Assembly: GCA_965198005.1 (NCBI GenBank)
Contig: CBDAOI010000001.1
Coordinates: 32,001-96,000, forward strand
DNA length: 64,000 nucleotides
Direction: 5' to 3'
From: Spirochaetia bacterium
GTDB taxonomy: Bacteria; Spirochaetota; Spirochaetia; SZUA-6; Bin103
This document shows positions 1-64,000 of this stretch, in pieces. Every line of letters begins with the position of its first letter. Position 1 is the stretch's first letter. Under the pieces are notes generated by a model. The model saw only the letters and a program-made list of their open reading frames with translations, was not told the DNA's origin and ran no database searches. Both the position numbers and the translations under genes were made by a program.

Positions 1-88
1 CTGGCCGGTCAGCCCGAAGCAGCGCCTGGCATCGGCGATTAGGCTGGAGCGGCTTGGTGGGCTGCCTCACCGCGGTTAGAATGCGGCT

Positions 89-331
89 ATGACCTCTCGT
101 ACGCAACAGCTTCTCCGCGAAGCCCTGACGCTGCCTGCCGAAGAACGCGCCGATGTGGCTGCCGAATTGCTCGCCAGCCTGGACGAGGCAGAAAGCGACA
201 TGCAGGATGTCGAGACAGCTTGGGCCGCTGAAATCGAGCGACGCGCCCGGCGGATTCTCTCCGGCCAATCAACTGGGACTCCCTGGGAAGATGTGAGACG
301 GCGAGTCGAAGACGAGTTGCGTCGGCGGTGA
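89..331 (+). CDS. Addiction-module antitoxin component (TIGR02574-like)
   Basis: 80 aa, ALTLPAEERADVAAELLASLD…AWAAEIERR…PWEDVRRR; overlaps the ParE toxin start (GTGA). Confidence 0.85.
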   Translation: MTSRTQQLLREALTLPAEERADVAAELLASLDEAESDMQDVETAWAAEIERRARRILSGQSTGTPWEDVRRRVEDELRRR

Positions 332-645
332 CCCGCGCCATCCGGTTTGAAGACGAGGCAGAACAGGAATACCGCGCTGCCGCCCGCTGGTACGACGACC
401 AGCGAGCCGGATTGGGCAGCGAATTCCTCGACACTGTGGACGCCACCCTGGCCCATATCGTTCGCTTCCCACGTGCAGGTGTGTTCGTGCCTCGCGTGCC
501 CGCCGAACTGCGTGTGCGGCGCGCACCTGTCAAGCGCTTCCCGTACCATATCGTCTACATCAACCTCAAGACCGAAGCCACGATCCGAGTGCTCGCTGTC
601 GCCCACGATCGTCGCAAGCCTGGTTACTGGAAAAGCCGGCTGTAA
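328..645 (+). CDS. RelE/ParE family toxin
   Basis: AEQEYRAAARWY…GLG.EF…RRAPVKRFPYHIVY…VLAVAHDRRKPGYW. Confidence 0.9.
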   Translation: MTRAIRFEDEAEQEYRAAARWYDDQRAGLGSEFLDTVDATLAHIVRFPRAGVFVPRVPAELRVRRAPVKRFPYHIVYINLKTEATIRVLAVAHDRRKPGYWKSRL

Positions 646-695
646 TCGCGAACACCGGTGTGGTGCACACGCGCTGGTCCGGGCGGATCTACTGA

Positions 696-775
696 TCGGT
701 TGGCCGTCTCATGTATGAGGCGGTGCGCCAGGAGGATGTCAACCTGGTGCTGGCCAACATCATGTTCATCTACTC
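696..775 (+). pseudogene. Short C-terminal fragment of an ABC permease (DppB-like)
   Basis: VGRLMYEAVRQEDVNLVLANIMFI resembles the GRLxxxAxxxRDYxxV motif. Confidence 0.5.
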
Positions 776-1160
776 GAACGGGTCGGCCCCAGCGCTCGAT
801 CATTCCGGCGCTTCCACCCTTCAGCTTCGCCACCGCCGCACCCACCCGGCACCTCCCGCGGTCTCACACCGGATGAACAGCGACCTCCACCCGTGGCGCC
901 ATCCCTGCCGCCACGGCTGGCATGTAGCTCCCGGCCCGCGACAGGGACGTCGTGGGCTGGGAGCCCGTCGGCTATTCTCGATCCACTGCGCGAGTCAGAG
1001 CTGCACCGGCTGTTTACAGTACCTTCGCAGTTCGGGAGTAACATCCGCGTCCTATTCCGGAGGCGCGCCCGGAACGCGCCCGACCAGGTCAACCAGCGCC
1101 GGGCTGTGTATGGGCGTGACCTGGCCGAGCAGCTCGAAGCAGCGCCAGGGCACCGCGGCA
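775..1160. repeat. Dispersed repeat family; related pieces at 1-35, 37120-37272 and 49720-49900
   Basis: Shared blocks such as ccggatg…gacctcc…cgtggcgccatccctg and tatgggcgtgacctggccg…gcgcc. Confidence 0.65.
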
Positions 1161-1299
1161 CCGCAGACCGAGTCGGCGGAGTGCACAGGTAACTCATCAC
1201 ACGACTGACGCGTCGTCCGTTCGTGGGCCCCGTCCATGGGGCCCAACACAGGCGTTCCCGCGCCATGGAGGGCGCGGGCGATTGGGCGCGTCCGGAGCC

Positions 1300-1440
1300 G
1301 CGCCGGAACTCGCTTAACTGCGGCTCGGAAGTGATCAGCGTGAACCGTCGCTTGCGCCACAGCTGGTACAGTTGGTCTGGGGGTGTGTCCCGTGTGATCA
1401 GAGCGGCAACGAGGATTCCGGTGTCGAGCACAACACGCAC
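1300..1440 (-). pseudogene. Truncated PIN toxin (copy of the 15868 gene)
   Basis: MRVVLDTGILVAALITRDTPPDQLYQLWRKRRF…SEFRR, then the homology breaks. Confidence 0.8.
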
Positions 1441-1443
1441 GCC

Positions 1444-1605
1444 TCACGCTCGGAGAGCCTCCTCGACGGCCTGCATGACAGCATCGGTTTGTCCCGCGTT
1501 TCGCTCTTTGACTTCTGCGACGGTCAGATCGAACAGCTTTTCTCTCACGGCGTCCTCAACAAACTGCGAGAGATGCCCTTTCTTCAGTCCCCGACTCGCA
1601 AGGAC
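1444..1605 (-). pseudogene. 5'-truncated ribbon-helix-helix antitoxin (copy of the 15640 gene)
   Basis: LASRGLKKGHLSQFVEDAVREKLFDLTV is identical to 15640-15864. Confidence 0.8.
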
Positions 1606-1868
1606 CGTTGCCATTCGATTCACGCTCCATGCGAGTGGCCTCGTAGCCATAACGGCCCAACGCTACTCTTGTTATAGAATATCTGCGGTAACTACTCAGG
1701 AGCTTCCCACCGGGCGGGGCCCGGCGTGGTCATGCAAGAAACTGTTGTTTCTTAGGAGGACCTGTGACAGGTGCGAAGGTGGTTCGGTATTCTACCTGTC
1801 TGCGCGCGCTCACAATTGTGCATCCAGGCTGAGCTGGTCTGACTGGTACTTTGAGGGGGAGTGGTCGG

Positions 1869-3375
1869 TCAGGAAGTGTCGGGGGTCGGTACGAACGGCT
1901 GACCGTTGAAGACGCGGGTCAAGGCGTCGAAGGCGCCGACCGCGTTCTTGCGGGCGGTCGAGATGTACGAGCGGATCCGGCAGAAGGCGTTGGCGCCTTC
2001 GTCGGTGCGGAACGTGCCGGAGATTTTCTGCTGCACCTTCATCATGCGAATGTCGCCTTCAGCCAGATTGTTGGTGAATGGGACATTGAGGTCGTACATG
2101 AAAGCCAGGACTTCCTGACGGTGCTGGTCGAGCCGTTCGAGCAGGTTCCTGGGCTTGGTCTTTTTTCTTCTTCCGCGCTTCTTGTTTGCGCCTGCAGGTA
2201 GTGGTGGCAACGGGTTTTGAGCATACCCTTGATCGAGGTACCTGTTGATAGCGGGCTTCAAATGCCTCGATTTGCTGTGCAGAGAGACAGTCGGTGGCTG
2301 GTGCGGTCCGCTCGATCGTGCCCTTGATATCCAGCAGGCAGTCGATCATGCTCGCAGCCCATGGCTGGTGGTATCGCTCGTGCACAAAGATCAACTCGCG
2401 CAGATGGTGAGAGTTGCACAACCCATGCCGGCATAAGTAGCGGTAGTAGGGTTTCCAGAAGTCGTGAATGGCCCGTCCGACGAAGTGGGGCAGGATGTCG
2501 ATGGCATCGAGGGCTTCGCAGCCGCGGCTGCGATGGATGTGGTAATAGGTGGCGTTGACCGTCGAGGAGGTATGCAGCCACCACAGGGTGCTTTTCACCC
2601 GTGAGCCGGTCTCATCGAAGTGCGCGACCGGGGCCTGTGCGATCTGCTGTTTGATGAGTGCCACGGGATCTTCCAGCCGTTGGTGGCAGTCGGCGACGAT
2701 GTTGGCCAGAGTCCCTTCACTCATCGGGCAGCCGAACAGATCGTCCAACAGCTCGCAGGTGCGCTCGTAGGGCAGGAACTGATAGTTGTTCAGATACACT
2801 GCCGCAGCCCGGATGCGTGGACCGTATTGGACCGGGGCGCCCACCCCTTCGGGGAACGCCGCCCGGTTCAGGTGACCGCACGGGCACAGCTTGATTTCGG
2901 CCTGATGCTCGGTGACTAGCAGCCGCAGCGGAGGCAGGTCGTGGACTTGTCGGTGCTCGACGCGGTCGGGCTCGTGCTCCGCCAGCGAGCGCTGGCAAGC
3001 CGCGCATTCCTGCACCCGGTGGACCGTGGTGTGATCGGGCTCGTCGACCGGCTTGAGCGTATGTCCCTTATGTCCGGGCTGACCGCCGGACTTGCGCTGG
3101 CCTTGCTTGCGCTGGCTTTTGGGCTTGGGTTTATTCAAGCCATCGGAAGATGGTGGTTTGCTGCTGTTGCGCGAGTTCTTGGCCAGTTGATCTTCCAGCT
3201 CCTTCACCCGCTGTTCGCTGACCTCCAGGCGCCCGCTCAGCTGCTGCACCTGCTGCACCAGCTCCTTCACCTGCTGCACCAGAGCGTGGCTGCGGGCGCT
3301 CAGCTCCTGCACCACACGCACCACGGTATCCAGCCCGGCATGGAACATCGCCACTGCCTGTGCGCGGCTCAGCAT
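1869..3375 (-). mobile_element. IS66-family transposase, frameshifted near 2240
   Basis: KNSRNSSKPPSSD, GGQPGHKG, zinc ribbon, PVQYGP, HFDETG, LCNSHHLREL; second frame FTNNLAE.DIRMMKVQQKISGTFR. Confidence 0.9.
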
Positions 3376-4253
3376 GCGCACAACTCCCGGCGAAAGTCCT
3401 TGATCAGGGGATACAGGTAGACCGCCTTGACCGCAGCCTGGATACGATTCTCGCGGTCGTTGCGGGTGCGTCCCCGGGTTTCTCCGAGCCGCACCCAGTT
3501 GGCAGCGCGATAGCAGGTCCCGCGGAAGCGGCGCTCCACAAAGGTTTCCAGCGCATGCACCGGATGTCCATACTTCGCTTGCCAGTCGGCGCCAATGCGC
3601 CGCGCGATGAGGCCCAGCAGGTGGCTGGCCAGATGCGGCACCGTGACCCAGGGCAACACCAGAAAGCGCGTGTTGTTGGTCAACAACCCCAGGTTCCGCT
3701 GCCGTGCACTGCGCTCCCAACCGATCCAGAGGTCGCGCGCGGCGCAGGTCCACGCCGCCGAACCGAACAGCACGCAACCCAGCGCCCGGCCGCGGCGGTC
3801 GCGCGCCAGATAGCGGAGGTTCTCACCCACCGTGTTGCGGTGGCCCAGATAGTGGTAGCGATCAAGCAGGCAGTTGAACAGTCCCAGCTCGTGCGAACCG
3901 GCCCCCACCACGCTCACCCGCAGCGGCCGCAGGTCGCGCAGCGCGCCACCGATCGGGTCGGTAGCATGCGCCACCGAAGCCACGTGGCGGTTGCGCAACT
4001 CGTTGGTGGACGGCCCTCGGCGTTTCGGCAGTCGGATCAGATCGGCCCGCTCCAGCTTCAGCAGCAGCGTGCGGCAGGCCATGTCTTTCATCCTGCCCTG
4101 CGCGTTGCGCCAGTCCCAGCGGCGGCACAACTCCTCGCTGAGCCGTCTTCTACTCCACGGCGGATGGTCGCTCAGAAGACCTCGAATCAGCTCGAGATCC
4201 GCGGTGTGCAACTCCCGTCCCTGGATCACCATGACGTCGGTCGTGGGGGTCAT
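3369..4253 (-). CDS. DUF4338 (DruA-like) domain protein, coupled to the IS66 transposase
   Basis: SRRRLSEELCRRWDWR…HYLG…GENLRYL…RDLWIGW…NNTRFLVLPW…HLASHLL…ETFVE..F.GTCYRAANW..LG.T.G. Confidence 0.85.
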   Translation of the reverse strand: MTPTTDVMVIQGRELHTADLELIRGLLSDHPPWSRRRLSEELCRRWDWRNAQGRMKDMACRTLLLKLERADLIRLPKRRGPSTNELRNRHVASVAHATDPIGGALRDLRPLRVSVVGAGSHELGLFNCLLDRYHYLGHRNTVGENLRYLARDRRGRALGCVLFGSAAWTCAARDLWIGWERSARQRNLGLLTNNTRFLVLPWVTVPHLASHLLGLIARRIGADWQAKYGHPVHALETFVERRFRGTCYRAANWVRLGETRGRTRNDRENRIQAAVKAVYLYPLIKDFRRELCAC

Positions 4254-4398
4254 CGGTCATACCGTACCACCTCCGCGAACAGGAGTCCAGTGAAAATCCT
4301 GATCTTTCTTGGTTTTCTCGGGAGGAGGGGATCACCCCCAGTCGGCAGCTATATAGTAATATCTGCGAAAGGAACGTTGGCTGGAAAAGTAATCGGTG

Positions 4399-4950
4399 TC
4401 AATTGCCAAATTGGGGGCTGGCGACAGCGTCCGGCACCAAACCCTGCAGCCGTTCGCCGACCCGTAGCGCGACGTGGCGGCCGGGGCGGCCCGCTGCTTC
4501 GTGGGCGCCGGTCTGAAACACGATCCGGATCTTCCCGCCCAGCGCCTCGGCATAGGCGTGCAGCGTCGACAGCCGGACGTCGCTGCGCCGCTCCAACTTG
4601 GAAAGATCGGACTGCGAAATCTGCATCCGCCGCGCCAACTCGACCTGGGTGAGGCCGTGCGCGTGCCGGAGGGCGGCCAGCCCCACGCCTGCCGGCAACG
4701 CGCCGCCCTCGGTGCGGCATCGACACCGGTCGATCCACCCGCGCCACAGCGCAGAGGTCCCGTACATAGGGTACGCGTCGATCAGCCGCAGCACGGTGTC
4801 GGAAAATGCACCCCGGGGATCACGCAGAATCGCGCGTGCGATGGGGCCCCAATCGTCCAGGTCTCCCCGCTGCAGCAGGTCGACCACGACCGCGAGCGGT
4901 TGGCTTTCCAGCGGCGTATCGGGAGAGGCGTGAACGTGGCGGTGGATCAT
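4399..4950 (-). CDS. XRE-family HTH protein (probable antitoxin); C-terminus possibly fused
   Basis: LAALRHAHGLTQVELARRMQISQSDLSKLERRSDVRLSTLHAYAEALGG. Confidence 0.75.
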   Translation of the reverse strand: MIHRHVHASPDTPLESQPLAVVVDLLQRGDLDDWGPIARAILRDPRGAFSDTVLRLIDAYPMYGTSALWRGWIDRCRCRTEGGALPAGVGLAALRHAHGLTQVELARRMQISQSDLSKLERRSDVRLSTLHAYAEALGGKIRIVFQTGAHEAAGRPGRHVALRVGERLQGLVPDAVASPQFGN

Positions 4951-5049
4951 GGCGGCCCCTCCACCAGTTCGTCCAACACCCGCACGGCGACCCGGCGGCA
5001 CGCATCGACCACCGTCTGCCAGTCGTGCCAGCGGCGATCCAGCCGGCGG

Positions 5050-5230
5050 TACTTGACCTTGCCGTCCTGGCGGAAGGTTCGGCGCAGCAGATGGGTGCGG
5101 TAGGTTTGGTTGTTGTGGTGGCGGGTAGTGGTGGCTACGTGGACAGCGCCGTTTCTGGGTGACACGGGGCAAATATGGACATGGAAGGCTAGGGAAGTCA
5201 ACAGAAATCGAAAGTATTAGTGGCTACCAG
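5050..5230 (-). mobile_element. IS1634-like transposase N-terminal fragment
   Basis: HVATTTRHHNNQTYRTHLLRRTFRQDGKVK. Confidence 0.65.
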
Positions 5231-5260
5231 GCGGCGCGACCAGGGACTTCGTGGATTTGT

Positions 5261-5331
5261 GCAGTGACCGGTTAGCGGTGACGTCGGTGACGTCCGAGCG
5301 GTTGACAGGTTTGCCGCGCACGTGCGAGACT
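5261..5331 (+). promoter_or_regulatory. Cassette promoter motif GAGCGGTTGACA preceded by GGTGACGTC x2
   Basis: TTGACA at 5302-5307; same motif at 11231, 26288, 29010 and 31828; the -10 match is weak. Confidence 0.55.
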
Positions 5332-5354
5332 TCCACGACAACGGCCAGCACACG

Positions 5355-5511
5355 AGGAGGTGCAAGATGATACTCAAGGGACCGCACGCGCGCGCGGCGT
5401 GAACCCGCCTGAGTCACACGCCGCGCGCTTTACAGATTTGACTCGGTCTGGCCGCCTGCGTTGCGGGCGCGAGAGTAGCCAGGGAGCGGCAATTCGCTCC
5501 GCAATACTCTC
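5355..5511 (+). promoter_or_regulatory. Structured SBP leader, copy 1: uORF plus attenuator-like hairpins
   Basis: AGGAGG; stem GCGCGCGGCGTG (5390-5401) / CACGCCGCGCGC (5417-5428) then TTT; GAGAGTA…TACTCTC stem at 5471-5511. Confidence 0.75.
5367..5402 (+). CDS. Putative leader peptide MILKGPHARAA
   Basis: Perfect SD 6 nt upstream; conserved in 4 copies. Confidence 0.6.
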   Translation: MILKGPHARAA

Positions 5512-5535
5512 AAGAATCAACATACGGAGTTACGT

Positions 5536-7341
5536 ATGAATATTGTACACATTACCAGGACCTTCGCGGTTGCGTTGGTCCTCGTCCTGACCGCGACCGG
5601 CCTCTGGGCCACGGGAGAAACCGAATCCGCAGCCGCCGAGGCTGAAATGGTGACCGTAGAGCTTATGCGCGCGGATGGAACCATGATGACCAAGGAAGTA
5701 GAGAAGCCTCGATACGGTGGAATGTACACCGAGAGCATCGAGTTGGCGCTTCCGGCAGAGTCCTCCTGGGTAACGGGTGACCCGTCCCATACGACCTGGG
5801 CCCTCCAGGTTACCAATGAGCGGCTCCTCCAGGTCGACTGGGCGCGCGGAGCTTCCGGCACCGGAGACTATGGAGTGTTCCTGGCGCCCACCCCCGACAA
5901 GAAAACGGGAGCGCTCGTCGAGAGCTGGGAACAACCCAGTCTGACCCGCATCATTCTTCACGTGCGTCCGGGAGTCCCGTTCTGGGAGCGGAGTGACGTG
6001 GCGCGGCCCAACGATGCGCTGGAGTCGGCCTACGGTCGCCACGTCGATGCCCACGACCTCGTATTCTCCTGGGGCCAGTACTTCATCAAGACCCTCGGTT
6101 ACCACTGGACGGCCGTCGATGACATGACCGTGGAGATAACGCTGGACGAACCGGACGCGACCCAGGCTCAGTTCTTCTTCGCCCAGTTCGCCGCCGTGGT
6201 GCCGCGGGAAACCGAGGGCCTCAACATGGCCGATTGGCGGAACACGCTCGGCACGGGAGCGTTCATACCGACGGAACTGACCCCCGGTAGTGTGGTAACC
6301 TTCAAGAAAAATGAGAACTACTGGCAAACGGATCACATTCATCCTGAGAACCAGCTTCCCTACCTGGACGGGATGAGAATCGTGTCGTTTGAGGATGAGG
6401 CAGGGGTCATAGCGGCGCTACGCGCCGGCAGGCTCGACCGAACGGCGGGTCTGGGAATCGCCACCAGGTGGCAGGAGAGCCTCGAGGAGACCAATCCCGA
6501 GATCCTGTCGGGTCCGGCCATCATCAATCAAAGGGTGTTCAACGTGCGCCTGGACATCGAAGGCAGCCCCTGGCAGAACCTCCTCGTTCGCCAGGCTGCT
6601 CACCTCGCCATTCCTCACGCTGAGATACGCGACGAGTTCTACCAGGGCAATGCTCTGCTCTTCGGCTGGCCCAACTTCCCGCACCACGCTCCGTTGTACG
6701 TTCCGTTTGAAGAGCTGCCCACCAGTCCGCAAATACCCGGCTCAGGGGCCAGCGCCCGGGAGCTGTTCGAATTCCATCCCGACAAGGCCCGGGAGCTTCT
6801 TGCTCAAGCCGGCTATCCCGACGGGTTCACCTTCGAATTGCTCACTCAGCCGACAGATGCGGAATGGGCCGAGCTCTACGCCGGCTACTGGGACGACGTG
6901 GGAATCAACGCCGAGTTCAACGTGGTGGAGTCCACGGTCTTTTCGTCGAGCATCGCCGCGGGCGAGCATCAGTCGATGATCGCCACGAGCTGGGGTAACT
7001 GGGCGGATCCCTACTCGGTAATGCAGCAGTACTACGACCCAGGCAATCCGTCCAACTACTCCCGCGGTACTGACGAACGCGTCACCGATGCCTACCGCCA
7101 GATCACGCAAACCCTGGACCAGGACGAGTTGATAAGGCAGTTCCAGGAGACCGCGGTCTACATCATAGAGAATGCCGTTGTGATCGCCGGCGTTCCCGAG
7201 GCTAACTTGCAGTTCTGGCAGCCGTGGGTAAAGGGTTACAGCGGCGAGCTGATCGGCGCCGGTATTCAGGGCTGGCACGACGTCGCCAAGCACGTCTGGG
7301 TCGACCAAGACCTGAGGGAGCAGATTACCGGCAGCCGCTGA
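5536..7341 (+). CDS. ABC transporter substrate-binding protein, family 5 (DppA/OppA/NikA-like)
   Basis: Signal peptide, PRYGG, LVESWEQP, LGTGAF, KNENYW, LPYLD, ARELLAQAGYPDGF, WQPWVKGY. Confidence 0.92.
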   Translation: MNIVHITRTFAVALVLVLTATGLWATGETESAAAEAEMVTVELMRADGTMMTKEVEKPRYGGMYTESIELALPAESSWVTGDPSHTTWALQVTNERLLQVDWARGASGTGDYGVFLAPTPDKKTGALVESWEQPSLTRIILHVRPGVPFWERSDVARPNDALESAYGRHVDAHDLVFSWGQYFIKTLGYHWTAVDDMTVEITLDEPDATQAQFFFAQFAAVVPRETEGLNMADWRNTLGTGAFIPTELTPGSVVTFKKNENYWQTDHIHPENQLPYLDGMRIVSFEDEAGVIAALRAGRLDRTAGLGIATRWQESLEETNPEILSGPAIINQRVFNVRLDIEGSPWQNLLVRQAAHLAIPHAEIRDEFYQGNALLFGWPNFPHHAPLYVPFEELPTSPQIPGSGASARELFEFHPDKARELLAQAGYPDGFTFELLTQPTDAEWAELYAGYWDDVGINAEFNVVESTVFSSSIAAGEHQSMIATSWGNWADPYSVMQQYYDPGNPSNYSRGTDERVTDAYRQITQTLDQDELIRQFQETAVYIIENAVVIAGVPEANLQFWQPWVKGYSGELIGAGIQGWHDVAKHVWVDQDLREQITGSR

Positions 7342-7370
7342 TGAGGCGGCGAGCGTAGGGTTTTTATGGC

Positions 7371-7418
7371 GCAGGGGTGGCGTTCGCGCTGGGCGAAACG
7401 CGGAACGGCCCCTGTGCT
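7371..7418 (+). terminator. Intercistronic hairpin after the SBP gene
   Basis: gcagggg…cccctgt stem with an internal cgttc…gaacg stem. Confidence 0.45.
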
Positions 7419-7494
7419 TCATCCACGGCGTCTCCTCGAGTGTGAGCGCAGCGATGGGGTCGTTGTGGCGCGCGGAGAGCAGCGGTAGGGTTCA

Positions 7495-8454
7495 GTGCGT
7501 GCCTATATCATCAGAAGACTGCTGCTGACCATTCCCACCATCCTCATCGTGAGCACCATAGTCTTCCTCGGCATTCGCCTCATCCCGGGCGACGTCGTCG
7601 ACTACATGGCCACGATGATCTACCAGTACGGCACCGGAGCGGGCGACCCTCGGGAGGCAATCCGGCAGAATCTGGGGCTGGACGTGCCACTTCACGTCCA
7701 GTTTGGCCGGTGGCTGGTGGGCATCGCAAAGGGTGACCTGGGGGTGTCTCTGTGGACATCCACATCGGTAGCCGAGGGCATACTGATCAGACTCCCCGTG
7801 TCCCTGGAGGTTGGCTCCCTGGCCATACTCATTTCGTTGATGATTGCCGTCCCGGTCGGGATCTACTCTGGGATGCGGCCGGAAACGGCGGGCGACTACG
7901 TATTGCGCAGCTTCGCGATACTGGCTATCGCCGTTCCCAGTTTCTGGCTGGGGACCATGGTCATGATCTATCCGGCAATCTGGTGGAAATGGTCGCCCCC
8001 CATGTTCTACGTACGGTTCTTCGCCGACCCGGTCGACAATCTCAACATCGTCATCGTGCCCGCGATCCTGCAAGGTCTGTGGCTTTCGGGCATCACCATG
8101 AGATTCACCCGCACCATGATGCTCGAGGTGCTGCGGCAGGACTACATCCGGACTTCCTGGGCGAAGGGTCTTTCGGAGAAGGTGGTCGTCATAAGGCATG
8201 TCCTCAAAAACACGCTCATCCCGTTGATAACGATGATCGGACTGCAGCTGCCGGTATTGATCGGCGGGGCGGTGGTTGTGGAGCAGATTTTCGGTCTCCC
8301 GGGGCTCGGTTCTCACCTGGTGAGGGCGCTCGAGAAGCGAGACTACCCGATTGTCTCCGGAATCAATCTGCTCATGGCAGGCTTTGTGTTGGTGGTCAAC
8401 GTGATAATAGATATCAGCTACGCTTGGCTCGACCCCCGCATCAGGTACCGCTAA
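7495..8454 (+). CDS. ABC transporter permease, DppB-like
   Basis: YIIRRLL…IPGD…LGLDVP…TRTMMLEVLRQDYIRT.WAKGL…RDYP…LDPRIRY. Confidence 0.93.
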   Translation: MRAYIIRRLLLTIPTILIVSTIVFLGIRLIPGDVVDYMATMIYQYGTGAGDPREAIRQNLGLDVPLHVQFGRWLVGIAKGDLGVSLWTSTSVAEGILIRLPVSLEVGSLAILISLMIAVPVGIYSGMRPETAGDYVLRSFAILAIAVPSFWLGTMVMIYPAIWWKWSPPMFYVRFFADPVDNLNIVIVPAILQGLWLSGITMRFTRTMMLEVLRQDYIRTSWAKGLSEKVVVIRHVLKNTLIPLITMIGLQLPVLIGGAVVVEQIFGLPGLGSHLVRALEKRDYPIVSGINLLMAGFVLVVNVIIDISYAWLDPRIRYR

Positions 8455-8477
8455 AGCACGCGCGCACGGAAGCGAGC

Positions 8478-9428
8478 ATGTCGACTACGGAACAACCACC
8501 GAGCACGGCCACAACGATCACCCGGGGATCAGTACGGGATTTCTTCAGGCGGCTGTTCCGGGAGCGCAAGTTGGGTGCCGCGAGCCTGATCGTCCTCTTG
8601 ACGTTTCTGTTGGTAGGCATCTTCGCCGAGTTCCTCGCACCACACGGAATGCTCGACCACAACGTCAGCCGGCGTCTGGAGGGGCCATCCGTCGAGTTCC
8701 CCCTCGGGACCGACCAATTCGGGCGCGATCAGCTGAGCCGCATCATCTTCGGCGCTCGTATCTCGATGATCGTCGGGGTTGCTGCCAGCGCGCTCTCGGT
8801 TGTCGTTGCGACCATTCTCGGCCTGATCTCGGGCTACCTGGGCGGCCGGTTCGATCTGATCATGCAGCGGTTCGTCGACGCTGTGCAGAGCTTCCCGTGG
8901 CTGTTCCTGGTGCTGACCATCATGTCGATCCTGGGGCCGGGTATTCTTCAGGTAATCATCGTCCTGGGGGTCCCGTGGGGGATCGTCAACATACGCACCG
9001 TCCGGAGCGTCGTGTTGAGCGTCAAGGAGAACGCGTACGTCGAGGCGGCGCGGGCCATCGGGTCGCGCGCCGGGAGAATACTCTGGCAGCACATTGCGCC
9101 GCAGATCGTGGCGCCGATAATCGTTCTCTTTACCGTCTCCCTCGGCGGGAACATCATCGGCGAGGCAACCGTGAGCTTTCTCGGCTTCGGGATCCCACCT
9201 CCCACGCCGAGTTGGGGCGGTATGCTCAGCCTGGAGGGACGCAAGTACATGCTGCAGGCTCCTGGGCTGGCGTTCTGGCCCGGTCTGTGCCTCGCCGCGG
9301 TGGTGTACGCGATCAACATGTTCGGCGACGCGATGCGCGACCTGCTCGATCCACGGCTGCGGGGTGGTATCGGGCGCTTTGGCATGGCGAAGAACAAGCG
9401 TAGGGTTGGTTCGGCAACAGGAGGTTAA
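8478..9428 (+). CDS. ABC transporter permease, DppC-like
   Basis: LGTDQFGRD.LSRIIFGARIS…YVEAARAIG…SFLGFGIPPPTPSWGGML…NMFGDAMRDLLDPRL. Confidence 0.93.
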   Translation: MSTTEQPPSTATTITRGSVRDFFRRLFRERKLGAASLIVLLTFLLVGIFAEFLAPHGMLDHNVSRRLEGPSVEFPLGTDQFGRDQLSRIIFGARISMIVGVAASALSVVVATILGLISGYLGGRFDLIMQRFVDAVQSFPWLFLVLTIMSILGPGILQVIIVLGVPWGIVNIRTVRSVVLSVKENAYVEAARAIGSRAGRILWQHIAPQIVAPIIVLFTVSLGGNIIGEATVSFLGFGIPPPTPSWGGMLSLEGRKYMLQAPGLAFWPGLCLAAVVYAINMFGDAMRDLLDPRLRGGIGRFGMAKNKRRVGSATGG

Positions 9429-9434
9429 TTGACA

Positions 9435-10550
9435 ATGACAGCAGTAGTAATTGGAGTGGGATTTGCCGGGGAAGGCCATGTCCGATCCCTGCGAAACGAA
9501 GGGGTCGAGGTCGTCGCCCTTTGTGGACGGACTCCCGAACCCGCTCAAGCGATGGCTCAAGAGTTGGGCATCACCGACCTGCGCTTTGATTGGCGACAGA
9601 CGTTGCAAGACCTGCGACCCGACATTGTCGCCATCACCACACCTGCTCCCCCGCACCTGGAAATGTCCAATTTCGCCGTCGAACTGGGCTGCCATGTGAT
9701 GTGCGAGAAACCGTTGGGCCTCAATGCGGCGGACGCACGATCGATGTTCATGGCGGTCGAGCAGGCTGGTGTGAAGCATGCCTATGCCTCTTCGAGTTGT
9801 TACTTGCCCCCCTTTGACCGTGCGGCGGAGCTGGTCGCGAAAGGCCACATTGGGCGACTTCGTGAAATCGAATACATCCGGCATAACAATATGTCCCCGT
9901 ATCGGCCCTATCACTGGTTCTATCGCGTGAATGAGGGGGGAGGCTGGTTGTTCCAGTTCTTCACCCACCAGTTGGCCCAAGTGCTGAGAGTGACGAGAGG
10001 TCAAGTGCGGGCAGCCATGGGGGAAGACCGATGCCTGATTGAGAAAGCGCCGATTGGACCCACCATCCACGATTTTCGCGATTGGCACAGTACCTTCATC
10101 GACCCGAAGCAGGCGGAAGCCGGAGAATGGGGGGAAGTGGATGCTGATACGGGATATACGGTCATGGCGCAGATCGAGATGCCGGATAATACCTCCATCC
10201 CTGCGCTCTTCCAGTATTCAGGCGCTCCGTTTCCCATGCCGAATCATCTTCTCTTCTATGGGACCGCCGGTACCCTGCTGCTGACCGGTGAGCATGATCC
10301 CAATGAACTCCAATACTACAGTCAGGAAACTCAGGTCTGGCAGAAGCAGGAAGTCGAGGTCTGGCCGACAGGGGCAGAAACGGGGCAGAAACAGTGGGAG
10401 CGGCTGTATCACGATTTCATGGCCGATATCCGGGGCGAAGGCTACCTCGGCTATCCCACCTATCGTGACGGTTGGATCACCAATGAGGTCATCGACATCG
10501 TGCGCAGTGGACAAAGCTGGACCCCTCTGCCTGAAAACCCAGGAACTTAA
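9435..10550 (+). CDS. Gfo/Idh/MocA family oxidoreductase
   Basis: VIGVGFAG Rossmann motif, PDIVAITTPAPPH, HVMCEKP, GGGWL. Confidence 0.9.
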   Translation: MTAVVIGVGFAGEGHVRSLRNEGVEVVALCGRTPEPAQAMAQELGITDLRFDWRQTLQDLRPDIVAITTPAPPHLEMSNFAVELGCHVMCEKPLGLNAADARSMFMAVEQAGVKHAYASSSCYLPPFDRAAELVAKGHIGRLREIEYIRHNNMSPYRPYHWFYRVNEGGGWLFQFFTHQLAQVLRVTRGQVRAAMGEDRCLIEKAPIGPTIHDFRDWHSTFIDPKQAEAGEWGEVDADTGYTVMAQIEMPDNTSIPALFQYSGAPFPMPNHLLFYGTAGTLLLTGEHDPNELQYYSQETQVWQKQEVEVWPTGAETGQKQWERLYHDFMADIRGEGYLGYPTYRDGWITNEVIDIVRSGQSWTPLPENPGT

Positions 10551-10575
10551 TCCTATTTCTACTCGGAGCAAGCAG

Positions 10576-10830
10576 ATGCGGCTGCAGCGAAAACTCACCA
10601 TCACGATTGACGAAACTATCTACGAAGGTCTGTACAGAAAGGTAGGGCCTAGGAAGATTGCTCGGTTCATCGAGGAGATCGTGCGCCGGCACGTGGTCGA
10701 CACCGATCTCGATTCGCTTTACGAGGAGATGGCCCGCGACGAATCGCGAGAGCGGAAAGCTGAGGAGTGGTCGGAGGCGTTGCTGGACGACGTGGCGCCT
10801 GGGGCGACGAGCCGGAATGAACCGCAGTGA
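10576..10830 (+). CDS. Antitoxin of a MazF/PemK-type module
   Basis: QRKLTITIDETIYEGL…LDSLYEEMARDESRE..AEEWSEAL; overlaps a MazF start. Confidence 0.75.
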   Translation: MRLQRKLTITIDETIYEGLYRKVGPRKIARFIEEIVRRHVVDTDLDSLYEEMARDESRERKAEEWSEALLDDVAPGATSRNEPQ

Positions 10831-10870
10831 GGTGTGGTGGGTTTCCTTTGAATCGGCGCAAGGCGGAGAA
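10817..10870 (+). pseudogene. MazF/PemK toxin N-terminal stub
   Basis: MNRSEVWWVSFESAQGGE, then fused to a HipA fragment. Confidence 0.65.
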
Positions 10871-11205
10871 CACGTCGCTTGGCGGCACCCGTCCCAAGGC
10901 ATCGGTGCGCGCCCCGGATGGTCACCTGCTGGTCGCCAAGTTTCCGCGCGTCGACCACGACTGGCCGGTGACCCGCTGGGAGGCGGCGACGATGACCCTG
11001 GCCCAGGCCGCGGGCGGTCGAAGTCGCGCCGTGGCGGCTGCAGGTGGTGAGCGGACCGAGCAGTCCTCGCGGCACGCCGTTTCGACCGGCGCCACGGCCG
11101 GCGCATCCCCTACCCGTCAGCGCTCACTGCGCTCGACGCCTCCGACCACGAGACGCGCAGCTACCTCGAGATTGCCGAATTCCTGCGGCGCGAAGGCGCA
11201 CGGGT
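10870..11205 (+). pseudogene. HipA-family toxin internal fragment, frameshifted
   Basis: SLGGTRPKASV…LLVAKFP…WEA; RFDR..GRRIPY.SA…RSYLEIAEFLR. Confidence 0.75.
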
Positions 11206-11345
11206 GACCTCGGTGACCTCGGTGACCTCCGAGCGGTTGACAGTGCGGCGCGCATATGCAAGGGTGGCTCCCCTGAGATTCGACGGATGCAGATGAAGCG
11301 CGATCACGACAGTCAGCGCAGTGGCCGGTTGGCGGTGGCCGCAAC
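11203..11345 (+). promoter_or_regulatory. Cassette promoter block: GGTGACCTC x3 + GAGCGGTTGACA
   Basis: Homologous to 5261-5331 and 31825-32016. Confidence 0.55.
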
Positions 11346-11554
11346 GTCACCACTGCCGGTGGCGGCGACGCTGGCGGGCGGCCGGAACGGCCGGAGTCCG
11401 CGCTTGACATGGTCAGGCAAGCCTGTGACGATAGGGAGTTCGGGGATCCCGGCCTTGCCGGCCATTCGAGACAGACAGCTTCTGTCAGGCATCTGGCAGG
11501 GCACCCTGTGGCCAAGAACCTGTGGCCAAGAAAGTGAAAAATAGGGGGTGCAAA

Positions 11555-11590
11555 ATGATACTCAAAGAACCCCACGCGCGCGCGGCGTGA
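11555..11590 (+). CDS. Putative leader peptide MILKEPHARAA (copy 2; leader truncated at about 11615)
   Basis: AGGGGG-tgcaaa-ATG; Pro codon CCC versus CCG in the other copies. Confidence 0.55.
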   Translation: MILKEPHARAA

Positions 11591-11713
11591 GCCGGGGTGA
11601 ACCCGCTGAGTCACCCCTACTGACCTAGGTTCAGAAAGGGGGCTGGGGGTTGCGTTCGGAGCACCGCTTCCGACCGCGCTCCCGGCCCCTCTCTCATTGA
11701 GCAACGTGTCCCC

Positions 11714-11840
11714 ATGAAAGCCTATATCATCAGGCGGTTATTGCTGATTCTGCCCACGCTGTTCATCTTGAGCATCCTGGTCTTTCTCTCGGTGCGCTTC
11801 ATCCCGGGAGATGTAGTAGACGTGATGACCCGATTCGCGG
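11714..11840 (+). pseudogene. DppB N-terminal fragment
   Basis: MKAYIIRRLLLILPTLFILSILVFLSVRFIPGDVVDVM. Confidence 0.85.
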
Positions 11841-11970
11841 CCGCTGGTGCTGCTGATCGATGAGATCGACGCGCTGGTGGGCGACACCCTGCTGTCGGTG
11901 CTGCGGCAGTTGCGCACCGGCTACGTCGACCGCCCGGCGCGCCGCACAGCATCATCCTGTGCGGGATGCG
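11838..11970 (+). pseudogene. AAA ATPase Walker-B fragment (piece of the 27142-28821 family)
   Basis: PLVLLIDEIDALVGDTLLSVLRQLRTGYVDRP. Confidence 0.8.
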
Positions 11971-12093
11971 TGCGCCATTCAGGCATTCCCGTACTACGTT
12001 CGCTGGGTCCGGCGTTAACCAAGCAGGCCAAGCAGGTCAGTCGATTGCCTCGCGCGTGTCGGAAGCGATAGAGTCAGTGCTCAGGCTACGGTA

Positions 12094-13851
12094 GTGAGCA
12101 CGCCCCCCGCCTACCCCCGCATTCCCTACGGCGAGGCCGACTTCAGGCGCATCCGCCGGAACCGGTGGCTGTACGTCGACAAGACCCGCTTCCTGCGGCG
12201 GCTGGAGGAGGAGCGCTACGCCTTTCTGATCCGCCCGCGCCGCTTCGGCAAGTCGCTGTGGATCTCCCTGCTGGAGAACTACTACGACCGCTTCTGGGCG
12301 GACGGCTTCGCGGCCACCTTCGCCGGCACCGAGATCGGGCAGGACCCGACCGGGGAACAAAGCCGCTACGTCACCCTGCGCTTCAACTTTTCAGCCGTCA
12401 ACGACAAGCTCGAAACCTTGGAGCGGGAGTTCGAGACCTACTGCTTCATAGCGCTGCGGGGGACGCTGCGGCGGCATCCCGACCTGTTTCCCGAAGCGGC
12501 GGTACGGGACATCCTCGCGCCGCCCTCCATCGCCACCAAGCTGTCCGAGCTGTTCTGGTACGCGGGCGACCATGACATCCCGCTGTACGTGCTGATCGAC
12601 GAGTACGACAACTTCGCCAACACCGTGCTGGCGTACCACGGCGCCGAGGCGTACCACTCCTTCACCCACGGCGGCGGCTTCTACCGCAACTTCTTCGCCA
12701 CCCTGAAGTCCGGCGCGGACCGCAGCGGCGGCGGTCTGGAGCGGCTGTTCATCACCGGCGTGTCGCCGATCACCATGGACGACGTCACCAGCGGCTTCAA
12801 CATCGGCACCAACGTCAGCCTGCACCCGGACTTCAACGAGATGGTGGGCTTCACCGAGGCGGAGGTGCGGCGCCTGGTCGAGACCTACCGGGAGCTGGGC
12901 GTGTTCAACCAGGAGGTCGCTACCGCCATGGGGATCATGGGCGAGTGGTACAACGGCTATCGGTTCGCCAAGGCAGCCGAGACCGACCTGTACAACTCCG
13001 ACATGGTGCTCTACTACCTGAAGGATTCGATGCCGAACCGAGACGTGCCGGAATACCTGATCGACACCAACGTGCGCATCGACTACGGCAAGCTGCGCCA
13101 CCTGCTGGTGACCGGCCGGCAGCTCAACGGCAACTTCGACCTGTTGCGGGACGTGATCGGCGAGGAGCAGGTGGACACGCACATCCAGCCGGGCTTTCCG
13201 CTGAAGGACCTCACCAAGCCCGAGAACTTCCTCTCGCTGCTGCACTACTTCGGGCTGCTGAGCATCCGCGACGTGGTGGAGCGGGTGCCGCGGCTGGCGA
13301 TCCCGAACCAGACCGTGAAGCGGCTGATGTATGGCTTTCTGCGCGATGCCTACCGCGACGTGGAGGTGTTTTCAGTAAACCTGTTCCGGTTCGAGCAACT
13401 GATGATGCGGATGGCCAACCGGGGCGAGTGGCGGCCGGCGTTCGAGTTCCTGAGCGAGGCGATCGCACGGCAGACGGGGATTCGCGACTACATCGCCGGC
13501 GAGAAGGTTGTGCAGGGGTTCCTGGCTGCCTATCTGAGCGTGAGCGACCATTACGTGTTCCGCTCGGAGGCGGAGCTGGGCAAGGGGCACGCGGACATCT
13601 GCCTGGAGCCGCTGGTGGCCCGTTATCCGAACCTGCAGCGCGGCTATCTGATCGAGCTCAAGTACGTGAAGCGCAGCGAGTCGGCGGACGAGGCCGCCGT
13701 GGCGGCGGCGGCCACCGCGGCAACGGCGCAGCTCGAGCGGTATCTGGCGGAGGAGCGGCTGGCGCGGCAGTTTCCGGGGGTGCGCTTCATCGGCCTGATC
13801 GTGGTGTTCCACGGCTGGGAAATGGTGTTCTGCGATGCCGTGCGGAGGTGA
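12094..13851 (+). CDS. AAA-ATPase-like domain + PD-(D/E)XK nuclease protein
   Basis: IPYGEADF..IR…YVDKT…RPRRFGKSL…LIDEYD…FITGV…WYNGY…SE.ELGKGHADI…IELKY. Confidence 0.9.
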   Translation: MSTPPAYPRIPYGEADFRRIRRNRWLYVDKTRFLRRLEEERYAFLIRPRRFGKSLWISLLENYYDRFWADGFAATFAGTEIGQDPTGEQSRYVTLRFNFSAVNDKLETLEREFETYCFIALRGTLRRHPDLFPEAAVRDILAPPSIATKLSELFWYAGDHDIPLYVLIDEYDNFANTVLAYHGAEAYHSFTHGGGFYRNFFATLKSGADRSGGGLERLFITGVSPITMDDVTSGFNIGTNVSLHPDFNEMVGFTEAEVRRLVETYRELGVFNQEVATAMGIMGEWYNGYRFAKAAETDLYNSDMVLYYLKDSMPNRDVPEYLIDTNVRIDYGKLRHLLVTGRQLNGNFDLLRDVIGEEQVDTHIQPGFPLKDLTKPENFLSLLHYFGLLSIRDVVERVPRLAIPNQTVKRLMYGFLRDAYRDVEVFSVNLFRFEQLMMRMANRGEWRPAFEFLSEAIARQTGIRDYIAGEKVVQGFLAAYLSVSDHYVFRSEAELGKGHADICLEPLVARYPNLQRGYLIELKYVKRSESADEAAVAAAATAATAQLERYLAEERLARQFPGVRFIGLIVVFHGWEMVFCDAVRR

Positions 13852-13939
13852 CCCGGACCCATCGCACGACCGCCATCTCCCGAACACTTCCTCGGCATCG
13901 GTCTAACTGGTCGGCGGCCGCTTGACAGTGCCCTAGTCA

Positions 13940-14135
13940 GCCTGGTATGGTAGTTCTGAACAGGGGCCTCCGGGGCCCGCCCGGTGGGAAGCTCCCGTCG
14001 GGCGGCGCCACTGGAGCCGCTGGCACACCCGCACCATGAGTTGCGTACGACTGCGGCTGCCGCCGCTGTCGACCACCTCGGTGACGACCTGCAGCTCCGC
14101 CTCGCTGAATGTTCTGCCGGCACTCCGCAGGATCG
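13940..14135 (-). pseudogene. DUF4338-like N-terminal fragment
   Basis: LRSAGRTFSEAELQVV…SRTQLMVRVCQRLQWRRPTG parallels the N-terminus of 3369-4253. Confidence 0.55.
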
Positions 14136-14204
14136 GGATCGATTACGATAACGTTGGCGCCTCGTGCGAATCGTGCCGCAGTCACACTACGAACCGACCC
14201 CGAC

Positions 14205-14409
14205 CGCCGACGGTCAGCTCATCGTACGCGTCAATACCGGTGCGCTGCGGCTGCGCACAACACCGGGTGAGCCGTTCGACCTGCTCGTCGCGGTCAGTTC
14301 GCTGAAGCGTGCGGCCACCCAGTGCGTGGCGTGACTTCAGGTTCGTGCTGGGCCAGGTCACCCGCACCATCGAGCCCGCTCTGCCACTGGCGCGCATGGT
14401 TCACCAGTG
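14205..14409 (+). mobile_element. IS4-family remnant, internally deleted
   Basis: Matches 43945-44047 joined to 44499-44596. Confidence 0.8.
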
Positions 14410-14444
14410 AACGGCCTGCGGACGGCCACATCGCCGGCGAATGA

Positions 14445-15238
14445 CGCTGTTCAATCTCCTCATCGACCTGGTCTATTCTTATTTGGACCCGAGGGTCAGG
14501 TATGAATAATGCGCGGGGCAGGTTTGCGGATTTCTTCATCAGGCTTCTCAAGGAGAAGCCGCTGGGTATTGCCGGTGGGATTATCATCGTATTTCCATGC
14601 TGGTCGGCCTGACAGCGACCACTCTGAATCTTGTGGTCGCTGTCCTGATCGGCGGCATCTCAGGATTCCTTGGGGGAAAAGTGGACCTGGTGGTGCAGCG
14701 CTTTATCGACGGCTGGATGGCCTTCCCGGGGTTGCTGCTCCTGCTGACCATCATGTCCATTGTGGGGCGGGGTTTGCCCCAGATCATTGTGGTCTTGGGG
14801 GTCAGCGGAGGCATCGGCGCCTCCCGAGTCGTCAGAGGCGCTGTGATCGGTATTAAAGAGCATGACTATTTTCTGGCCGCCAGGGCCGCGGGCACCCCCA
14901 CAAGCCAAATCCTGGTCCGCCATGTCCTGCCCAATATTATGGCGCCCGTCATCATCATCTTCTCCATCAACATCGGGGGGGTGATTATTTCCGAGGCCTC
15001 CCTGAGCTTTCTCGGATTCGGGCTGCCCAGCGAGGTTCCCAGCTGGGGAGGCATGCTCAGCTCGGATGGACGTCGATACATGGAGCAGGCCCCCTGGCTG
15101 GCACTCTGGCCGGGTCTCTTCCTGACTATTACCGTTTACAGTCTCAACATGCTCGGCGACGCCCTCAGGGATCTGTTCGACCCGCGGCTGAGGGGTGGCG
15201 GGGGACGCCTGGGAGCCGATGCCGCCAGGTCGGTCTAA
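14445..15238 (+). pseudogene. dppB 3' end (14445-14509) + dppC with internal deletion/frameshift (14502-15238)
   Basis: LIDLVYSYLDPRVRYE; MNNARGRFADFFIRLLKEKPLG / MLVGLTATTLN…DLFDPRLRGG. Confidence 0.85.
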
Positions 15239-15448
15239 GAGGACCGACAGGGCGTCGACCAGGTCCGATTGAAACTCCCACACGTAGGGCTCGATCGCGT
15301 GAACCAGGGCATCGTATCCGCCGTCGGCGGTTACGGTCGGCGGCAACGATACGGTCAGCTTCGGACGGAGAAAACGTCAAGAACCGGGCTCAGAACCCAC
15401 TCAGTTCGTCATCCTGAGCGGCGAAGCCGATTTGCGGCCCCCGGCCGG

Positions 15449-15635
15449 TCAGGAAGGCAGTCGGCGGAACGCCCGCCGTCGCCCCGGCCCATACCGATAG
15501 AACAGGAAGTGCGCATTGAACGCGAATGCGTCCGTGATCCCCAGCCGCTCCATCAAGGCGAATGTGGTGCAGTCAACAAAGCTGAACGTCTGGTCGGGGA
15601 ACGCCTGGACATAAGCACACATACGCTTATGATGG
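15449..15635 (-). pseudogene. VapC/PIN toxin C-terminal fragment
   Basis: PDQTFSFVDCTTFALMERLGITDAFAFNAHF. Confidence 0.75.
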
Positions 15636-15639
15636 ATGT

Positions 15640-15864
15640 ATGAGTACAACTCGATGGTCGCTGGTGGTCTCCGAAGCAACTGACCGCGCCCTGCGTACCT
15701 TCCTTGCGAGTCGGGGACTGAAGAAAGGGCATCTCTCGCAGTTTGTTGAGGACGCCGTGAGAGAGAAGCTGTTCGATCTGACCGTCGCAGAAGTCAAAGA
15801 GCGAAACGCGGGACAAACCGATGCTGTCATGCAGGCCGTCGAGGAGGCTCTCGAGCGAGCGTGA
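15640..15864 (+). CDS. Ribbon-helix-helix antitoxin
   Basis: TRWSLVVSEATDRALRTFLA..G.KKG.LSQFVEDAV; directly upstream of a PIN gene. Confidence 0.8.
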   Translation: MSTTRWSLVVSEATDRALRTFLASRGLKKGHLSQFVEDAVREKLFDLTVAEVKERNAGQTDAVMQAVEEALERA

Positions 15865-15867
15865 GGC

Positions 15868-16275
15868 GTGCGTGTTGTGCTCGACACCGGAATCCTCGTT
15901 GCCGCTCTGATCACACGGGACACACCCCCCGACCAACTGTACCAGCTGTGGCGCAAACGCCGGTTCACGCTGATCACGTCCGAGCCGCAGTTAAGCGAGT
16001 TCCGGCGCGTCACTCGTTACCCGAAGCTGCCTCGGTCCCTGAAGGCTCACGAAGCGGGGACCCTCCTGCGCGGGGTGCGTGCGCGAGCTGTTGTTGTCCC
16101 AGAGCTGCCACAGATCGATCTTGTCGACGACCCCGACGACAATCTCGTGCTTGCCACTGCCCTCGCCGGCGAGGCTGACTATCTGGTCACCGGAGATCGG
16201 CGTCACCTACTGCACCTGAAGAAGGTGCAGCAGACGAGGATCTTGACGGCACGTGAGCTGACAGAGTGCTCAACT
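15868..16275 (+). CDS. PIN-domain toxin (TIGR00305-like); native stop lost by fusion
   Basis: VVLDTGILVAALI…DPDDNLVLATALAGEADYLVTGDRRHLL…ILTARE. Confidence 0.8.
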
Positions 16276-16294
16276 GACCGTTCCCGACGAACGG

Positions 16295-16440
16295 GACCTG
16301 CTCGAGCAGATCAAGCCGATCGGTCCCGAGGGGCTGCGCAACCGCGCCATCGTCGAGTTGCTGTATGCCTGCGGCATCCGCACCACAGAGCTGTGTCGGC
16401 TCCGGGTGGCCGACGTCGACCTCAAGGAACAGACCGTCGG
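16295..16440 (+). pseudogene. XerC/D-type tyrosine recombinase fragment
   Basis: GLRNRAIVELLYACGIRTTELCRLRVADVDL. Confidence 0.7.
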
Positions 16441-16539
16441 ATTTGGGCGGCGACGTTCGACCGATTCATCTCCGACGGCTGCCTCGACGCCATCGTCGAG
16501 ATTAGGTGCGGTTGCGCGGATGCTTGTCCAGTGGACGAT

Positions 16540-16632
16540 GATTGGCGGGTGATGGGACAGCTCTATTCGCTCATCTATGAGTTGCGGAAAGACGCGGACG
16601 GTGAATATTGCCATCAGGTGACGCTCTGGTGA
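16540..16632 (+). pseudogene. BrnT-like toxin C-terminal fragment
   Basis: LYSLIYELRKDADGEYCHQVTLW resembles LYSLVFEVREDGDGEYYHLVTLW of 55360-55653. Confidence 0.65.
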
Positions 16633-16925
16633 TGCGCCATGGCGGCGATCCGTGGACCGACCTCTGCGTGAAGCTGCTTTTGAAGTGGCCGAACCTCTAC
16701 TACTCCACCACCGCCTGGGCGCCCAAGCACTACCCCCGCAACGTGCTCGAGTTCGCCAACAAGCGCGGGCCCAACAAGGTGATGTACGCCGGCTACTATC
16801 CGGGACTTTCGTACGAACGCATCTTCGGGGAGATGGACGACCTGCCGCTGCGCGATGAGGTCTGGCCCGCCTTCCTTCGCGACAACGCGATCTCGGTGTT
16901 CGGGTTGGAGGACGTGCTGGCAATG
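16629..16925 (+). pseudogene. Amidohydrolase-family C-terminal fragment
   Basis: VMRHGGDPWTDLCVKLLLKWPNLYYSTTAWAPKHYP…FLRDNAISVFGL. Confidence 0.7.
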
Positions 16926-16989
16926 TCCGCGATCGTCACCGAGACGCCCGAGGGCATCCCGGTGCACTTCGACCGGCATGCCTACGAGG

Positions 16990-17732
16990 CCGAGTATGGC
17001 GTAGTCGCGGCGTCCCATTGCCGTTGTCCGGTCGACGGAGGCAAGCAACGTCTGCACGCTCTCCCAAGGCAGTGCCCGCGGCAACCGCTCGCCGCGGTAC
17101 ACCCGTGGCTGCTCAATTGCGGCGTCCAGACCGGGAGCGGCCTCGCCTCGGCCCGCCAGGAATCGCAAGAACGACCTCAGATGTGCCGCCTCGTGCTGGA
17201 GAGTGGCACGACTCAGCCGGGCCGCGACCGATTTCACGAATTGCTCAAGCTGTGACGCGGTGAGCTTCGGCAGCACCGTCGGATCGTCGTCGAAGTGCAA
17301 GAAGCCAAGGAATTCCGACGCACTGGTGGCGTGCTGCTGCACCGTCAATGCGGTCAGTCCCCTCACGTGGTCGAGGTAGTCTCGATAGGCACCGACCAAG
17401 CGTTCGCTGGGCGTGGCACTGGGGGCAGCGAGCGTCCCTCGCTCCTCCAGATAGGCCGTCAGGGAACGAACGAGAGCGGATAGGTAGACGTCGTCATAGC
17501 AACGGCGTGGCGCGAAAGTCAGCAGCTCCGCCCTGGAGAGCTTGCTCAACTCGCGGACGCCACCGCAGTGCAGCAGGTTGTCGAGACGGGGCGTCTTGCG
17601 AATGCGCTGGCGAATCGGCATCCTCGCAAACCCCAGTGCGTCAAGCCAGCGGACAAATCTATCAAGCTGGGGACCGAGTAGTGGCAGAGCGGCAAAGCGG
17701 GCATGTGCCCGCGGAAATAGATCGATAAGCAT
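16990..17732 (-). pseudogene. Tyrosine recombinase (RIT-element first-gene-like), truncated before the catalytic core
   Basis: YRDYLDHVRGL…LRSFLRFL…LPRALPWESVQTLL..DR.T..GRRDYAIL, then breaks. Confidence 0.75.
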
Positions 17733-17755
17733 CGCGACCTCCGGATTGGTTCAGC

Positions 17756-18725
17756 TTGAGCCGCGCCAGCTTGGGCCTCAGGAGCGCTACTTCGTCCATG
17801 ATGGTGCACCTGCATGCGACTCCTGGGGAGTCTGGGCGGGCTGGTCAGTGTCGAAGTAGCCGTGCGCGCGCGAACCGGAACTGGAGTTGGCCGTTGCTGG
17901 GTTCGGCCGGCTGCTGTTCCGGCAGCCGGTCCTCGGTCTCGAACAGCTCCAGCGGGGTGCGGCCGACCTTCCGGACGATATGCAGGTCGTAGCTGTCACG
18001 GTTCCAGTGCTCCAGCGCGTCGACGAGTTCGTCGCTATAGGGGAGCTCGTGGCCGCGCTCCTTCTGGGCCTCGCGGAACAGCGGCAGGAAGCTGCGCTTG
18101 ACGTATTTTATGTCTCCTTCGACGCCTCCTTTGTGTTCCGGATGGTAAGGCAGACAGGGCGAAATCAGGAATCCGTAATGCAGCGCGAGCTGGCGATAGG
18201 CCCGGTTCACCAACGGGTCCTCGAAGGAGGCGACGATCACTGCCGCCTTCAGATTGTCCGGGGTCACCTTCTCGGACACGCCGCCGAACCACTCGAAGGC
18301 GTGGATGTGACAGGCGAAGAAGGTCTCCTGCTTCTGATCAAAGACCACCTCGCGGTACGCCCGGCGGGAGTGGCGCAGCCGGCCCGAGAACACCCAGGTG
18401 CGCCGCCGCGAGCGCGTGTTCACGTCCCAGGTGAGCCCCAGGTGCCCGAAATCGACCTCCATCACCTCGCCCGCCTTCGTCTCGCGGCGCATGACCGGTC
18501 TCACCGGCGCCGGGAATTGGCGGTGGATATAGCGCCGCACCGTGGTCTCCGAGTACTCCACCCCCCTCTGCTCGAGCAACTTGTGGATCACCAGGAAGCT
18601 GTAGCCTTCCTTGCCCCACCCCTCTATCTGCTCACGGTGGGCGTCGAGCGGGTGCTGGCGACCCTCCTCGCCGATCCGCTGTTCGGGGTACACCTCCTGC
18701 AGTTGATGCTCGGACGGCAACTCTT
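17756..18725 (-). mobile_element. istA: IS21-family istA internal fragment plus istB start
   Basis: GEVMEVDFG…LRHSRRAY…AFEWFGGV…PDNLKAAV…HYGF…PEHKG.VE; MDEVALLRPKLARLKL at about 17800. Confidence 0.85.
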
Positions 18726-18779
18726 GCTGCGGCGGTACGGTTCTACCTGGAGGCGAAGCAGCGGCGGCTGCTCTGCTCC

Positions 18780-19286
18780 GCCGATGGGTTCGGCTTCAGT
18801 CCGCGGCGGATCACGGTGAGCACCGTGGGACTGGTCTCGGCCATCAAGCGCCTGGCGAGCACACGGCTGCCGGTGGGTTTGGCGGTGAGCCTGCACGCCG
18901 ACGACAACGCGCTCCGCCGCCAGTTGGTCCCGACCGCCGGCCGCTGGCCGGTGTCGGCAATCGTGGCCGCCGCGCACGCCTACGCCCAGGCCACCGGCCG
19001 CACCGTCACCTTCGAGTACGTCCTGCTGGCCGGAGTCAATGACGCGACCGCCCACGCCGAACGGCTAGCCCTGCTGCTATCCGGCCGCGCCCGCATCAAG
19101 GTCAACGTCATCCCCTACAACCCGGTGCCGGATCTGCACACCCTGCGCCGCCCCGACGCCCAACGGATACACGCCTTCGTCCAGACCCTGCGCCGGCGCG
19201 CCGTCCCGGTAACCGTGCGCAAGGAGAAGGGCCAGGAAGTAGCCGCCGCCTGCGGCCAACTCCGCCGCCACGCTGGCTGTCAGTAG
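18780..19286 (+). pseudogene. rlmN: RlmN radical-SAM RNA methyltransferase, C-terminal fragment
   Basis: RRITVSTVG…LAVSLHA…R.QLVP…FEYVLLAGVND…VNVIPYNP…AACGQL. Confidence 0.85.
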
Positions 19287-19374
19287 CGCATTCCCGCCCC
19301 GCAATGCAAGACGGACTCGAGCTGTGCACGTGGTCGTAGCCTTGGACACTGACAGCGGATATGCTATCGTCATC

Positions 19375-19797
19375 TTGCTGCGCATCGTTGTGGACACGAA
19401 CGTCCTCGTGGCCGCGGCAGCGAGTCCCGACGGCGCGAGTCGGGAGGTGATCCGACGTTGCCTTCTTGGTCGATACGAACCGCTCGTAGCACAAGCGCTG
19501 TTTACCGAATACGAAGCGGTACTATCGCGGACGGACATCTTCCTTCGCTCGCCGATTTCCAGCAAGGAACGCGGTGTGCTATGGATGGCGTTCGCCAGCC
19601 GTTGCGAGTGGGTCCGTGTGCGGTTCCTATGGCGTCCTAACTTGGCGGACGAGTCGGACAACCACATCGTTGAGTTGGCTGTCGCCGGCGGGGCGGACGC
19701 GATAGTGACCCACAACAGGCGCGACTTCGAGCGTGCGGAGCTACACTTCCCGGGGCTAAGCATCGTGACGCCGGGCGAGCTGATTGCGGAGGAGTAG
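19375..19797 (+). CDS. PIN-domain toxin
   Basis: RIVVDTNVLVAA…EYEAVL.R…WRPNLADESDNHIVELAVAGGADAIVTHNRRDF. Confidence 0.88.
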   Translation: MLRIVVDTNVLVAAAASPDGASREVIRRCLLGRYEPLVAQALFTEYEAVLSRTDIFLRSPISSKERGVLWMAFASRCEWVRVRFLWRPNLADESDNHIVELAVAGGADAIVTHNRRDFERAELHFPGLSIVTPGELIAEE

Positions 19798-19799
19798 AG

Positions 19800-20048
19800 A
19801 TGTCGACCTTGACGATCCGTTTACCGGACGACACCCATGGGCGACTGAAAGAGATTGCGCGGCGGCGCGGCATGAGCATGAACAAGCTGGTCGAAGAGCT
19901 CTCCACCGTGGCAATTGCTCAGTACGATGCCGAAGTGCGCTTCCGAGCACTGGCGGCGCGCGGGTCGGTGGAGGCTGGGCTGCGCATCCTGGACAAGCTG
20001 GACGCTGCATTCGCGCGCACCGCAGGCAACAGCGGTCGCCGTGAATAG
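19800..20048 (+). CDS. Antitoxin (RHH/HicB-like) paired with the upstream PIN toxin
   Basis: MSTLTIRLPDDTHGRLKEIARRRGMSMNKLVEELST. Confidence 0.82.
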   Translation: MSTLTIRLPDDTHGRLKEIARRRGMSMNKLVEELSTVAIAQYDAEVRFRALAARGSVEAGLRILDKLDAAFARTAGNSGRRE

Positions 20049-20049
20049 T

Positions 20050-20540
20050 GCCAGGTGCCGCTTCGTCAGGAGGCGCGCGCCGGGTAGCGTGCGGCCATCT
20101 GGTCCAGGGTGACGAGCGGCACGCGCGCGGCCTGGCCGGCCTGACCGAAGGCGCTCATGCGCGCTTCGCACACCTCCTGCATCGCGCCGCGGGCGGCCTT
20201 GAGGTAGTCTCGCGCGGGTCGAAACCGGCGGCGTTTTCGGTCAGCACCTTGCGTACCGCGCCGGTCATCGCCAGACGGTTGTCGGTGTCGACGTTGATCT
20301 TGCGCACGCCGTGGCGGATGCCGCGCTGGATCTCCGCGACCGGCACCCCCCAGGTCTGGCGGATGGCGCCGCGGTAGGCGTTGACCAGGTCCTGCAGCTC
20401 CTGCGGCACCGACGACGAGCCGTGCATCACCAGATGGGTGTCGGGCAGCCGGCGGTGGATCTGCTCGATGCGGGTCATCGCCAGCACCTCGCCGTCCGGC
20501 TGCTGCGAGAACTTGTAGGCGCCGTGGCTGGTGCCGATTC
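20050..20540 (-). pseudogene. fba: Class II fructose-bisphosphate aldolase C-terminal fragment
   Basis: GTSHGAYKF…[13 protein letters not shown]…[18 protein letters not shown]…FDPR. Confidence 0.85.
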
Positions 20541-20739
20541 GATGCCGCCAGGGCGATGTGAAAGAGCGCGCCGGCTACTGGTGCCTTGGCGGCGCTGGGT
20601 TTACCAAGTCTGCAGCCAGCGTGTCCGGCACGATGTCTAATAGCTCATCGAGTGTCCATCGCCCATCCTTGAAGATGCTTTTCACTGGCGCAGGGTGACT
20701 GATGAGGGCGATCTGCCCCCCTCTAGCTCCAAAAACACA

Positions 20740-20921
20740 GCCAATCAGGCGGCGGCACAGCGGCAGTTTTTGCTTGCGGGCACGATTGGCGAGAAAGCCG
20801 TAGTGGCGGATGCGGACGAAGCGAGCGGGCAGGACGTGCTGCAGGAAGCGACGCAGGAACTCGACCGCATCGAGTTTCATCACGCGATGGCGGTGGCCAC
20901 CACGCTTATAGTCCTTGTAGT
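20740..20921 (-). mobile_element. IS91-family (Y2) transposase C-terminal fragment
   Basis: YKDYK…MKLDAVEFLRRFLQHVLPARFVRIRHYGFLAN. Confidence 0.8.
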
Positions 20922-20924
20922 GGA

Positions 20925-21242
20925 GCTGCGCTTGACCAGCCACAGGGTGCGCCGCGCCAGCGCCGCCCGGGGCGGGATGCCCTCGGGCACCACCGCCGAG
21001 GCGAACAGTCCCTCGGCCCGGCAGCGCCGTGCGCGCTGGCCGAACGCGCAGCCGACGAACACCTCGTCGGGGCCGCACGCTGAGTGGGCCAGCGCCGCCC
21101 GGAACGCCGCATCGACGCCGGCCGCGCAGCCCACGAAGAACCCGAACCCGTGCCGGCGGAACCGCTCGACCAGCGCGCGGCAGACCGGCTGCTCCACCTG
21201 CCCGCGGCGGCTGCCGGCAAACAGCACCGAGCGCGCCGCCAC
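20925..21242 (-). pseudogene. SLOG/DprA-like Rossmann-fold fragment
   Basis: VLFAGSRR…VGCAAGVDAA…ALARRT. Confidence 0.5.
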
Positions 21243-21272
21243 CTTGAACCGCAGCGCCGGCTGATGGGGTAA

Positions 21273-22515
21273 TCACGATGACGCCGCCGGAATGTGCCGC
21301 CTCCCCCGGCGCGCGCGGGCGGATTCGGGTGCTGGCGGCTGCGACGCCGTGCGATCTCCGGACAGCCGCGCTCGCACACCGCAGTGCAACTCGGCGTCCG
21401 TCCGGGAAGGCCCCTTCCCTGCCCGCGGCGCCTGCTGGTTCTGCGCCGAACTACGTGTGTCGCACCGAACCTGCTCGCTTCCCGGGGTCGCTACTGTCCG
21501 CGCTTGCCGGTTCGGCGCCGAACCGCCGGCAGGTGCGACGCTGGAGTCGGCCGCAGCAGGACCGGGCGCAGGAGAGCCGGCAGCGACCGAGCCGGCGTAG
21601 CGCGAAGTCCGAGCGCCACTCCGGTCCGGGACCCGCGCCGCCTGTTGGTTCTGCGCAGAACCGGGTGTGGTCCGCTGGTCGTGCTCGCTCCCCGGGGCCG
21701 CTACTACCAGCTCCGCTCGCCGGTTCTGCGCCGAACTGTCGGCGCGCGCGACGCCGGGGCCGGCGACCGCCGAGCCGGCGGCGGCCAAAGCGGGTGCGGG
21801 GCTGCCAGCAACCGGACCCGCGGCAACCGAACTGCGGGCAGCCGCGGTCGCGGGCACCCCCTCGCCAGGCGCTCCGGCGGCGCAAGTCGACGAGCCGGCC
21901 TTGGATGCAACCGCGGCCACCACATCACCGGTAGCCCGGTGTTCGTCGGTGACGGCGAGATGCTGCTCGCACGTCTCGGCGGGCCGCGCCGGCACCGCCG
22001 CCCCCCGCTTGGCGCGACTCCGCTCCCGCATCGGGTCGTACTTCCGCTCCGCCTGCTGCAGCAGGTAGGCGAGCAGTTGCCCGGTGGTGAAGCCCGGGTT
22101 CACGTGCGACAGCCAGCCCTTCAGCTTGGCGATGGTCTCTATACTGCTCTGGTCCAGGATCACCCGCACCGCGTAGCGGCCGCCGCCGAGGGCGCGCTGC
22201 TGCTCTCGCGGCAGGCCCAGCTCCGGCTCCAGTTCCGCCAGCAGCTTCTCGGTCTCACGGGCCGACTTGTTGGCGACCAGATCGACCAGTTCGACCTTCT
22301 GGTCCCGGGTCCATGCCGGTGGTGGTTCCGTCGCGGGCGGCGACGGCGCAGACTCGCGGGCCGCACGGCCAAGCGCATCCATTACTGTAGTTCAGCTCCC
22401 GTACCGCGTACGCGAACAGACTCGGATAGCCACGTTCTTCGTACAGCTCACGGCGCTCTATTTCGTCCAAGTGCTGGATCGTAACGATGGTGAGTTCGGT
22501 CTCGTGGCGGGCCAG
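21273..22515 (-). pseudogene. HNH-endonuclease-associated protein, frameshifted and lacking the HNH domain
   Basis: HLDEIERRELYEERGYPSLFAYAVRELNYS…KSARETEKLLA…YDP…RRHIPAA. Confidence 0.6.
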
Positions 22516-22519
22516 TTCT

Positions 22520-22855
22520 CGGCAAATGCTTGCTGACCACGCTTCGCGTGCGCCGCGTAGTAGGTCAGCAATTCCGTGCTCGCCACGTGTAGCCACTGCA
22601 GCTTGCCGTTGATACTCATCCCGGTCTCATCGAAGCCGACCACCGGCTGACCACTGATAGCAGCACGGATGGTTTCGTTGATCCCCGCCACGCGCTGCCC
22701 GCAGAGGTCGTTGATGTTCACCAACGTCCCCACACTAATCGGAATCGAGAACAAATCCTCGAACAGCTCCGCCGTTCTCTGATACGGCAGCAGGCCGTAA
22801 TTCTTCAGATACGTCGCTATCGCTTGCAGCCGGCAGCCGTACTGCACCGGTGAAA
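22520..22855 (-). mobile_element. IS66-family transposase internal fragment
   Basis: PVQYG.RLQAIATYL…PISVGTL…GFDETG…WLHVAST..LTYY..HAKRG. Confidence 0.8.
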
Positions 22856-23576
22856 TCGCCAAGCTGGTTCGGGCTCGCGACGAGCTTACGTATCTGGTAA
22901 TCGTAACGTCCGCCAGGTTCCTCATGAACACGCTGCGCGAGCACCCTGCTGCCGGCGAAGTGGTGGCCGCGATCGATCAGTACCTGCCGACCTACGGGCA
23001 TCAGGGGTACTCGTTGGACTTCGTCGAACCGACCCAGGCGGAGGACCCGGCGGGGCCGTTTGCCACGCTGAAAGCGATGGTCGGCGACCAGGACTACGAC
23101 CCTGAGCATCAGCGCGCCAAGGCGGCAGCTATCCGCGAGGAGAAACTCGAGCAGATCTCGGAGCTGCTGAGCGGCCTGGAGTACTGGCAGTTTCGCTACC
23201 GGCTGTGGCTGGCCAGAAGGTACGCTCCGGTCCGCGACGAAGTCTCCTTCCTGTTGGGCTCGTGCTGGTCGGTAGTGCGCCCCATGGCGTTCGAACTGGG
23301 CCGGAGCTCCGGTCAGGTCACCGCCAAGGCGAGCGTGGTGATGGGCCCGGCGGACTTCGCCAAGATGGAGCCAGGATCGATCCTCGTTTCGCCGTTGACC
23401 ACGCCGGCCTGGACACAACTGTTTGCCCATGCCGCGAGCCTGGTCACCGATCGATCGTTGCGCGGGAATATGGCATCCCGGCAGTGCTGGGGGTCGGTAA
23501 CGGCACCGAGCGCATCGCGCACGGTCAGCTGATCACCATCGACGGCGACGCCGGTACGGTAGCGATCCACGACTGA
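22850..23576 (+). pseudogene. PEP-utilising (mobile His domain) enzyme fragments
   Basis: GSILVSPLTTPAWTQLF..A..LVTD / SIVAREYGIPAVLGVGNGT…DGDAGTV; the GG..SH segment is deleted. Confidence 0.75.
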
Positions 23577-23849
23577 AGACGGAAAGATGACGAATGCGGC
23601 TCATCGCGGCATCGACGTGAGCGGGGGGGTGGAGCGGGGGGAGCAGGCTCGTCTGGTCCAGTAGGCGGTCGCCCATGCCCATTGTCCATGGGGCGCATTG
23701 TCAGTTACGGCCCCCAAGAAAAGGGAGCCCGTGGACAACACCGGCATCTCGCTGCTCGAACGACCGCGCCCACGAGCTTCGCCAGCGCACCGCCTCGCGC
23801 GCTTCGGGCGCATACATGCCGTTTGTACTACAATAAGCGTTCCGCAATC

Positions 23850-23930
23850 GTAGCGGACCGTCCCGAAGAGGGGACCGACGTCTGGGCTGTGAATAGGGGG
23901 CTCATATCCCTCATCCCGTTACGGCTCGTG
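23850..23930 (+). pseudogene. SurE-like C-terminal fragment
   Basis: EEGTDVWAVNRGLISLIPLRL. Confidence 0.5.
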
Positions 23931-24039
23931 GTCGACGGCCGCCCACCGATGTGCTACGGTTTGTGGCCGTAACGGTGCCGTTTGGCCGCCGGCTGCTCAA
24001 GCTCGGCGTGGACAAGGATCTCACGCTGACACTCTTCGA

Positions 24040-24305
24040 GCACAAATGGCGCCGCAAAAGGACGGCTGCGTCAGAGTGCAGGTTCTCATCAACCTTGGAT
24101 TCCACACTGATCACGATTTACGCGCAGAGAGGACAACAACGCGATCCCGCGCCAGATCCGCAGCGTACTGAAGCGCGGCCTGTATGTCTGGCTCCTCAAC
24201 GTTGTAGCCGTGAACGATCGCCTCTGTTGTCTCTCCCGCGGCAATGTTGTCGAGGATTACCGACACCATGACCCTCGTACCCCGGATGCACGGCTTCCCG
24301 TGATC
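24040..24305 (-). pseudogene. DUF433 antitoxin (5'-truncated) + DUF5615 PIN-like stub
   Basis: HGKPCIRGTRVMVSVILDNIAAG…DIQAALQYAA; KVDENL…AVLLR. Confidence 0.75.
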
Positions 24306-24398
24306 GCCGCTCGATCCAAGACTCAGGGGCGGCGCGCCCCTGACCTGATGCAGGCAAGATGCCCGGTCGGCGACCGGGGGGGCGGAGCGCTGCGGCAC

Positions 24399-24778
24399 TC
24401 AGGGGTCGCTAGCAGCCGGTGCCGCCCACGGGTCGATCAGTTCCAGGCCGCACGCTTCGAAGTCGGTGATGTTCCGTGTCGCCAGTTGGCATCGACGAGC
24501 GCGGGCCACCGCGGCGATCTGGCCGTCAACGACGCTCATCGGGCGGCCGATCTCACGGCGCGAGCCCATGATCTCACCGTAGATCGAGGCCGCGCCCCAA
24601 TCGAAATCGAGCACGCGCTCGGCAAATCCGCTGGATACGAATCGGTCGAAACGGTGTTGGAGATCGTCTCGGCGATGATGCATCAACTCCGACACCACGT
24701 TGGTGTCGATCAGGATCATGGTGCCACGCGCACGGGTTGGTGTGGTGCCCGGTCGGGTAGTTCGAGATCTACTCCGTG
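24399..24778 (-). pseudogene. FitB/VapC PIN toxin with internal deletion (24399-24719) + antitoxin tail
   Basis: MILIDTNVVSELM//…GRPMSVVDGQIAAVA…LATRNITDFE.CGLELIDPW; GVDLELPDR. Confidence 0.8.
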
Positions 24779-24949
24779 AGCCGGCCCGAACAACTGCACT
24801 GCCAGGTCACCGATACTCTCCGGTGCTTCCCAAGCTGCTGCCGTCCCTTTGAGCGAGCGCCCGGGCAACGGCGAGCACGTCATCGTCGATCATCACGGCG
24901 GTACGCACGAATACATCGTCGCATTAACGCATCATCACGTCAAGGAGCA

Positions 24950-25096
24950 TGCGCTACATCGCGATCAATCCCAAGCAGATGGATCGATTTCGTGACCGGT
25001 TTACGGCGTCCGGCGCCAAGGATGACCGCCGCGATGCGCGGGTGTTGGCGGACTCGCTGCGCACTGATCGACGCAGCTTTCGTCAGCTGTAGCTGA
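24950..25096 (+). mobile_element. IS110-family transposase fragment
   Basis: AINPKQMDRFRDRFTASGAKDDRRDARVLADSLRTD. Confidence 0.7.
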
Positions 25097-25129
25097 AGGT
25101 CTCGTCCCCTTCCGCCTCGTCGTCATCGA

Positions 25130-25837
25130 CTACCGGCACCACGAGCGGCTGCGTACCTGCCTGATGGTCTTTTCGAGGGCGCGGCGAACGGGGTTCACGA
25201 CCTGTGCCTCGGGGTCAATCGGATCAAGGTCATGGGTGGGCAGGGAGTCGAGGTTGAACTGTTCGCGCAGGTACTTGAAGAAGTTCTCCTGCGACCAGCG
25301 CGAGAACATGGCGCCGGCGACCTGTTGCACGGGCAGCTGTGGGTGGGTGGTGATCACTGGCACTTGGCGACCGGTGGCGAGCCGGCGCCGGATCTGGCGG
25401 ACGGTGAGCCCGTTGCGCAGTACTATCGGTTGCTCGGCGAGGTCAACGGTGGTGGCACTGGTTCCAGCGGGTGCATGGATCAGTACCTCAAGCGGGTGGA
25501 AGTCCTCCTCCGGCCAGTCCTCGCCCGTGAAGTTCTTGTGCCAGGTGATGCAGGCGATGCCGCGCCGGGCCAGCCGCTTGAACAGGTCCGGGCTCCAGCC
25601 CGCGCGGTCGAACACCAGGGTGAGCGCCGGCGCGCCGGCCTCCGGCACCACCCCCAGTTGCAGCAGGTGCGGCGCCACGTCCTGTTCGAGCGCCTGGTGC
25701 AGGCACAGCAGGGGCGTGCCACCGAGGGCGTTGATCCAGTCGCTCACGGACGCCGGCAAACACAGCTTCTGGCGCGCGACGAAGTGTTTCGGCAGCCGAC
25801 CGTTGCGCCCGGCGTATACCTTCACGTGGCCGTCCAT
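25130..25837 (-). mobile_element. Putative DDE transposase fragment
   Basis: DGHVKVY…LVFDRAGWSP…MFSRWSQENFFKYLREQFNLD. Confidence 0.7.
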
Positions 25838-26580
25838 TGTCCCGGATCAAGCCGAGCACCGCGTCGAGATCGATCCGTTCCAGGGGCGGGATGGATGAAC
25901 GTGCCTCATCGGCCACGTTCTCCCGCATCGCCTGGCCCGCCTCGACGTTGGCGTACACGCAGCGGAGGTCGCCCTGCCCGCCGCCGTTCAGCAGATCGCG
26001 CAGCGCCAGCAGCGCCGAGGTCTTGCCGGTCTGTCGCGGCGCGTGCAGCACGAAGTGGTCCGCGGCCACAACGGGCCCCTCCGTGTTGAACTTGCGCACG
26101 ATCACCATCGTCGCAGAGTTCGGCGCGGTTGTCATCCTCGCGACCGGCGCCGACGGTGAAGCGAATCAGGTCGCAGCGGAGTTCATGCCCGGTGGCGGCC
26201 GTGCGGTGCGCTTGAGGCGGGAGCACGCAGATCAGCGAGCGACAACGCCGGCGCCGCCGTACCGAGCACCCGTAAGCCGAGCGGCCCGAGCGGTTGACAG
26301 GGTTGCCGCGCGCACGTGCAGACACGAATTACAGCGACCTTCGCGGTGGCGTTGGTTCTGGTTCTGAACGCCACCGGCCTGTGGGCCGCGGGCGCAGAAA
26401 AGGAGCCGACTACTCGGCAGAACACCGTCCCCACGTCGCGTCGTGGGACGCGGGCCGTACATAACCCGCTCGATCGTGATCAGCGCTGCGGTTGGCGAAG
26501 CCTATGGCGCGCTGCGTCGCCCGCCGGATTTCGGCGTTCGCTGCTGTTCTGAGGCACGTCAATCCAGTGCACCGCCTTGG
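25838..26580. repeat. Direct duplicate of about 28537-29302 (AAA gene 5' end, divergent promoter, SBP signal stub)
   Basis: Near-identical sequence read by eye; internal segment order differs. Confidence 0.9.
26328..26410 (+). pseudogene. SBP signal-peptide stub (second copy at 29050-29135)
   Basis: ITATFAVALVLVLNATGLWAAGAEKEP directly after the GAGCGGTTGACA promoter. Confidence 0.75.
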
Positions 26581-26965
26581 CAACCTTGGCATCGATGTAG
26601 CGCACCGGCAGCAGTCGGTGGCCGATCAGATCCACCGCAGCACCGCACTGCTCAAGCGGTATGTAGCCGAGCAACGGCTCATACTCGCCTTCTTCCGGTT
26701 CCATCTCGACGAACATGACCTCGCCATGAATGGCCCTGAACCCTTCGATACGGATCAAAGCCGGCCCACAGACCGTGCCCCCTACCACCTGCTGCGTTGC
26801 GGTCTGCAGCGCGACCTCTTCCTCCAACGCAAATGCCCCGAACCGCTCCTTCCAGGCCATCGGCAGCGTCAAGTAACCGGCGCCCGTGTCGACCAGCGCG
26901 TCGATGCGGACGACGCAAGTAGCAGACACATTCTCGACCACTACCGAAGTAACAATACGTCCCAT
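26480..26965 (-). CDS. Clan AA (retropepsin-like) aspartic protease; C-terminus probably fused
   Basis: IDALVDTGAGYLTLP…EPLLGYIPLEQ. Confidence 0.75.
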   Translation of the reverse strand: MGRIVTSVVVENVSATCVVRIDALVDTGAGYLTLPMAWKERFGAFALEEEVALQTATQQVVGGTVCGPALIRIEGFRAIHGEVMFVEMEPEEGEYEPLLGYIPLEQCGAAVDLIGHRLLPVRYIDAKVAKAVHWIDVPQNSSERRNPAGDAARHRLRQPQR

Positions 26966-27141
26966 GAACGAGCGGAGCGTTTCCCCCTCGCCTCCTCGCG
27001 CCAGCATAGCGCTCTCGCGCCGGAATCGGCAAGTGGAAACCCGTCGGACGTGGACCTGATGGTCACTAACGCTTACCCGTTGAAGGGGAGAGCATCCTGG
27101 CTTCCTGGCCAGAATGCCTCGTCAGCAAGCCGCGCTTCGCG

Positions 27142-28821
27142 CTACATCCCCCAGACCGTGACCGGCACGCCAGTTCCCGCCGGGGTGCGGCGGAAGATCT
27201 TTTCCGCCCAGGATCGGTCCGGCGCGCGGTCGAACACGATCAGGTGGCCCGCCTCCGCCCCGCAACGGTCCATGTAGCCACGGATCTGCTCCACCCCCTC
27301 GGCGATGGTCCGCTCCAACCCCTTGCGCAGCACCTTGCACTCCACCACGAAACGGCGCTCGCGCCCACCCTGCGGCCACACGATCAGCAGGTCGGTGCGC
27401 CCGCGTCCCAGCGCGTACTCCCGCTCGATCCGCCCGCCGCCGTTCACGATGCGCTGCAGGTGCGCCTGCAGCAGCAACTGCGGGCCGGCCTCGTGGTACC
27501 GCTCGAAGCGCTGTACCCAGTGCTCGGAGTGCTCGCGAAAGAACTCCTGGAACGCCGCGATCAGCCCCTCCACGTCCAGCCCGCCGTCTGCGCCCACGTA
27601 CCATGCCATCTCTTGCGGCAGCCCCGCCTGCACCGCGTAGTTCAGATGGCGCGGCACCACCTCGGCGTAGATCGGGTTGGCGATGCGCGGCGTGCCGGCG
27701 GCGTCCTGCGCCACCAGCCCCAGGTCGCAGACGTAGGCGACGTCCTCGGTCGACCACGCCTGCTGGTCGGCACCGGTCAGAATCGGCTCCACCACGCGCC
27801 GCACGCGCTCCTCGCGCAGCTTGTGCGCCAGATCGTCGATGTGCGTGTCGCGGCGCAGGATCAGCCGCTCCTGCGCCTCCAGGATGGCGTCTGCCGTGAT
27901 CGGGCGCGCGCGCTCACGCCCCACCTCGTCCTCGAAGCATGCCTCCCGGCACAGCGCGTTCACCAGCCACGGCTGCCCGGCGGTCCGCGTCAGGATCAGC
28001 CGCACCGCCTCCTCCGTGAACACCTGCCCGGTCGCCGCCGTGTGCTGCCCCAGCAACGCCCGCACCTCCTGCTCCGAGAAGTCGCCCAAGCGCAGCGACT
28101 TGGCCTTGATGTTGAAGGCGCTGCCGCCGAGCACCAGCCGGTTCTCGGCAGTCGAGTGGATGCGGTAGTCGCGCACGTCACGCACCCCGCACAGGATGAT
28201 GCTGTGCGGGAAGCGCCCCGGGCGGTCGACGTAGCCGGTGCGCAACTGCCGCAGCACGGCCAGCAGGGTGTCGCCCACCAGCGCGTCGATCTCATCGATC
28301 AGCAGCACCAGCGGCCGCGAGTCGGCCATGCTCCAGCGCAGCAGCGCGTGCCGCAACGCCATGCCCGGCCCCACGCGCTCCAGCACCCCGGGCCAGAGGT
28401 CCTCCAGGGTGTCATCGTCCAGCGTCACGCTGGCCTGGAGCGCCAGTTCGGCAAGCACGGTGCGCAAGCCCTGGTCCGAGAATGCCGGCCCCCGCGCTCT
28501 GCCCCATGCGCCGTTTTCATGTCCTCTCGCAACACGGGATGAACGTGCCTCATCGGCCACGTTCTCGCGCATCGCCTGGCCCGCCTCGACGTTGGCGTAC
28601 ACGCAGCGGAGGTCGCCCTGCCCGCCGCCGTTCAGCAGATCGCGCAGCGCCAGCAGCGCCGAGGTCTTGCCGGTCTGTCGCGGCGCGTGCAGCACGAAGT
28701 ACTTCTTGTCCCGGATCAAGCCGAGCACCGCGTCGAGATCGATCCGTTCCAGGGGCGGGATGTGGTAGTGGTCCGCGGCCACAACGGGCCCCTCCGTGTT
28801 GAACTTGCGCACGATCACCAT
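27142..28821 (-). CDS. AAA ATPase with C-terminal PD-(D/E)XK-like domain
   Basis: FNTEGP, HAPRQTGKTS, LLIDEID, SAFNIK, GQPWLVNAL, REYALGRGRTDL…VECK. Confidence 0.88.
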   Translation of the reverse strand: MVIVRKFNTEGPVVAADHYHIPPLERIDLDAVLGLIRDKKYFVLHAPRQTGKTSALLALRDLLNGGGQGDLRCVYANVEAGQAMRENVADEARSSRVARGHENGAWGRARGPAFSDQGLRTVLAELALQASVTLDDDTLEDLWPGVLERVGPGMALRHALLRWSMADSRPLVLLIDEIDALVGDTLLAVLRQLRTGYVDRPGRFPHSIILCGVRDVRDYRIHSTAENRLVLGGSAFNIKAKSLRLGDFSEQEVRALLGQHTAATGQVFTEEAVRLILTRTAGQPWLVNALCREACFEDEVGRERARPITADAILEAQERLILRRDTHIDDLAHKLREERVRRVVEPILTGADQQAWSTEDVAYVCDLGLVAQDAAGTPRIANPIYAEVVPRHLNYAVQAGLPQEMAWYVGADGGLDVEGLIAAFQEFFREHSEHWVQRFERYHEAGPQLLLQAHLQRIVNGGGRIEREYALGRGRTDLLIVWPQGGRERRFVVECKVLRKGLERTIAEGVEQIRGYMDRCGAEAGHLIVFDRAPDRSWAEKIFRRTPAGTGVPVTVWGM

Positions 28822-29322
28822 CGTCGCAGAGTACGGCGCGGTTGTCATCCTCGCGACCGGCGCCGACGGTGAAGCGAATCAGGTCGCAGCGGACTTCACG
28901 CCCGGTGGCGGCCGCGCGGTGCGCTTGAGGCGGGAGCACGCAGGTCAGCGAGCGACAACGCCGGCGCCGCCGTACCGAGCACCCGTAAGCCGAACGGCCC
29001 GAGCGGCCCGAGCGGTTGACAGGGTTGCCGCGGGCACGTGCAGACACGAATTACAGCGACCTTCGCGGTGGCGTTGGTTCTGGTTCTGACCGCCACCGGC
29101 CTGTGGGCCCGCGGGCGCAGAAAAGGAGCCGGCTACTCGGCAGAACACCGTCCCCACGTCGCGTCGTGGGACGCGGGCCGTACATAACCCGCTCGATCGT
29201 GATCAGCGCTGCGGTTGGCGAAGCCTATGGCGCGCTGCGTCGCCCGCCGGATTTCGGCGTTCGCTGCTGTTCTGAGGCACGTCAATCCAGTGCACCGCCT
29301 TGGCCCTGAACCCTTCGATACG

Positions 29323-29537
29323 GATGACTCGGATGTGGACCTGATGGTCGTTGAATCGGAACCGTTCGGAAAGAACCAGAGCCGGCGGCTGGAGTCCGTA
29401 CGACTCTGGAGGGCACCGTCACACTGTCGTGCCGAACGACATCGTCGTCTACAGCCGGGACGAACTGGAGCGCTGGCACGGTCCGATCAACCATCTCCTG
29501 GCGCGCACGTTCCGCGAGGGGAAGGTGCTATGGCTAT
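29323..29537 (+). pseudogene. Minimal nucleotidyltransferase (MNT) fragment
   Basis: DSDVDLMVV…DIVVYS..E…REGKVL. Confidence 0.65.
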
Positions 29538-29544
29538 ATGGAAG

Positions 29545-30286
29545 CGAATCCGGCAGACCGCCTGCAGGGCGCATCGGTGCAGCATCCGCTGGGCACCGAC
29601 CAGTTGGGGCGGGACCTGTTGAGTCGCCTGCTCTACGGGGCTCGTATTTCGCTCATTGTCGGCCTGGCCGCCACCGCCATTACGGTTGCGGTAGCCGTCC
29701 TGGTGGGCGGTAGTTCAGGATTTGTTGGTGGCAAGCTGGACTTGGTCGTGCAGCGGGTGGTCAATGCCTGGATGGCGTTCCCGGGACTGCTGCTGTTGTT
29801 GACGGTGATGTCGATCGTGGGCCGGGGAATGGTGCAGATCATCGTGGTGCTCGGCATAACCGGGGGCATTCCGGCGTCACGGATCGTGCGCGGAGCGGTG
29901 ATCGGGGTCAAGCAGAGCACCTATTTTCTGGCGGCAGAGTCCATTGGCCGCAAGCAATGGGAGACGCTCGTCCGGCACGTGCTGCCCAACATCGCGGCTC
30001 CGATAGTCGTCATCTTCAGCATCAACATCGGAACGGCGATCATCGCCGAGGCCAGCTTGAGTTTCCTGGGCTTCGGTCTGCCGCTGGAGATTCCGAGCTG
30101 GGGCAGTCTGCTCAGCCGAGACGGGCGCAAGTACATGAGCAGGCGCCCTGGCTGGCGCTGTGGCCCGGTCTGTGCCTGACCATTCTCGTGTACAGCCTGA
30201 ACATGTTCGGTGATGCGCTGCGCGACTTGCTCGACCCCCGGCTGCGCGGCGGCCAGGGAAGTTTCGGCACCGCGGGAAAACGCTAA
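29545..30286 (+). pseudogene. dppC, 5'-truncated and frameshifted near 30138
   Basis: LGTDQLGRDLLSRLLYGARIS…; NMFGDALRDLLDPRLRGG in a second frame. Confidence 0.85.
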
Positions 30287-30338
30287 CGCTTACCCGTTGA
30301 AAGGGAGAGCATCCTGGCATCCTGGCCAGGAGGCCTCG

Positions 30339-31656
30339 TCAGCAAGCCGCGGGTGGCGCTACATCCCCCAGACCGTGACCGGCACGCCAGTTCCCGCCGG
30401 GGTGCGGCGGAAGATCTGTTCCGCCCAGGTGGCCCGCCTCCGCCCCGCACCGGTCGACGTAGCGGCGGGTTTGCTCCACCCCGTCGGCGATAGTCCGCTC
30501 CAATTCCTTGCGCAGCACCTTGCACTCCACCACGAAGCGGCGTTCGCGCCCGCCCTGCGGCCACACGATCAGCAGGTCGGTGCGCCCGCGCCCCAGCGCG
30601 TACTCCCGCTCGATCCGCCCGCCGCCGTTCACTATGCGCTGCAGGTGCGCCTGCAGCAGCAACTGCGGGCCGGCCTCGTGGTACCGCTCGAAGCGCTGCA
30701 CCCAGTACTCGGAGTGCTCGCGGAAAAACTCCTGGAACGCCGCGATCCGCCCCGCCACGTCCAGCCCGCCGTCCGCACCCACGTACCACGCCATCTGGTG
30801 CGGCAGCCCCGCCCGCACCGCGGCGACGTCGGCGGCGGTCACCGTACGGGAACGGTCTTCGCGCAGCGTCTTGTTCTCGAAGCAGGCACCGTACGCCAGT
30901 GCGTTCACCAGCCAGGGCTGGCCGCGGGTCTGCGTCCACACGGCCTCCAGTGCCTCCGGGGCGAACGCCTGGCCGGTCTCTGCGGTGTGCTGGCCCAGCA
31001 GCGCCAGCGTCTGCTCGCGCGAGAAGTCGCCCAGCCGCAGCGACGCGGCGGCGATGTTGAACGGGCTGCCGGCGGCGCCCATGCGGTAGTCGCGCAGGTC
31101 GCGCATGCCGGACAGCACCACGCTGTGCGGGAAGCGTGCCGGGCGGCCGGGATAGCCGGCGCGGATCTGCTGGAGCACCGACAGCAGCAAATCGCCCACC
31201 AGCGTGTCGATCTCGTCGATCAGCAGCACCAGCGGAAGCGGCGACGCCTCCGCCCAGCGAGACAACGCTTCGCCCAGTGCCTCGTCCGCACCGACTCGCG
31301 CCAGCACGTCCGGCCAGATGTCGTCCGGAAAGCCGTCATCCAGCGTCGCCCGCGCCTGCGACGCCAGCCTGACGAGCACCGTGCGCATCGCCCGCTGCAC
31401 GTCGTCGCGCGCGGTACAGGCGGTTTCGACGGTAACGTACACGCACCGGTAGCCCCGCCCGTTCAGCACTTCGGCCAGCGCCAGCAGCGCCGACGTCTTC
31501 CCGGTTTGCCGCGGCGCATGCAGCACGAAGTACTTCTTGTCGCGCACCAAGCCGAGCACTTCGTCCGGATCGATCCTCGACAACGGCGCGATCAGGTAAT
31601 GATCGGTCGGATTGACGGGGCCGGCGGTGTTGAACGAACGCAGGTTGACCAGTCAC
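30339..31656 (-). pseudogene. AAA ATPase paralog of 27142-28821 with internal deletions
   Basis: Same motifs; missing blocks near 30815 and 30428. Confidence 0.8.
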
Positions 31657-31685
31657 GCCTACGCTCCTATGGTAATCGCACAACC

Positions 31686-31795
31686 ATGGGAGCGACGTAC
31701 GTAGACGTGACGATCCGCAATCCCGCCGCACCGGCGAAGAGCTGGACCGGACGGTTCCTGGTGGATACGGGCGCCTTCAACTCGCTGGCGCCGCG
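31686..31795 (+). pseudogene. Clan AA aspartic protease N-terminal fragment
   Basis: MGATYVDVTIRNP…FLVDTGA. Confidence 0.7.
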
Positions 31796-31824
31796 CCGGC
31801 TGCGCCGGCACGGCACCACGGCAC

Positions 31825-32016
31825 CGCGAGCGGTTGACATGCTTGCCGCGCGTGCGAGCGTGCAGCGTTCGGGGATCGACGGATGGGAATGAGGCAGTAC
31901 GGCCACTCCGTGACACGTAAGACCATGACAAGCGATGCGCAGCTATCGCCCCCTGGTCAGCTTTTTCCGACTGGGCGCCACAGCCAGCGCAGTGACCGGT
32001 TGGCGGTGACGCAACC
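31825..32016 (+). promoter_or_regulatory. Cassette promoter block
   Basis: GAGCGGTTGACA, tcgacggatg and cagcgcagtgaccggttggcggtg, all shared with 11228-11345. Confidence 0.5.
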
Positions 32017-32476
32017 GGTGCGTGTGCGCCAGGCTAACTGGCATATGACAAAGGGTGGAAGTCCCTGGGGTCCCCGACCCCCTGCATCGCCGCTTCAAGC
32101 TGCTGTGTGCCACCCGCGGTCTGTGGATGTGCGCGGAGGTCATTCGCCCGATCGAGCGGGAACTCGCCATGGTCGACGATCTCGAGGCCGCTCTGCGTGC
32201 GGTGCTCGGCCAAGCGTCGGCGCCGCCTCGAGAGGACCTCGGCAGTTGGGCCGGCTGGGCCGATTCGTGGTTGACGTTCACGGGGGCGGAGGTTATGATA
32301 GGGTGGATGCAGTCAATCGCGACATCGCGACTACATCTGGGTATGGCTGTGCCTCACCTGCGGAGGGCTTGAGTGACCTATAACACGTCAACGCTTATGA
32401 CACTCTGTTCCCCTGACAGCCGCTCGCCGAGAATTGCTGAAAATCAGCTCGCGGCGGGCTTGCTTAATGGTGAGGA

Positions 32477-32650
32477 GCCCCCCCCCCCCCACACACACAC
32501 ACACTTTTCGCAACCGAGAAACAACTAACCGCTCCGGCTGATCGCGCCCCCGCGCACGCCATCGCCTTCAGCACCGGGGTAGCGGCCGGCTACCACCGCA
32601 ACGGTCCTGGATCCCCGCCCCCCAACTCACCGTCACAGAACCGACCGCCG
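32477..32650. repeat. Poly-C tract + about 150-bp block shared with 45012-45178
   Basis: aaccgagaaacaactaaccgctcc…caccgtcacagaaccgaccgccg present in both. Confidence 0.85.
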
Positions 32651-32669
32651 GCGTGCGCGGGAGTTCATG

Positions 32670-32966
32670 GGCACCTGCAACCGCGCACGCATCGTCTGCC
32701 TGAGCACCGTGAACCGTCCGTTACTCCCCTTCGTCCCGCAGATGTGCGTGAACCCGAGGAAGTCGAAGGTCTCGGGCTTGCCCTGACCTCAGCACCCCGA
32801 AGTAATTGCCTTTCGCGGCTCGATACCCGGCCCCCACGTACCCCTGTCAACGCTTCACCCCCGCTCTTGCGAGCGACGGCGCATGACTCGGGGCCGTCGT
32901 GGGTCGCTGGCCCTTCGACGTGTGACTCTTTCATTCACAACAACCTTGCCGGTTTTGCCGGCGCAC
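32670..32966 (-). mobile_element. Group II intron remnant: 5' end fused to a late RT fragment
   Basis: Begins GTGCGCC at 32966; GKPETFDFLGFTHICG…FTVLRQT at about 32690-32785. Confidence 0.8.
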
Positions 32967-33133
32967 AGGAGGTGCAAAATGATACTCAAAGAACCGCACG
33001 CGCGCGCGGCGTGAGCCCGGGTGAACCCGCTGAGTCACACGCCGCGCGCTTGAGGAATTTGACTCAGACTGGCCGTCCGCGTTGCGGGCCCGAGAGTAGC
33101 CAGGGAGCGGCAATCCGCTCCGGAATACTCTCG
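32967..33133 (+). promoter_or_regulatory. Structured SBP leader, copy 3
   Basis: 12-bp stem 33002-33013 / 33038-33049; TGAGTCA…TGACTCA; CGAGAGTA…TACTCTCG. Confidence 0.75.
32979..33014 (+). CDS. Putative leader peptide MILKEPHARAA
   Basis: AGGAGG-tgcaaa-ATG. Confidence 0.6.
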   Translation: MILKEPHARAA

Positions 33134-33157
33134 AAAAATCTACATGCGGAGAAGCGT

Positions 33158-34960
33158 ATGAATATTGCAATTATTAGAATGACCTTCTTGGTTGCGTTGG
33201 TCCTGGTCCTGACCGCAACCGGCCTCTGGGCCGCTGGCGCAGACGAAGAGGGGTCGGCAGCGGCCGCCGACAAGAAGTATGTGACCGACCCCGTCACCGG
33301 CAAGGTGGTAGTGGCGCCAGAGTATGGCGGGACATTAACCTACGGCCGCAGATTTGGGTGGGGGACGAATACTGACCCCTATTTCGGCTGGGTCGACATG
33401 AACATCTCGGGCGTCAATGAGAAGATGGGTATCGGCGACTGGGGACTAAACAGGGACGAATATGACTTCAATTCGGGCCCGCTCCCCGTGTCCGCCGTAA
33501 CAGGGAGGCTGGCTGAAGGCTGGGATATTTCTCCCGACGGCCTCACCTATACCTTCAACATCCGAGAGGGCGTTAACTGGCATGATAAGCCGCCGGTGAA
33601 CGGTCGGGAACTGACTGCCCATGATGTCGAATACAACTATAACCGTATGTTGGGCCTGGGCGACTTCACCGACGCCGGACCTAGCCCCTTTGGTAGCGCC
33701 GCCGCACTCACCTCCATACCATTCGAATCGATAACGGCCACCGACAATCGCACGGTTGTCATGAAGCTGAAGGAGCCACACCTCCCTGCGCTGGGGCTTA
33801 TCCTCACCGACTACTTTGTTTACATAATGCCCCCCGAGGTAATCGAGCAACAAGGCGACATTAGGGATTGGACGGACCTCGTCGGCACCGGACCCTTTAT
33901 GCTGACTGAGTTTGTCGATGAGAGCTATATAACCTGGACCAAGAATCCTGACTACTGGAAGTTCGACGAAAAATACCCGCAGAACCGACTGCCCTACGTT
34001 GACGAGTTAACGTTACTGGTTATTCCAGAGGAAGCAACATTTATGGCGGGACTACGCTCAGGCGCGATTGATATCAGAGGCCCGGCAGGGGGATGGGCTA
34101 CTTCTCTCGACCAGGTAGAGAGCATCCAGCGGACCAACCCCGAAGTAGTGCTGCACACGCAATTTTTCCGCGCGAGTGATGCTTTTGCTACTAACGTGGA
34201 CAAGCCGCCCTTTAGCGACATCCGGGTGCGCAAGGCAATGCAGATGGCACTGGACCTCGAGACCATTAACAATACCTTCTATAAGGGTTATGCAGAGACG
34301 ACACCTCAAGGTCTGGTAGGGGTGAAAGGGTATTTCATCCCATTTGAAGAGTGGCCCGAAGAGGTCAAGAAGGGCTATATGTATGACCCGGAAGCTGCCG
34401 AGAAGCTCCTTGATGAGGCTGGATATCCGCGCGGCGCGGATGGCATTAGATTCAAGACCTCCCACATGATACACCCGGCAGGCAACAGCTTGGACTTTAC
34501 AGAAATAGTTGCCTCCTACTGGGCTGAGATTGGCGTCGATGTTGAGATTGATGTAGCCATCAGCGCCGAATGGACCGAGAGGCTGCGTACTTATGAAGGC
34601 ATCGTCAGCGGCATTTCTGGCACCATTTATGCCCCTCTCATGGTCGTAGGCTGGTATCACTCGGACACCCACAACATGAACCGCGCCCGATCCCAGTGGC
34701 CTGAGTTGGACGCCATGGTTGAAGCCGCCCAAGCGGCGACGACCATTGAAGATATGCAGCGGCTGATTGCAGAGGCAGATATGTACGCGATGGAGAATCA
34801 CTGGCTGGGATGGACTCCCAAACTTCCAGTATGGTGGTTGCTCCAGCCGTGGGTCATAGGCTATAGCGGTGAAGCAATGTACCTGGCACCTAACGAGGCG
34901 AATGACATCCTCGCCCGCCTCTGGATTGATAATGACCTGAAGGAAGCAATGGGGCATTAG
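33158..34960 (+). CDS. ABC substrate-binding protein, family 5
   Basis: Signal peptide, APEYGG, WHDKPPVNGRELTAHDV, VGTGPF, NRLPYVD, DIRVRKAM, LLDEAGYPRG. Confidence 0.93.
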   Translation: MNIAIIRMTFLVALVLVLTATGLWAAGADEEGSAAAADKKYVTDPVTGKVVVAPEYGGTLTYGRRFGWGTNTDPYFGWVDMNISGVNEKMGIGDWGLNRDEYDFNSGPLPVSAVTGRLAEGWDISPDGLTYTFNIREGVNWHDKPPVNGRELTAHDVEYNYNRMLGLGDFTDAGPSPFGSAAALTSIPFESITATDNRTVVMKLKEPHLPALGLILTDYFVYIMPPEVIEQQGDIRDWTDLVGTGPFMLTEFVDESYITWTKNPDYWKFDEKYPQNRLPYVDELTLLVIPEEATFMAGLRSGAIDIRGPAGGWATSLDQVESIQRTNPEVVLHTQFFRASDAFATNVDKPPFSDIRVRKAMQMALDLETINNTFYKGYAETTPQGLVGVKGYFIPFEEWPEEVKKGYMYDPEAAEKLLDEAGYPRGADGIRFKTSHMIHPAGNSLDFTEIVASYWAEIGVDVEIDVAISAEWTERLRTYEGIVSGISGTIYAPLMVVGWYHSDTHNMNRARSQWPELDAMVEAAQAATTIEDMQRLIAEADMYAMENHWLGWTPKLPVWWLLQPWVIGYSGEAMYLAPNEANDILARLWIDNDLKEAMGH

Positions 34961-34992
34961 GAGTTTCACAGCTTTTGCTGAGTTCAGGGAAG

Positions 34993-35030
34993 AAGGGAGC
35001 TGGGGGGCTTGAGTCTCCCGGCTCCCTTAC
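34993..35030 (+). terminator. SBP-dppB intercistronic hairpin (homologs at about 11635-11695 and 47580-47620)
   Basis: aagggagctggggg…ctcccggctccctt. Confidence 0.6.
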
Positions 35031-35062
35031 TTATGGGGGAATAAACGCGATGAGGTGGTGAC

Positions 35063-36064
35063 ATGAGAACCTATATTGTCAGGCGGTTATTGCTGATGAT
35101 CCCCACCTTGTTTGTATTGACCATCCTGGTGTTTCTCTCGGTGCGTTTCATCCCCGGCGACGTAATAGACGTAATGTTGGGTAAGGATGAATTCATCGGT
35201 CGTGAAATAGACCGTGAAGCTCTTGAGCATATGCTGGGATTGGACGTGCCTGTGCACGTGCAGTATGGACGCTGGATAGGAGTGTTGCCGACCCCTGACT
35301 GGCTTACCGGTGAGTCCCACTTTACAGGTCTCCTCGAGGGCAACCTCGGCCACTCACTGATTAGCGGCCAGGGGCCGGTCAAGGAGAAGATACTAGCTAG
35401 ACTGCCAGTCACCATTGAGCTCGGTGTCATGGCAATCGTAATCGGGCTCTTGATAGCGCTGCCCGTCGGCATCTACTCGGCGATTCGCCAGGATACCCCC
35501 GCCGACTACCTGGGGCGCTCCATCGCCATCCTCGGTCTGGCAACGCCTAACTTTTGGTTGGGTATTATGGTCATGATCTACCCGGTAATCTGGTGGGGCT
35601 GGTCGCCACCGATGAAGCTTATTCCTTTCACGGAAGACCCGCTGGCGAATCTCGGGATTCTCATCATTCCCAGCGTGATTCTGGGGACCTACCTTGCTGC
35701 AGCCACCATGCGGATGACGCGCACGATGATGCTGGAGGTGCTCAGGCAGGACTATATCAGGACGGCCTGGTCCAAGGGTCTCAATGAGAGGATAGTCGTT
35801 CTGAGACACGCCGTCAAGAATGCACTCATCCCGGTAGTTACTTTGATAGGCATGCAGTTGCCTATCCTGGTAGGTGGCTCCGTTATCATGGAGAACATAT
35901 TTAACCTGCCAGGGCTAGGTCGTCTCATGGTGACTGCACTGGAAGCCAGAGACTACCCGGTGATCTCCGGAGTAAACCTGGTTTTCGGCACCGCGGTTTT
36001 GGGAACAAATCTAATGATCGACATGATCTATCCTTATTTGGACCCCAGGGTCCGTTATAGGTAA
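35063..36064 (+). CDS. ABC permease, DppB-like
   Basis: Same motifs as 7495-8454. Confidence 0.93.
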   Translation: MRTYIVRRLLLMIPTLFVLTILVFLSVRFIPGDVIDVMLGKDEFIGREIDREALEHMLGLDVPVHVQYGRWIGVLPTPDWLTGESHFTGLLEGNLGHSLISGQGPVKEKILARLPVTIELGVMAIVIGLLIALPVGIYSAIRQDTPADYLGRSIAILGLATPNFWLGIMVMIYPVIWWGWSPPMKLIPFTEDPLANLGILIIPSVILGTYLAAATMRMTRTMMLEVLRQDYIRTAWSKGLNERIVVLRHAVKNALIPVVTLIGMQLPILVGGSVIMENIFNLPGLGRLMVTALEARDYPVISGVNLVFGTAVLGTNLMIDMIYPYLDPRVRYR

Positions 36065-36084
36065 AGGGGGGGGGAACCAGGAAT

Positions 36085-37017
36085 ATGAACGACTCCATAG
36101 GGATACCATCAGTAGAAATTGCGCCAAAGAGACGCTCACGGCTGGCTGATTCCTTTATCGGGCTGGTCAAGAAGAAGCCACTGGGTACTGCCGGCGGGAT
36201 TATCATATTGATATTCATTTTCGTCGCCATCTTTGCCGATGTTCTGGCTCCTTATCCATATAGTGAAATACACCTGACAGACAGGTTTCAGGGCGCATCA
36301 GCCCGGTATCTGCTGGGTACCGACCAGTTGGGGCGAGACTTCCTGAGCCGCCTTATCTACGGGGCTCGTCTTTCGTTAAGTGTCGGTATGGCCGCTACCA
36401 CTCTGCACGTTGTGGTGGCTGTCCTGATAGGCGGCATTTCAGGATTCTTTGGTGGTAAACTGGACTTGGGTGTGCAGAGATTTGTCGATGCCTGGATGGC
36501 TTTCCCGGGACTGCTCCTGTTGTTAACCATAATGTCCATAGCGGGACGGGGTCTGTTACAGATAATACTGGTGCTGGGGATAGCAGGGGGCATCGGCGGC
36601 TCAAGAGTAGTCAGAGGCGCCGTGATCGATGTGAAGGAGAACGCGTATTTCCAGGCAGTGGAAGTGATTGGCGCCTCGAAGTGGAGAATCTTCATCCGGC
36701 ATGTCCTGCCCAATATCATGGCTCCCGTTATTATCATATTCAGCATCACCGTCGGGGGGGTGATTATGTCTGAGGCCTCTCTGAGCTTCCTCGGATTCGG
36801 TCTGCCACCCAAGGTTCCTAGCTGGGGAGGTCTGCTCAGCCGGGAAGGACGTCAGTACATGGAGATGGCCCCATGGCTGGCTCTCTGGCCTGGTCTTTGC
36901 CTGACCATCACCGTCTTCAGTCTAAACATGTTCGGCGACGCCATGAGGGACCTGCTCGACCCGCGGCTCATCGGTGGTGCGGGGCGTCCGGGTGCGCAAG
37001 AGGCCAGATCGGTCTAG
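36085..37017 (+). CDS. ABC permease, DppC-like
   Basis: LGTDQLGRD…SFLGFGLP…NMFGDAMRDLLDPRL. Confidence 0.93.
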   Translation: MNDSIGIPSVEIAPKRRSRLADSFIGLVKKKPLGTAGGIIILIFIFVAIFADVLAPYPYSEIHLTDRFQGASARYLLGTDQLGRDFLSRLIYGARLSLSVGMAATTLHVVVAVLIGGISGFFGGKLDLGVQRFVDAWMAFPGLLLLLTIMSIAGRGLLQIILVLGIAGGIGGSRVVRGAVIDVKENAYFQAVEVIGASKWRIFIRHVLPNIMAPVIIIFSITVGGVIMSEASLSFLGFGLPPKVPSWGGLLSREGRQYMEMAPWLALWPGLCLTITVFSLNMFGDAMRDLLDPRLIGGAGRPGAQEARSV

Positions 37018-37351
37018 GCGAGTTGACGTACCGCATGCGGCTCCCAGTCGGGATCCGCGCCTGCGGCGGCGCAGGTGGCCACGCGCGTACGCCTGGGAAC
37101 GCGGCTACCCTACTCACCGATGTGCGACCGCCACCCACGCGGGTTCACGCCGGATGCACGGTGACCTCCCGTGGCGCCATCCCTGGCGCCCGGAACGCGC
37201 CCGAGGTCGACGAGCGCCGGGCTGGGTATGGGCGTGACCTGGCCGGTCAGCTCAAGGCGGCGCCTGGCATCGTAGTGTCTGCGCATCATCGGCCCCCCCC
37301 ACGATGCACGGTTGGTGCGTGCACACAACGAACCACGTGAGGAGGGTCAGA

Positions 37352-37547
37352 ATGGCCAGGAGGACATCGACGATGGAACTACAGGATATCGTCCGACGAC
37401 TGAGAATGGGGCAGTCGATCAAGGCGATCAAGCGTGAGACCGGCAAGCACCGGCGCGTGATCCGCAGGCTGCTGCTGCTCGCCGAGCAGGAGGGGTGGCT
37501 GGATGAGCAGCATGAGGTGCCGTCCGAGCAGCAACTCCAGGAGGTCG
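37352..37547 (+). mobile_element. istA: IS21-family istA N-terminal HTH fragment
   Basis: DIVRRLRMGQSIKAIKRETGKHR…GWL…PSEQQLQEV overlaps the start of the 18725 fragment (PSEHQLQEV). Confidence 0.75.
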
Positions 37548-37639
37548 CGTTGCTGATCGGCGGCACCACCCGCTATCGCCCGATCAGCCACGGGAGAGTT
37601 CGCTCTATCGTGCAAGGATCGCCTCGAGGTTGGCGTGGT

Positions 37640-38090
37640 CCACGAGCATGGTACGCTGGATCGTCGCCCCGGCGGGGGGTCGGGTGTCAATCTCGACCTT
37701 GATCGAGAGCTTCTGCTGCTGATGACCGGACAGACCGGCGTCCGCCAGGAGAGAGGCGGTGCGAATCCAGGCGACGTGCACCGGCGTGCGGTCGATCCAT
37801 CGAATCGTACTGTCGAATCCGGCGAGATGGAGGTCTCGCTTGAGCTTGCGCAGCCAGCCTACCGGATCGTACGCCGCGGGGGAGCGTTGCGAAAAATCGA
37901 GGTCCTCCGAGAAGCGCGGCAGGTCCTCAAGAAAGCGCAGCGCCGTCCCGCCGACAAACGCCAGCGCGCGCGCAGCTTCGCTCTCGTGCAGCGACCGCAT
38001 GATGAACGCCTGGAGGTACTCGCGCAGAGCGTTGAGCCTGCGTACCGGATCATCGTAACCCCGCGCAATTGCGAGCGCGCGCTCTTTCAC
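37640..38090 (-). pseudogene. AbiEii nucleotidyltransferase toxin, C-terminally truncated
   Basis: LREYLQ…FVGGTALRFL..LPRFSEDLDFS…IKVEIDTRPP. Confidence 0.85.
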
Positions 38091-38728
38091 AGTTCCACAC
38101 CCGCCGGTTCCTGCGCAGCACAACACTCCCGCCACGCCTCGACGGCGCGCATGATCCTGGGTCTGGCCACCCGTTGCGTGTAGGCGTGCAAGCGATCGGA
38201 GTCGACCACCGCGCTCTGCTGAAACCGCATCTCCATCATCCTTGGGCGATCCCACTCTCCGGGGGTCAGGTGAAACAGGTCGAGGAGCGCTTTCTCCGGT
38301 GTGGCGATGAACACCTCGGCGCCGGCGATCGTCACCGCGTGGTAGCCAAAGAACAAAGTTCGCTTGAGGTTGGTGTAATGGAACGCCCCGAAGGGATTCT
38401 CGAACCGCCGCGGGGCGCGGGTGGTTACGCTGGTGTATTCCGCCACGGCTTCCGGAATCAATCCGTAGAACCCGAGCGCCCAGAGTCCGCTCAGATAGGA
38501 GGGGGAATACAGCGCGTTGGCCAGGGTGGCCGACGACACGGGCACGCGCCGATAGCGCTCGGCGAGGGTGTACATGCCACGGCGCAGCGGCACCAGCTTG
38601 CCCGCCCGGCTCCACCGGTGGAGCTGACTGACGAGGCTGGGATGAGACTCCTCCGTAAGTTGCACGACCGTGGCCAGATCGAAGTAGGGCATCTTGCCAA
38701 GGATATCGACGGCAGCGTCAAGGCGCAT
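38087..38728 (-). CDS. AbiEi-type antitoxin (type IV TA)
   Basis: LRRGMY…LYSPSYLS…AL.FYGLIPE…TSVT…IATPEKALLD. Confidence 0.88.
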   Translation of the reverse strand: MRLDAAVDILGKMPYFDLATVVQLTEESHPSLVSQLHRWSRAGKLVPLRRGMYTLAERYRRVPVSSATLANALYSPSYLSGLWALGFYGLIPEAVAEYTSVTTRAPRRFENPFGAFHYTNLKRTLFFGYHAVTIAGAEVFIATPEKALLDLFHLTPGEWDRPRMMEMRFQQSAVVDSDRLHAYTQRVARPRIMRAVEAWRECCAAQEPAGVEL

Positions 38729-38742
38729 AGTCTTATTGATGA

Positions 38743-38764
38743 TAATAGACATCAATGTCTATTA
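38743..38764. promoter_or_regulatory. Perfect inverted repeat, probable AbiEi operator
   Basis: TAATAGACAT-CA-ATGTCTATTA immediately upstream of abiEi. Confidence 0.7.
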
Positions 38765-38789
38765 AGTCAATCGAAGGTCTCGCGAGCTG

Positions 38790-39157
38790 CGCGAGTCGGC
38801 CGTGCCGGCCATACCGAGCGACCCCGGTACGGCGAGTCAACATCGACAAGCCGGACGGGGGCACACGACCGCTGGGGGTGGCCGCGCTGGAGGACAAGAT
38901 CGTCCAGAAGGCCGTCGTGGACGTGATCCTGACTCCGATCTATGAGGAGGAATTTCTCGGGATCAGCTATGGGTTTCGACCGGGGCGCGGGGCACACGAT
39001 GCGTTGGACGCACTGGCCTACGCCATCGAACGGCGCGAAGTGAACTGGATATTGGACGCGGACATCCGCGCCTACTTCGACTCGATCTCGCGGGACTGGT
39101 TGATCAGATTCCTGGAGCATCGGATTGGAGACCGGCGCGTGTTGCGGCTGATCGTCA
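38790..39157 (+). mobile_element. Group II intron reverse transcriptase internal fragment
   Basis: YR..PVRRV.I.KPDGGTRPLGV..LEDKIVQ…SYGFRPGRGAHDAL…LDADI..YFDSI…HRIGD.RVLRLI; no YADD. Confidence 0.88.
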
Positions 39158-39278
39158 TGCTCGCCTTTGAAGGAGCCCTTGCGGAGGTTCGGCGGCCGCT
39201 GCGCTGCCAGGATGTCGAGCTTGTTGGCTGGATCGACCCGCAGGTACAGTTCGGTCGATCCGCGACGGACAGTCGCGG

Positions 39279-39390
39279 TCAGAGGCGGCCGACGCTGCCG
39301 CGCAGCCGGGGGTCGAGCAGGTCGCGCAGCGCGTCGCCGAACATGTTGATGCTGTAGACCACAATGGTCAGGCACAGGCCCGGCCAGATC
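39279..39390 (-). pseudogene. dppC 3' fragment (inverted)
   Basis: IWPGLCLTIVVYSINMFGDALRDLLDPRLRG. Confidence 0.85.
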
Positions 39391-39637
39391 GTCAACGGCG
39401 GCGACCATGCCGCGCTGGGGCGGCACGCGGAGGCGCAAGGTCCGCGCTGCCCGGCGGGCCAGGAAGTCCGCAACCATCGAGAGCTGCTCAATCGCGATCA
39501 GCTTCTCGCGCAACGGGAGCGCGCGGTCACCACGACCACTGTAGCATGCTGCGCGGTTGCGGTCGCCGCCGCTGGATCTGCTCCGGGGGCTGGCGGCATA
39601 GTTGACTTTTTGCATTTCCATTGCATAATCACCAGCA

Positions 39638-40861
39638 ATGAGCCTGCCCTACATCAACCGCTCGCTGGAACCGGTGCTCGAGCAGGCGGCCGCGGAGTTT
39701 CCCGCCGTCGTCCTGACCGGGCCGCGCCAGTCCGGCAAGACAACCCTGCTGCACCATCTGTTCGGGGAACGGTACCGCTACGTGTCTCTGGAGCCGCCAG
39801 ATGTTCGGACAGCCGCCGCGAATGACCCGCGCGGGTTCCTGGAACGGTATTCGGCGCCAGTCATCTTCGACGAGGTGCAGTATGCGCCCGACCTGCTGCC
39901 CTACGTCAAGGAGAAGATCGACGCCAGCCGCGCCACGGGCGGTCAATACCTGCTGACCGGCTCACAGAACCTGCTGCTGGCCGAGAAGGTAACCGAGTCG
40001 CTGGCGGGCCGCGCCGCCATGCTCCGCCTGTTGCCGTTGTCGAGGCGGGAGGCCGAGGGACGGCCGCGGCGACCCCTGGCTTGGGAACGCAAGCCGTCCC
40101 CGTCGGCGACAACGGCCGGCGGGTTCGGCGAACTGTGGCAGGGTTTTCTGCGCGGCGGGTACCCGGAACTCGCGATCCAACCCGATCGGGATCTCTCCCT
40201 GTGGCATGCCAGCTACATCCAGACCTATCTCGAGCGCGACCTGCGCACCCTGCGGCAGGTCGGCGACCTGACCCAGTATCAGAATTTCCTGCGGCTGCTG
40301 GCGGCGCGCAGTGCTCAGTTGCTGAGCCTGACCGACGTGGCACGCGACCTCGGAGTTGCCGTCAATACGATCAAGGCGTGGCTCGCCGTGCTCGAGGCCA
40401 CCTACCAGGTGATCGTGCTGCGCCCCTACTTCGCCAACGTCGGCAAGCGGCTGGTCAAGACCCCGAAGGTGTATTTCTCCGATGTCGGCACGCTCTGCTA
40501 TCTCGCGGGCCTCAAGGACCCCGAGCATGCCGCCTCCGGCCCGATGGGCGGAGCGATCATGGAGACGGCGGTGTTGTCCGAAATCGTGCGCACGCTGACG
40601 CATCGGGGCATCGACCCCCAGGTCTTCTTCTGGCGGACCGTGGCGGGCACGGAAGTGGACTTTGTGGTCGAGGTCGGCGGCCGGCTCGTCCCCATCGAGG
40701 TAAAGCTGTCCGCGACGCCGCGCCCGGCCATGGCCGCCGCCATCAAGACATTCCACGGCGACATGCCCAGCGCGGCACTGCCTGGATATGTGGTTCATCC
40801 GGGCGACATCCACCTGCCCCTCGGCGCGGGCGTGACTGCGTTGCCGTTCGTCGACCTGTAG
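39638..40861 (+). CDS. AAA_14 + DUF4143-type ATP-binding protein
   Basis: LTGPRQSGKTT, IFDEVQ, LTGSQ, ESLAGR, GGYPE, YLERD, KRLVKTPKVYFSDVG, EVDF…PIEVK. Confidence 0.9.
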   Translation: MSLPYINRSLEPVLEQAAAEFPAVVLTGPRQSGKTTLLHHLFGERYRYVSLEPPDVRTAAANDPRGFLERYSAPVIFDEVQYAPDLLPYVKEKIDASRATGGQYLLTGSQNLLLAEKVTESLAGRAAMLRLLPLSRREAEGRPRRPLAWERKPSPSATTAGGFGELWQGFLRGGYPELAIQPDRDLSLWHASYIQTYLERDLRTLRQVGDLTQYQNFLRLLAARSAQLLSLTDVARDLGVAVNTIKAWLAVLEATYQVIVLRPYFANVGKRLVKTPKVYFSDVGTLCYLAGLKDPEHAASGPMGGAIMETAVLSEIVRTLTHRGIDPQVFFWRTVAGTEVDFVVEVGGRLVPIEVKLSATPRPAMAAAIKTFHGDMPSAALPGYVVHPGDIHLPLGAGVTALPFVDL

Positions 40862-41147
40862 TGCGGGCCGGCAGTAGCCCCTCAGTGATCACTTGAGATT
40901 CTGCACCCTGCATGCCGTTAACGTAGCCATGATGAAACAGGTCGATGAGCGCGGCGCTGGAGTACTGGGGAGTTCTCATTGTGGCACCATTACGAATGAC
41001 ATAATCGCAATAGTGCCACAAGGGCCGGTAGCATTCAACAGAAACGCCACAACAAGCCGTCCTACCGCGTCCATACCGCCACCCAGCGTACCGATAACGG
41101 CTTGATTACGTCTATCTACGTGGATTTATATTTGCGCCGGCCCTTAG

Positions 41148-41575
41148 CGGACTCATCATCGCCGTTCCGATCGGCATCTACTCGGCAATTCGCCAGTATA
41201 CGATGACCGACTACGCCGGCCGGGCGGTCGCCATCTTCGGCCTGGCGACCCCCAACTTCTGGCTGGGACTGATGGTTATGATCTACCCGGCCATCTGGTG
41301 GGGCTGGGCGCCACCGCTGACCTACGTCCGCTTCAGCGAAGACCCATGGGGCAATCTCGGCATTCTGATCCTCCCCGCGCTGATTCTGGGCACCTACCTG
41401 CGCTATGAGTCGCCGGTCGACGCGGCCGGAGCCGGCCGCGGAGGCGCAGGCGGAGGCGCACGCGGTGGTGGCGGCCCAAGCGGCGGCGCGGGTGCCGGAC
41501 CCTCCGCGGCGGGCGCCCCTGCACCGGCGCGCCGGCGACCGGTGGCCAGATTCTTGTCGCCGCTCCTCGTCCAGA
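41148..41575 (+). pseudogene. dppB/dppC junction remnant of the Gly-rich cassette lineage
   Basis: PIGIYSAIRQY…ILGTYL fused to RYE, then the Gly/Ala-rich DppC N-terminus. Confidence 0.8.
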
Positions 41576-41644
41576 TACGGCAACGGGTCGCGCGCCAGCC
41601 GAGGCCTGTCGGCCGAGTCTGACACCGACTATCGGTAGCCATGC

Positions 41645-41890
41645 CTATTCGTCCACTCGCCGTAGCGCTTCATCCATCACTTGTCGCGAGAGATGAAGAC
41701 CAGCGATCATCATTTCCTCAATGACGGGCCGATCCATTCCCGCGATCCGGGCCGCCCACTCTTGCGAAATGCGTCCCTGCTGATACCACTGGATGGCAGC
41801 AGCCAGTCGCAACTCCTGGTCGAGGGTTCCAGGCGCACACTGCAGCAGGGAACAAACCGCGTCCGGTAGTTCTAATCTTACTTGAGTCAT
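41645..41890 (-). pseudogene. UPF0175 antitoxin fused to a DUF3368-like PIN tail
   Basis: ELRLAAAIQWYQQGRISQEWAARIAGMDR // PVIEEM..AGLHLS…EAL. Confidence 0.65.
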
Positions 41891-42003
41891 TGATCCACTA
41901 TGGGTTGCCGCGTCCTTGGGTGGCTGACCGGCACCGGTCAGCATCTCTCCTTCTATTATGATGGCTGACGGCGGTAGGTTCAAGGGGTGGTGATGGTATG
42001 GAT

Positions 42004-42250
42004 GGCACGCTCGTCCGTCACGTCCTGCCCAACATCGCCGCGCCGCTGATCGTCGTGTTCAGCATCAACGTCGGCGGCGTGATCATCGCCGCGGCTGGCG
42101 CTGTGGCCGGGCCTGTGTCTGACGGTGACGGTCTACGCCCTCAACCTGTTCGGCGACGCGGTGCGCGACCTGCTGGACCCGCGCCTGCGCGGCGCCGCCG
42201 GCCGCTACGGGGGCGGGCGCCGCCCACGCCGCGCGCCGCGCCGCGGCTGA
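42004..42250 (+). pseudogene. dppC 3' fragment with internal deletion
   Basis: Matches 60915-61262 minus about 100 bp. Confidence 0.85.
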
Positions 42251-42370
42251 GCCGCCCAGCACGGTCCTTCTAGCACGCGCGGGAAGGCGAAGATTCGCTT
42301 GTAGTTGTCGTCGGTTGATAGCGCGGCCCGGTACTTGCCGAACGGGCGGAAAGTGACCATATTATGCCGT

Positions 42371-42793
42371 ATGGCAACGGTGGCCTCAGCGGCGCGTGAC
42401 ACTCGCCCCAACCGCGCCAGTGAAATCAGCGACGCGGAAACACTCGCCCTGCTGCGCGCATTCTTCAATCTGGTACGGCGGTGGGCGCTCAACGACCAGC
42501 AGGGGCGAATCCTCCTGGGCGGGCCGGCCGCGCGCACCTACGCGCGCTGGAAAGCCGGACAGGTCGAGCTGTCGCGCGTTTCACGCGACACCCGTGAGCG
42601 GCTGTCCACACTGATGGGCATTCACCGGAACCTGCGATACCTGTTTCCCGATCCGTCGCGCGGTTACCGTTGGCTGCGCAAGCCGAACCAGGCGTTCGGC
42701 GGCCAACCGGCGTTGAACCGGCTGCTTGGCGGATCGATCCCGGATCTGGCCGCTGTCCGCGCCTATCTCGACGCGGAACGCGGCGGTTGGTAG
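42371..42793 (+). CDS. Xre/MbcA/ParS-type antitoxin
   Basis: W.L…ILLG…TY.RWK…DTRERLS.LMGIH..L…WLRKPN.AFGGQ…VRAYLDAERG. Confidence 0.88.
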   Translation: MATVASAARDTRPNRASEISDAETLALLRAFFNLVRRWALNDQQGRILLGGPAARTYARWKAGQVELSRVSRDTRERLSTLMGIHRNLRYLFPDPSRGYRWLRKPNQAFGGQPALNRLLGGSIPDLAAVRAYLDAERGGW

Positions 42794-43485
42794 TCCCTCG
42801 CACCAGCCGCGTTCGCTGGCCGCGGGCCGTTCGCCTTGTCCGGTCGATGTACCCCCCGATCGACCTGTTCGAGGATATTGCGGATCGGGCCGACTGGGAA
42901 TTGATCGCCGCTGCCGAAGCCAAGACCAACCCGCGGGTGCGCGACGAAATCGGCGCCATCCATCTGGTGCCGCCGGCGCGGCGCGTGGCCGGGCCCGGCG
43001 CCAGCTGGGCGATGGCGCCGTTCTGCCACATATCGCGCGACCGGCCGAGCCGGTTCAGTGACGGGAGCTACGGCATGTACTACGCTGGAGACCGCTTCGA
43101 GGTGGCGCTGGCGGAGGCGGTGTACCACTTCGAGCGTTTCATGGCGGCAACCGATGAGGAGCCGGCCACCGCCGATTACCGCGAGCTGATCAGCCGTATC
43201 GACGCGGACCTGCACGACCTGCGCGACACGGCGGGTTTCGAAGCCGCGCTGGACGCCAACGACTACGCTGCTGCGCAGTCGTTGGCGCACGAACTGCGCT
43301 GGAACCATGCCAGCAACGGCATCGTCTATCCGAGCGTGCGCCACCCCGCGGGTGCGGCGGTGGCGGCGTTCTGGCCCGATGTGGCGGGCCTTCCCGTCCC
43401 TGGCAGACACCTCTGCTATCACTGGGACGGCCGTCGGGTGGATGCATGGTTGGTGTACGGAGAAGCAGACTGGCGCCCTCGGTGA
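42787..43485 (+). CDS. RES-domain toxin (NAD+-targeting family)
   Basis: MAPFCH…SRFSDGSYG.YYA…ALAE..YH…GIVYPSVR. Confidence 0.9.
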   Translation: MVVPRTSRVRWPRAVRLVRSMYPPIDLFEDIADRADWELIAAAEAKTNPRVRDEIGAIHLVPPARRVAGPGASWAMAPFCHISRDRPSRFSDGSYGMYYAGDRFEVALAEAVYHFERFMAATDEEPATADYRELISRIDADLHDLRDTAGFEAALDANDYAAAQSLAHELRWNHASNGIVYPSVRHPAGAAVAAFWPDVAGLPVPGRHLCYHWDGRRVDAWLVYGEADWRPR

Positions 43486-43629
43486 TCGGGCGCCACCGCT
43501 CCAGCTCGAGGGTCGTGGCGACCAATCTCCCCGATTGCCGGGTCACCTCGTTGCTCAGCCCGAAGTAGCGGCGTCAAACCCTGCGATACCTGTGGCCGGC
43601 GACACGGTGGTGGCGACCGCGGCCTCGGG

Positions 43630-45011
43630 CACGGTCTGGTTGTACGCCCTGTGCGTTCAGCTGTTTCAGGAACACGGCATCGCGGTGGCGACCGACGGCG
43701 GCTTTCAAATCAGGGCGTTTGACGCCACCACCGTGAAGGAACCGGGCAAGACCGGAGCGCTGTGGCGCATCCACTGGAGCGTATGCCTGCCGTCGCTGGC
43801 GTGCGACTTCTTCAGGCTCACGCCAACCGAGGGGCCGGGCACCGGCGAATCGTTGGTTCAGTTCCCGATCCGCGCCGGCGATCATGTAGTGGCCGATCGC
43901 GGTTACTCGACAGCCCGCGGTATCGGTTATGTGGCGGCCGCCGGCGGTCAGCTCATCGTACGCGTCAATACCGGTGCGCTGGGGCTGCGCACAACCCAGG
44001 GTGAGCGGTTCGACCTGCTCGCCGCGGTCAGTTCGCTGAAGCGTGCCGGCGCCACCAAGTCGTGGACAACGCAGGTGGTGATCAACGATGACAGAGCACA
44101 ACCGGCCAGAACCGTACCCGGTCGAGTGTGCGCGCTGCGCAAGTCGGCAGCAGCGATCAAGCTGGCGCACCGCAAAGTCCGCCAGGAAGCAGCACGCAGG
44201 GGTAAGCGGACGCAAGCGGACACGCTGAGGTTTGCCGAATACGTGATCGTGTTCACCACCTTTCCGGCGGCGAGCTTCAGTGCCGCCGAGATTCTGGAGT
44301 GGTATCGCATTCGCTGGCAGGTGGAGTTGGTGTTCAAACGGTTCAAATCGTTGGCGCAGCTGGGCCACCTGCCGAAATACGACGACGACAGCGCCAAAGC
44401 GTGGCTGTACGGCAAGCTGCTGGTTGCGCTCCTGGTCGAGAAGCTGATCCGCCATGCCAGCGCTAGTTCCCCCTGGGGATACGAGTTGGCGCCGTCAGCG
44501 GCCACCCAGTGCGTGGCGTGACTTCAGGTTCGTGCTGGGCCAAGTCACCCGCACCATCGAACCGGCTCTGCCACTGGCGCGCATGGTTCACCAGTGGCAC
44601 GCTAGGAGTCTGTCGGATTGCGACAGACTCCTAGCGGTCGGACGGGATGGGCCAAAAGCGGCGCCCCGGCGGCGGTTTTGGGGCGCTATCTCGCGGGCGC
44701 TGGCTGAGCCGCCACGGCGCCGGCTGTCCCAGTTGTCAGGTTACTTCGATCTGGCGTGGTTGACGCGAGTCGCGAGTCGCGGGTCCGTGGTACGGTCGCA
44801 CCGTAGGGCCATGAGTTGCCAGATTTCTTCGACGCAGGTGGTTGACGCGAGTCGCGGGTCCGTGGTACGGTCGCACCGTAGAGCCATGAGCTGCCAGATT
44901 TCTTCGATTTTTTCGACGCGGCTGGTTGATCCGAGTCGCACGTCCGTGGTACGGTCGCACAGTAAAGTCATGCATGGCCCCTGTAGGCCCCACAACAAGT
45001 TAGCGCTTATG
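43630..45011 (+). mobile_element. IS4-family element, 5'-truncated (transposase to 44521)
   Basis: DATTVKEPG, VADRGYS, YRIRWQVELVFKRFKSL; probable right end aagttagcgcttatg. Confidence 0.85.
44758..44960. repeat. Three imperfect tandem units near the IS4 right end (two units in the copy at 50647-50770)
   Basis: gttga…gagtcgc..gtccgtggtacggtcgcac is repeated. Confidence 0.85.
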
Positions 45012-45355
45012 CCCCCCCCCCCACTTTTTCAAACCGAGAAACAACTAACCGCTCCGCCTGATCGCCCCGTACGTGCCCCCGCGCACGCCGTCGCCTTCAG
45101 CACCGGGGTAGCGGCCGGCTACGACCGCAACGGTCCTGGATCCCCGCCCCCCAACGCACCGTCACAGAACCGACCGCCGACGTCGCCGGTCAACCACATG
45201 CGTTGCTCGGCCGACCACCGCGCCGCGTGGCGTTGTGACGCAGGTCCCGACGTCCGCCGAGCGGTCGCTGTTTGCATGAAGGGCACGCACGCGCTACGCG
45301 CAGCGCACACCACCTTACGTCAACCATCTGGCTGGGCACCCTGTAGCCCAAAAAG

Positions 45356-45542
45356 AGGAGGTGCAAAAATGATACTCAAAGAACCGCACGCGCGCGCGGC
45401 GTGAGCCGGGTGAACCCGTTGAGTCACACGCCGCGCGCTTTTAGTGTATTTGACTCTGACTGGCCGTCCGCGTTGGCGGGCGCGCCCGCTGTTGCGGGCA
45501 TAAGAGTAGCCAGGGAGCGGCAAGTCGCTCCGCAATACTCTC
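45356..45542 (+). promoter_or_regulatory. Structured SBP leader, copy 4
   Basis: 12-bp stem 45392-45403 / 45427-45438 then TTTT; AGAGTA…TACTCT stem. Confidence 0.75.
45369..45404 (+). CDS. Putative leader peptide MILKEPHARAA
   Basis: AGGAGG-tgcaaaa-ATG. Confidence 0.6.
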   Translation: MILKEPHARAA

Positions 45543-45569
45543 AAAATCCAAGCAAGGATACTAACGACG

Positions 45570-47363
45570 ATGAGAATCTCATTTAGAATGACCTTCGCGA
45601 TTGCGTTGGTCCTCGTCCTGACCGCCACCGGCCTCTGGGCGGGTGGCGCCACAGACACGGAGTCGGCAACGGCGGCCGATAAGGAAATGGTGCGCGACCC
45701 GGCCACCGGCAAGATGGTGACCGCGCCCGAGTATGGCGGGACATTCACCCGCCCCTTAAAGGAAGAGTGGCATCATCCTGACCTGATGTTTTCTCGATGG
45801 GCGACAATATTCATCACTGGTGTTTTAGAGAAGCCAGCCATGGTGAACTGGGGAATAGATAGGGCCGAATTCAACTACGTAGGTGGGGACCCGCCTCTAT
45901 TTGCCTTGAAAGGCGGTCTGGCGGAAAGCTGGGAGCAACCCGACCCACTAACTATTATCTTCAAAGTCCGTCAGGGCGTTCACTGGCATAATAAGCCGCC
46001 GATGAACGGGCGGGAGCTGACTGCCCAAGATATCGAGTACAACTATCACCGTCTCTTGGGACTTGGCAGCGGTTTCACCGAAGTTAGCGAGGGTATTCCT
46101 GGGGGACTCACTGATGTGGTATTCGAATCGATAACGGCCACCGACAATTGGACAGTTGTTTTCACGCTGAAGGAGCCACACCTCGATGCGCTGCGGATTA
46201 TCCTCGACGACCACTATGTTCACATATACCCCCCCGAGGTAATCAAGGAACACGGCGACGCTACGGACTGGAGGAACCTGGTCGGCACCGGCCCCTTTAT
46301 GCTGACTGAGCGGGTCGAGGGCAGCTCGATTACGTGGACCAAGAATCCTGACTACTGGGGCTACGACGAAAAATACCCGCAGAACCGGCTGCCGTATGTT
46401 GACGAGATCAGGTCCCCGATTATGCCAGAAGAGGCAACATATCTGGCGGCACTGCGCTCGGGTAGGGTTGATTGGCTCGGTCACGTCAATGTAATAAGGT
46501 CTGTCGACCAGGCAGAGAGCCTCCAGCGGTCCAACCCCGAAATCGATCTGTGGACGATCTTCGGTGCGTCGACAACTGCGACCGGTCTTAACGTGAGTAT
46601 GGCGCCCTTTAACGACATCAGGGTGCGTAAGGCAATGCAGATGGCACTGGACCTCGAGACAATCAATGATGTCTACTTCAAGGGTTATGGAGATACCACA
46701 CCCCACGGGCAGATGGGTGATGCCGGCATCGGGTATTTCATACCATTTGAAGAGTGGCCCGAAGAGGTCAAGAAGGGCTATATGTACGATCCGGCAGGGG
46801 CGGAAGCTTTGCTGGATGAGGCCGGATATCCGCGGGGCGCCGACGGCATTCGATTCAAGCCCGTATTTACCGAAAGCGCGCGGTACGATCTGAGCTTTAG
46901 AGAACTACTCGCTTCATACTGGCGTGACATTGGCGTTGATATCGAGATTAAGGTATATCAATCTGCAGAGCGTTCCGCTATAAGAAAAGCCCGTACTTTC
47001 GAAATGATTTACCACGAAATGGCTTATGGGAGCATAGCTAATCCCCTCTCTGGTCCGAGCCGATTTCTCTCGACGGTTCCATACAACAGCGTCGCAGCGG
47101 AAGACCCGGTTTATGACGCCATGTATGAAGCCGCGGCAGCCGCTACAACCATCGAGGAGCAGCAGAGGCTGGTTAAAGAACTGGACATGTACGCGATAGA
47201 GAGGCACTGGGCCGTATGGGCTATTGCGGCTCCAACATTTGAAGCGGTACAGCCGTGGGTCAAAGGTTACAACGGTGAACTCCAGTTGGGGGGCATCGAC
47301 GTAAATTTCGTCCTCGCCCGCCTCTGGATTGATAGCGAGCTGAAGGAAGCTATGGGTCAATAG
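45570..47363 (+). CDS. ABC substrate-binding protein, family 5
   Basis: Same motifs as 33158-34960. Confidence 0.93.
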   Translation: MRISFRMTFAIALVLVLTATGLWAGGATDTESATAADKEMVRDPATGKMVTAPEYGGTFTRPLKEEWHHPDLMFSRWATIFITGVLEKPAMVNWGIDRAEFNYVGGDPPLFALKGGLAESWEQPDPLTIIFKVRQGVHWHNKPPMNGRELTAQDIEYNYHRLLGLGSGFTEVSEGIPGGLTDVVFESITATDNWTVVFTLKEPHLDALRIILDDHYVHIYPPEVIKEHGDATDWRNLVGTGPFMLTERVEGSSITWTKNPDYWGYDEKYPQNRLPYVDEIRSPIMPEEATYLAALRSGRVDWLGHVNVIRSVDQAESLQRSNPEIDLWTIFGASTTATGLNVSMAPFNDIRVRKAMQMALDLETINDVYFKGYGDTTPHGQMGDAGIGYFIPFEEWPEEVKKGYMYDPAGAEALLDEAGYPRGADGIRFKPVFTESARYDLSFRELLASYWRDIGVDIEIKVYQSAERSAIRKARTFEMIYHEMAYGSIANPLSGPSRFLSTVPYNSVAAEDPVYDAMYEAAAAATTIEEQQRLVKELDMYAIERHWAVWAIAAPTFEAVQPWVKGYNGELQLGGIDVNFVLARLWIDSELKEAMGQ

Positions 47364-47712
47364 GGGTTTGGAGCAGCCGACAAGACGGCATTCCAGCCCG
47401 GGAAGGACCGGCCGTATCAATTATCGCGACGGAGCACCGCCGGCTCGGGTGCGTAGTGATGCCACAGTTCGTGTTGGGTAACTCGACGTCACGCTGCAGC
47501 GGGTAACGGCCTCTGCAGGCGAAGGGGCTCTCGGTGCATGTCGGATGCCTGAGTCCAGCGCCCCGGCGTGTGCCCGAAGAAGGGGGGGCTGGGGCGCTCA
47601 AGCTTCCCGGCTCCCTCATATATAACTTAGGCATAGAAATTGCTACTCCCTCGACTTGCGACGACAGAATAGCGTTGGCAATGACGGGGGAAAGAGAAAT
47701 GAGGTGTTTCAC

Positions 47713-48669
47713 ATGAGAGCCTATATCATCAGGCGGTTATTTCTGATGATCCCCACCCTGTTTCTATTAACCATCCTGGTCTTTCTCTCGGTCCGCTTCA
47801 TCCCAGGCGATATAATAGACGTAATAGTGGACAGGATGGAGTTTTACACTGAGGATGTAGACCGTGAAGCTCTTGAGCGTACGCTGGGATTAAACGCGCC
47901 TGTGCACGTGCAGTATGGACGTTGGATGGGACGTATTTTCCGGCACGGCAGCCTTGGCACGTCACTGTGGGGCGGTTGGACGGTAGAGGAGAGGATAATA
48001 GGCAGATTGCCGGTGACGATTGAGCTTGGTGTCCTGGCAATCATAATCGGGTTGGTGATAGCCCTGCCGGTCGGCATCTACTCGGCGATTCGTCAGGATA
48101 CGGCCGCCGACTACGTAGGGCGCATCGTGGCCGTCATCGGCCTGGCAACGCCCAACTTCTGGCTGGGCATTATGGTCATGATCTACCCGGCAATCTGGTG
48201 GGGTTGGTCGCCACCGACGGAGCTGATTTCTTTCACGAAAGACCCGCTGGGGAATCTAGCGGTGTTCATCATTCCCAGCCTGATTCTGGGGACGGCCATG
48301 GCTGCCGCCACCATGCGGATGACGCGCACCATGATGCTGGAGGTGCTCGGGCAGGACTATATCAGGACGGCCTGGTCCAAGGGTCTCAAGGAGCGGGTAG
48401 TTGTTATGAGACACGCCGTCAAGAATGCATTCATCCCGGTAGTTACCCTCATAGGCATGCAGTTGCCTCTGCTGGTAGGCGGCTCCGTTATCATGGAGAA
48501 CATATTTGGCCTGCCGGGGTTGGGTCGTCTCTTGCTGAGGGCGCTCACTGACAGAGACTACCCGGTGGTCTCCGGAGTAAACCTGGTTTTCGCCACCGCG
48601 GTCTTAGGAATCAATCTAATCATCGACCTGATGTATCCTCTATTAGATCCCAGGGTCCGTTATAAATAA
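47713..48669 (+). CDS. ABC permease, DppB-like
   Basis: MRAYIIRRL…LDPRVRY. Confidence 0.93.
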   Translation: MRAYIIRRLFLMIPTLFLLTILVFLSVRFIPGDIIDVIVDRMEFYTEDVDREALERTLGLNAPVHVQYGRWMGRIFRHGSLGTSLWGGWTVEERIIGRLPVTIELGVLAIIIGLVIALPVGIYSAIRQDTAADYVGRIVAVIGLATPNFWLGIMVMIYPAIWWGWSPPTELISFTKDPLGNLAVFIIPSLILGTAMAAATMRMTRTMMLEVLGQDYIRTAWSKGLKERVVVMRHAVKNAFIPVVTLIGMQLPLLVGGSVIMENIFGLPGLGRLLLRALTDRDYPVVSGVNLVFATAVLGINLIIDLMYPLLDPRVRYK

Positions 48670-48679
48670 AGGAGCGGGT

Positions 48680-49612
48680 ATGAGTAACGACATGGAGATA
48701 GCATCAACAGCAAACGAGCCAAAGAGACGTATCGGGCTGGCGAACTTCCTTATCAGACTGGTGAGGGAAAAGCCACTGGGTGCTGCCAGCGCAATTATCA
48801 TATTGATATTAATTGTTGTGGGTATCCTTGCCGATGTTTTGGCTCCTTATCCATATGATGAAGTGCACCTGGTAGACAGGATGCAGGGCGCATCAGCCCG
48901 GTATCTCCTCGGTACCGACCAGTTGGGGCGAGACTTCTTGAGCCGCATTATCTACGGGGCTCGCACTTCGTTACTTGTCGGTCTGGCAGCGACCGCTCTC
49001 AATGTTGTTGTCGCCGTACTGATAGGCGGCATTTCAGGATTCGTTGGTGGTAAATTCGACCTTGTTGTGCAGAGATTTGTCGATGCCTGGATGGGTTTTC
49101 CCGGACTGCTGCTATTGTTAACCCTCATGTCCATAGTGGGGCGGGGTATACCACAGATAATACTGGTCCTTGGGATATCAGGAGGCATCGTCGGCTCAAG
49201 AACACTAAGAAGCGCCGTTATTGGCATAAAAGAGAATGTGTATTTTCAGACGGCGGAGGCGATTGGCTCCTCAAAATGGACAGCATTTATCCGACATGTC
49301 GTGCCCAATATTATGCCTGTCGTAATCATTAGCTTCAGCATCAGCATTGGAGGGATGATCCTGTATGTGGCTTCTCTGAGCTTCCTCGGTTTCGGTCTGC
49401 CATTGGAGATTCCTGAGTGGGGAGGTCTACTCAGCCGAGAAGGAAAACAGTTCATGGAGATGGCGCCATGGCTGGCTGTCTGGCCTGGTCTTTGCCTGAC
49501 CATCACCGTCTTCAGTCTAAACATGTTCGGCGACGCCATCAGGGACCTGCTCGACCCGCGGCTCATCGGTGGTGCGGAGCGTCTGGGTGCGCAAGAGGCC
49601 AGATCGGTTTAG
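48680..49612 (+). CDS. ABC permease, DppC-like
   Basis: LGTDQLGRD…NMFGDAIRDLLDPRL. Confidence 0.93.
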   Translation: MSNDMEIASTANEPKRRIGLANFLIRLVREKPLGAASAIIILILIVVGILADVLAPYPYDEVHLVDRMQGASARYLLGTDQLGRDFLSRIIYGARTSLLVGLAATALNVVVAVLIGGISGFVGGKFDLVVQRFVDAWMGFPGLLLLLTLMSIVGRGIPQIILVLGISGGIVGSRTLRSAVIGIKENVYFQTAEAIGSSKWTAFIRHVVPNIMPVVIISFSISIGGMILYVASLSFLGFGLPLEIPEWGGLLSREGKQFMEMAPWLAVWPGLCLTITVFSLNMFGDAIRDLLDPRLIGGAERLGAQEARSV

Positions 49613-49631
49613 GCGAGTGGACCCACCGCAT

Positions 49632-49990
49632 GCGGCTCCCAGTCGGGATCCGCGCCTGCGGGCGGCAGCAGATGGCCAGGCGAGTACGCCTGGGTGCGCG
49701 GCTACCCTACTCACCGATGTGCGACCGGCACCTCCCACGGTCTCACGCCGGATGCACGGTGACCTCCACCCGTGGGGTTCCCGGTTGGCGCCGCGAACTT
49801 CGTTCGCCCGCACCCACGGCTCGGCGCGGCGGTGGCGAAAGTGAAGGTTGCCGGAGCCGGGGTGATCGAGCGCGAAGACATCTGGGGCCGATCCGTCGCA
49901 CCTCGCCTTGCTGACTGGGCTGGACGGCCGCCCGGGCGCAGGCGCGTGCCCACCTGCACCGCCGCAGGCGCGCATCCCCACTGGGAGCGC
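49632..49990. repeat. MITE-like segment bounded by about 60-bp imperfect inverted repeats
   Basis: gctcccagtcgggatccgcgcctgcgg… versus …ccgcaggcgcgcatccccactgggagc; left arm also at about 37037. Confidence 0.55.
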
Positions 49991-50049
49991 GCTGGATGAC
50001 GAGTCCGAGGAGGTCGTGCCCACAGTGCGGGGCGGGCGCCGAAAGATCG

Positions 50050-50787
50050 GCAGCTTCGAGGGCGTCCGATGTAGCTCTGCTGAAGCGCCTGCGGAAATCA
50101 AAGGACTGGTTGTACGCCCTGTGCGTTCAGCTGTTTCAGGAACACGGCATCGCGGTGGCGACCGACGGCGGCTTTCAAATCAGGGCGTTTGACGCCACCA
50201 CCGTGAAGGAACCGGGCAAGACCGGAGCGCTGTGGCGCATCCACTGGAGCGTATGCCTGCCGTCGCTGGCGTGCGACTTCTTCAGGCTGACGCCGACCGA
50301 GGGGCCGGGCAGCGGCGAATCGTTGGTTCAGTTCCCGATCCGCCATGCCAGCGCTAGTTCCCCCTGGGGATACGAGTTGGCGCCGTCAGCGGCCACCCAG
50401 TGCGTGGCGTGACTTCAGGTTCGTGCTGGGCCAGGTCACCCGCACCATCGAACCGGCTCTGCCACTGGCGCGCATGGTTCACCAGTGGCACGCTAGGAGT
50501 CTGTCGGATTGCGACAGACTCATAGCGGTCGGACGGGATGGGCCAAAAGCGGCGCCCCGGCGGCGGTTTTGGGGCGTATCTCGCGGGCGCTGGCTGAGCC
50601 GCCACGGCGCCGGCTGTCCCAGTTGTCAGGTTACTTCGATCTGGCTGGTTGACGCGAGTCGCAGGTCCGTGGTACGGTCGCACCGTAGAGCCATGAGCTG
50701 CCAGATTTCTTCGATTTTTTCGACGCGGCTGGTTGATCCGAGTCGCACGTCCGTGGTACGGTCGCACAGTAAAGTCATGCATGGCCC
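50050..50787 (+). mobile_element. Internally deleted IS4-family derivative
   Basis: Matches 43637-43873 joined to 44446-44980 at GATCCGC. Confidence 0.85.
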
Positions 50788-50789
50788 CG

Positions 50790-51075
50790 AGTTAGCCGGG
50801 CGCGACCGCTACCTTCTGCGGAGCCTGCGTGGTCCGCTGACCGCGGCGCTGCCTCGCGGCCGATTCGTCGTCGGCCGGTCACCTCACCAGGCGGGAACTC
50901 CCGGCAACGGGCCGCTCGCCCGCGGTCCACCCGCCGGCGCCCCAGGCACTGCTCGTGACCGAGGGTGCCGCCCTCGCTGTTCGGTCCCTGCGAATCGCAG
51001 GCATACCGCGAGAGTCGGCGCGGGCCGGCACTGAATTCAGCACTCTCGAAACAACGAAGGTTTGGAGGAAACCTC
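50790..51075 (+). promoter_or_regulatory. Second-type SBP leader (copies at 56951-57237 and, partially, 62472-62574)
   Basis: Hairpins GAGGG…CCCTC, CCTGCG-AAT-CGCAGG and CGAGAGT…ACTCTCG; GGAGG RBS. Confidence 0.6.
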
Positions 51076-52884
51076 ATGATACGAAATTGTAGACTATGGG
51101 TTGCGGTACTGATCGGGTTGGTCCTGGCCGCGACCGCCGCCTGGGCGGCGCCGGCCGGCGAGGAACAGGCCGCGGCCTCGGACAAGCCGATGGTGACCGA
51201 CCCGACGACCGGGATGCAGGTCACCGCGCCAGAGTATGGCGGGACACTGACCTACCCGTACAAGCTGTTCGGGGAGACCACCGACCCGCATATCACAGGA
51301 CACTACGCCGGCTATCAGATCTACGCGGTCAACGAGAAGCTTGCGAAGGGAGACTGGGGTGCTCCCCGGGACGAGGTGAGCTTTACCGGTTGGTATGTGC
51401 CGTTCTCGCGCTTCAAGGGCCACCTGGCCGAGAGCTGGGAGCAGCCGGACGACCGAACGCTGATCGTCGAGATCAAACCGGACATCCGCTGGCACGACAA
51501 GCCGCCGGTCAACGGGCGCGAGCTCACCGCCGAAGACGTCGCCTTTACCTACCGCCGCATTGCCGGCCTGCTCGACTTCGAGCCCAGAGTCGCCGGCGAG
51601 GTTGAGGGTTATCCGTGGGAATCCATCGAAGCCCTTGACCGATACACGGTCGAGTTCAAGCTGACCGAGCCGCGCGCCGGCCTGGCCCGGGCGATCCTCG
51701 GCCAGCACAACTCATGGATTCTGCCACCCGAGGTCATCGAGCAGCACGGTGACTACAGCGACTGGCGAAACGTGGTCGGCACCGGGCCGTTCATGCTCAC
51801 TGACTACGTCGAGGGCGTCTCGATGACCAGGACGCGCAATCCCAACTACCACGACTTCGACGAGAAGTATCCGGAGAACCGGCTGCCCTACGTCGACGAG
51901 CTGAAGGGTCTGTTCATGGCGGAGGAGGCGACCCGCCTCGCCGCGTTTCGCACCGGCCAGGTCGACATGATCCACGTTGCCGGCGGCGGCGTCGACATCA
52001 AGACCTTCGAGGTGATAGAGTCGGTGTTGCGCACCAACCCCGACATCCAGGTGGGCCCCTACTTCCTCCGGGCGCTCGGGCAAATCGGCCTGAACACCCG
52101 TAGGCCGCCTTTCGACGACATCCGCGTCCGCCAGGCAATGCAGATGGCGATCGACCGCGAGGCGGTTAACGAGAGCTACTATGGCGGGTACGCGCTGTGG
52201 AAGCCCCAGGGCATGTTCGGCAACGCGACCGGCCCCTATTTCCTTCCATTCGACGAGTGGCCAAAGGAGCTCCAGGACCAATACCGCTACGACCCGGAGA
52301 AGGCGGAGCAATTGTTCGACGAGGCCGGCTACCCACGCGGCGCGGACGGCGTGCGCTTCAGGGCCACCTACGACCACCGCGACGTCATCGACCTGGGCCT
52401 CGCCGAGATCGCGGCCGGCTACTTCAAAGAGATCGGCGTGGAGGTGGAGATCAACGTCTACGACAGCAGCACCTGGTGGAGTCGTAAAGGGGACGGACTC
52501 TACGAGATGACCACCGGCGATTTGGGCTTCGATGCAGCCCCTGAACACATCATAGGCTTCGCCCGTTCTCTTGGGCCGGACACCGAGCCGCACGGTTGGA
52601 ACGAGTGGTTCGGTGGGATTCCCAGCGCCACGCTGATTCGACTCTATAACGAGTTCCAAACAGCGACCAGCGAGGCGGAGCTGATACGAATCGCCAAGGA
52701 GTTCGACCAGTACCTCGTTTCGCAGCATTTTCAGGTATGGACCGGCAAGTCGCCCGGATTCCAGGTGGCGCATCCGTGGGTCAAGGGCTGGAACGGCGAG
52801 ACGTTCGTGCACCCAGAAAACTATCACGAGGTTCTTGCCCGGCTCTGGCTCGACCGGGACCTGAAGGCAGAAATGGGGTTTTGA
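51076..52884 (+). CDS. ABC substrate-binding protein, family 5
   Basis: GGAGG RBS, signal peptide, APEYGG, VGTGPF, NRLPYVD, DEAGYPRG. Confidence 0.93.
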   Translation: MIRNCRLWVAVLIGLVLAATAAWAAPAGEEQAAASDKPMVTDPTTGMQVTAPEYGGTLTYPYKLFGETTDPHITGHYAGYQIYAVNEKLAKGDWGAPRDEVSFTGWYVPFSRFKGHLAESWEQPDDRTLIVEIKPDIRWHDKPPVNGRELTAEDVAFTYRRIAGLLDFEPRVAGEVEGYPWESIEALDRYTVEFKLTEPRAGLARAILGQHNSWILPPEVIEQHGDYSDWRNVVGTGPFMLTDYVEGVSMTRTRNPNYHDFDEKYPENRLPYVDELKGLFMAEEATRLAAFRTGQVDMIHVAGGGVDIKTFEVIESVLRTNPDIQVGPYFLRALGQIGLNTRRPPFDDIRVRQAMQMAIDREAVNESYYGGYALWKPQGMFGNATGPYFLPFDEWPKELQDQYRYDPEKAEQLFDEAGYPRGADGVRFRATYDHRDVIDLGLAEIAAGYFKEIGVEVEINVYDSSTWWSRKGDGLYEMTTGDLGFDAAPEHIIGFARSLGPDTEPHGWNEWFGGIPSATLIRLYNEFQTATSEAELIRIAKEFDQYLVSQHFQVWTGKSPGFQVAHPWVKGWNGETFVHPENYHEVLARLWLDRDLKAEMGF

Positions 52885-52956
52885 CGCGAGCGCCGCTCGC
52901 TTAGTTACACCATCAACGCGCGATTGGCTGCGGCCGACCGCGTTTTACTTCGAACG

Positions 52957-52990
52957 CGGGGTGGCGGGAACAGCCTGCCACCCCTTCTTA
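52957..52990 (+). terminator. Intercistronic hairpin (copy at 59092-59124)
   Basis: ggggtggcggg-aacag-cctgccacccc-ttctt. Confidence 0.65.
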
Positions 52991-53023
52991 TGGTGCCGTG
53001 ATGATGAGAGGAAGTGAGCTGAG

Positions 53024-53995
53024 ATGCGGGCGTATGTGATCAGGCGGATACTGCTGGTGATCCCGACCCTGTTCATCGTCACCGTCCTGGTGTTTCTCTC
53101 GGTTCGCTTCATTCCCGGCGACATCATCGATGTGATGACAGCCCGGATGACCGCAACCCAGAGCGGCACGATCGATGAGGAGGCTCTGAAGAGACGACTC
53201 GGACTCGATAAACCCGTCTACGCGCAATACGCGAAGTGGATCGGTGACATCGTCCTGCGTGGCACCCTCGGCCGCTCGCTGTACAGCGGCTCGTTGGGCA
53301 GCGCCACGGTGGAACAGAAACTCGCCGGCAGGGTCGGGGTAACGGTCGAGCTGGGGCTGCTGGCGATCCTCACTGGGGTCATCATCGCCGTGCCGATCGG
53401 GATCTACTCGGCGATTCGCCAATACACGCTGGCCGACTACGCCGGCCGGGCGGTCGCCATCTTCGGCCTGGCGACACCCAACTTCTGGCTGGGACTGATG
53501 GTGATGATCTACCCCGCAATCTGGTGGGGCTGGACGCCGCCGCTGACGCACGTCCGCTTCACCGAAGACCCATGGGCCAATCTCGGCATGTTGATCATTC
53601 CCGCCGTGATTCTGGGGACCTACCTGGCAGCGAGCACCATGCGCATGACGCGCACGATGATGCTGGAGGTGCTGCGCCAGGACTACGTGAGGACCGCCTG
53701 GGCCAAGGGCCTGGCGGAGAGGACAGTGGTGCTGCGCCACGCGGTCAAGAACGCCCTCATCCCGGTGGTGACCCTGGTGGCGCTGCAGTTGCCCATCATC
53801 GCCGGCGGCTCGGTCATCATCGAGAACATCTTCAATCTCCCGGGGCTCGGCAGTCTGATGCTGTCTGCCCTCAACACGCGCGACTACCCGGTGGTCTCCG
53901 GCGTGAACCTGTTATTTGCCTCGGTGGTGGTGGTGATCAACCTCGGCACCGACCTGACCTACGCGCTGCTGGATCCGCGGGTGCGCTATGAGTGA
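53024..53995 (+). CDS. ABC permease, DppB-like
   Basis: Standard motifs. Confidence 0.93.
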   Translation: MRAYVIRRILLVIPTLFIVTVLVFLSVRFIPGDIIDVMTARMTATQSGTIDEEALKRRLGLDKPVYAQYAKWIGDIVLRGTLGRSLYSGSLGSATVEQKLAGRVGVTVELGLLAILTGVIIAVPIGIYSAIRQYTLADYAGRAVAIFGLATPNFWLGLMVMIYPAIWWGWTPPLTHVRFTEDPWANLGMLIIPAVILGTYLAASTMRMTRTMMLEVLRQDYVRTAWAKGLAERTVVLRHAVKNALIPVVTLVALQLPIIAGGSVIIENIFNLPGLGSLMLSALNTRDYPVVSGVNLLFASVVVVINLGTDLTYALLDPRVRYE

Positions 53996-55118
53996 GCCGG
54001 TGCCGGTCGATGCGGCCGGGGCCGGCCGCGCAGGCCGAGGCGCAGGAGGCGCAGGCGCAGGCGCAGGCGCAGGCGGAGGCGCAGGCGCAGGCGGAGGCGG
54101 AGACGCAGGCCGTGGCGCAGGCGCCCGCGGTGGTGGCGGCCCAAGCGGAGGCACCCGTGGCGGACCCTCCGCGGCGGGCGCTCCTGCAGCGGCGCGCCGG
54201 CGACCGGTGGCCAGCTTCCTGTTGCGGTTGCTGAAGGAGCAGCCGCTGGGAGCTGTTGGCGCCCTCATCGTGCTGGCGTTGGTGTTCATCACCATCTTCG
54301 CCGCGCAGCTCGCGCCCTACGAATTCGACCGCGGCCGGGTGCAGGACCGGATGCAGGGTCCGTCGGCCGCGCACCTGCTGGGCACCGACCACGTCGGCCG
54401 CGACTTCCTGAGCCGCCTCATCATCGGCGCGCGCCTGTCGATCACGGTCGGGCTGGCGGCGACGTCGCTGAACGTGATCGTCGCGCTGCTGATCGGCGGC
54501 ACCACCGGCTTCGTCGGCGGCCGGCTAGACATCTACGCACAGCGGTTCGTGGACGCGTGGATGTCGTTTCCGGGGCTGCTGTTGCTGCTCACCATCATGT
54601 CGATCGCCGGCCGCGGCGTGGTGCAGATCATCGTCGTGCTCGGGGTGGCCGGCGGCATTCCCGCGTCACGGGTGGTGCGCGGCGCCGTGATCGGGGTCAA
54701 GGAGAACGCCTACTTCCAGGCCGCGAAGGCGACCGGCGCCCGCACGCTGCGCACGCTGGTCCGTCACGTGCTGCCCAACATCGCGGCGCCGCTGATCGTC
54801 GTGTTCAGCATCAACGTCGGCGGCGTGATCATCGCCGAGGCCTCGCTGAGCTTCCTCGGGTTCGGCCTGCCGGCGACCGTTCCGAGCTGGGGCGGCATGC
54901 TGAGCCGCGAGGGCCGCCAGTACATGGAGATTGCCCCGCGCCTGGCGCTGTGGCCGGGCCTGTGCCTGACGGTGACGGTCTACGCCCTCAACCTGTTCGG
55001 CGACGCGCTGCGCGACCTGCTCGACCCGCGCCTGCGCGGCGCCGCCGGCCGCTACGGAGGCGGGCGCCGCCCACGCCGCGCGCCGCCGCGGTATCGGGCA
55101 CCCCGGCCTATTGGATGA
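53988..55118 (+). CDS. ABC permease, DppC-like, with Gly/Ala repeat N-terminus
   Basis: GGCGCA/GGCGGA hexamer array, then LGTDHVGRD…DLLDPRL. Confidence 0.9.
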   Translation: MSEPVPVDAAGAGRAGRGAGGAGAGAGAGGGAGAGGGGDAGRGAGARGGGGPSGGTRGGPSAAGAPAAARRRPVASFLLRLLKEQPLGAVGALIVLALVFITIFAAQLAPYEFDRGRVQDRMQGPSAAHLLGTDHVGRDFLSRLIIGARLSITVGLAATSLNVIVALLIGGTTGFVGGRLDIYAQRFVDAWMSFPGLLLLLTIMSIAGRGVVQIIVVLGVAGGIPASRVVRGAVIGVKENAYFQAAKATGARTLRTLVRHVLPNIAAPLIVVFSINVGGVIIAEASLSFLGFGLPATVPSWGGMLSREGRQYMEIAPRLALWPGLCLTVTVYALNLFGDALRDLLDPRLRGAAGRYGGGRRPRRAPPRYRAPRPIG

Positions 55119-55130
55119 CGACGGTGTGAT

Positions 55131-55391
55131 TCAGCCGGCCCTGTGCTTTGCCAGACGATGTTGATCCAGTGCCTGGCGCAGAAAGGACTTGATCACGGCC
55201 TGGCGACTGACATTCAGCTCGGCAGCGAGCTGATCTAGTTCCTGCAGCATCCCAGCCGTAAAGTCGACGTTCACGCCTCTCACCGGCTGCTTCATCGTCC
55301 CTCGGTTGGTGAAGTACGGTGAAATGTCGTTTCCGCCATCCGCCAGGTCGGCGATCTCGTCAGCAGTCGGTCGGCTGGCTGTTCTCTTCAT
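55131..55391 (-). CDS. CopG/BrnA-like antitoxin
   Basis: VNVDFTAGMLQELDQLAAELNVSRQAVIK. Confidence 0.82.
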   Translation of the reverse strand: MKRTASRPTADEIADLADGGNDISPYFTNRGTMKQPVRGVNVDFTAGMLQELDQLAAELNVSRQAVIKSFLRQALDQHRLAKHRAG

Positions 55392-55653
55392 ATAGTCTCT
55401 CTTCCTCTCTCGTCGATCGCCACAGCGTCACCAAATGATAGTACTCGCCGTCTCCATCTTCCCGGACTTCGAATACCAGCGAATACAACCGTTCCCGCAC
55501 CCAGCCAACAGCGCGGAACTGCTCCGGATCGTCAGACCTGCAGTCCTCGTAGTACGGATGCGCGAAGATTCCCTGCGCTTCCTCAAAACCGATACCTCGC
55601 TTCGGATTGTTGCGAAGCATTCGACTCTTGTTCTGGTCAAACTTGAAACGCAT
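55360..55653 (-). CDS. BrnT family toxin
   Basis: F.FDQNKS…KRGIGFEEA…QFRAVGW…VTLWRSTREE..LYE. Confidence 0.85.
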   Translation of the reverse strand: MRFKFDQNKSRMLRNNPKRGIGFEEAQGIFAHPYYEDCRSDDPEQFRAVGWVRERLYSLVFEVREDGDGEYYHLVTLWRSTREEERLYEENSQPTDC

Positions 55654-56049
55654 CCTGGAGCATAACGGTGTACTTGGTTGGCTGTCAACCCAACCGACTC
55701 GGGCATGCGATCAGGACCGTGACCGAAGACGCGACGACATTTCGTAGACGGGGCATACGGTTCAGAGAGATCCGTCGAGCCCGACGGATTGCAGCGTCTC
55801 GACAACCTCCACGCGGTCACCGTCGGCGACGGACAACTGGTAACGCTCCATGGCTTCCTTTGCCGCAGCCTCGACATCACCTGCCACTTGCCACGCGTCG
55901 ACATGCAACCGAAGCACGACTCTCTCGTCGCCGGATGCCTGGATCGCCAGCCTGTCGCCCATAATCGGGCGCCAGCGCCAGCATGCCGATTCGAGCGGCT
56001 CGCCGGCCCCGCACGTGATCTGCATAGTCACGATCCACTGCTTCGGCCG

Positions 56050-56582
56050 CCGGAAGCCGCAGCCCGCGACCGGGAAGCGGCCGCCCGCGAGCGGGAGGTG
56101 GCAGCCCGCCAGGGGCGTGCCATGAACAAGCGCTGGGGCGAGTTGGCCAACAAAATGGGTACCGTCGTCGAGGACATCGTGGCACCCAGTGTCCGCCGCC
56201 TGGCCGGTGAGGTGTTCGACTGTGGCGACATGCGGTACTTCGGCACCCGCGTATCCGTCAAGCGCAGCGATGATCCCTCCCGCGAGCGCGAGTTCGACGC
56301 GCTCTACGTGGGCACTCGGGGGGTGCTGCTCAACGAGACCAAGTCCTCGGCGCGCATCGAAGATGCGCGCGCGTTCGATGAGTTTCTGCGCGGCAACCAG
56401 TTTGGGCTCTACTTTCCGCAGTACGCGGAGCTGCCGATCGTGCCGGCGTTCTCGTCGCTGAGATTGCGGACAGTATCGTGACGTATCTGAGCCGGCGCGG
56501 GATCTACGCCCTGACGATGGGAGACGAGGCGATGCAGGTGCTCAACCTGAACGCGGTGCGCAGCCGGCGTACCGCTCCGTGA
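56050..56582 (+). pseudogene. Coiled-coil + PD-(D/E)XK-like protein, 5'-truncated and frameshifted near 56460
   Basis: MNKRWGELANKMGTVVEDIVAP…EFDA…NETKS…; YLSRRGIYALTMG in the next frame. Confidence 0.6.
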
Positions 56583-56860
56583 GCGGGATTCTGACTTCCG
56601 CCGCCGTAGCCTGTGATAGCCTGCCTGCCTGTTGACAGGTGGTCGCGGCGTGAGTTACGGTGGCTGGGAGTGGGGACTCCGACCGATGGGGATGGTGCCT
56701 GGTGCGCAAGAGTGTGCCTGACGTGCCTGACGACACGTGCTTGACGGCTGTTGCAGCGGCGGCTATGGTGACTGCCTTGGGAGCGCGACCGATGCGCATG
56801 ATGCATGACGACACCTACCCGCGCAGCCACTGGTCAGCCTTGAAGCGGCCGGTGAAACGT

Positions 56861-56910
56861 CTGTCTACGCTCCTGTCTACGCTCCTGTCTACGCTCCCCC
56901 CCCCCCCCCC
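56861..56910. repeat. CTGTCTACGCTC x3 followed by a poly-C tract
   Basis: Read directly from the sequence. Confidence 0.85.
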
Positions 56911-57237
56911 GGGCCGGGGGCCATTTCCATACAACCTCAGAAACACTAACGAGTTAGCCGGGCGCGACCGCTACCTTCTGCGGAGCCTGCGTGGTCCGCT
57001 GACCGCGGCGCTGCCTCGCGGCCGATTCGTCGTCGGCCGGTCACCTCACCAGGCGGGAACTCCCGGCAACGGGCCGCTCGCCCGCGGTCCACCCGCCGGC
57101 GCCCCAGGCACTGCTCGTGACCGAGGGTGCCGCCCTCGCTGTTCGGTCCCTGCGAATCGCAGGCATACCGCGAGAGTCGGCGCGGGCCGGCACTGAATTC
57201 AGCACTCTCGAAGAAACGAAGGTTTGGAGGAAACCTC

Positions 57238-59046
57238 ATGATACGAAATTGTAGACTATGGGTTGCGGTACTGATCGGGTTCGTCCTGGCCGCGACCGAC
57301 GCGTCGGCGGCGCCCGCCGGCGAGGAAGCGGCCGCGGCTGCGGACAAGCCGATGGTGACCGACCCGACCACCGGCAAGGTGGTAACCGCGCCAGAGTACG
57401 GCGGCACGCTGACCTACCCGTACAAGCTGTTCGGGGAGACCACCGACCCGTCGATCACAGGACACTACGCCGGCTGGCAGATCACCGCGGTCAACGAGAA
57501 GCTTTCGAAGGGAGACTGGGGTGCTCCCCGAGACGAGTTCAGCTTTACCGGGTGGTATGTGCCGATCTCGGGCTTCAAGGGCCACCTGGCCGAGAGCTGG
57601 GAGCAGCCGGACGACCGCACGCTGATCGTCAAAATCAAACCGGGGGTCCACTGGCACGACAAGCCGCCGGTCAACGGGCGCGAGCTCACCGCCGAAGACG
57701 TCGCCTTTACCTACCGCCGCCATGCCGGCCTGCTCGACTTCGAGCCCGTATTCGTCGCCGAGGTTGAGAGCTATCCGTGGGAATCCATCGAAGCCCTTGA
57801 CCGATACACGGTCGAGTTCAAGCTGAGCGAGCCGCGCGCCGGCCTGGCCCGGGCGATCCTCGGCCAGGCCAACATATGGGTGCTACCTCGCGAGGTCATC
57901 GAGCAGCACGGTGATTACGCCGACTGGCGAAACGTGGTCGGCACCGGGCCGTTCATGCTCACTGACTACGTCGAGGGCGTCTCGATGACCAGGACGCGCA
58001 ATCCCAACTACCACGACTTCGACGAGAAGTATCCGGAGAACCGGCTGCCCTACGTCGACGAGCTGAAGGGTCTGTTCATGGCGGAGGAGGCGACCCGCCT
58101 CGCCGCGTTTCGCACCGGCCAGGTCGACATGATCCACGTTGCCGGCGGCGCCACCGAGATCAAGACCTTCGAGGTGATAGAGTCGGTGCTGCGCACCAAC
58201 CCCGACACCCAGGTGGGTCCCTACTTCCTGCGCGCGCTCGGGCAGATCGGCCTGAACATCCGTAGGCCGCCGTTCGACGACATCCGCGTCCGCCAGGCAA
58301 TGCAGATGGCGATCGACCGCGAGGCGGTTAACGAGAGCTACTATGGCGGGTACGCGCTGTGGAAGCCCCAGGGCATGTTCGGCAACGCGACCGGACCCTA
58401 TTTCCTTCCATTCGACGAGTGGCCAAAGGAGCTCCAGGACCAATACCGCTACGACCCGGAGAAGGCGGAGCAATTGCTCGACGAGGCCGGCTACCCACGC
58501 GGCGCGGATGGGGTGCGGTTCAAGGTCACCCACGAACACCGCGACGTCATCGACCTGGGCCTCGCCGAGATCGCGGCCGGCTACTTCAAAGAGATCGGCG
58601 TGGAGGTGGAGATCGACATCTACGACACCACCACTTGGGTCAATCGCCGCGTCGACGGGGTTCACGAGATGACCACCGGCGATTTGGGCTTCGATTCACC
58701 CCCCGAACTCATCATAGGCTTCGCCCGTTTTCTTGCAACGACTCAGGAGCCGCACAATTGGAACGAGTGGCTGGGTGGGATTCCCAACGCCACGCTGACT
58801 CGGCTGTATAACGAGTTCCAAACAGCGACCAGCGAGGCGGAGCTGATTCGAATCGCCAAGGAGTACGACCAGTACGTCATTTCGCAGCATTTTCAGGTAT
58901 GGACCGGCAAGTCGCCAGGATTCCAGGTGGCGCATCCGTGGGTCAAGGGCTGGAACGGCGAGACGTTCGTGCAGCAAGACGCCTATCACCAGGTTCTCGC
59001 CCGGCTCTGGCTCGACCGGGACCTGAAGGCAGAAATGGGGTTTTGA
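57238..59046 (+). CDS. ABC substrate-binding protein, family 5 (recent paralog of 51076-52884)
   Basis: Colinear, same length, offset 6162. Confidence 0.93.
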   Translation: MIRNCRLWVAVLIGFVLAATDASAAPAGEEAAAAADKPMVTDPTTGKVVTAPEYGGTLTYPYKLFGETTDPSITGHYAGWQITAVNEKLSKGDWGAPRDEFSFTGWYVPISGFKGHLAESWEQPDDRTLIVKIKPGVHWHDKPPVNGRELTAEDVAFTYRRHAGLLDFEPVFVAEVESYPWESIEALDRYTVEFKLSEPRAGLARAILGQANIWVLPREVIEQHGDYADWRNVVGTGPFMLTDYVEGVSMTRTRNPNYHDFDEKYPENRLPYVDELKGLFMAEEATRLAAFRTGQVDMIHVAGGATEIKTFEVIESVLRTNPDTQVGPYFLRALGQIGLNIRRPPFDDIRVRQAMQMAIDREAVNESYYGGYALWKPQGMFGNATGPYFLPFDEWPKELQDQYRYDPEKAEQLLDEAGYPRGADGVRFKVTHEHRDVIDLGLAEIAAGYFKEIGVEVEIDIYDTTTWVNRRVDGVHEMTTGDLGFDSPPELIIGFARFLATTQEPHNWNEWLGGIPNATLTRLYNEFQTATSEAELIRIAKEYDQYVISQHFQVWTGKSPGFQVAHPWVKGWNGETFVQQDAYHQVLARLWLDRDLKAEMGF

Positions 59047-59157
59047 CGCGAGCGGAGCTCGCGTTTAGCGTCAGCGTTTGACTACGAACACGGGGTGGCG
59101 GGAACAGCCTGCCACCCCTTCTTATGGTGCCGTGATGATGAGAGGAGGTGAGCTGAG

Positions 59158-60145
59158 ATGCGGGCGTATGTGATCAGGCGGGTACTGCTGGTGATCCCGA
59201 CCCTGTTCATCGTAACCGTCCTGGTGTTTCTCTCGGTTCGCTTCATTCCCGGCGACATCATCGACGTGATGATCGGCCGGATGAGCTTCGGAGCAGCAGG
59301 AAGCCTAGCTAGGCGTCACGATCGATGAGGAGGCTCTGAAGAGACGGCTCGGGCTCGATAAACCCGTCCACGTGCAGTACGCGAAGTGGATCGGTGACAT
59401 CGTCCTGCGCGGCACCCTCGGCCACTCGCTGTACAGCGGCTCGTCGGCCGGCACCACGGTGGAGGAGAAGCTCGCCGGCAGGGCCGGGGTCACGGTGGAG
59501 CTGGGGCTGCTGGCGATCCTCACCGGGCTCATCATCGCCGCGCCGATCGGCATCTACTCGGCGATTCGCCAGTACACGGTGGCCGACTACGCCGGCCGGG
59601 CGGTCGCCATCTTCGGCCTGGCGACCCCCAACTTCTGGCTGGGACTGATGGTGATGATCTACCCCGCCATCTGGTGGGGCTGGACGCCGCCGCTGACCCA
59701 CGTCGGCTTCTCCGAGGACCCCTGGGCCAATCTCGGCATTCTGATCGTTCCCGCCCTGATTCTGGGCACCTACCTGGCGGCGAGCACGATGCGCATGACG
59801 CGCACGATGATGCTGGAGGTGCTGCGCCAGGACTACGTGCGGACCGCCTGGGCCAAGGGCGTGGGGGAGCGGAGGGTGGTGCTGAGCCACGCGGTGAAGA
59901 ACGCGCTCATCCCGGTGGTGACCCTGGTGGCGCTGCAACTCCCCATCATCGCCGGCGGCTCGGTGATCATCGAGAACATCTTCAATCTGCCGGGGCTCGG
60001 GCGCCTGATGCTGACCGCCCTCAACGAGCGCGACTACCCGGTGGTTTCCGGCATCAACCTGCTGTTCGCCTCGGTGGTGGTGGTGATCAACCTCGGCACC
60101 GACCTGACCTACGCGCTGCTGGACCCGCGGGTGCGCTATGAGTGA
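59158..60145 (+). pseudogene. DppB-like permease frameshifted by a CTAG duplication
   Basis: CTAGCTAG at 59305-59312; removing 4 nt restores …GSLGVTIDEEALKRRLG. Confidence 0.88.
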
Positions 60146-61262
60146 GCCGGTGCCGGGCGATGCGGCCGGGGCCGGCCGCGCAGGCCGAGGCGCAGGCGGA
60201 GGCGCAGGCGCAGGCGGAGGCGCAGGCGCAGGCGGAGGCGGAGACGCAGGCCGTGGCGCAGGCGCCCGCGGTGGTGGCGGACCAAGCGGAGGCACCCGTG
60301 GCGGCCCAAGCGGAGGCACCCGTGGCGGACCCTCCGCGGCGGGCGCTCCTGCACCGGCGCGCCGGCGACCGGTGGCCAGCTTCCTCTCGCGGTTGCTGAA
60401 GGAGCAGCCGCTGGGAGCCGTTGGCGCCCTCATCGTGCTGGCGTTGGTGTTCATCACCATCTTCGCCGCGCAGCTCGCGCCCTACGAATTCGACCGCGGC
60501 CGGGTGCAGGACCGGATGCAGGGTCCGTCGGCCGCGCACCTGCTGGGCACCGACCACGTTGGCCGCGACTTCCTGAGCCGCCTCATCATCGGCGCGCGCC
60601 TGTCGATCACGGTCGGGTTGGCGGCGACGTCGCTGAACGTGATCGTCGCGCTGCTGATCGGCGGCACCACCGGCTTCGTCGGCGGCCGGCTCGACATCTA
60701 CGCGCAGCGGTTCGTGGATGCGTGGATGTCGTTTCCGGGGCTGCTGTTGCTGCTCACCATCATGTCGATCGCCGGCCGCGGCGTGGTGCAGATCATCGTC
60801 GTGCTCGGGGTGGCCGGCGGCATTCCCGCGTCGCGGGTGGTGCGCGGCGCGGTGATCGGGGTCAAGGAGAACGCCTACTTCCAGGCCGCGCAGGCGACCG
60901 GCGCCCGCACGCTGCGCACGCTCGTCCGTCACGTGCTGCCCAACATCGCGGCGCCGCTGATCGTCGTGTTCAGCATCAACGTCGGCGGCGTGATCATCGC
61001 CGAGGCGTCGCTGAGCTTCCTCGGCTTCGGCCTGCCGGCGACCGTTCCGAGCTGGGGCGGCATGCTGAGCCGCGAGGGCCGCCAGTACATGGAGATTGCA
61101 CCGCGGCTGGCGCTGTGGCCGGGCCTGTGCCTGACGGTGACCGTCTACGCCCTCAACCTGTTCGGCGACGCGGTGCGCGACCTGCTGGACCCGCGGCTAC
61201 GCGGCGCCGCCGGCCGCTACGGGGGCGGGCGCCGCCCACGCCGCACGCCGCGCCGCGGCTGA
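60138..61262 (+). CDS. ABC permease, DppC-like, with Gly/Ala repeat N-terminus
   Basis: Paralog of 53988-55118. Confidence 0.9.
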   Translation: MSEPVPGDAAGAGRAGRGAGGGAGAGGGAGAGGGGDAGRGAGARGGGGPSGGTRGGPSGGTRGGPSAAGAPAPARRRPVASFLSRLLKEQPLGAVGALIVLALVFITIFAAQLAPYEFDRGRVQDRMQGPSAAHLLGTDHVGRDFLSRLIIGARLSITVGLAATSLNVIVALLIGGTTGFVGGRLDIYAQRFVDAWMSFPGLLLLLTIMSIAGRGVVQIIVVLGVAGGIPASRVVRGAVIGVKENAYFQAAQATGARTLRTLVRHVLPNIAAPLIVVFSINVGGVIIAEASLSFLGFGLPATVPSWGGMLSREGRQYMEIAPRLALWPGLCLTVTVYALNLFGDAVRDLLDPRLRGAAGRYGGGRRPRRTPRRG

Positions 61263-61278
61263 GCAGTCGCCCGGCCTG

Positions 61279-61330
61279 CTGGCGCTGGCGGAGGCGGTGT
61301 TCCACTTCGAGCGTTTCATGGCGGCGACCG
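61279..61330 (+). pseudogene. RES toxin micro-fragment
   Basis: Matches 43103-43153 (ALAEAV.HFERFMAAT). Confidence 0.65.
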
Positions 61331-61436
61331 GGACGGCCGTCGGGTGGCTCCGCTCCTCGTCCGGAAGCTGCTCAGGCGTATCGATCATCCGGAGTTGCCG
61401 TTGTACCTGTCTGGCGGTCATGGCGACCGTCCAGCT

Positions 61437-61574
61437 CTACCAGAGGATCGACACCGGATAGCCCTTGACGAGCGGGTCCGGCGTAACCAGAGAGCAACCC
61501 ATAATCGCCTGGGCAACCAGGATGCGGTCATCGACCAACCAAAGGAACGTGCAGGTATCCAGCAGCAGGCGCAC
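61437..61574 (-). pseudogene. VapC PIN toxin reduced to its N- and C-termini
   Basis: VRLLLDTCTFLWLVD//DRILVAQA…LVTPD…YPVSILW. Confidence 0.7.
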
Positions 61575-61627
61575 GCCCACCGTACGGTTAGGCGCGCACC
61601 AGGGCGGTTGATCGATACCGCGTCGTG

Positions 61628-61760
61628 CGCCAGTACATGGAGTGGCGCCGCGCTTGGCGATCTGGCCGGGCCTGTGCCTGACGATCGTGGTCTACAGCAT
61701 CAACATGTTCGGCGACGCGCTACGCGACCTGCTCGACCCCCGGCTGCGCGGCAGCGTCTG
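61628..61760 (+). pseudogene. dppC 3' fragment
   Basis: LAIWPGLCLTIVVYSINMFGDALRDLLDPRLRG. Confidence 0.85.
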
Positions 61761-61771
61761 ACCGCGACTCC

Positions 61772-62146
61772 CTATCCGTGCCGCGTGGCGCCAGCACTCG
61801 CGTGTAGGCGGGTCAGGGCCGTGACGAGGTGTTGGTTGAGGCTCACACCCTCGTCTTCGGCCGCGCTCGCCAGCGCTCGATGCAGGCTTCTGGGAATGCG
61901 CAGCGTAACGCGGCCACTGAACTCATCCTGCGGGCTGGTCGGGGGCGGGAACGGCCGGTCGGTCTCGGCAAACATCGCGGCTGCCGTCTCGATGGTGTCG
62001 ATGGTCAGATCGTAGGCTGCCTGTGCGGACTCCGCATATTCCCGAACGTCCGGCAGCTCCTTGACGCGAGCCTCGAACAGTGGTTCGCCTTCGAACACGA
62101 ACTCCCGCACCGTGATGTTGTACGCATACGGGTTGAGTCTCTTCAT
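61772..62146 (-). CDS. hicB: HicB family antitoxin
   Basis: FEARVKELPD…FPPP…FSGRVTLRIPRSLHRALA..A..EGVSLNQ. Confidence 0.88.
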   Translation of the reverse strand: MKRLNPYAYNITVREFVFEGEPLFEARVKELPDVREYAESAQAAYDLTIDTIETAAAMFAETDRPFPPPTSPQDEFSGRVTLRIPRSLHRALASAAEDEGVSLNQHLVTALTRLHASAGATRHG

Positions 62147-62442
62147 CACTTCTGACCTCCCGGCAGTTTCTGCAAGTCATCCGCATGGGACGCGAGCAAC
62201 GAGCGGATACTCGCCACGTACACCGGCTTGACCTGCGGGTTTTTCCCATGGCCGCAAGAAAAGGCGGCCGACGTAAAGACATCCAGCCCCGGATGGGTGA
62301 TGACCTTGTGGCCCTGCCTTCGGCCATCGCGGACGGAAAAGCCGAGCCCGGTCAGCAACCGGATCATCGCGTCGCACCGAATACGCGCGCCGGTGGACAG
62401 ATAGGCGATGGCAGCGTGGACACCCGGTCCAACCCCCGGCAT
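62146..62442 (-). CDS. hicA: HicA family toxin
   Basis: LL.GLGF.VR.G…GHKVITHP…VKPVYV..I. Confidence 0.8.
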   Translation of the reverse strand: MPGVGPGVHAAIAYLSTGARIRCDAMIRLLTGLGFSVRDGRRQGHKVITHPGLDVFTSAAFSCGHGKNPQVKPVYVASIRSLLASHADDLQKLPGGQK

Positions 62443-62462
62443 GACACCATATATAGTGTCAT
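62441..62462. promoter_or_regulatory. Palindrome over the hicA start (probable operator)
   Basis: ATGACAC-catatata-GTGTCAT. Confidence 0.55.
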
Positions 62463-62471
62463 ACGTGTCTT

Positions 62472-62799
62472 CGGTCCACCCGCCGGCGCCCCAGGCACTG
62501 CTCGTGACCGAGGGTGCCGCCCTCGCTGTTCGGTCCCTGCGAATCGCAGGCATACCGCGAGAGTCGGCGCGGGCTGGAGGTGCTGCGCCAGGACAGCTGA
62601 TAGTGGTCCTGCCATGCTCAGCCGCGAAGGGCGTGAGTACATGCAGCAGGCGCCATGGCTGGCGCTCTGGCCGGGCCTGTGCCTGACGATCGTGGTCTAC
62701 AGTCTGAACATGTTCGGCGATGCGGTGCGGGACCTGCTCGACCCGCGGCTCAGGGGTGGTGGGGGACGTCTCGGTGCCGCTGCCGCCGGGTCGGTCTAG
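62472..62799 (+). pseudogene. Collapsed cassette: leader-2 fragment, dppB stub, dppC 3' end
   Basis: Leader block, ctggaggtgctgcgccaggac (LEVLRQD), MLSREGREYM…DLLDPRLRGG. Confidence 0.8.
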
Positions 62800-62965
62800 C
62801 GCCTCCTGCAGGTGCTCCGTGACAGTCGTTTCTGCGCGGTGGGCGGCTGCATCGCCCGCGGCCGGCGCTCGGTCACCGCTTTGCCGCGCCGGGGAGGGGA
62901 TAATCGGGATCGACTCGTTGACAGATGCACTTGGCGGCCCGATACTCGTCATTGAGAATGACCAC

Positions 62966-63619
62966 ATGGACACCACGGTTGCCGCGCGACATTACCGGGG
63001 ACTCCGCATCGTCACGTCCGACGACTGCACGGTGGCTGACCTGTCGGCGCTGCAGCGGTTCTGGACCGAAGCGCAGTACCTGACGCTGACCAACCACAGT
63101 CATCGTCTGATCGAGTTCACCGACGGCTGCATCGAGATCCTGCCCATGCCTACCCAACGACACCAAGCGATTTCGCGGTTCCTGTTCCTGGCATTGGTTG
63201 CGGCCGTTCGCAACCGCGGAGGGGACGTGTTCTACGCTCCGCTGCGTCTGCGGATTCGCAACGGCAAGTTCCGCGAGCCGGACATCATGCTCGTCCGCAA
63301 GGCCGGAGACCCGCGCTGTCGCGATGACTTCTGGATCGGCGCCGACCTGGTCATGGAGGTGGTGAGTCCTGACGATCCGTACCGCGACCTCGTCGAGAAG
63401 CGCATCGACTACGCGGAGGCGGGCATTCCCGAATACTGGATCGTCAATCCCATCGACGACACGGTGACCGTGCTCGTCCTCGGCGACGGCGAATACCGGG
63501 AGCACGGCGTGTTCCGCGCGGGCGCGTACGCCGATTCGCCAAACCTGCCCGACGTCTCGATTTCCGTAAGCGACACGTTCGAAGCGGCACTGCCGCGTCA
63601 CCACGGCGCATCGCCATAG
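62966..63619 (+). CDS. Uma2 (DUF820) family endonuclease
   Basis: IEF.DG…MPT..HQ…REPDI…ADLVMEVVSP…K..DYAEAGIPEYWIVNP. Confidence 0.9.
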   Translation: MDTTVAARHYRGLRIVTSDDCTVADLSALQRFWTEAQYLTLTNHSHRLIEFTDGCIEILPMPTQRHQAISRFLFLALVAAVRNRGGDVFYAPLRLRIRNGKFREPDIMLVRKAGDPRCRDDFWIGADLVMEVVSPDDPYRDLVEKRIDYAEAGIPEYWIVNPIDDTVTVLVLGDGEYREHGVFRAGAYADSPNLPDVSISVSDTFEAALPRHHGASP

Positions 63620-63691
63620 TGGCGTGCTCAACCGTCGCCCACGTCCGGATTCGCTTGACACCCGGCGCGGCCGGGGCCAGGCTGCCTGACC

Positions 63692-64000
63692 ATGCCTGGA
63701 TTGTTTGACCTGCCGCTGGCAGAGCTGCGCAGCTACCGCGGGCGCAACCCGCGGCCGGCGGACTTCGACGCCTACTGGGAACGCGCGCTGGCGGAGCTGG
63801 ACGCGGTGGCCCCTGCGGTACAGTTGGAACCGGCCGTGTTTCAGGTGCCGTGCGCGCGTTGCGACCACCTGTACTTCAGCGGCGTTGGCGGTGCGCGGGT
63901 GCACGCCAAGCTGCTGCGGCCGGCGGCGGTTGGCGCGCCCGGGCGGGCGCTGGTCAACTTCCACGGCTACACCGGCCGCTCCCCCGACTGGTCGAGCCTG
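63692..64000 (+). CDS. Acetyl xylan esterase / cephalosporin-C deacetylase (AXE1), runs off the window
   Basis: FDLPLAEL..Y…P.DFD.YW…[13 protein letters not shown]…FHGY.G. Confidence 0.85.

Follow-up and report, generated by a model that had tools for sequence, protein, structure and literature searches.

In the genome of an uncultured sponge-associated spirochaete (4.9 Mb, 66% G+C, 90% complete), a 36-nt uORF with the consensus MILKEPHARAA occurs 77 times (at no more than six substitutions from the consensus) at the head of a structured leader that is linked to genes for family-5 substrate-binding proteins (SBPs). On the basis of its sequence, we suggest that this leader acts in cis on SBP-operon mRNAs, that its 11-codon ORF is translated and that ribosome occupancy of the ORF controls the adjoining hairpin, P1, a reading to which we assign a probability of about 0.5; ribosome traffic would probably tune all of the linked importers together. 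Four of the copies lie in a stretch of 64,000 nucleotides that was analysed as a whole (hereafter, the window).

The frequency of the uORF is well above chance, as the pattern was found at 70 genome sites with up to three mismatches, against none for a reversed control. An SBP-like tblastn match lies within 900 nt downstream on the same strand for 73 of the 77 copies, and one of the other four still precedes a 485-aa ORF bearing the signal peptide of the family; downstream of 61/77 copies the ORF is intact (560–660 aa). The tie to one importer family proposed in the preliminary description is thereby upheld. The genome contains approximately 160 SBP-like loci, of which roughly half are preceded by the MILKEP leader, and a profile search with the P2-to-P4 part of the leader returned 87 genome places, with the uORF just upstream in 78. 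SBP loci that lack the MILKEP uORF carry other upstream modules, yet have a P4-like stem and a hairpin with the Shine-Dalgarno sequence (SD) in its loop in common with it (for example, window positions 50560–51080 and 56720–57240).

Beyond this genome, four MAGs named 'Spirochaetia bacterium' and two further MAG contigs proved to contain the uORF in a pattern scan of species-representative genomes. We also derived a covariance model from 63 leaders; applied with strict filters and 69 candidates scored per genome, it had hits in 7 of the 10 other congeneric genomes, and in none of the 30 more distant relatives searched in this way (13 of the sister genus and 17 in other families of the order); on this sampling, the leader is lineage-specific. 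Two complete leader-free genomes of the same genus hold one close SBP homologue each, preceded by plain promoter-like sequence and a short untranslated region. Given this single homologue compared with approximately 160 loci here, leader and SBP family expansion go together, and the module would have arisen with the burst of the family. No Rfam family matched the leader at the gathering threshold (the best sub-threshold match was atpB RNA, 13.7 bits versus 37.4, E 0.56), and no description of the element was found in a literature search for MILKEP or MILKEPHARAA or in broader searches, in agreement with the earlier impression that it is undescribed.

All four uORF copies previously located in the window were confirmed (Table 1), with AGGAGG or AGGGGG before each ATG. 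In copies 1, 3 and 4, the left arm of P1, GCGCGCGGCGTG (5390–5401, 33002–33013 and 45392–45403), pairs perfectly over 12 bp with the right arm, CACGCCGCGCGC (5417–5428, 33038–33049 and 45427–45438). The uORF is followed in these copies by P1, P2, P3 and P4, in that order, and then by the SD-in-loop hairpin at the SBP start; P2 pairs TGAGTCA with TGACTC(A), its 5′ arm adjoining the right arm of P1 and its 3′ arm lying 10–12 nt beyond it, and P4 is the GAGAGTA...TACTCTC stem with the inner GGAGCG/CGCTCC pairing that had been reported before the SBP start. Each of the three SBP genes is succeeded by two permease genes. The SBP and first permease genes are separated by strong hairpins of approximately 16 bp (GGGAGCTGGGGGG.../...CCCGGCTCCC; 34990–35030 and 47575–47625). 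An A/T-rich tail with no clean T-run comes after these hairpins, which may act as stabilisers or partial terminators.

Table 1 Leader elements and linked genes in the window
Feature	Position	Strand	Remark
SD of uORF copy 1, AGGAGG	5355–5360	+	Read from sequence
uORF copy 1, MILKGPHARAA-stop	5367–5402	+	Read from sequence
P1 copy 1: left arm 5390–5401 (last codons and TG of stop), 15-nt loop, right arm 5417–5428	5390–5428	+	−25.6 kcal/mol
P2 copy 1: TGAGTCA (5410–5416) / TGACTC(G) (5439–5445), around P1 right arm and 10-nt variable spacer	5410–5445	+	
P3 copy 1, small hairpin GCCTGC-GTT-GCGGGC	5454–5468	+	
P4 copy 1: outer stem GAGAGTA/TACTCTC, inner stem GGAGCG/CGCTCC	5471–5511	+	
SD-in-loop hairpin ATACG/CGTAT: SBP SD GGAG in loop, SBP ATG (5536) in stem	5522–5538	+	
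Family-5 SBP gene, 601 aa	5536–7341	+	Pfam SBP_bac_5, E 7.8e-47
Copy 2: SD AGGGGG and uORF MILKEPHARAA (11555–11590), remnant	11543–11590	+	
Copy 3 leader: SD 32967–32972, uORF 32979–33014, P1 33002–33049	32967–33132	+	
Copy 3 leader, rest: P2 33031–33037 with 33060–33066, P3 33075–33089, P4 33092–33132		+	
Family-5 SBP gene, 600 aa	33158–34960	+	Pfam SBP_bac_5, E 1.1e-70
Copy 4 leader: SD 45356–45361, uORF 45369–45404, P1 45392–45438	45356–45542	+	
Copy 4 leader, rest: P2 45420–45426 with 45451–45456, P3 and extra palindromic insert, P4 45502–45542		+	
Family-5 SBP gene, 597 aa	45570–47363	+	Pfam SBP_bac_5, E 5.4e-64

Copy 2 is the exception to what had been said of all four, that is, that the uORF stands in front of an SBP gene and runs into a perfect 12-bp stem: its leader ends after GAGTCAC, without the right arms of P1 and P2, P3/P4 or an SBP gene, and it is joined to a truncated permease start (first codons, read by eye) and then to an unrelated AAA-ATPase_like/PDDEXK_9 gene. 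Across 11591–13851, this copy is fused to a G-rich/C-rich hairpin resembling those between SBP and permease genes, with approximately 50 permease N-terminal codons (11714 onward) and the AAA-ATPase_like/PDDEXK_9 gene (12094–13851) downstream, and the region resembles what a deletion or rearrangement would leave behind.

The surroundings of the copies, and leaders of related layout, are varied. The only Rfam match in the window is a group II intron (D1-D4-6, 32784–32929 on the minus strand, 105.1 bits, E 1.1e-28), approximately 40 nt upstream of the copy 3 SD on the opposite strand. The interval 37605–44521 between two SBP operons contains genes for an AbiEii-type nucleotidyltransferase toxin (37605–38615, minus strand), an AAA_14/DUF4143 ATPase (39638–40861) and a DDE transposase (43307–44521). 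A second leader type (50560–51080 and 56720–57240) precedes two near-identical tandem SBP genes (50965–52884 and 57127–59046) and has no MILKEP uORF; it consists of a long G+C-rich region, with a homopolymer C run near 56897–56912, a P4-like stem (GAGAGT...ACTCTC) and a hairpin, AGGTTT/AAACCT, whose loop contains the SD GGAGG. A weak match of the covariance model in another genome (L082:2210–2420 in G008, 29.4 bits) is a different leader, in which a TTGACA-type promoter-like site and an 18-codon uORF across a hairpin (GCACGCGC/GCGCGTGC) are followed by a P4-like stem and an SBP gene; it may be a sister module of similar layout. Two divergent leaders (G000:C3:1040623–1040860, minus strand, and G000:C4:2377440–2377740, plus strand) have CTG in place of ATG and a 3-nt insertion (Gln after His), and their frame extends by three codons before it meets the next TGA; both retain P1, and P2 is replaced.

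Several features of the uORF (a 12-codon frame from ATG to TGA that specifies an 11-residue peptide) are those of a coding sequence. An SD (GGAGG, GGGGG or a near variant) lies 5–7 nt before the start in 77/77 copies, and the start codon is ATG in 73, GTG in three and TTG in one, such that both signals are retained in the whole set of 77; 11 of 126 copies in five other genomes, mostly those with two or three mismatches, have no xTG at the start. The stop codon is TGA in all 77 copies, and it is kept in 119 of the 126 elsewhere (TGA in 114 and TAA in 5, with no stop in 7), the TAA copies having lost a stem pair while retaining the stop. Of the 77 copies, just one, which is degenerate, has an indel within the ORF; two copies have lost 2 nt from the GC run, in both cases after a TAG at codon 7, and the only insertion seen in the uORF is one of 3 nt. 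The synonymous differences already noted between the window copies extend to all 77, in which variation in codons 3–6 is nearly all synonymous (Leu, CTC 54 and CTG 23; Lys, AAA 75 and AAG 2; Glu, GAA 57 and GAG 17; Pro, all four codons) around an invariant Leu-Lys-Glu-Pro core. Minor alleles in codons 2–6 number 7, 4 and 52 at codon positions 1, 2 and 3 (each of 385, in related copies whose allele counts are not independent events), and counted as distinct alleles the bias is just 3:2:7.

The A-rich codons ATA, AAA and GAA are retained despite the 66% G+C of the genome and third positions are far from saturated, so a constraint at the RNA level also acts, and from codon 8 on the coding signal in these alignments is not separable from that of the stem. 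Statistics for codons 3–6 and 8–12 at loci L031–L074 are biased by the fetching pattern and were therefore left out as coding evidence. Substitution pattern, SD, indels and stop retention together support the coding-like character that had been attributed to the short ORF. Comparison of the copies thus establishes a coding-like pattern, constraint on the element and linkage to the SBP family, and the element is very probably a translated cis-regulatory leader. As a separate candidate, fusion of the uORF to the SBP by frameshift or readthrough was rejected, given that no slippery heptamer is present and that each of the three phases is represented among the stop-to-start distances (25, 18 and 18 of 61).

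At the RNA level, the last four codons and the stop form the 5′ arm of P1, a 12-bp G+C hairpin with folding energies of −25.6 to −32.7 kcal/mol, the right arm of which is present in 72/77 genome copies. The P1 loop is 14, 24 or 46 nt long, and length changes are confined to loops. None of 200 shuffles folded as well as the whole leader (z = −3.98), with the RNA downstream of the uORF stop predicted to be almost fully structured as P1–P4, and the spacer between the invariant helices is of free sequence and is 10–12 nt long in 59 of 72 copies. In a helix alignment, 94.4% of cells are paired and 6 of 41 pairs, none of them in P1, changed on both sides; the helices hardly vary, so covariation, which had been suggested as a check, cannot decide. 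The order of the arms (P1-left, P2-left, P1-right, spacer, P2-right) would fit an H-type pseudoknot, or a P2 hairpin that forms when P1 is held open.

At the SBP start, a further hairpin (window 5522–5538 and 33144–33160, and genome-wide) carries the ATG in its stem, with the SD in the loop; its sequences differ with the pairing kept (ATACG/CGTAT, ATAGG/CCTAT and ATGG/CCAT), and the SBP ATG is paired in the local fold at 33 of 61 intact loci. Control of this GGA-in-loop hairpin by CsrA was considered and rejected, as CsrA was not found in the 90%-complete genome, and an informal inspection by eye revealed no ANTAR, TRAP or K-turn-type motifs.

Such conservation of helices raises the possibility, which we regard as real if doubtful, that the leader is a structured RNA whose helices are functional and are read by a trans-acting protein, RNA or ligand, or serve as a processing or 5′-stabilising element, with the SD and mini-ORF only loading a ribosome and the peptide sequence irrelevant. 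P1 and P2 may then form an H-type pseudoknot followed by P3 and P4, as the order of their arms and a spacer that varies in sequence and keeps its length, as in a pseudoknot loop, would suggest; near-invariant helices, the occurrence of P4 and the SD-in-loop hairpin in uORF-less leaders as well, and A-rich codons kept against the genomic G+C bias point in the same direction, and the stem alone explains codons 8–11 (for example, Ala to Val at codon 11 comes from a C-to-U substitution, which leaves a G-U pair in place). However, a structured RNA of this kind does not predict the three-base periodicity in codons 3–6, the limitation of start changes to GTG and TTG, the change of TGA to TAA that breaks a pair but keeps the stop, or the restriction of out-of-frame deletions to copies with a premature TAG; nor do the lack of an Rfam match and the failure to find CsrA speak for it.

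The alternative that follows from the preliminary description, namely a classical trp/his-type attenuator with P1 as a U-tract terminator and the GAGTCA/TGACTC pairing (that is, P2) as antiterminator, now appears unlikely. A strong G+C stem does come straight after the leader ORF and is followed by TTTT in 12/72 copies. However, the T residues seen after the stem in the window copies are not conserved, as 15 of 72 genome copies have no T directly after P1, 11 have one, 27 have two and just 19 have three or four, the tail after P1 being the most variable part of the leader; the P1 loop, moreover, is long for an intrinsic terminator. Genome-wide, strong hairpins precede 51 of 1392 runs of at least five T (3.7%) compared with 1586 of 32000 runs of two or three T (5.0%), so hairpins are not enriched before T-runs and canonical hairpin-plus-U-tract terminators are not evident in this organism, in which canonical intrinsic terminators seem uncommon. 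Runs of at least five T are themselves rare (1392 on both strands of 4.9 Mb). P2 does enclose the right arm of P1, as had been described, but it has no base in common with the P1 stem and its 3′ arm lies beyond the P1 tail, past the would-be release site; it therefore does not compete by overlap, cannot pre-empt P1 and cannot be a classical antiterminator, and no alternative antiterminator helix overlapping P1 was found. MILKEPHARAA contains no tandem regulatory codons, its three Ala codons sitting in the stem and tolerating Val, Gly or Thr, so there is no obvious amino-acid signal. A Rho gene is present in the genome, and an open C-rich Rho loading site was not found after the uORF stop, where the RNA is structured in the predicted fold. 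In four sponge metatranscriptome runs, contigs over window positions 32000–50000 cover the P1 region (33052 and 45407); these contigs give no starts, ends, strand or level and mix approximately 75 paralogous leaders.

The history of the module bears on whether its similarity reflects selection or copying. Among 250 random pairs of the 61 intact loci, median pairwise identity is 0.60 in the 100 nt upstream, 0.80 in the leader (a value lowered by optional inserts), 0.81 in the first 105 nt of the SBP gene and 0.70 in the coding sequence for the mature SBP. A variable spacer separates invariant helices, length changes are confined to loops and the same leader variants recur in several species, which argues for purifying constraint on the leader, and not for recent copying, wholesale gene conversion or blanket homogenisation. 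On a FastTree phylogeny of 132 SBP paralogues, the presence of the uORF requires at least 33 changes, compared with 43–46 in label shuffles (five of 50 shuffles), so paralogous leaders have often acquired, lost or swapped the module. The same uORF is found behind at least five different classes of upstream sequence, which suggests locus-specific promoters with a common leader layer; a promoter consensus scan gave 6 promoter-like sites versus 5.3 in shuffles, that is, no excess. It is highly improbable that the module is a selfish or recombining repeat, or a promoter cassette, that gene conversion has spread through the paralogous operons and kept uniform, and that has no regulatory role of its own: the scatter of the uORF on the SBP tree, remnant copies away from SBP genes and nearby mobile DNA (the group II intron and the DDE transposase) would suit it, but orientation and position relative to the SBP gene are constant (73/77 copies upstream and co-oriented, which contradicts a REP/MITE-like dispersal without fixed gene family or orientation, as well as the mobile repeat unlinked to SBP genes that had been envisaged earlier), the spacer diverges freely between invariant helices, variants are common to several species and not homogenised per genome, and substitutions are coding-like.

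Control through ribosome occupancy of the uORF can be envisioned in more concrete terms from codon 7, the one free position of the peptide (CAC 57, TAG 12, TAC 5 and CGC, GAG and TGG one each among 77 copies; also TGG, TTG, CTC and TAT in other genomes). TAG at this codon recurs in several species (12/77 here and 11/126 elsewhere) and 9 of the 12 TAG copies are followed by an intact SBP gene, so a stop at codon 7 is tolerated. The footprint of a ribosome extends approximately 12–13 nt beyond the A site, and with codon 7 in the A site the leading edge would already lie over most of the left arm of P1 (uORF nt 24–35), such that the sense and TAG forms can share one mechanism. The TAG form ends in Glu-Pro-stop, and such ends in E. 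coli are described as causing strong SsrA tagging and termination stalling (Hayes et al. 2002, as cited in PMC7246954), with slow release after Pro (Pierson et al. 2016, as cited in PMC7246954); the same source allows that stalling or slow release at Pro ends may be species-specific.

Ribosome-mediated attenuation in the broad sense would accordingly seem the best reading, in which the ribosome dwells at one of two places: at codon 7, where Pro-tRNA would occupy the P site and the variable codon, sense or TAG, the A site, or at TGA. The 5′ arm of P1 lies under any ribosome whose A site is between codon 7 and the stop, inclusive, so occupancy and P1 would be mutually exclusive, and the presence of a ribosome during passage of the polymerase would decide whether P1 forms; P1, in turn, would lower expression of the SBP operon through hairpin-dependent termination, pausing or RNA processing. 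One leader before approximately 75 operons with differing upstream sequences would thus add a common translation-linked control over locus-specific promoters. Translation of the uORF, pausing of the ribosome, reduction of expression by P1 and the nature of the signal are what we infer from sequence. More tentatively, Leu-Lys-Glu-Pro might be the core of a new and very short arrest peptide, with Pro-tRNA in the P site whatever the A-site codon, in which case the arrested ribosome would keep P1 (possibly as part of a pseudoknot) open and the approximately 75 operons might constitute a 'regulon without a regulator', coupling half of the importer repertoire to a global translation signal (for example, EF-P or release-factor status, amino-acid supply or a host-derived compound); we consider this stronger version possible rather than probable. 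The natural variants (codon 7 changes, copies lacking the right arm, loop lengths and uORF-less leaders) provide a ready mutational series.

How this putative control relates to known leader peptides can be judged from its parts. Given that the leader has neither the overlapping antiterminator, codon run and conserved U-tract of the trp type nor the open Rho site of the TnaC type, it appears to be a member of neither family and would represent, on its sequence features, a form of leader-peptide control distinct from both. TnaC and SpeFL (24 and 34 residues) each respond to a specific metabolite and keep Rho from loading on unstructured RNA, and TnaC has Pro in the P site at the stop codon. The likeness to these two noted in the preliminary description stands as a functional analogy (that is, short conserved leader peptides and, as proposed here, ribosome occupancy controlling downstream transcription), whereas the layout differs, as the RNA after the stop is almost fully structured here and no ligand is evident. 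Other relevant precedents are pyrBI and pyrE, examples of coupling-type attenuation, and erm, cat and cmlA, which have drug-inducible short leader peptides.

In coupling-type attenuation, the ribosome itself prevents the hairpin (a principle outlined in PMC5021804), and here too the ribosome footprint, not an alternative helix, would block P1; however, no nucleotide-sensitive pause sites are evident here, and the peptide is conserved, which coupling alone does not require. The trpL, hisL and pheL attenuators likewise have a leader ORF and then a G+C hairpin before the structural genes (compare PMC1183508 and PMC3082878), but in the present leader there is no regulatory codon run, overlapping antiterminator or conserved U-tract, the stop codon lies inside the hairpin arm and the targets are importers. 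Another close counterpart is PepNL of E. coli pepN, a 14-residue uORF that is described as arresting at UGA without an inducer, with stem-loops predicted around the stop (PMC11890864); both uORFs are very short, end in UGA and lie upstream of a gene of peptide use, whereas the peptides are unrelated and PepNL is a single locus compared with approximately 77 copies per genome here. Arrest of PepNL takes place at the stop codon (PMC11890864), whereas arrest is conjectural here and the occurrence of a stop at codon 7 in some copies suggests a dwell site upstream of TGA. Drug-inducible leaders (for example, MsrDL, PMC10314930, and vmlR, PMC9226507) are similar in having peptides of 5–20 residues and a stalled ribosome over the 5′ arm of a hairpin. 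They differ in serving resistance genes, usually by freeing a downstream SD, whereas the present leader precedes approximately 75 importer operons and the SBP SD is approximately 130 nt away. Leader-peptide control is known mostly from single biosynthesis or drug-resistance operons, whereas in this single genome the same module of leader peptide and hairpin recurs in front of approximately 75 paralogous importer operons. If it were a true arrest peptide, MILKEPHARAA would rank with the shortest such peptides known and would come with naturally occurring variants of the A-site codon, a stop among them; it would also illustrate how a symbiont can do without a dedicated regulator in coordinating a large set of transporters.
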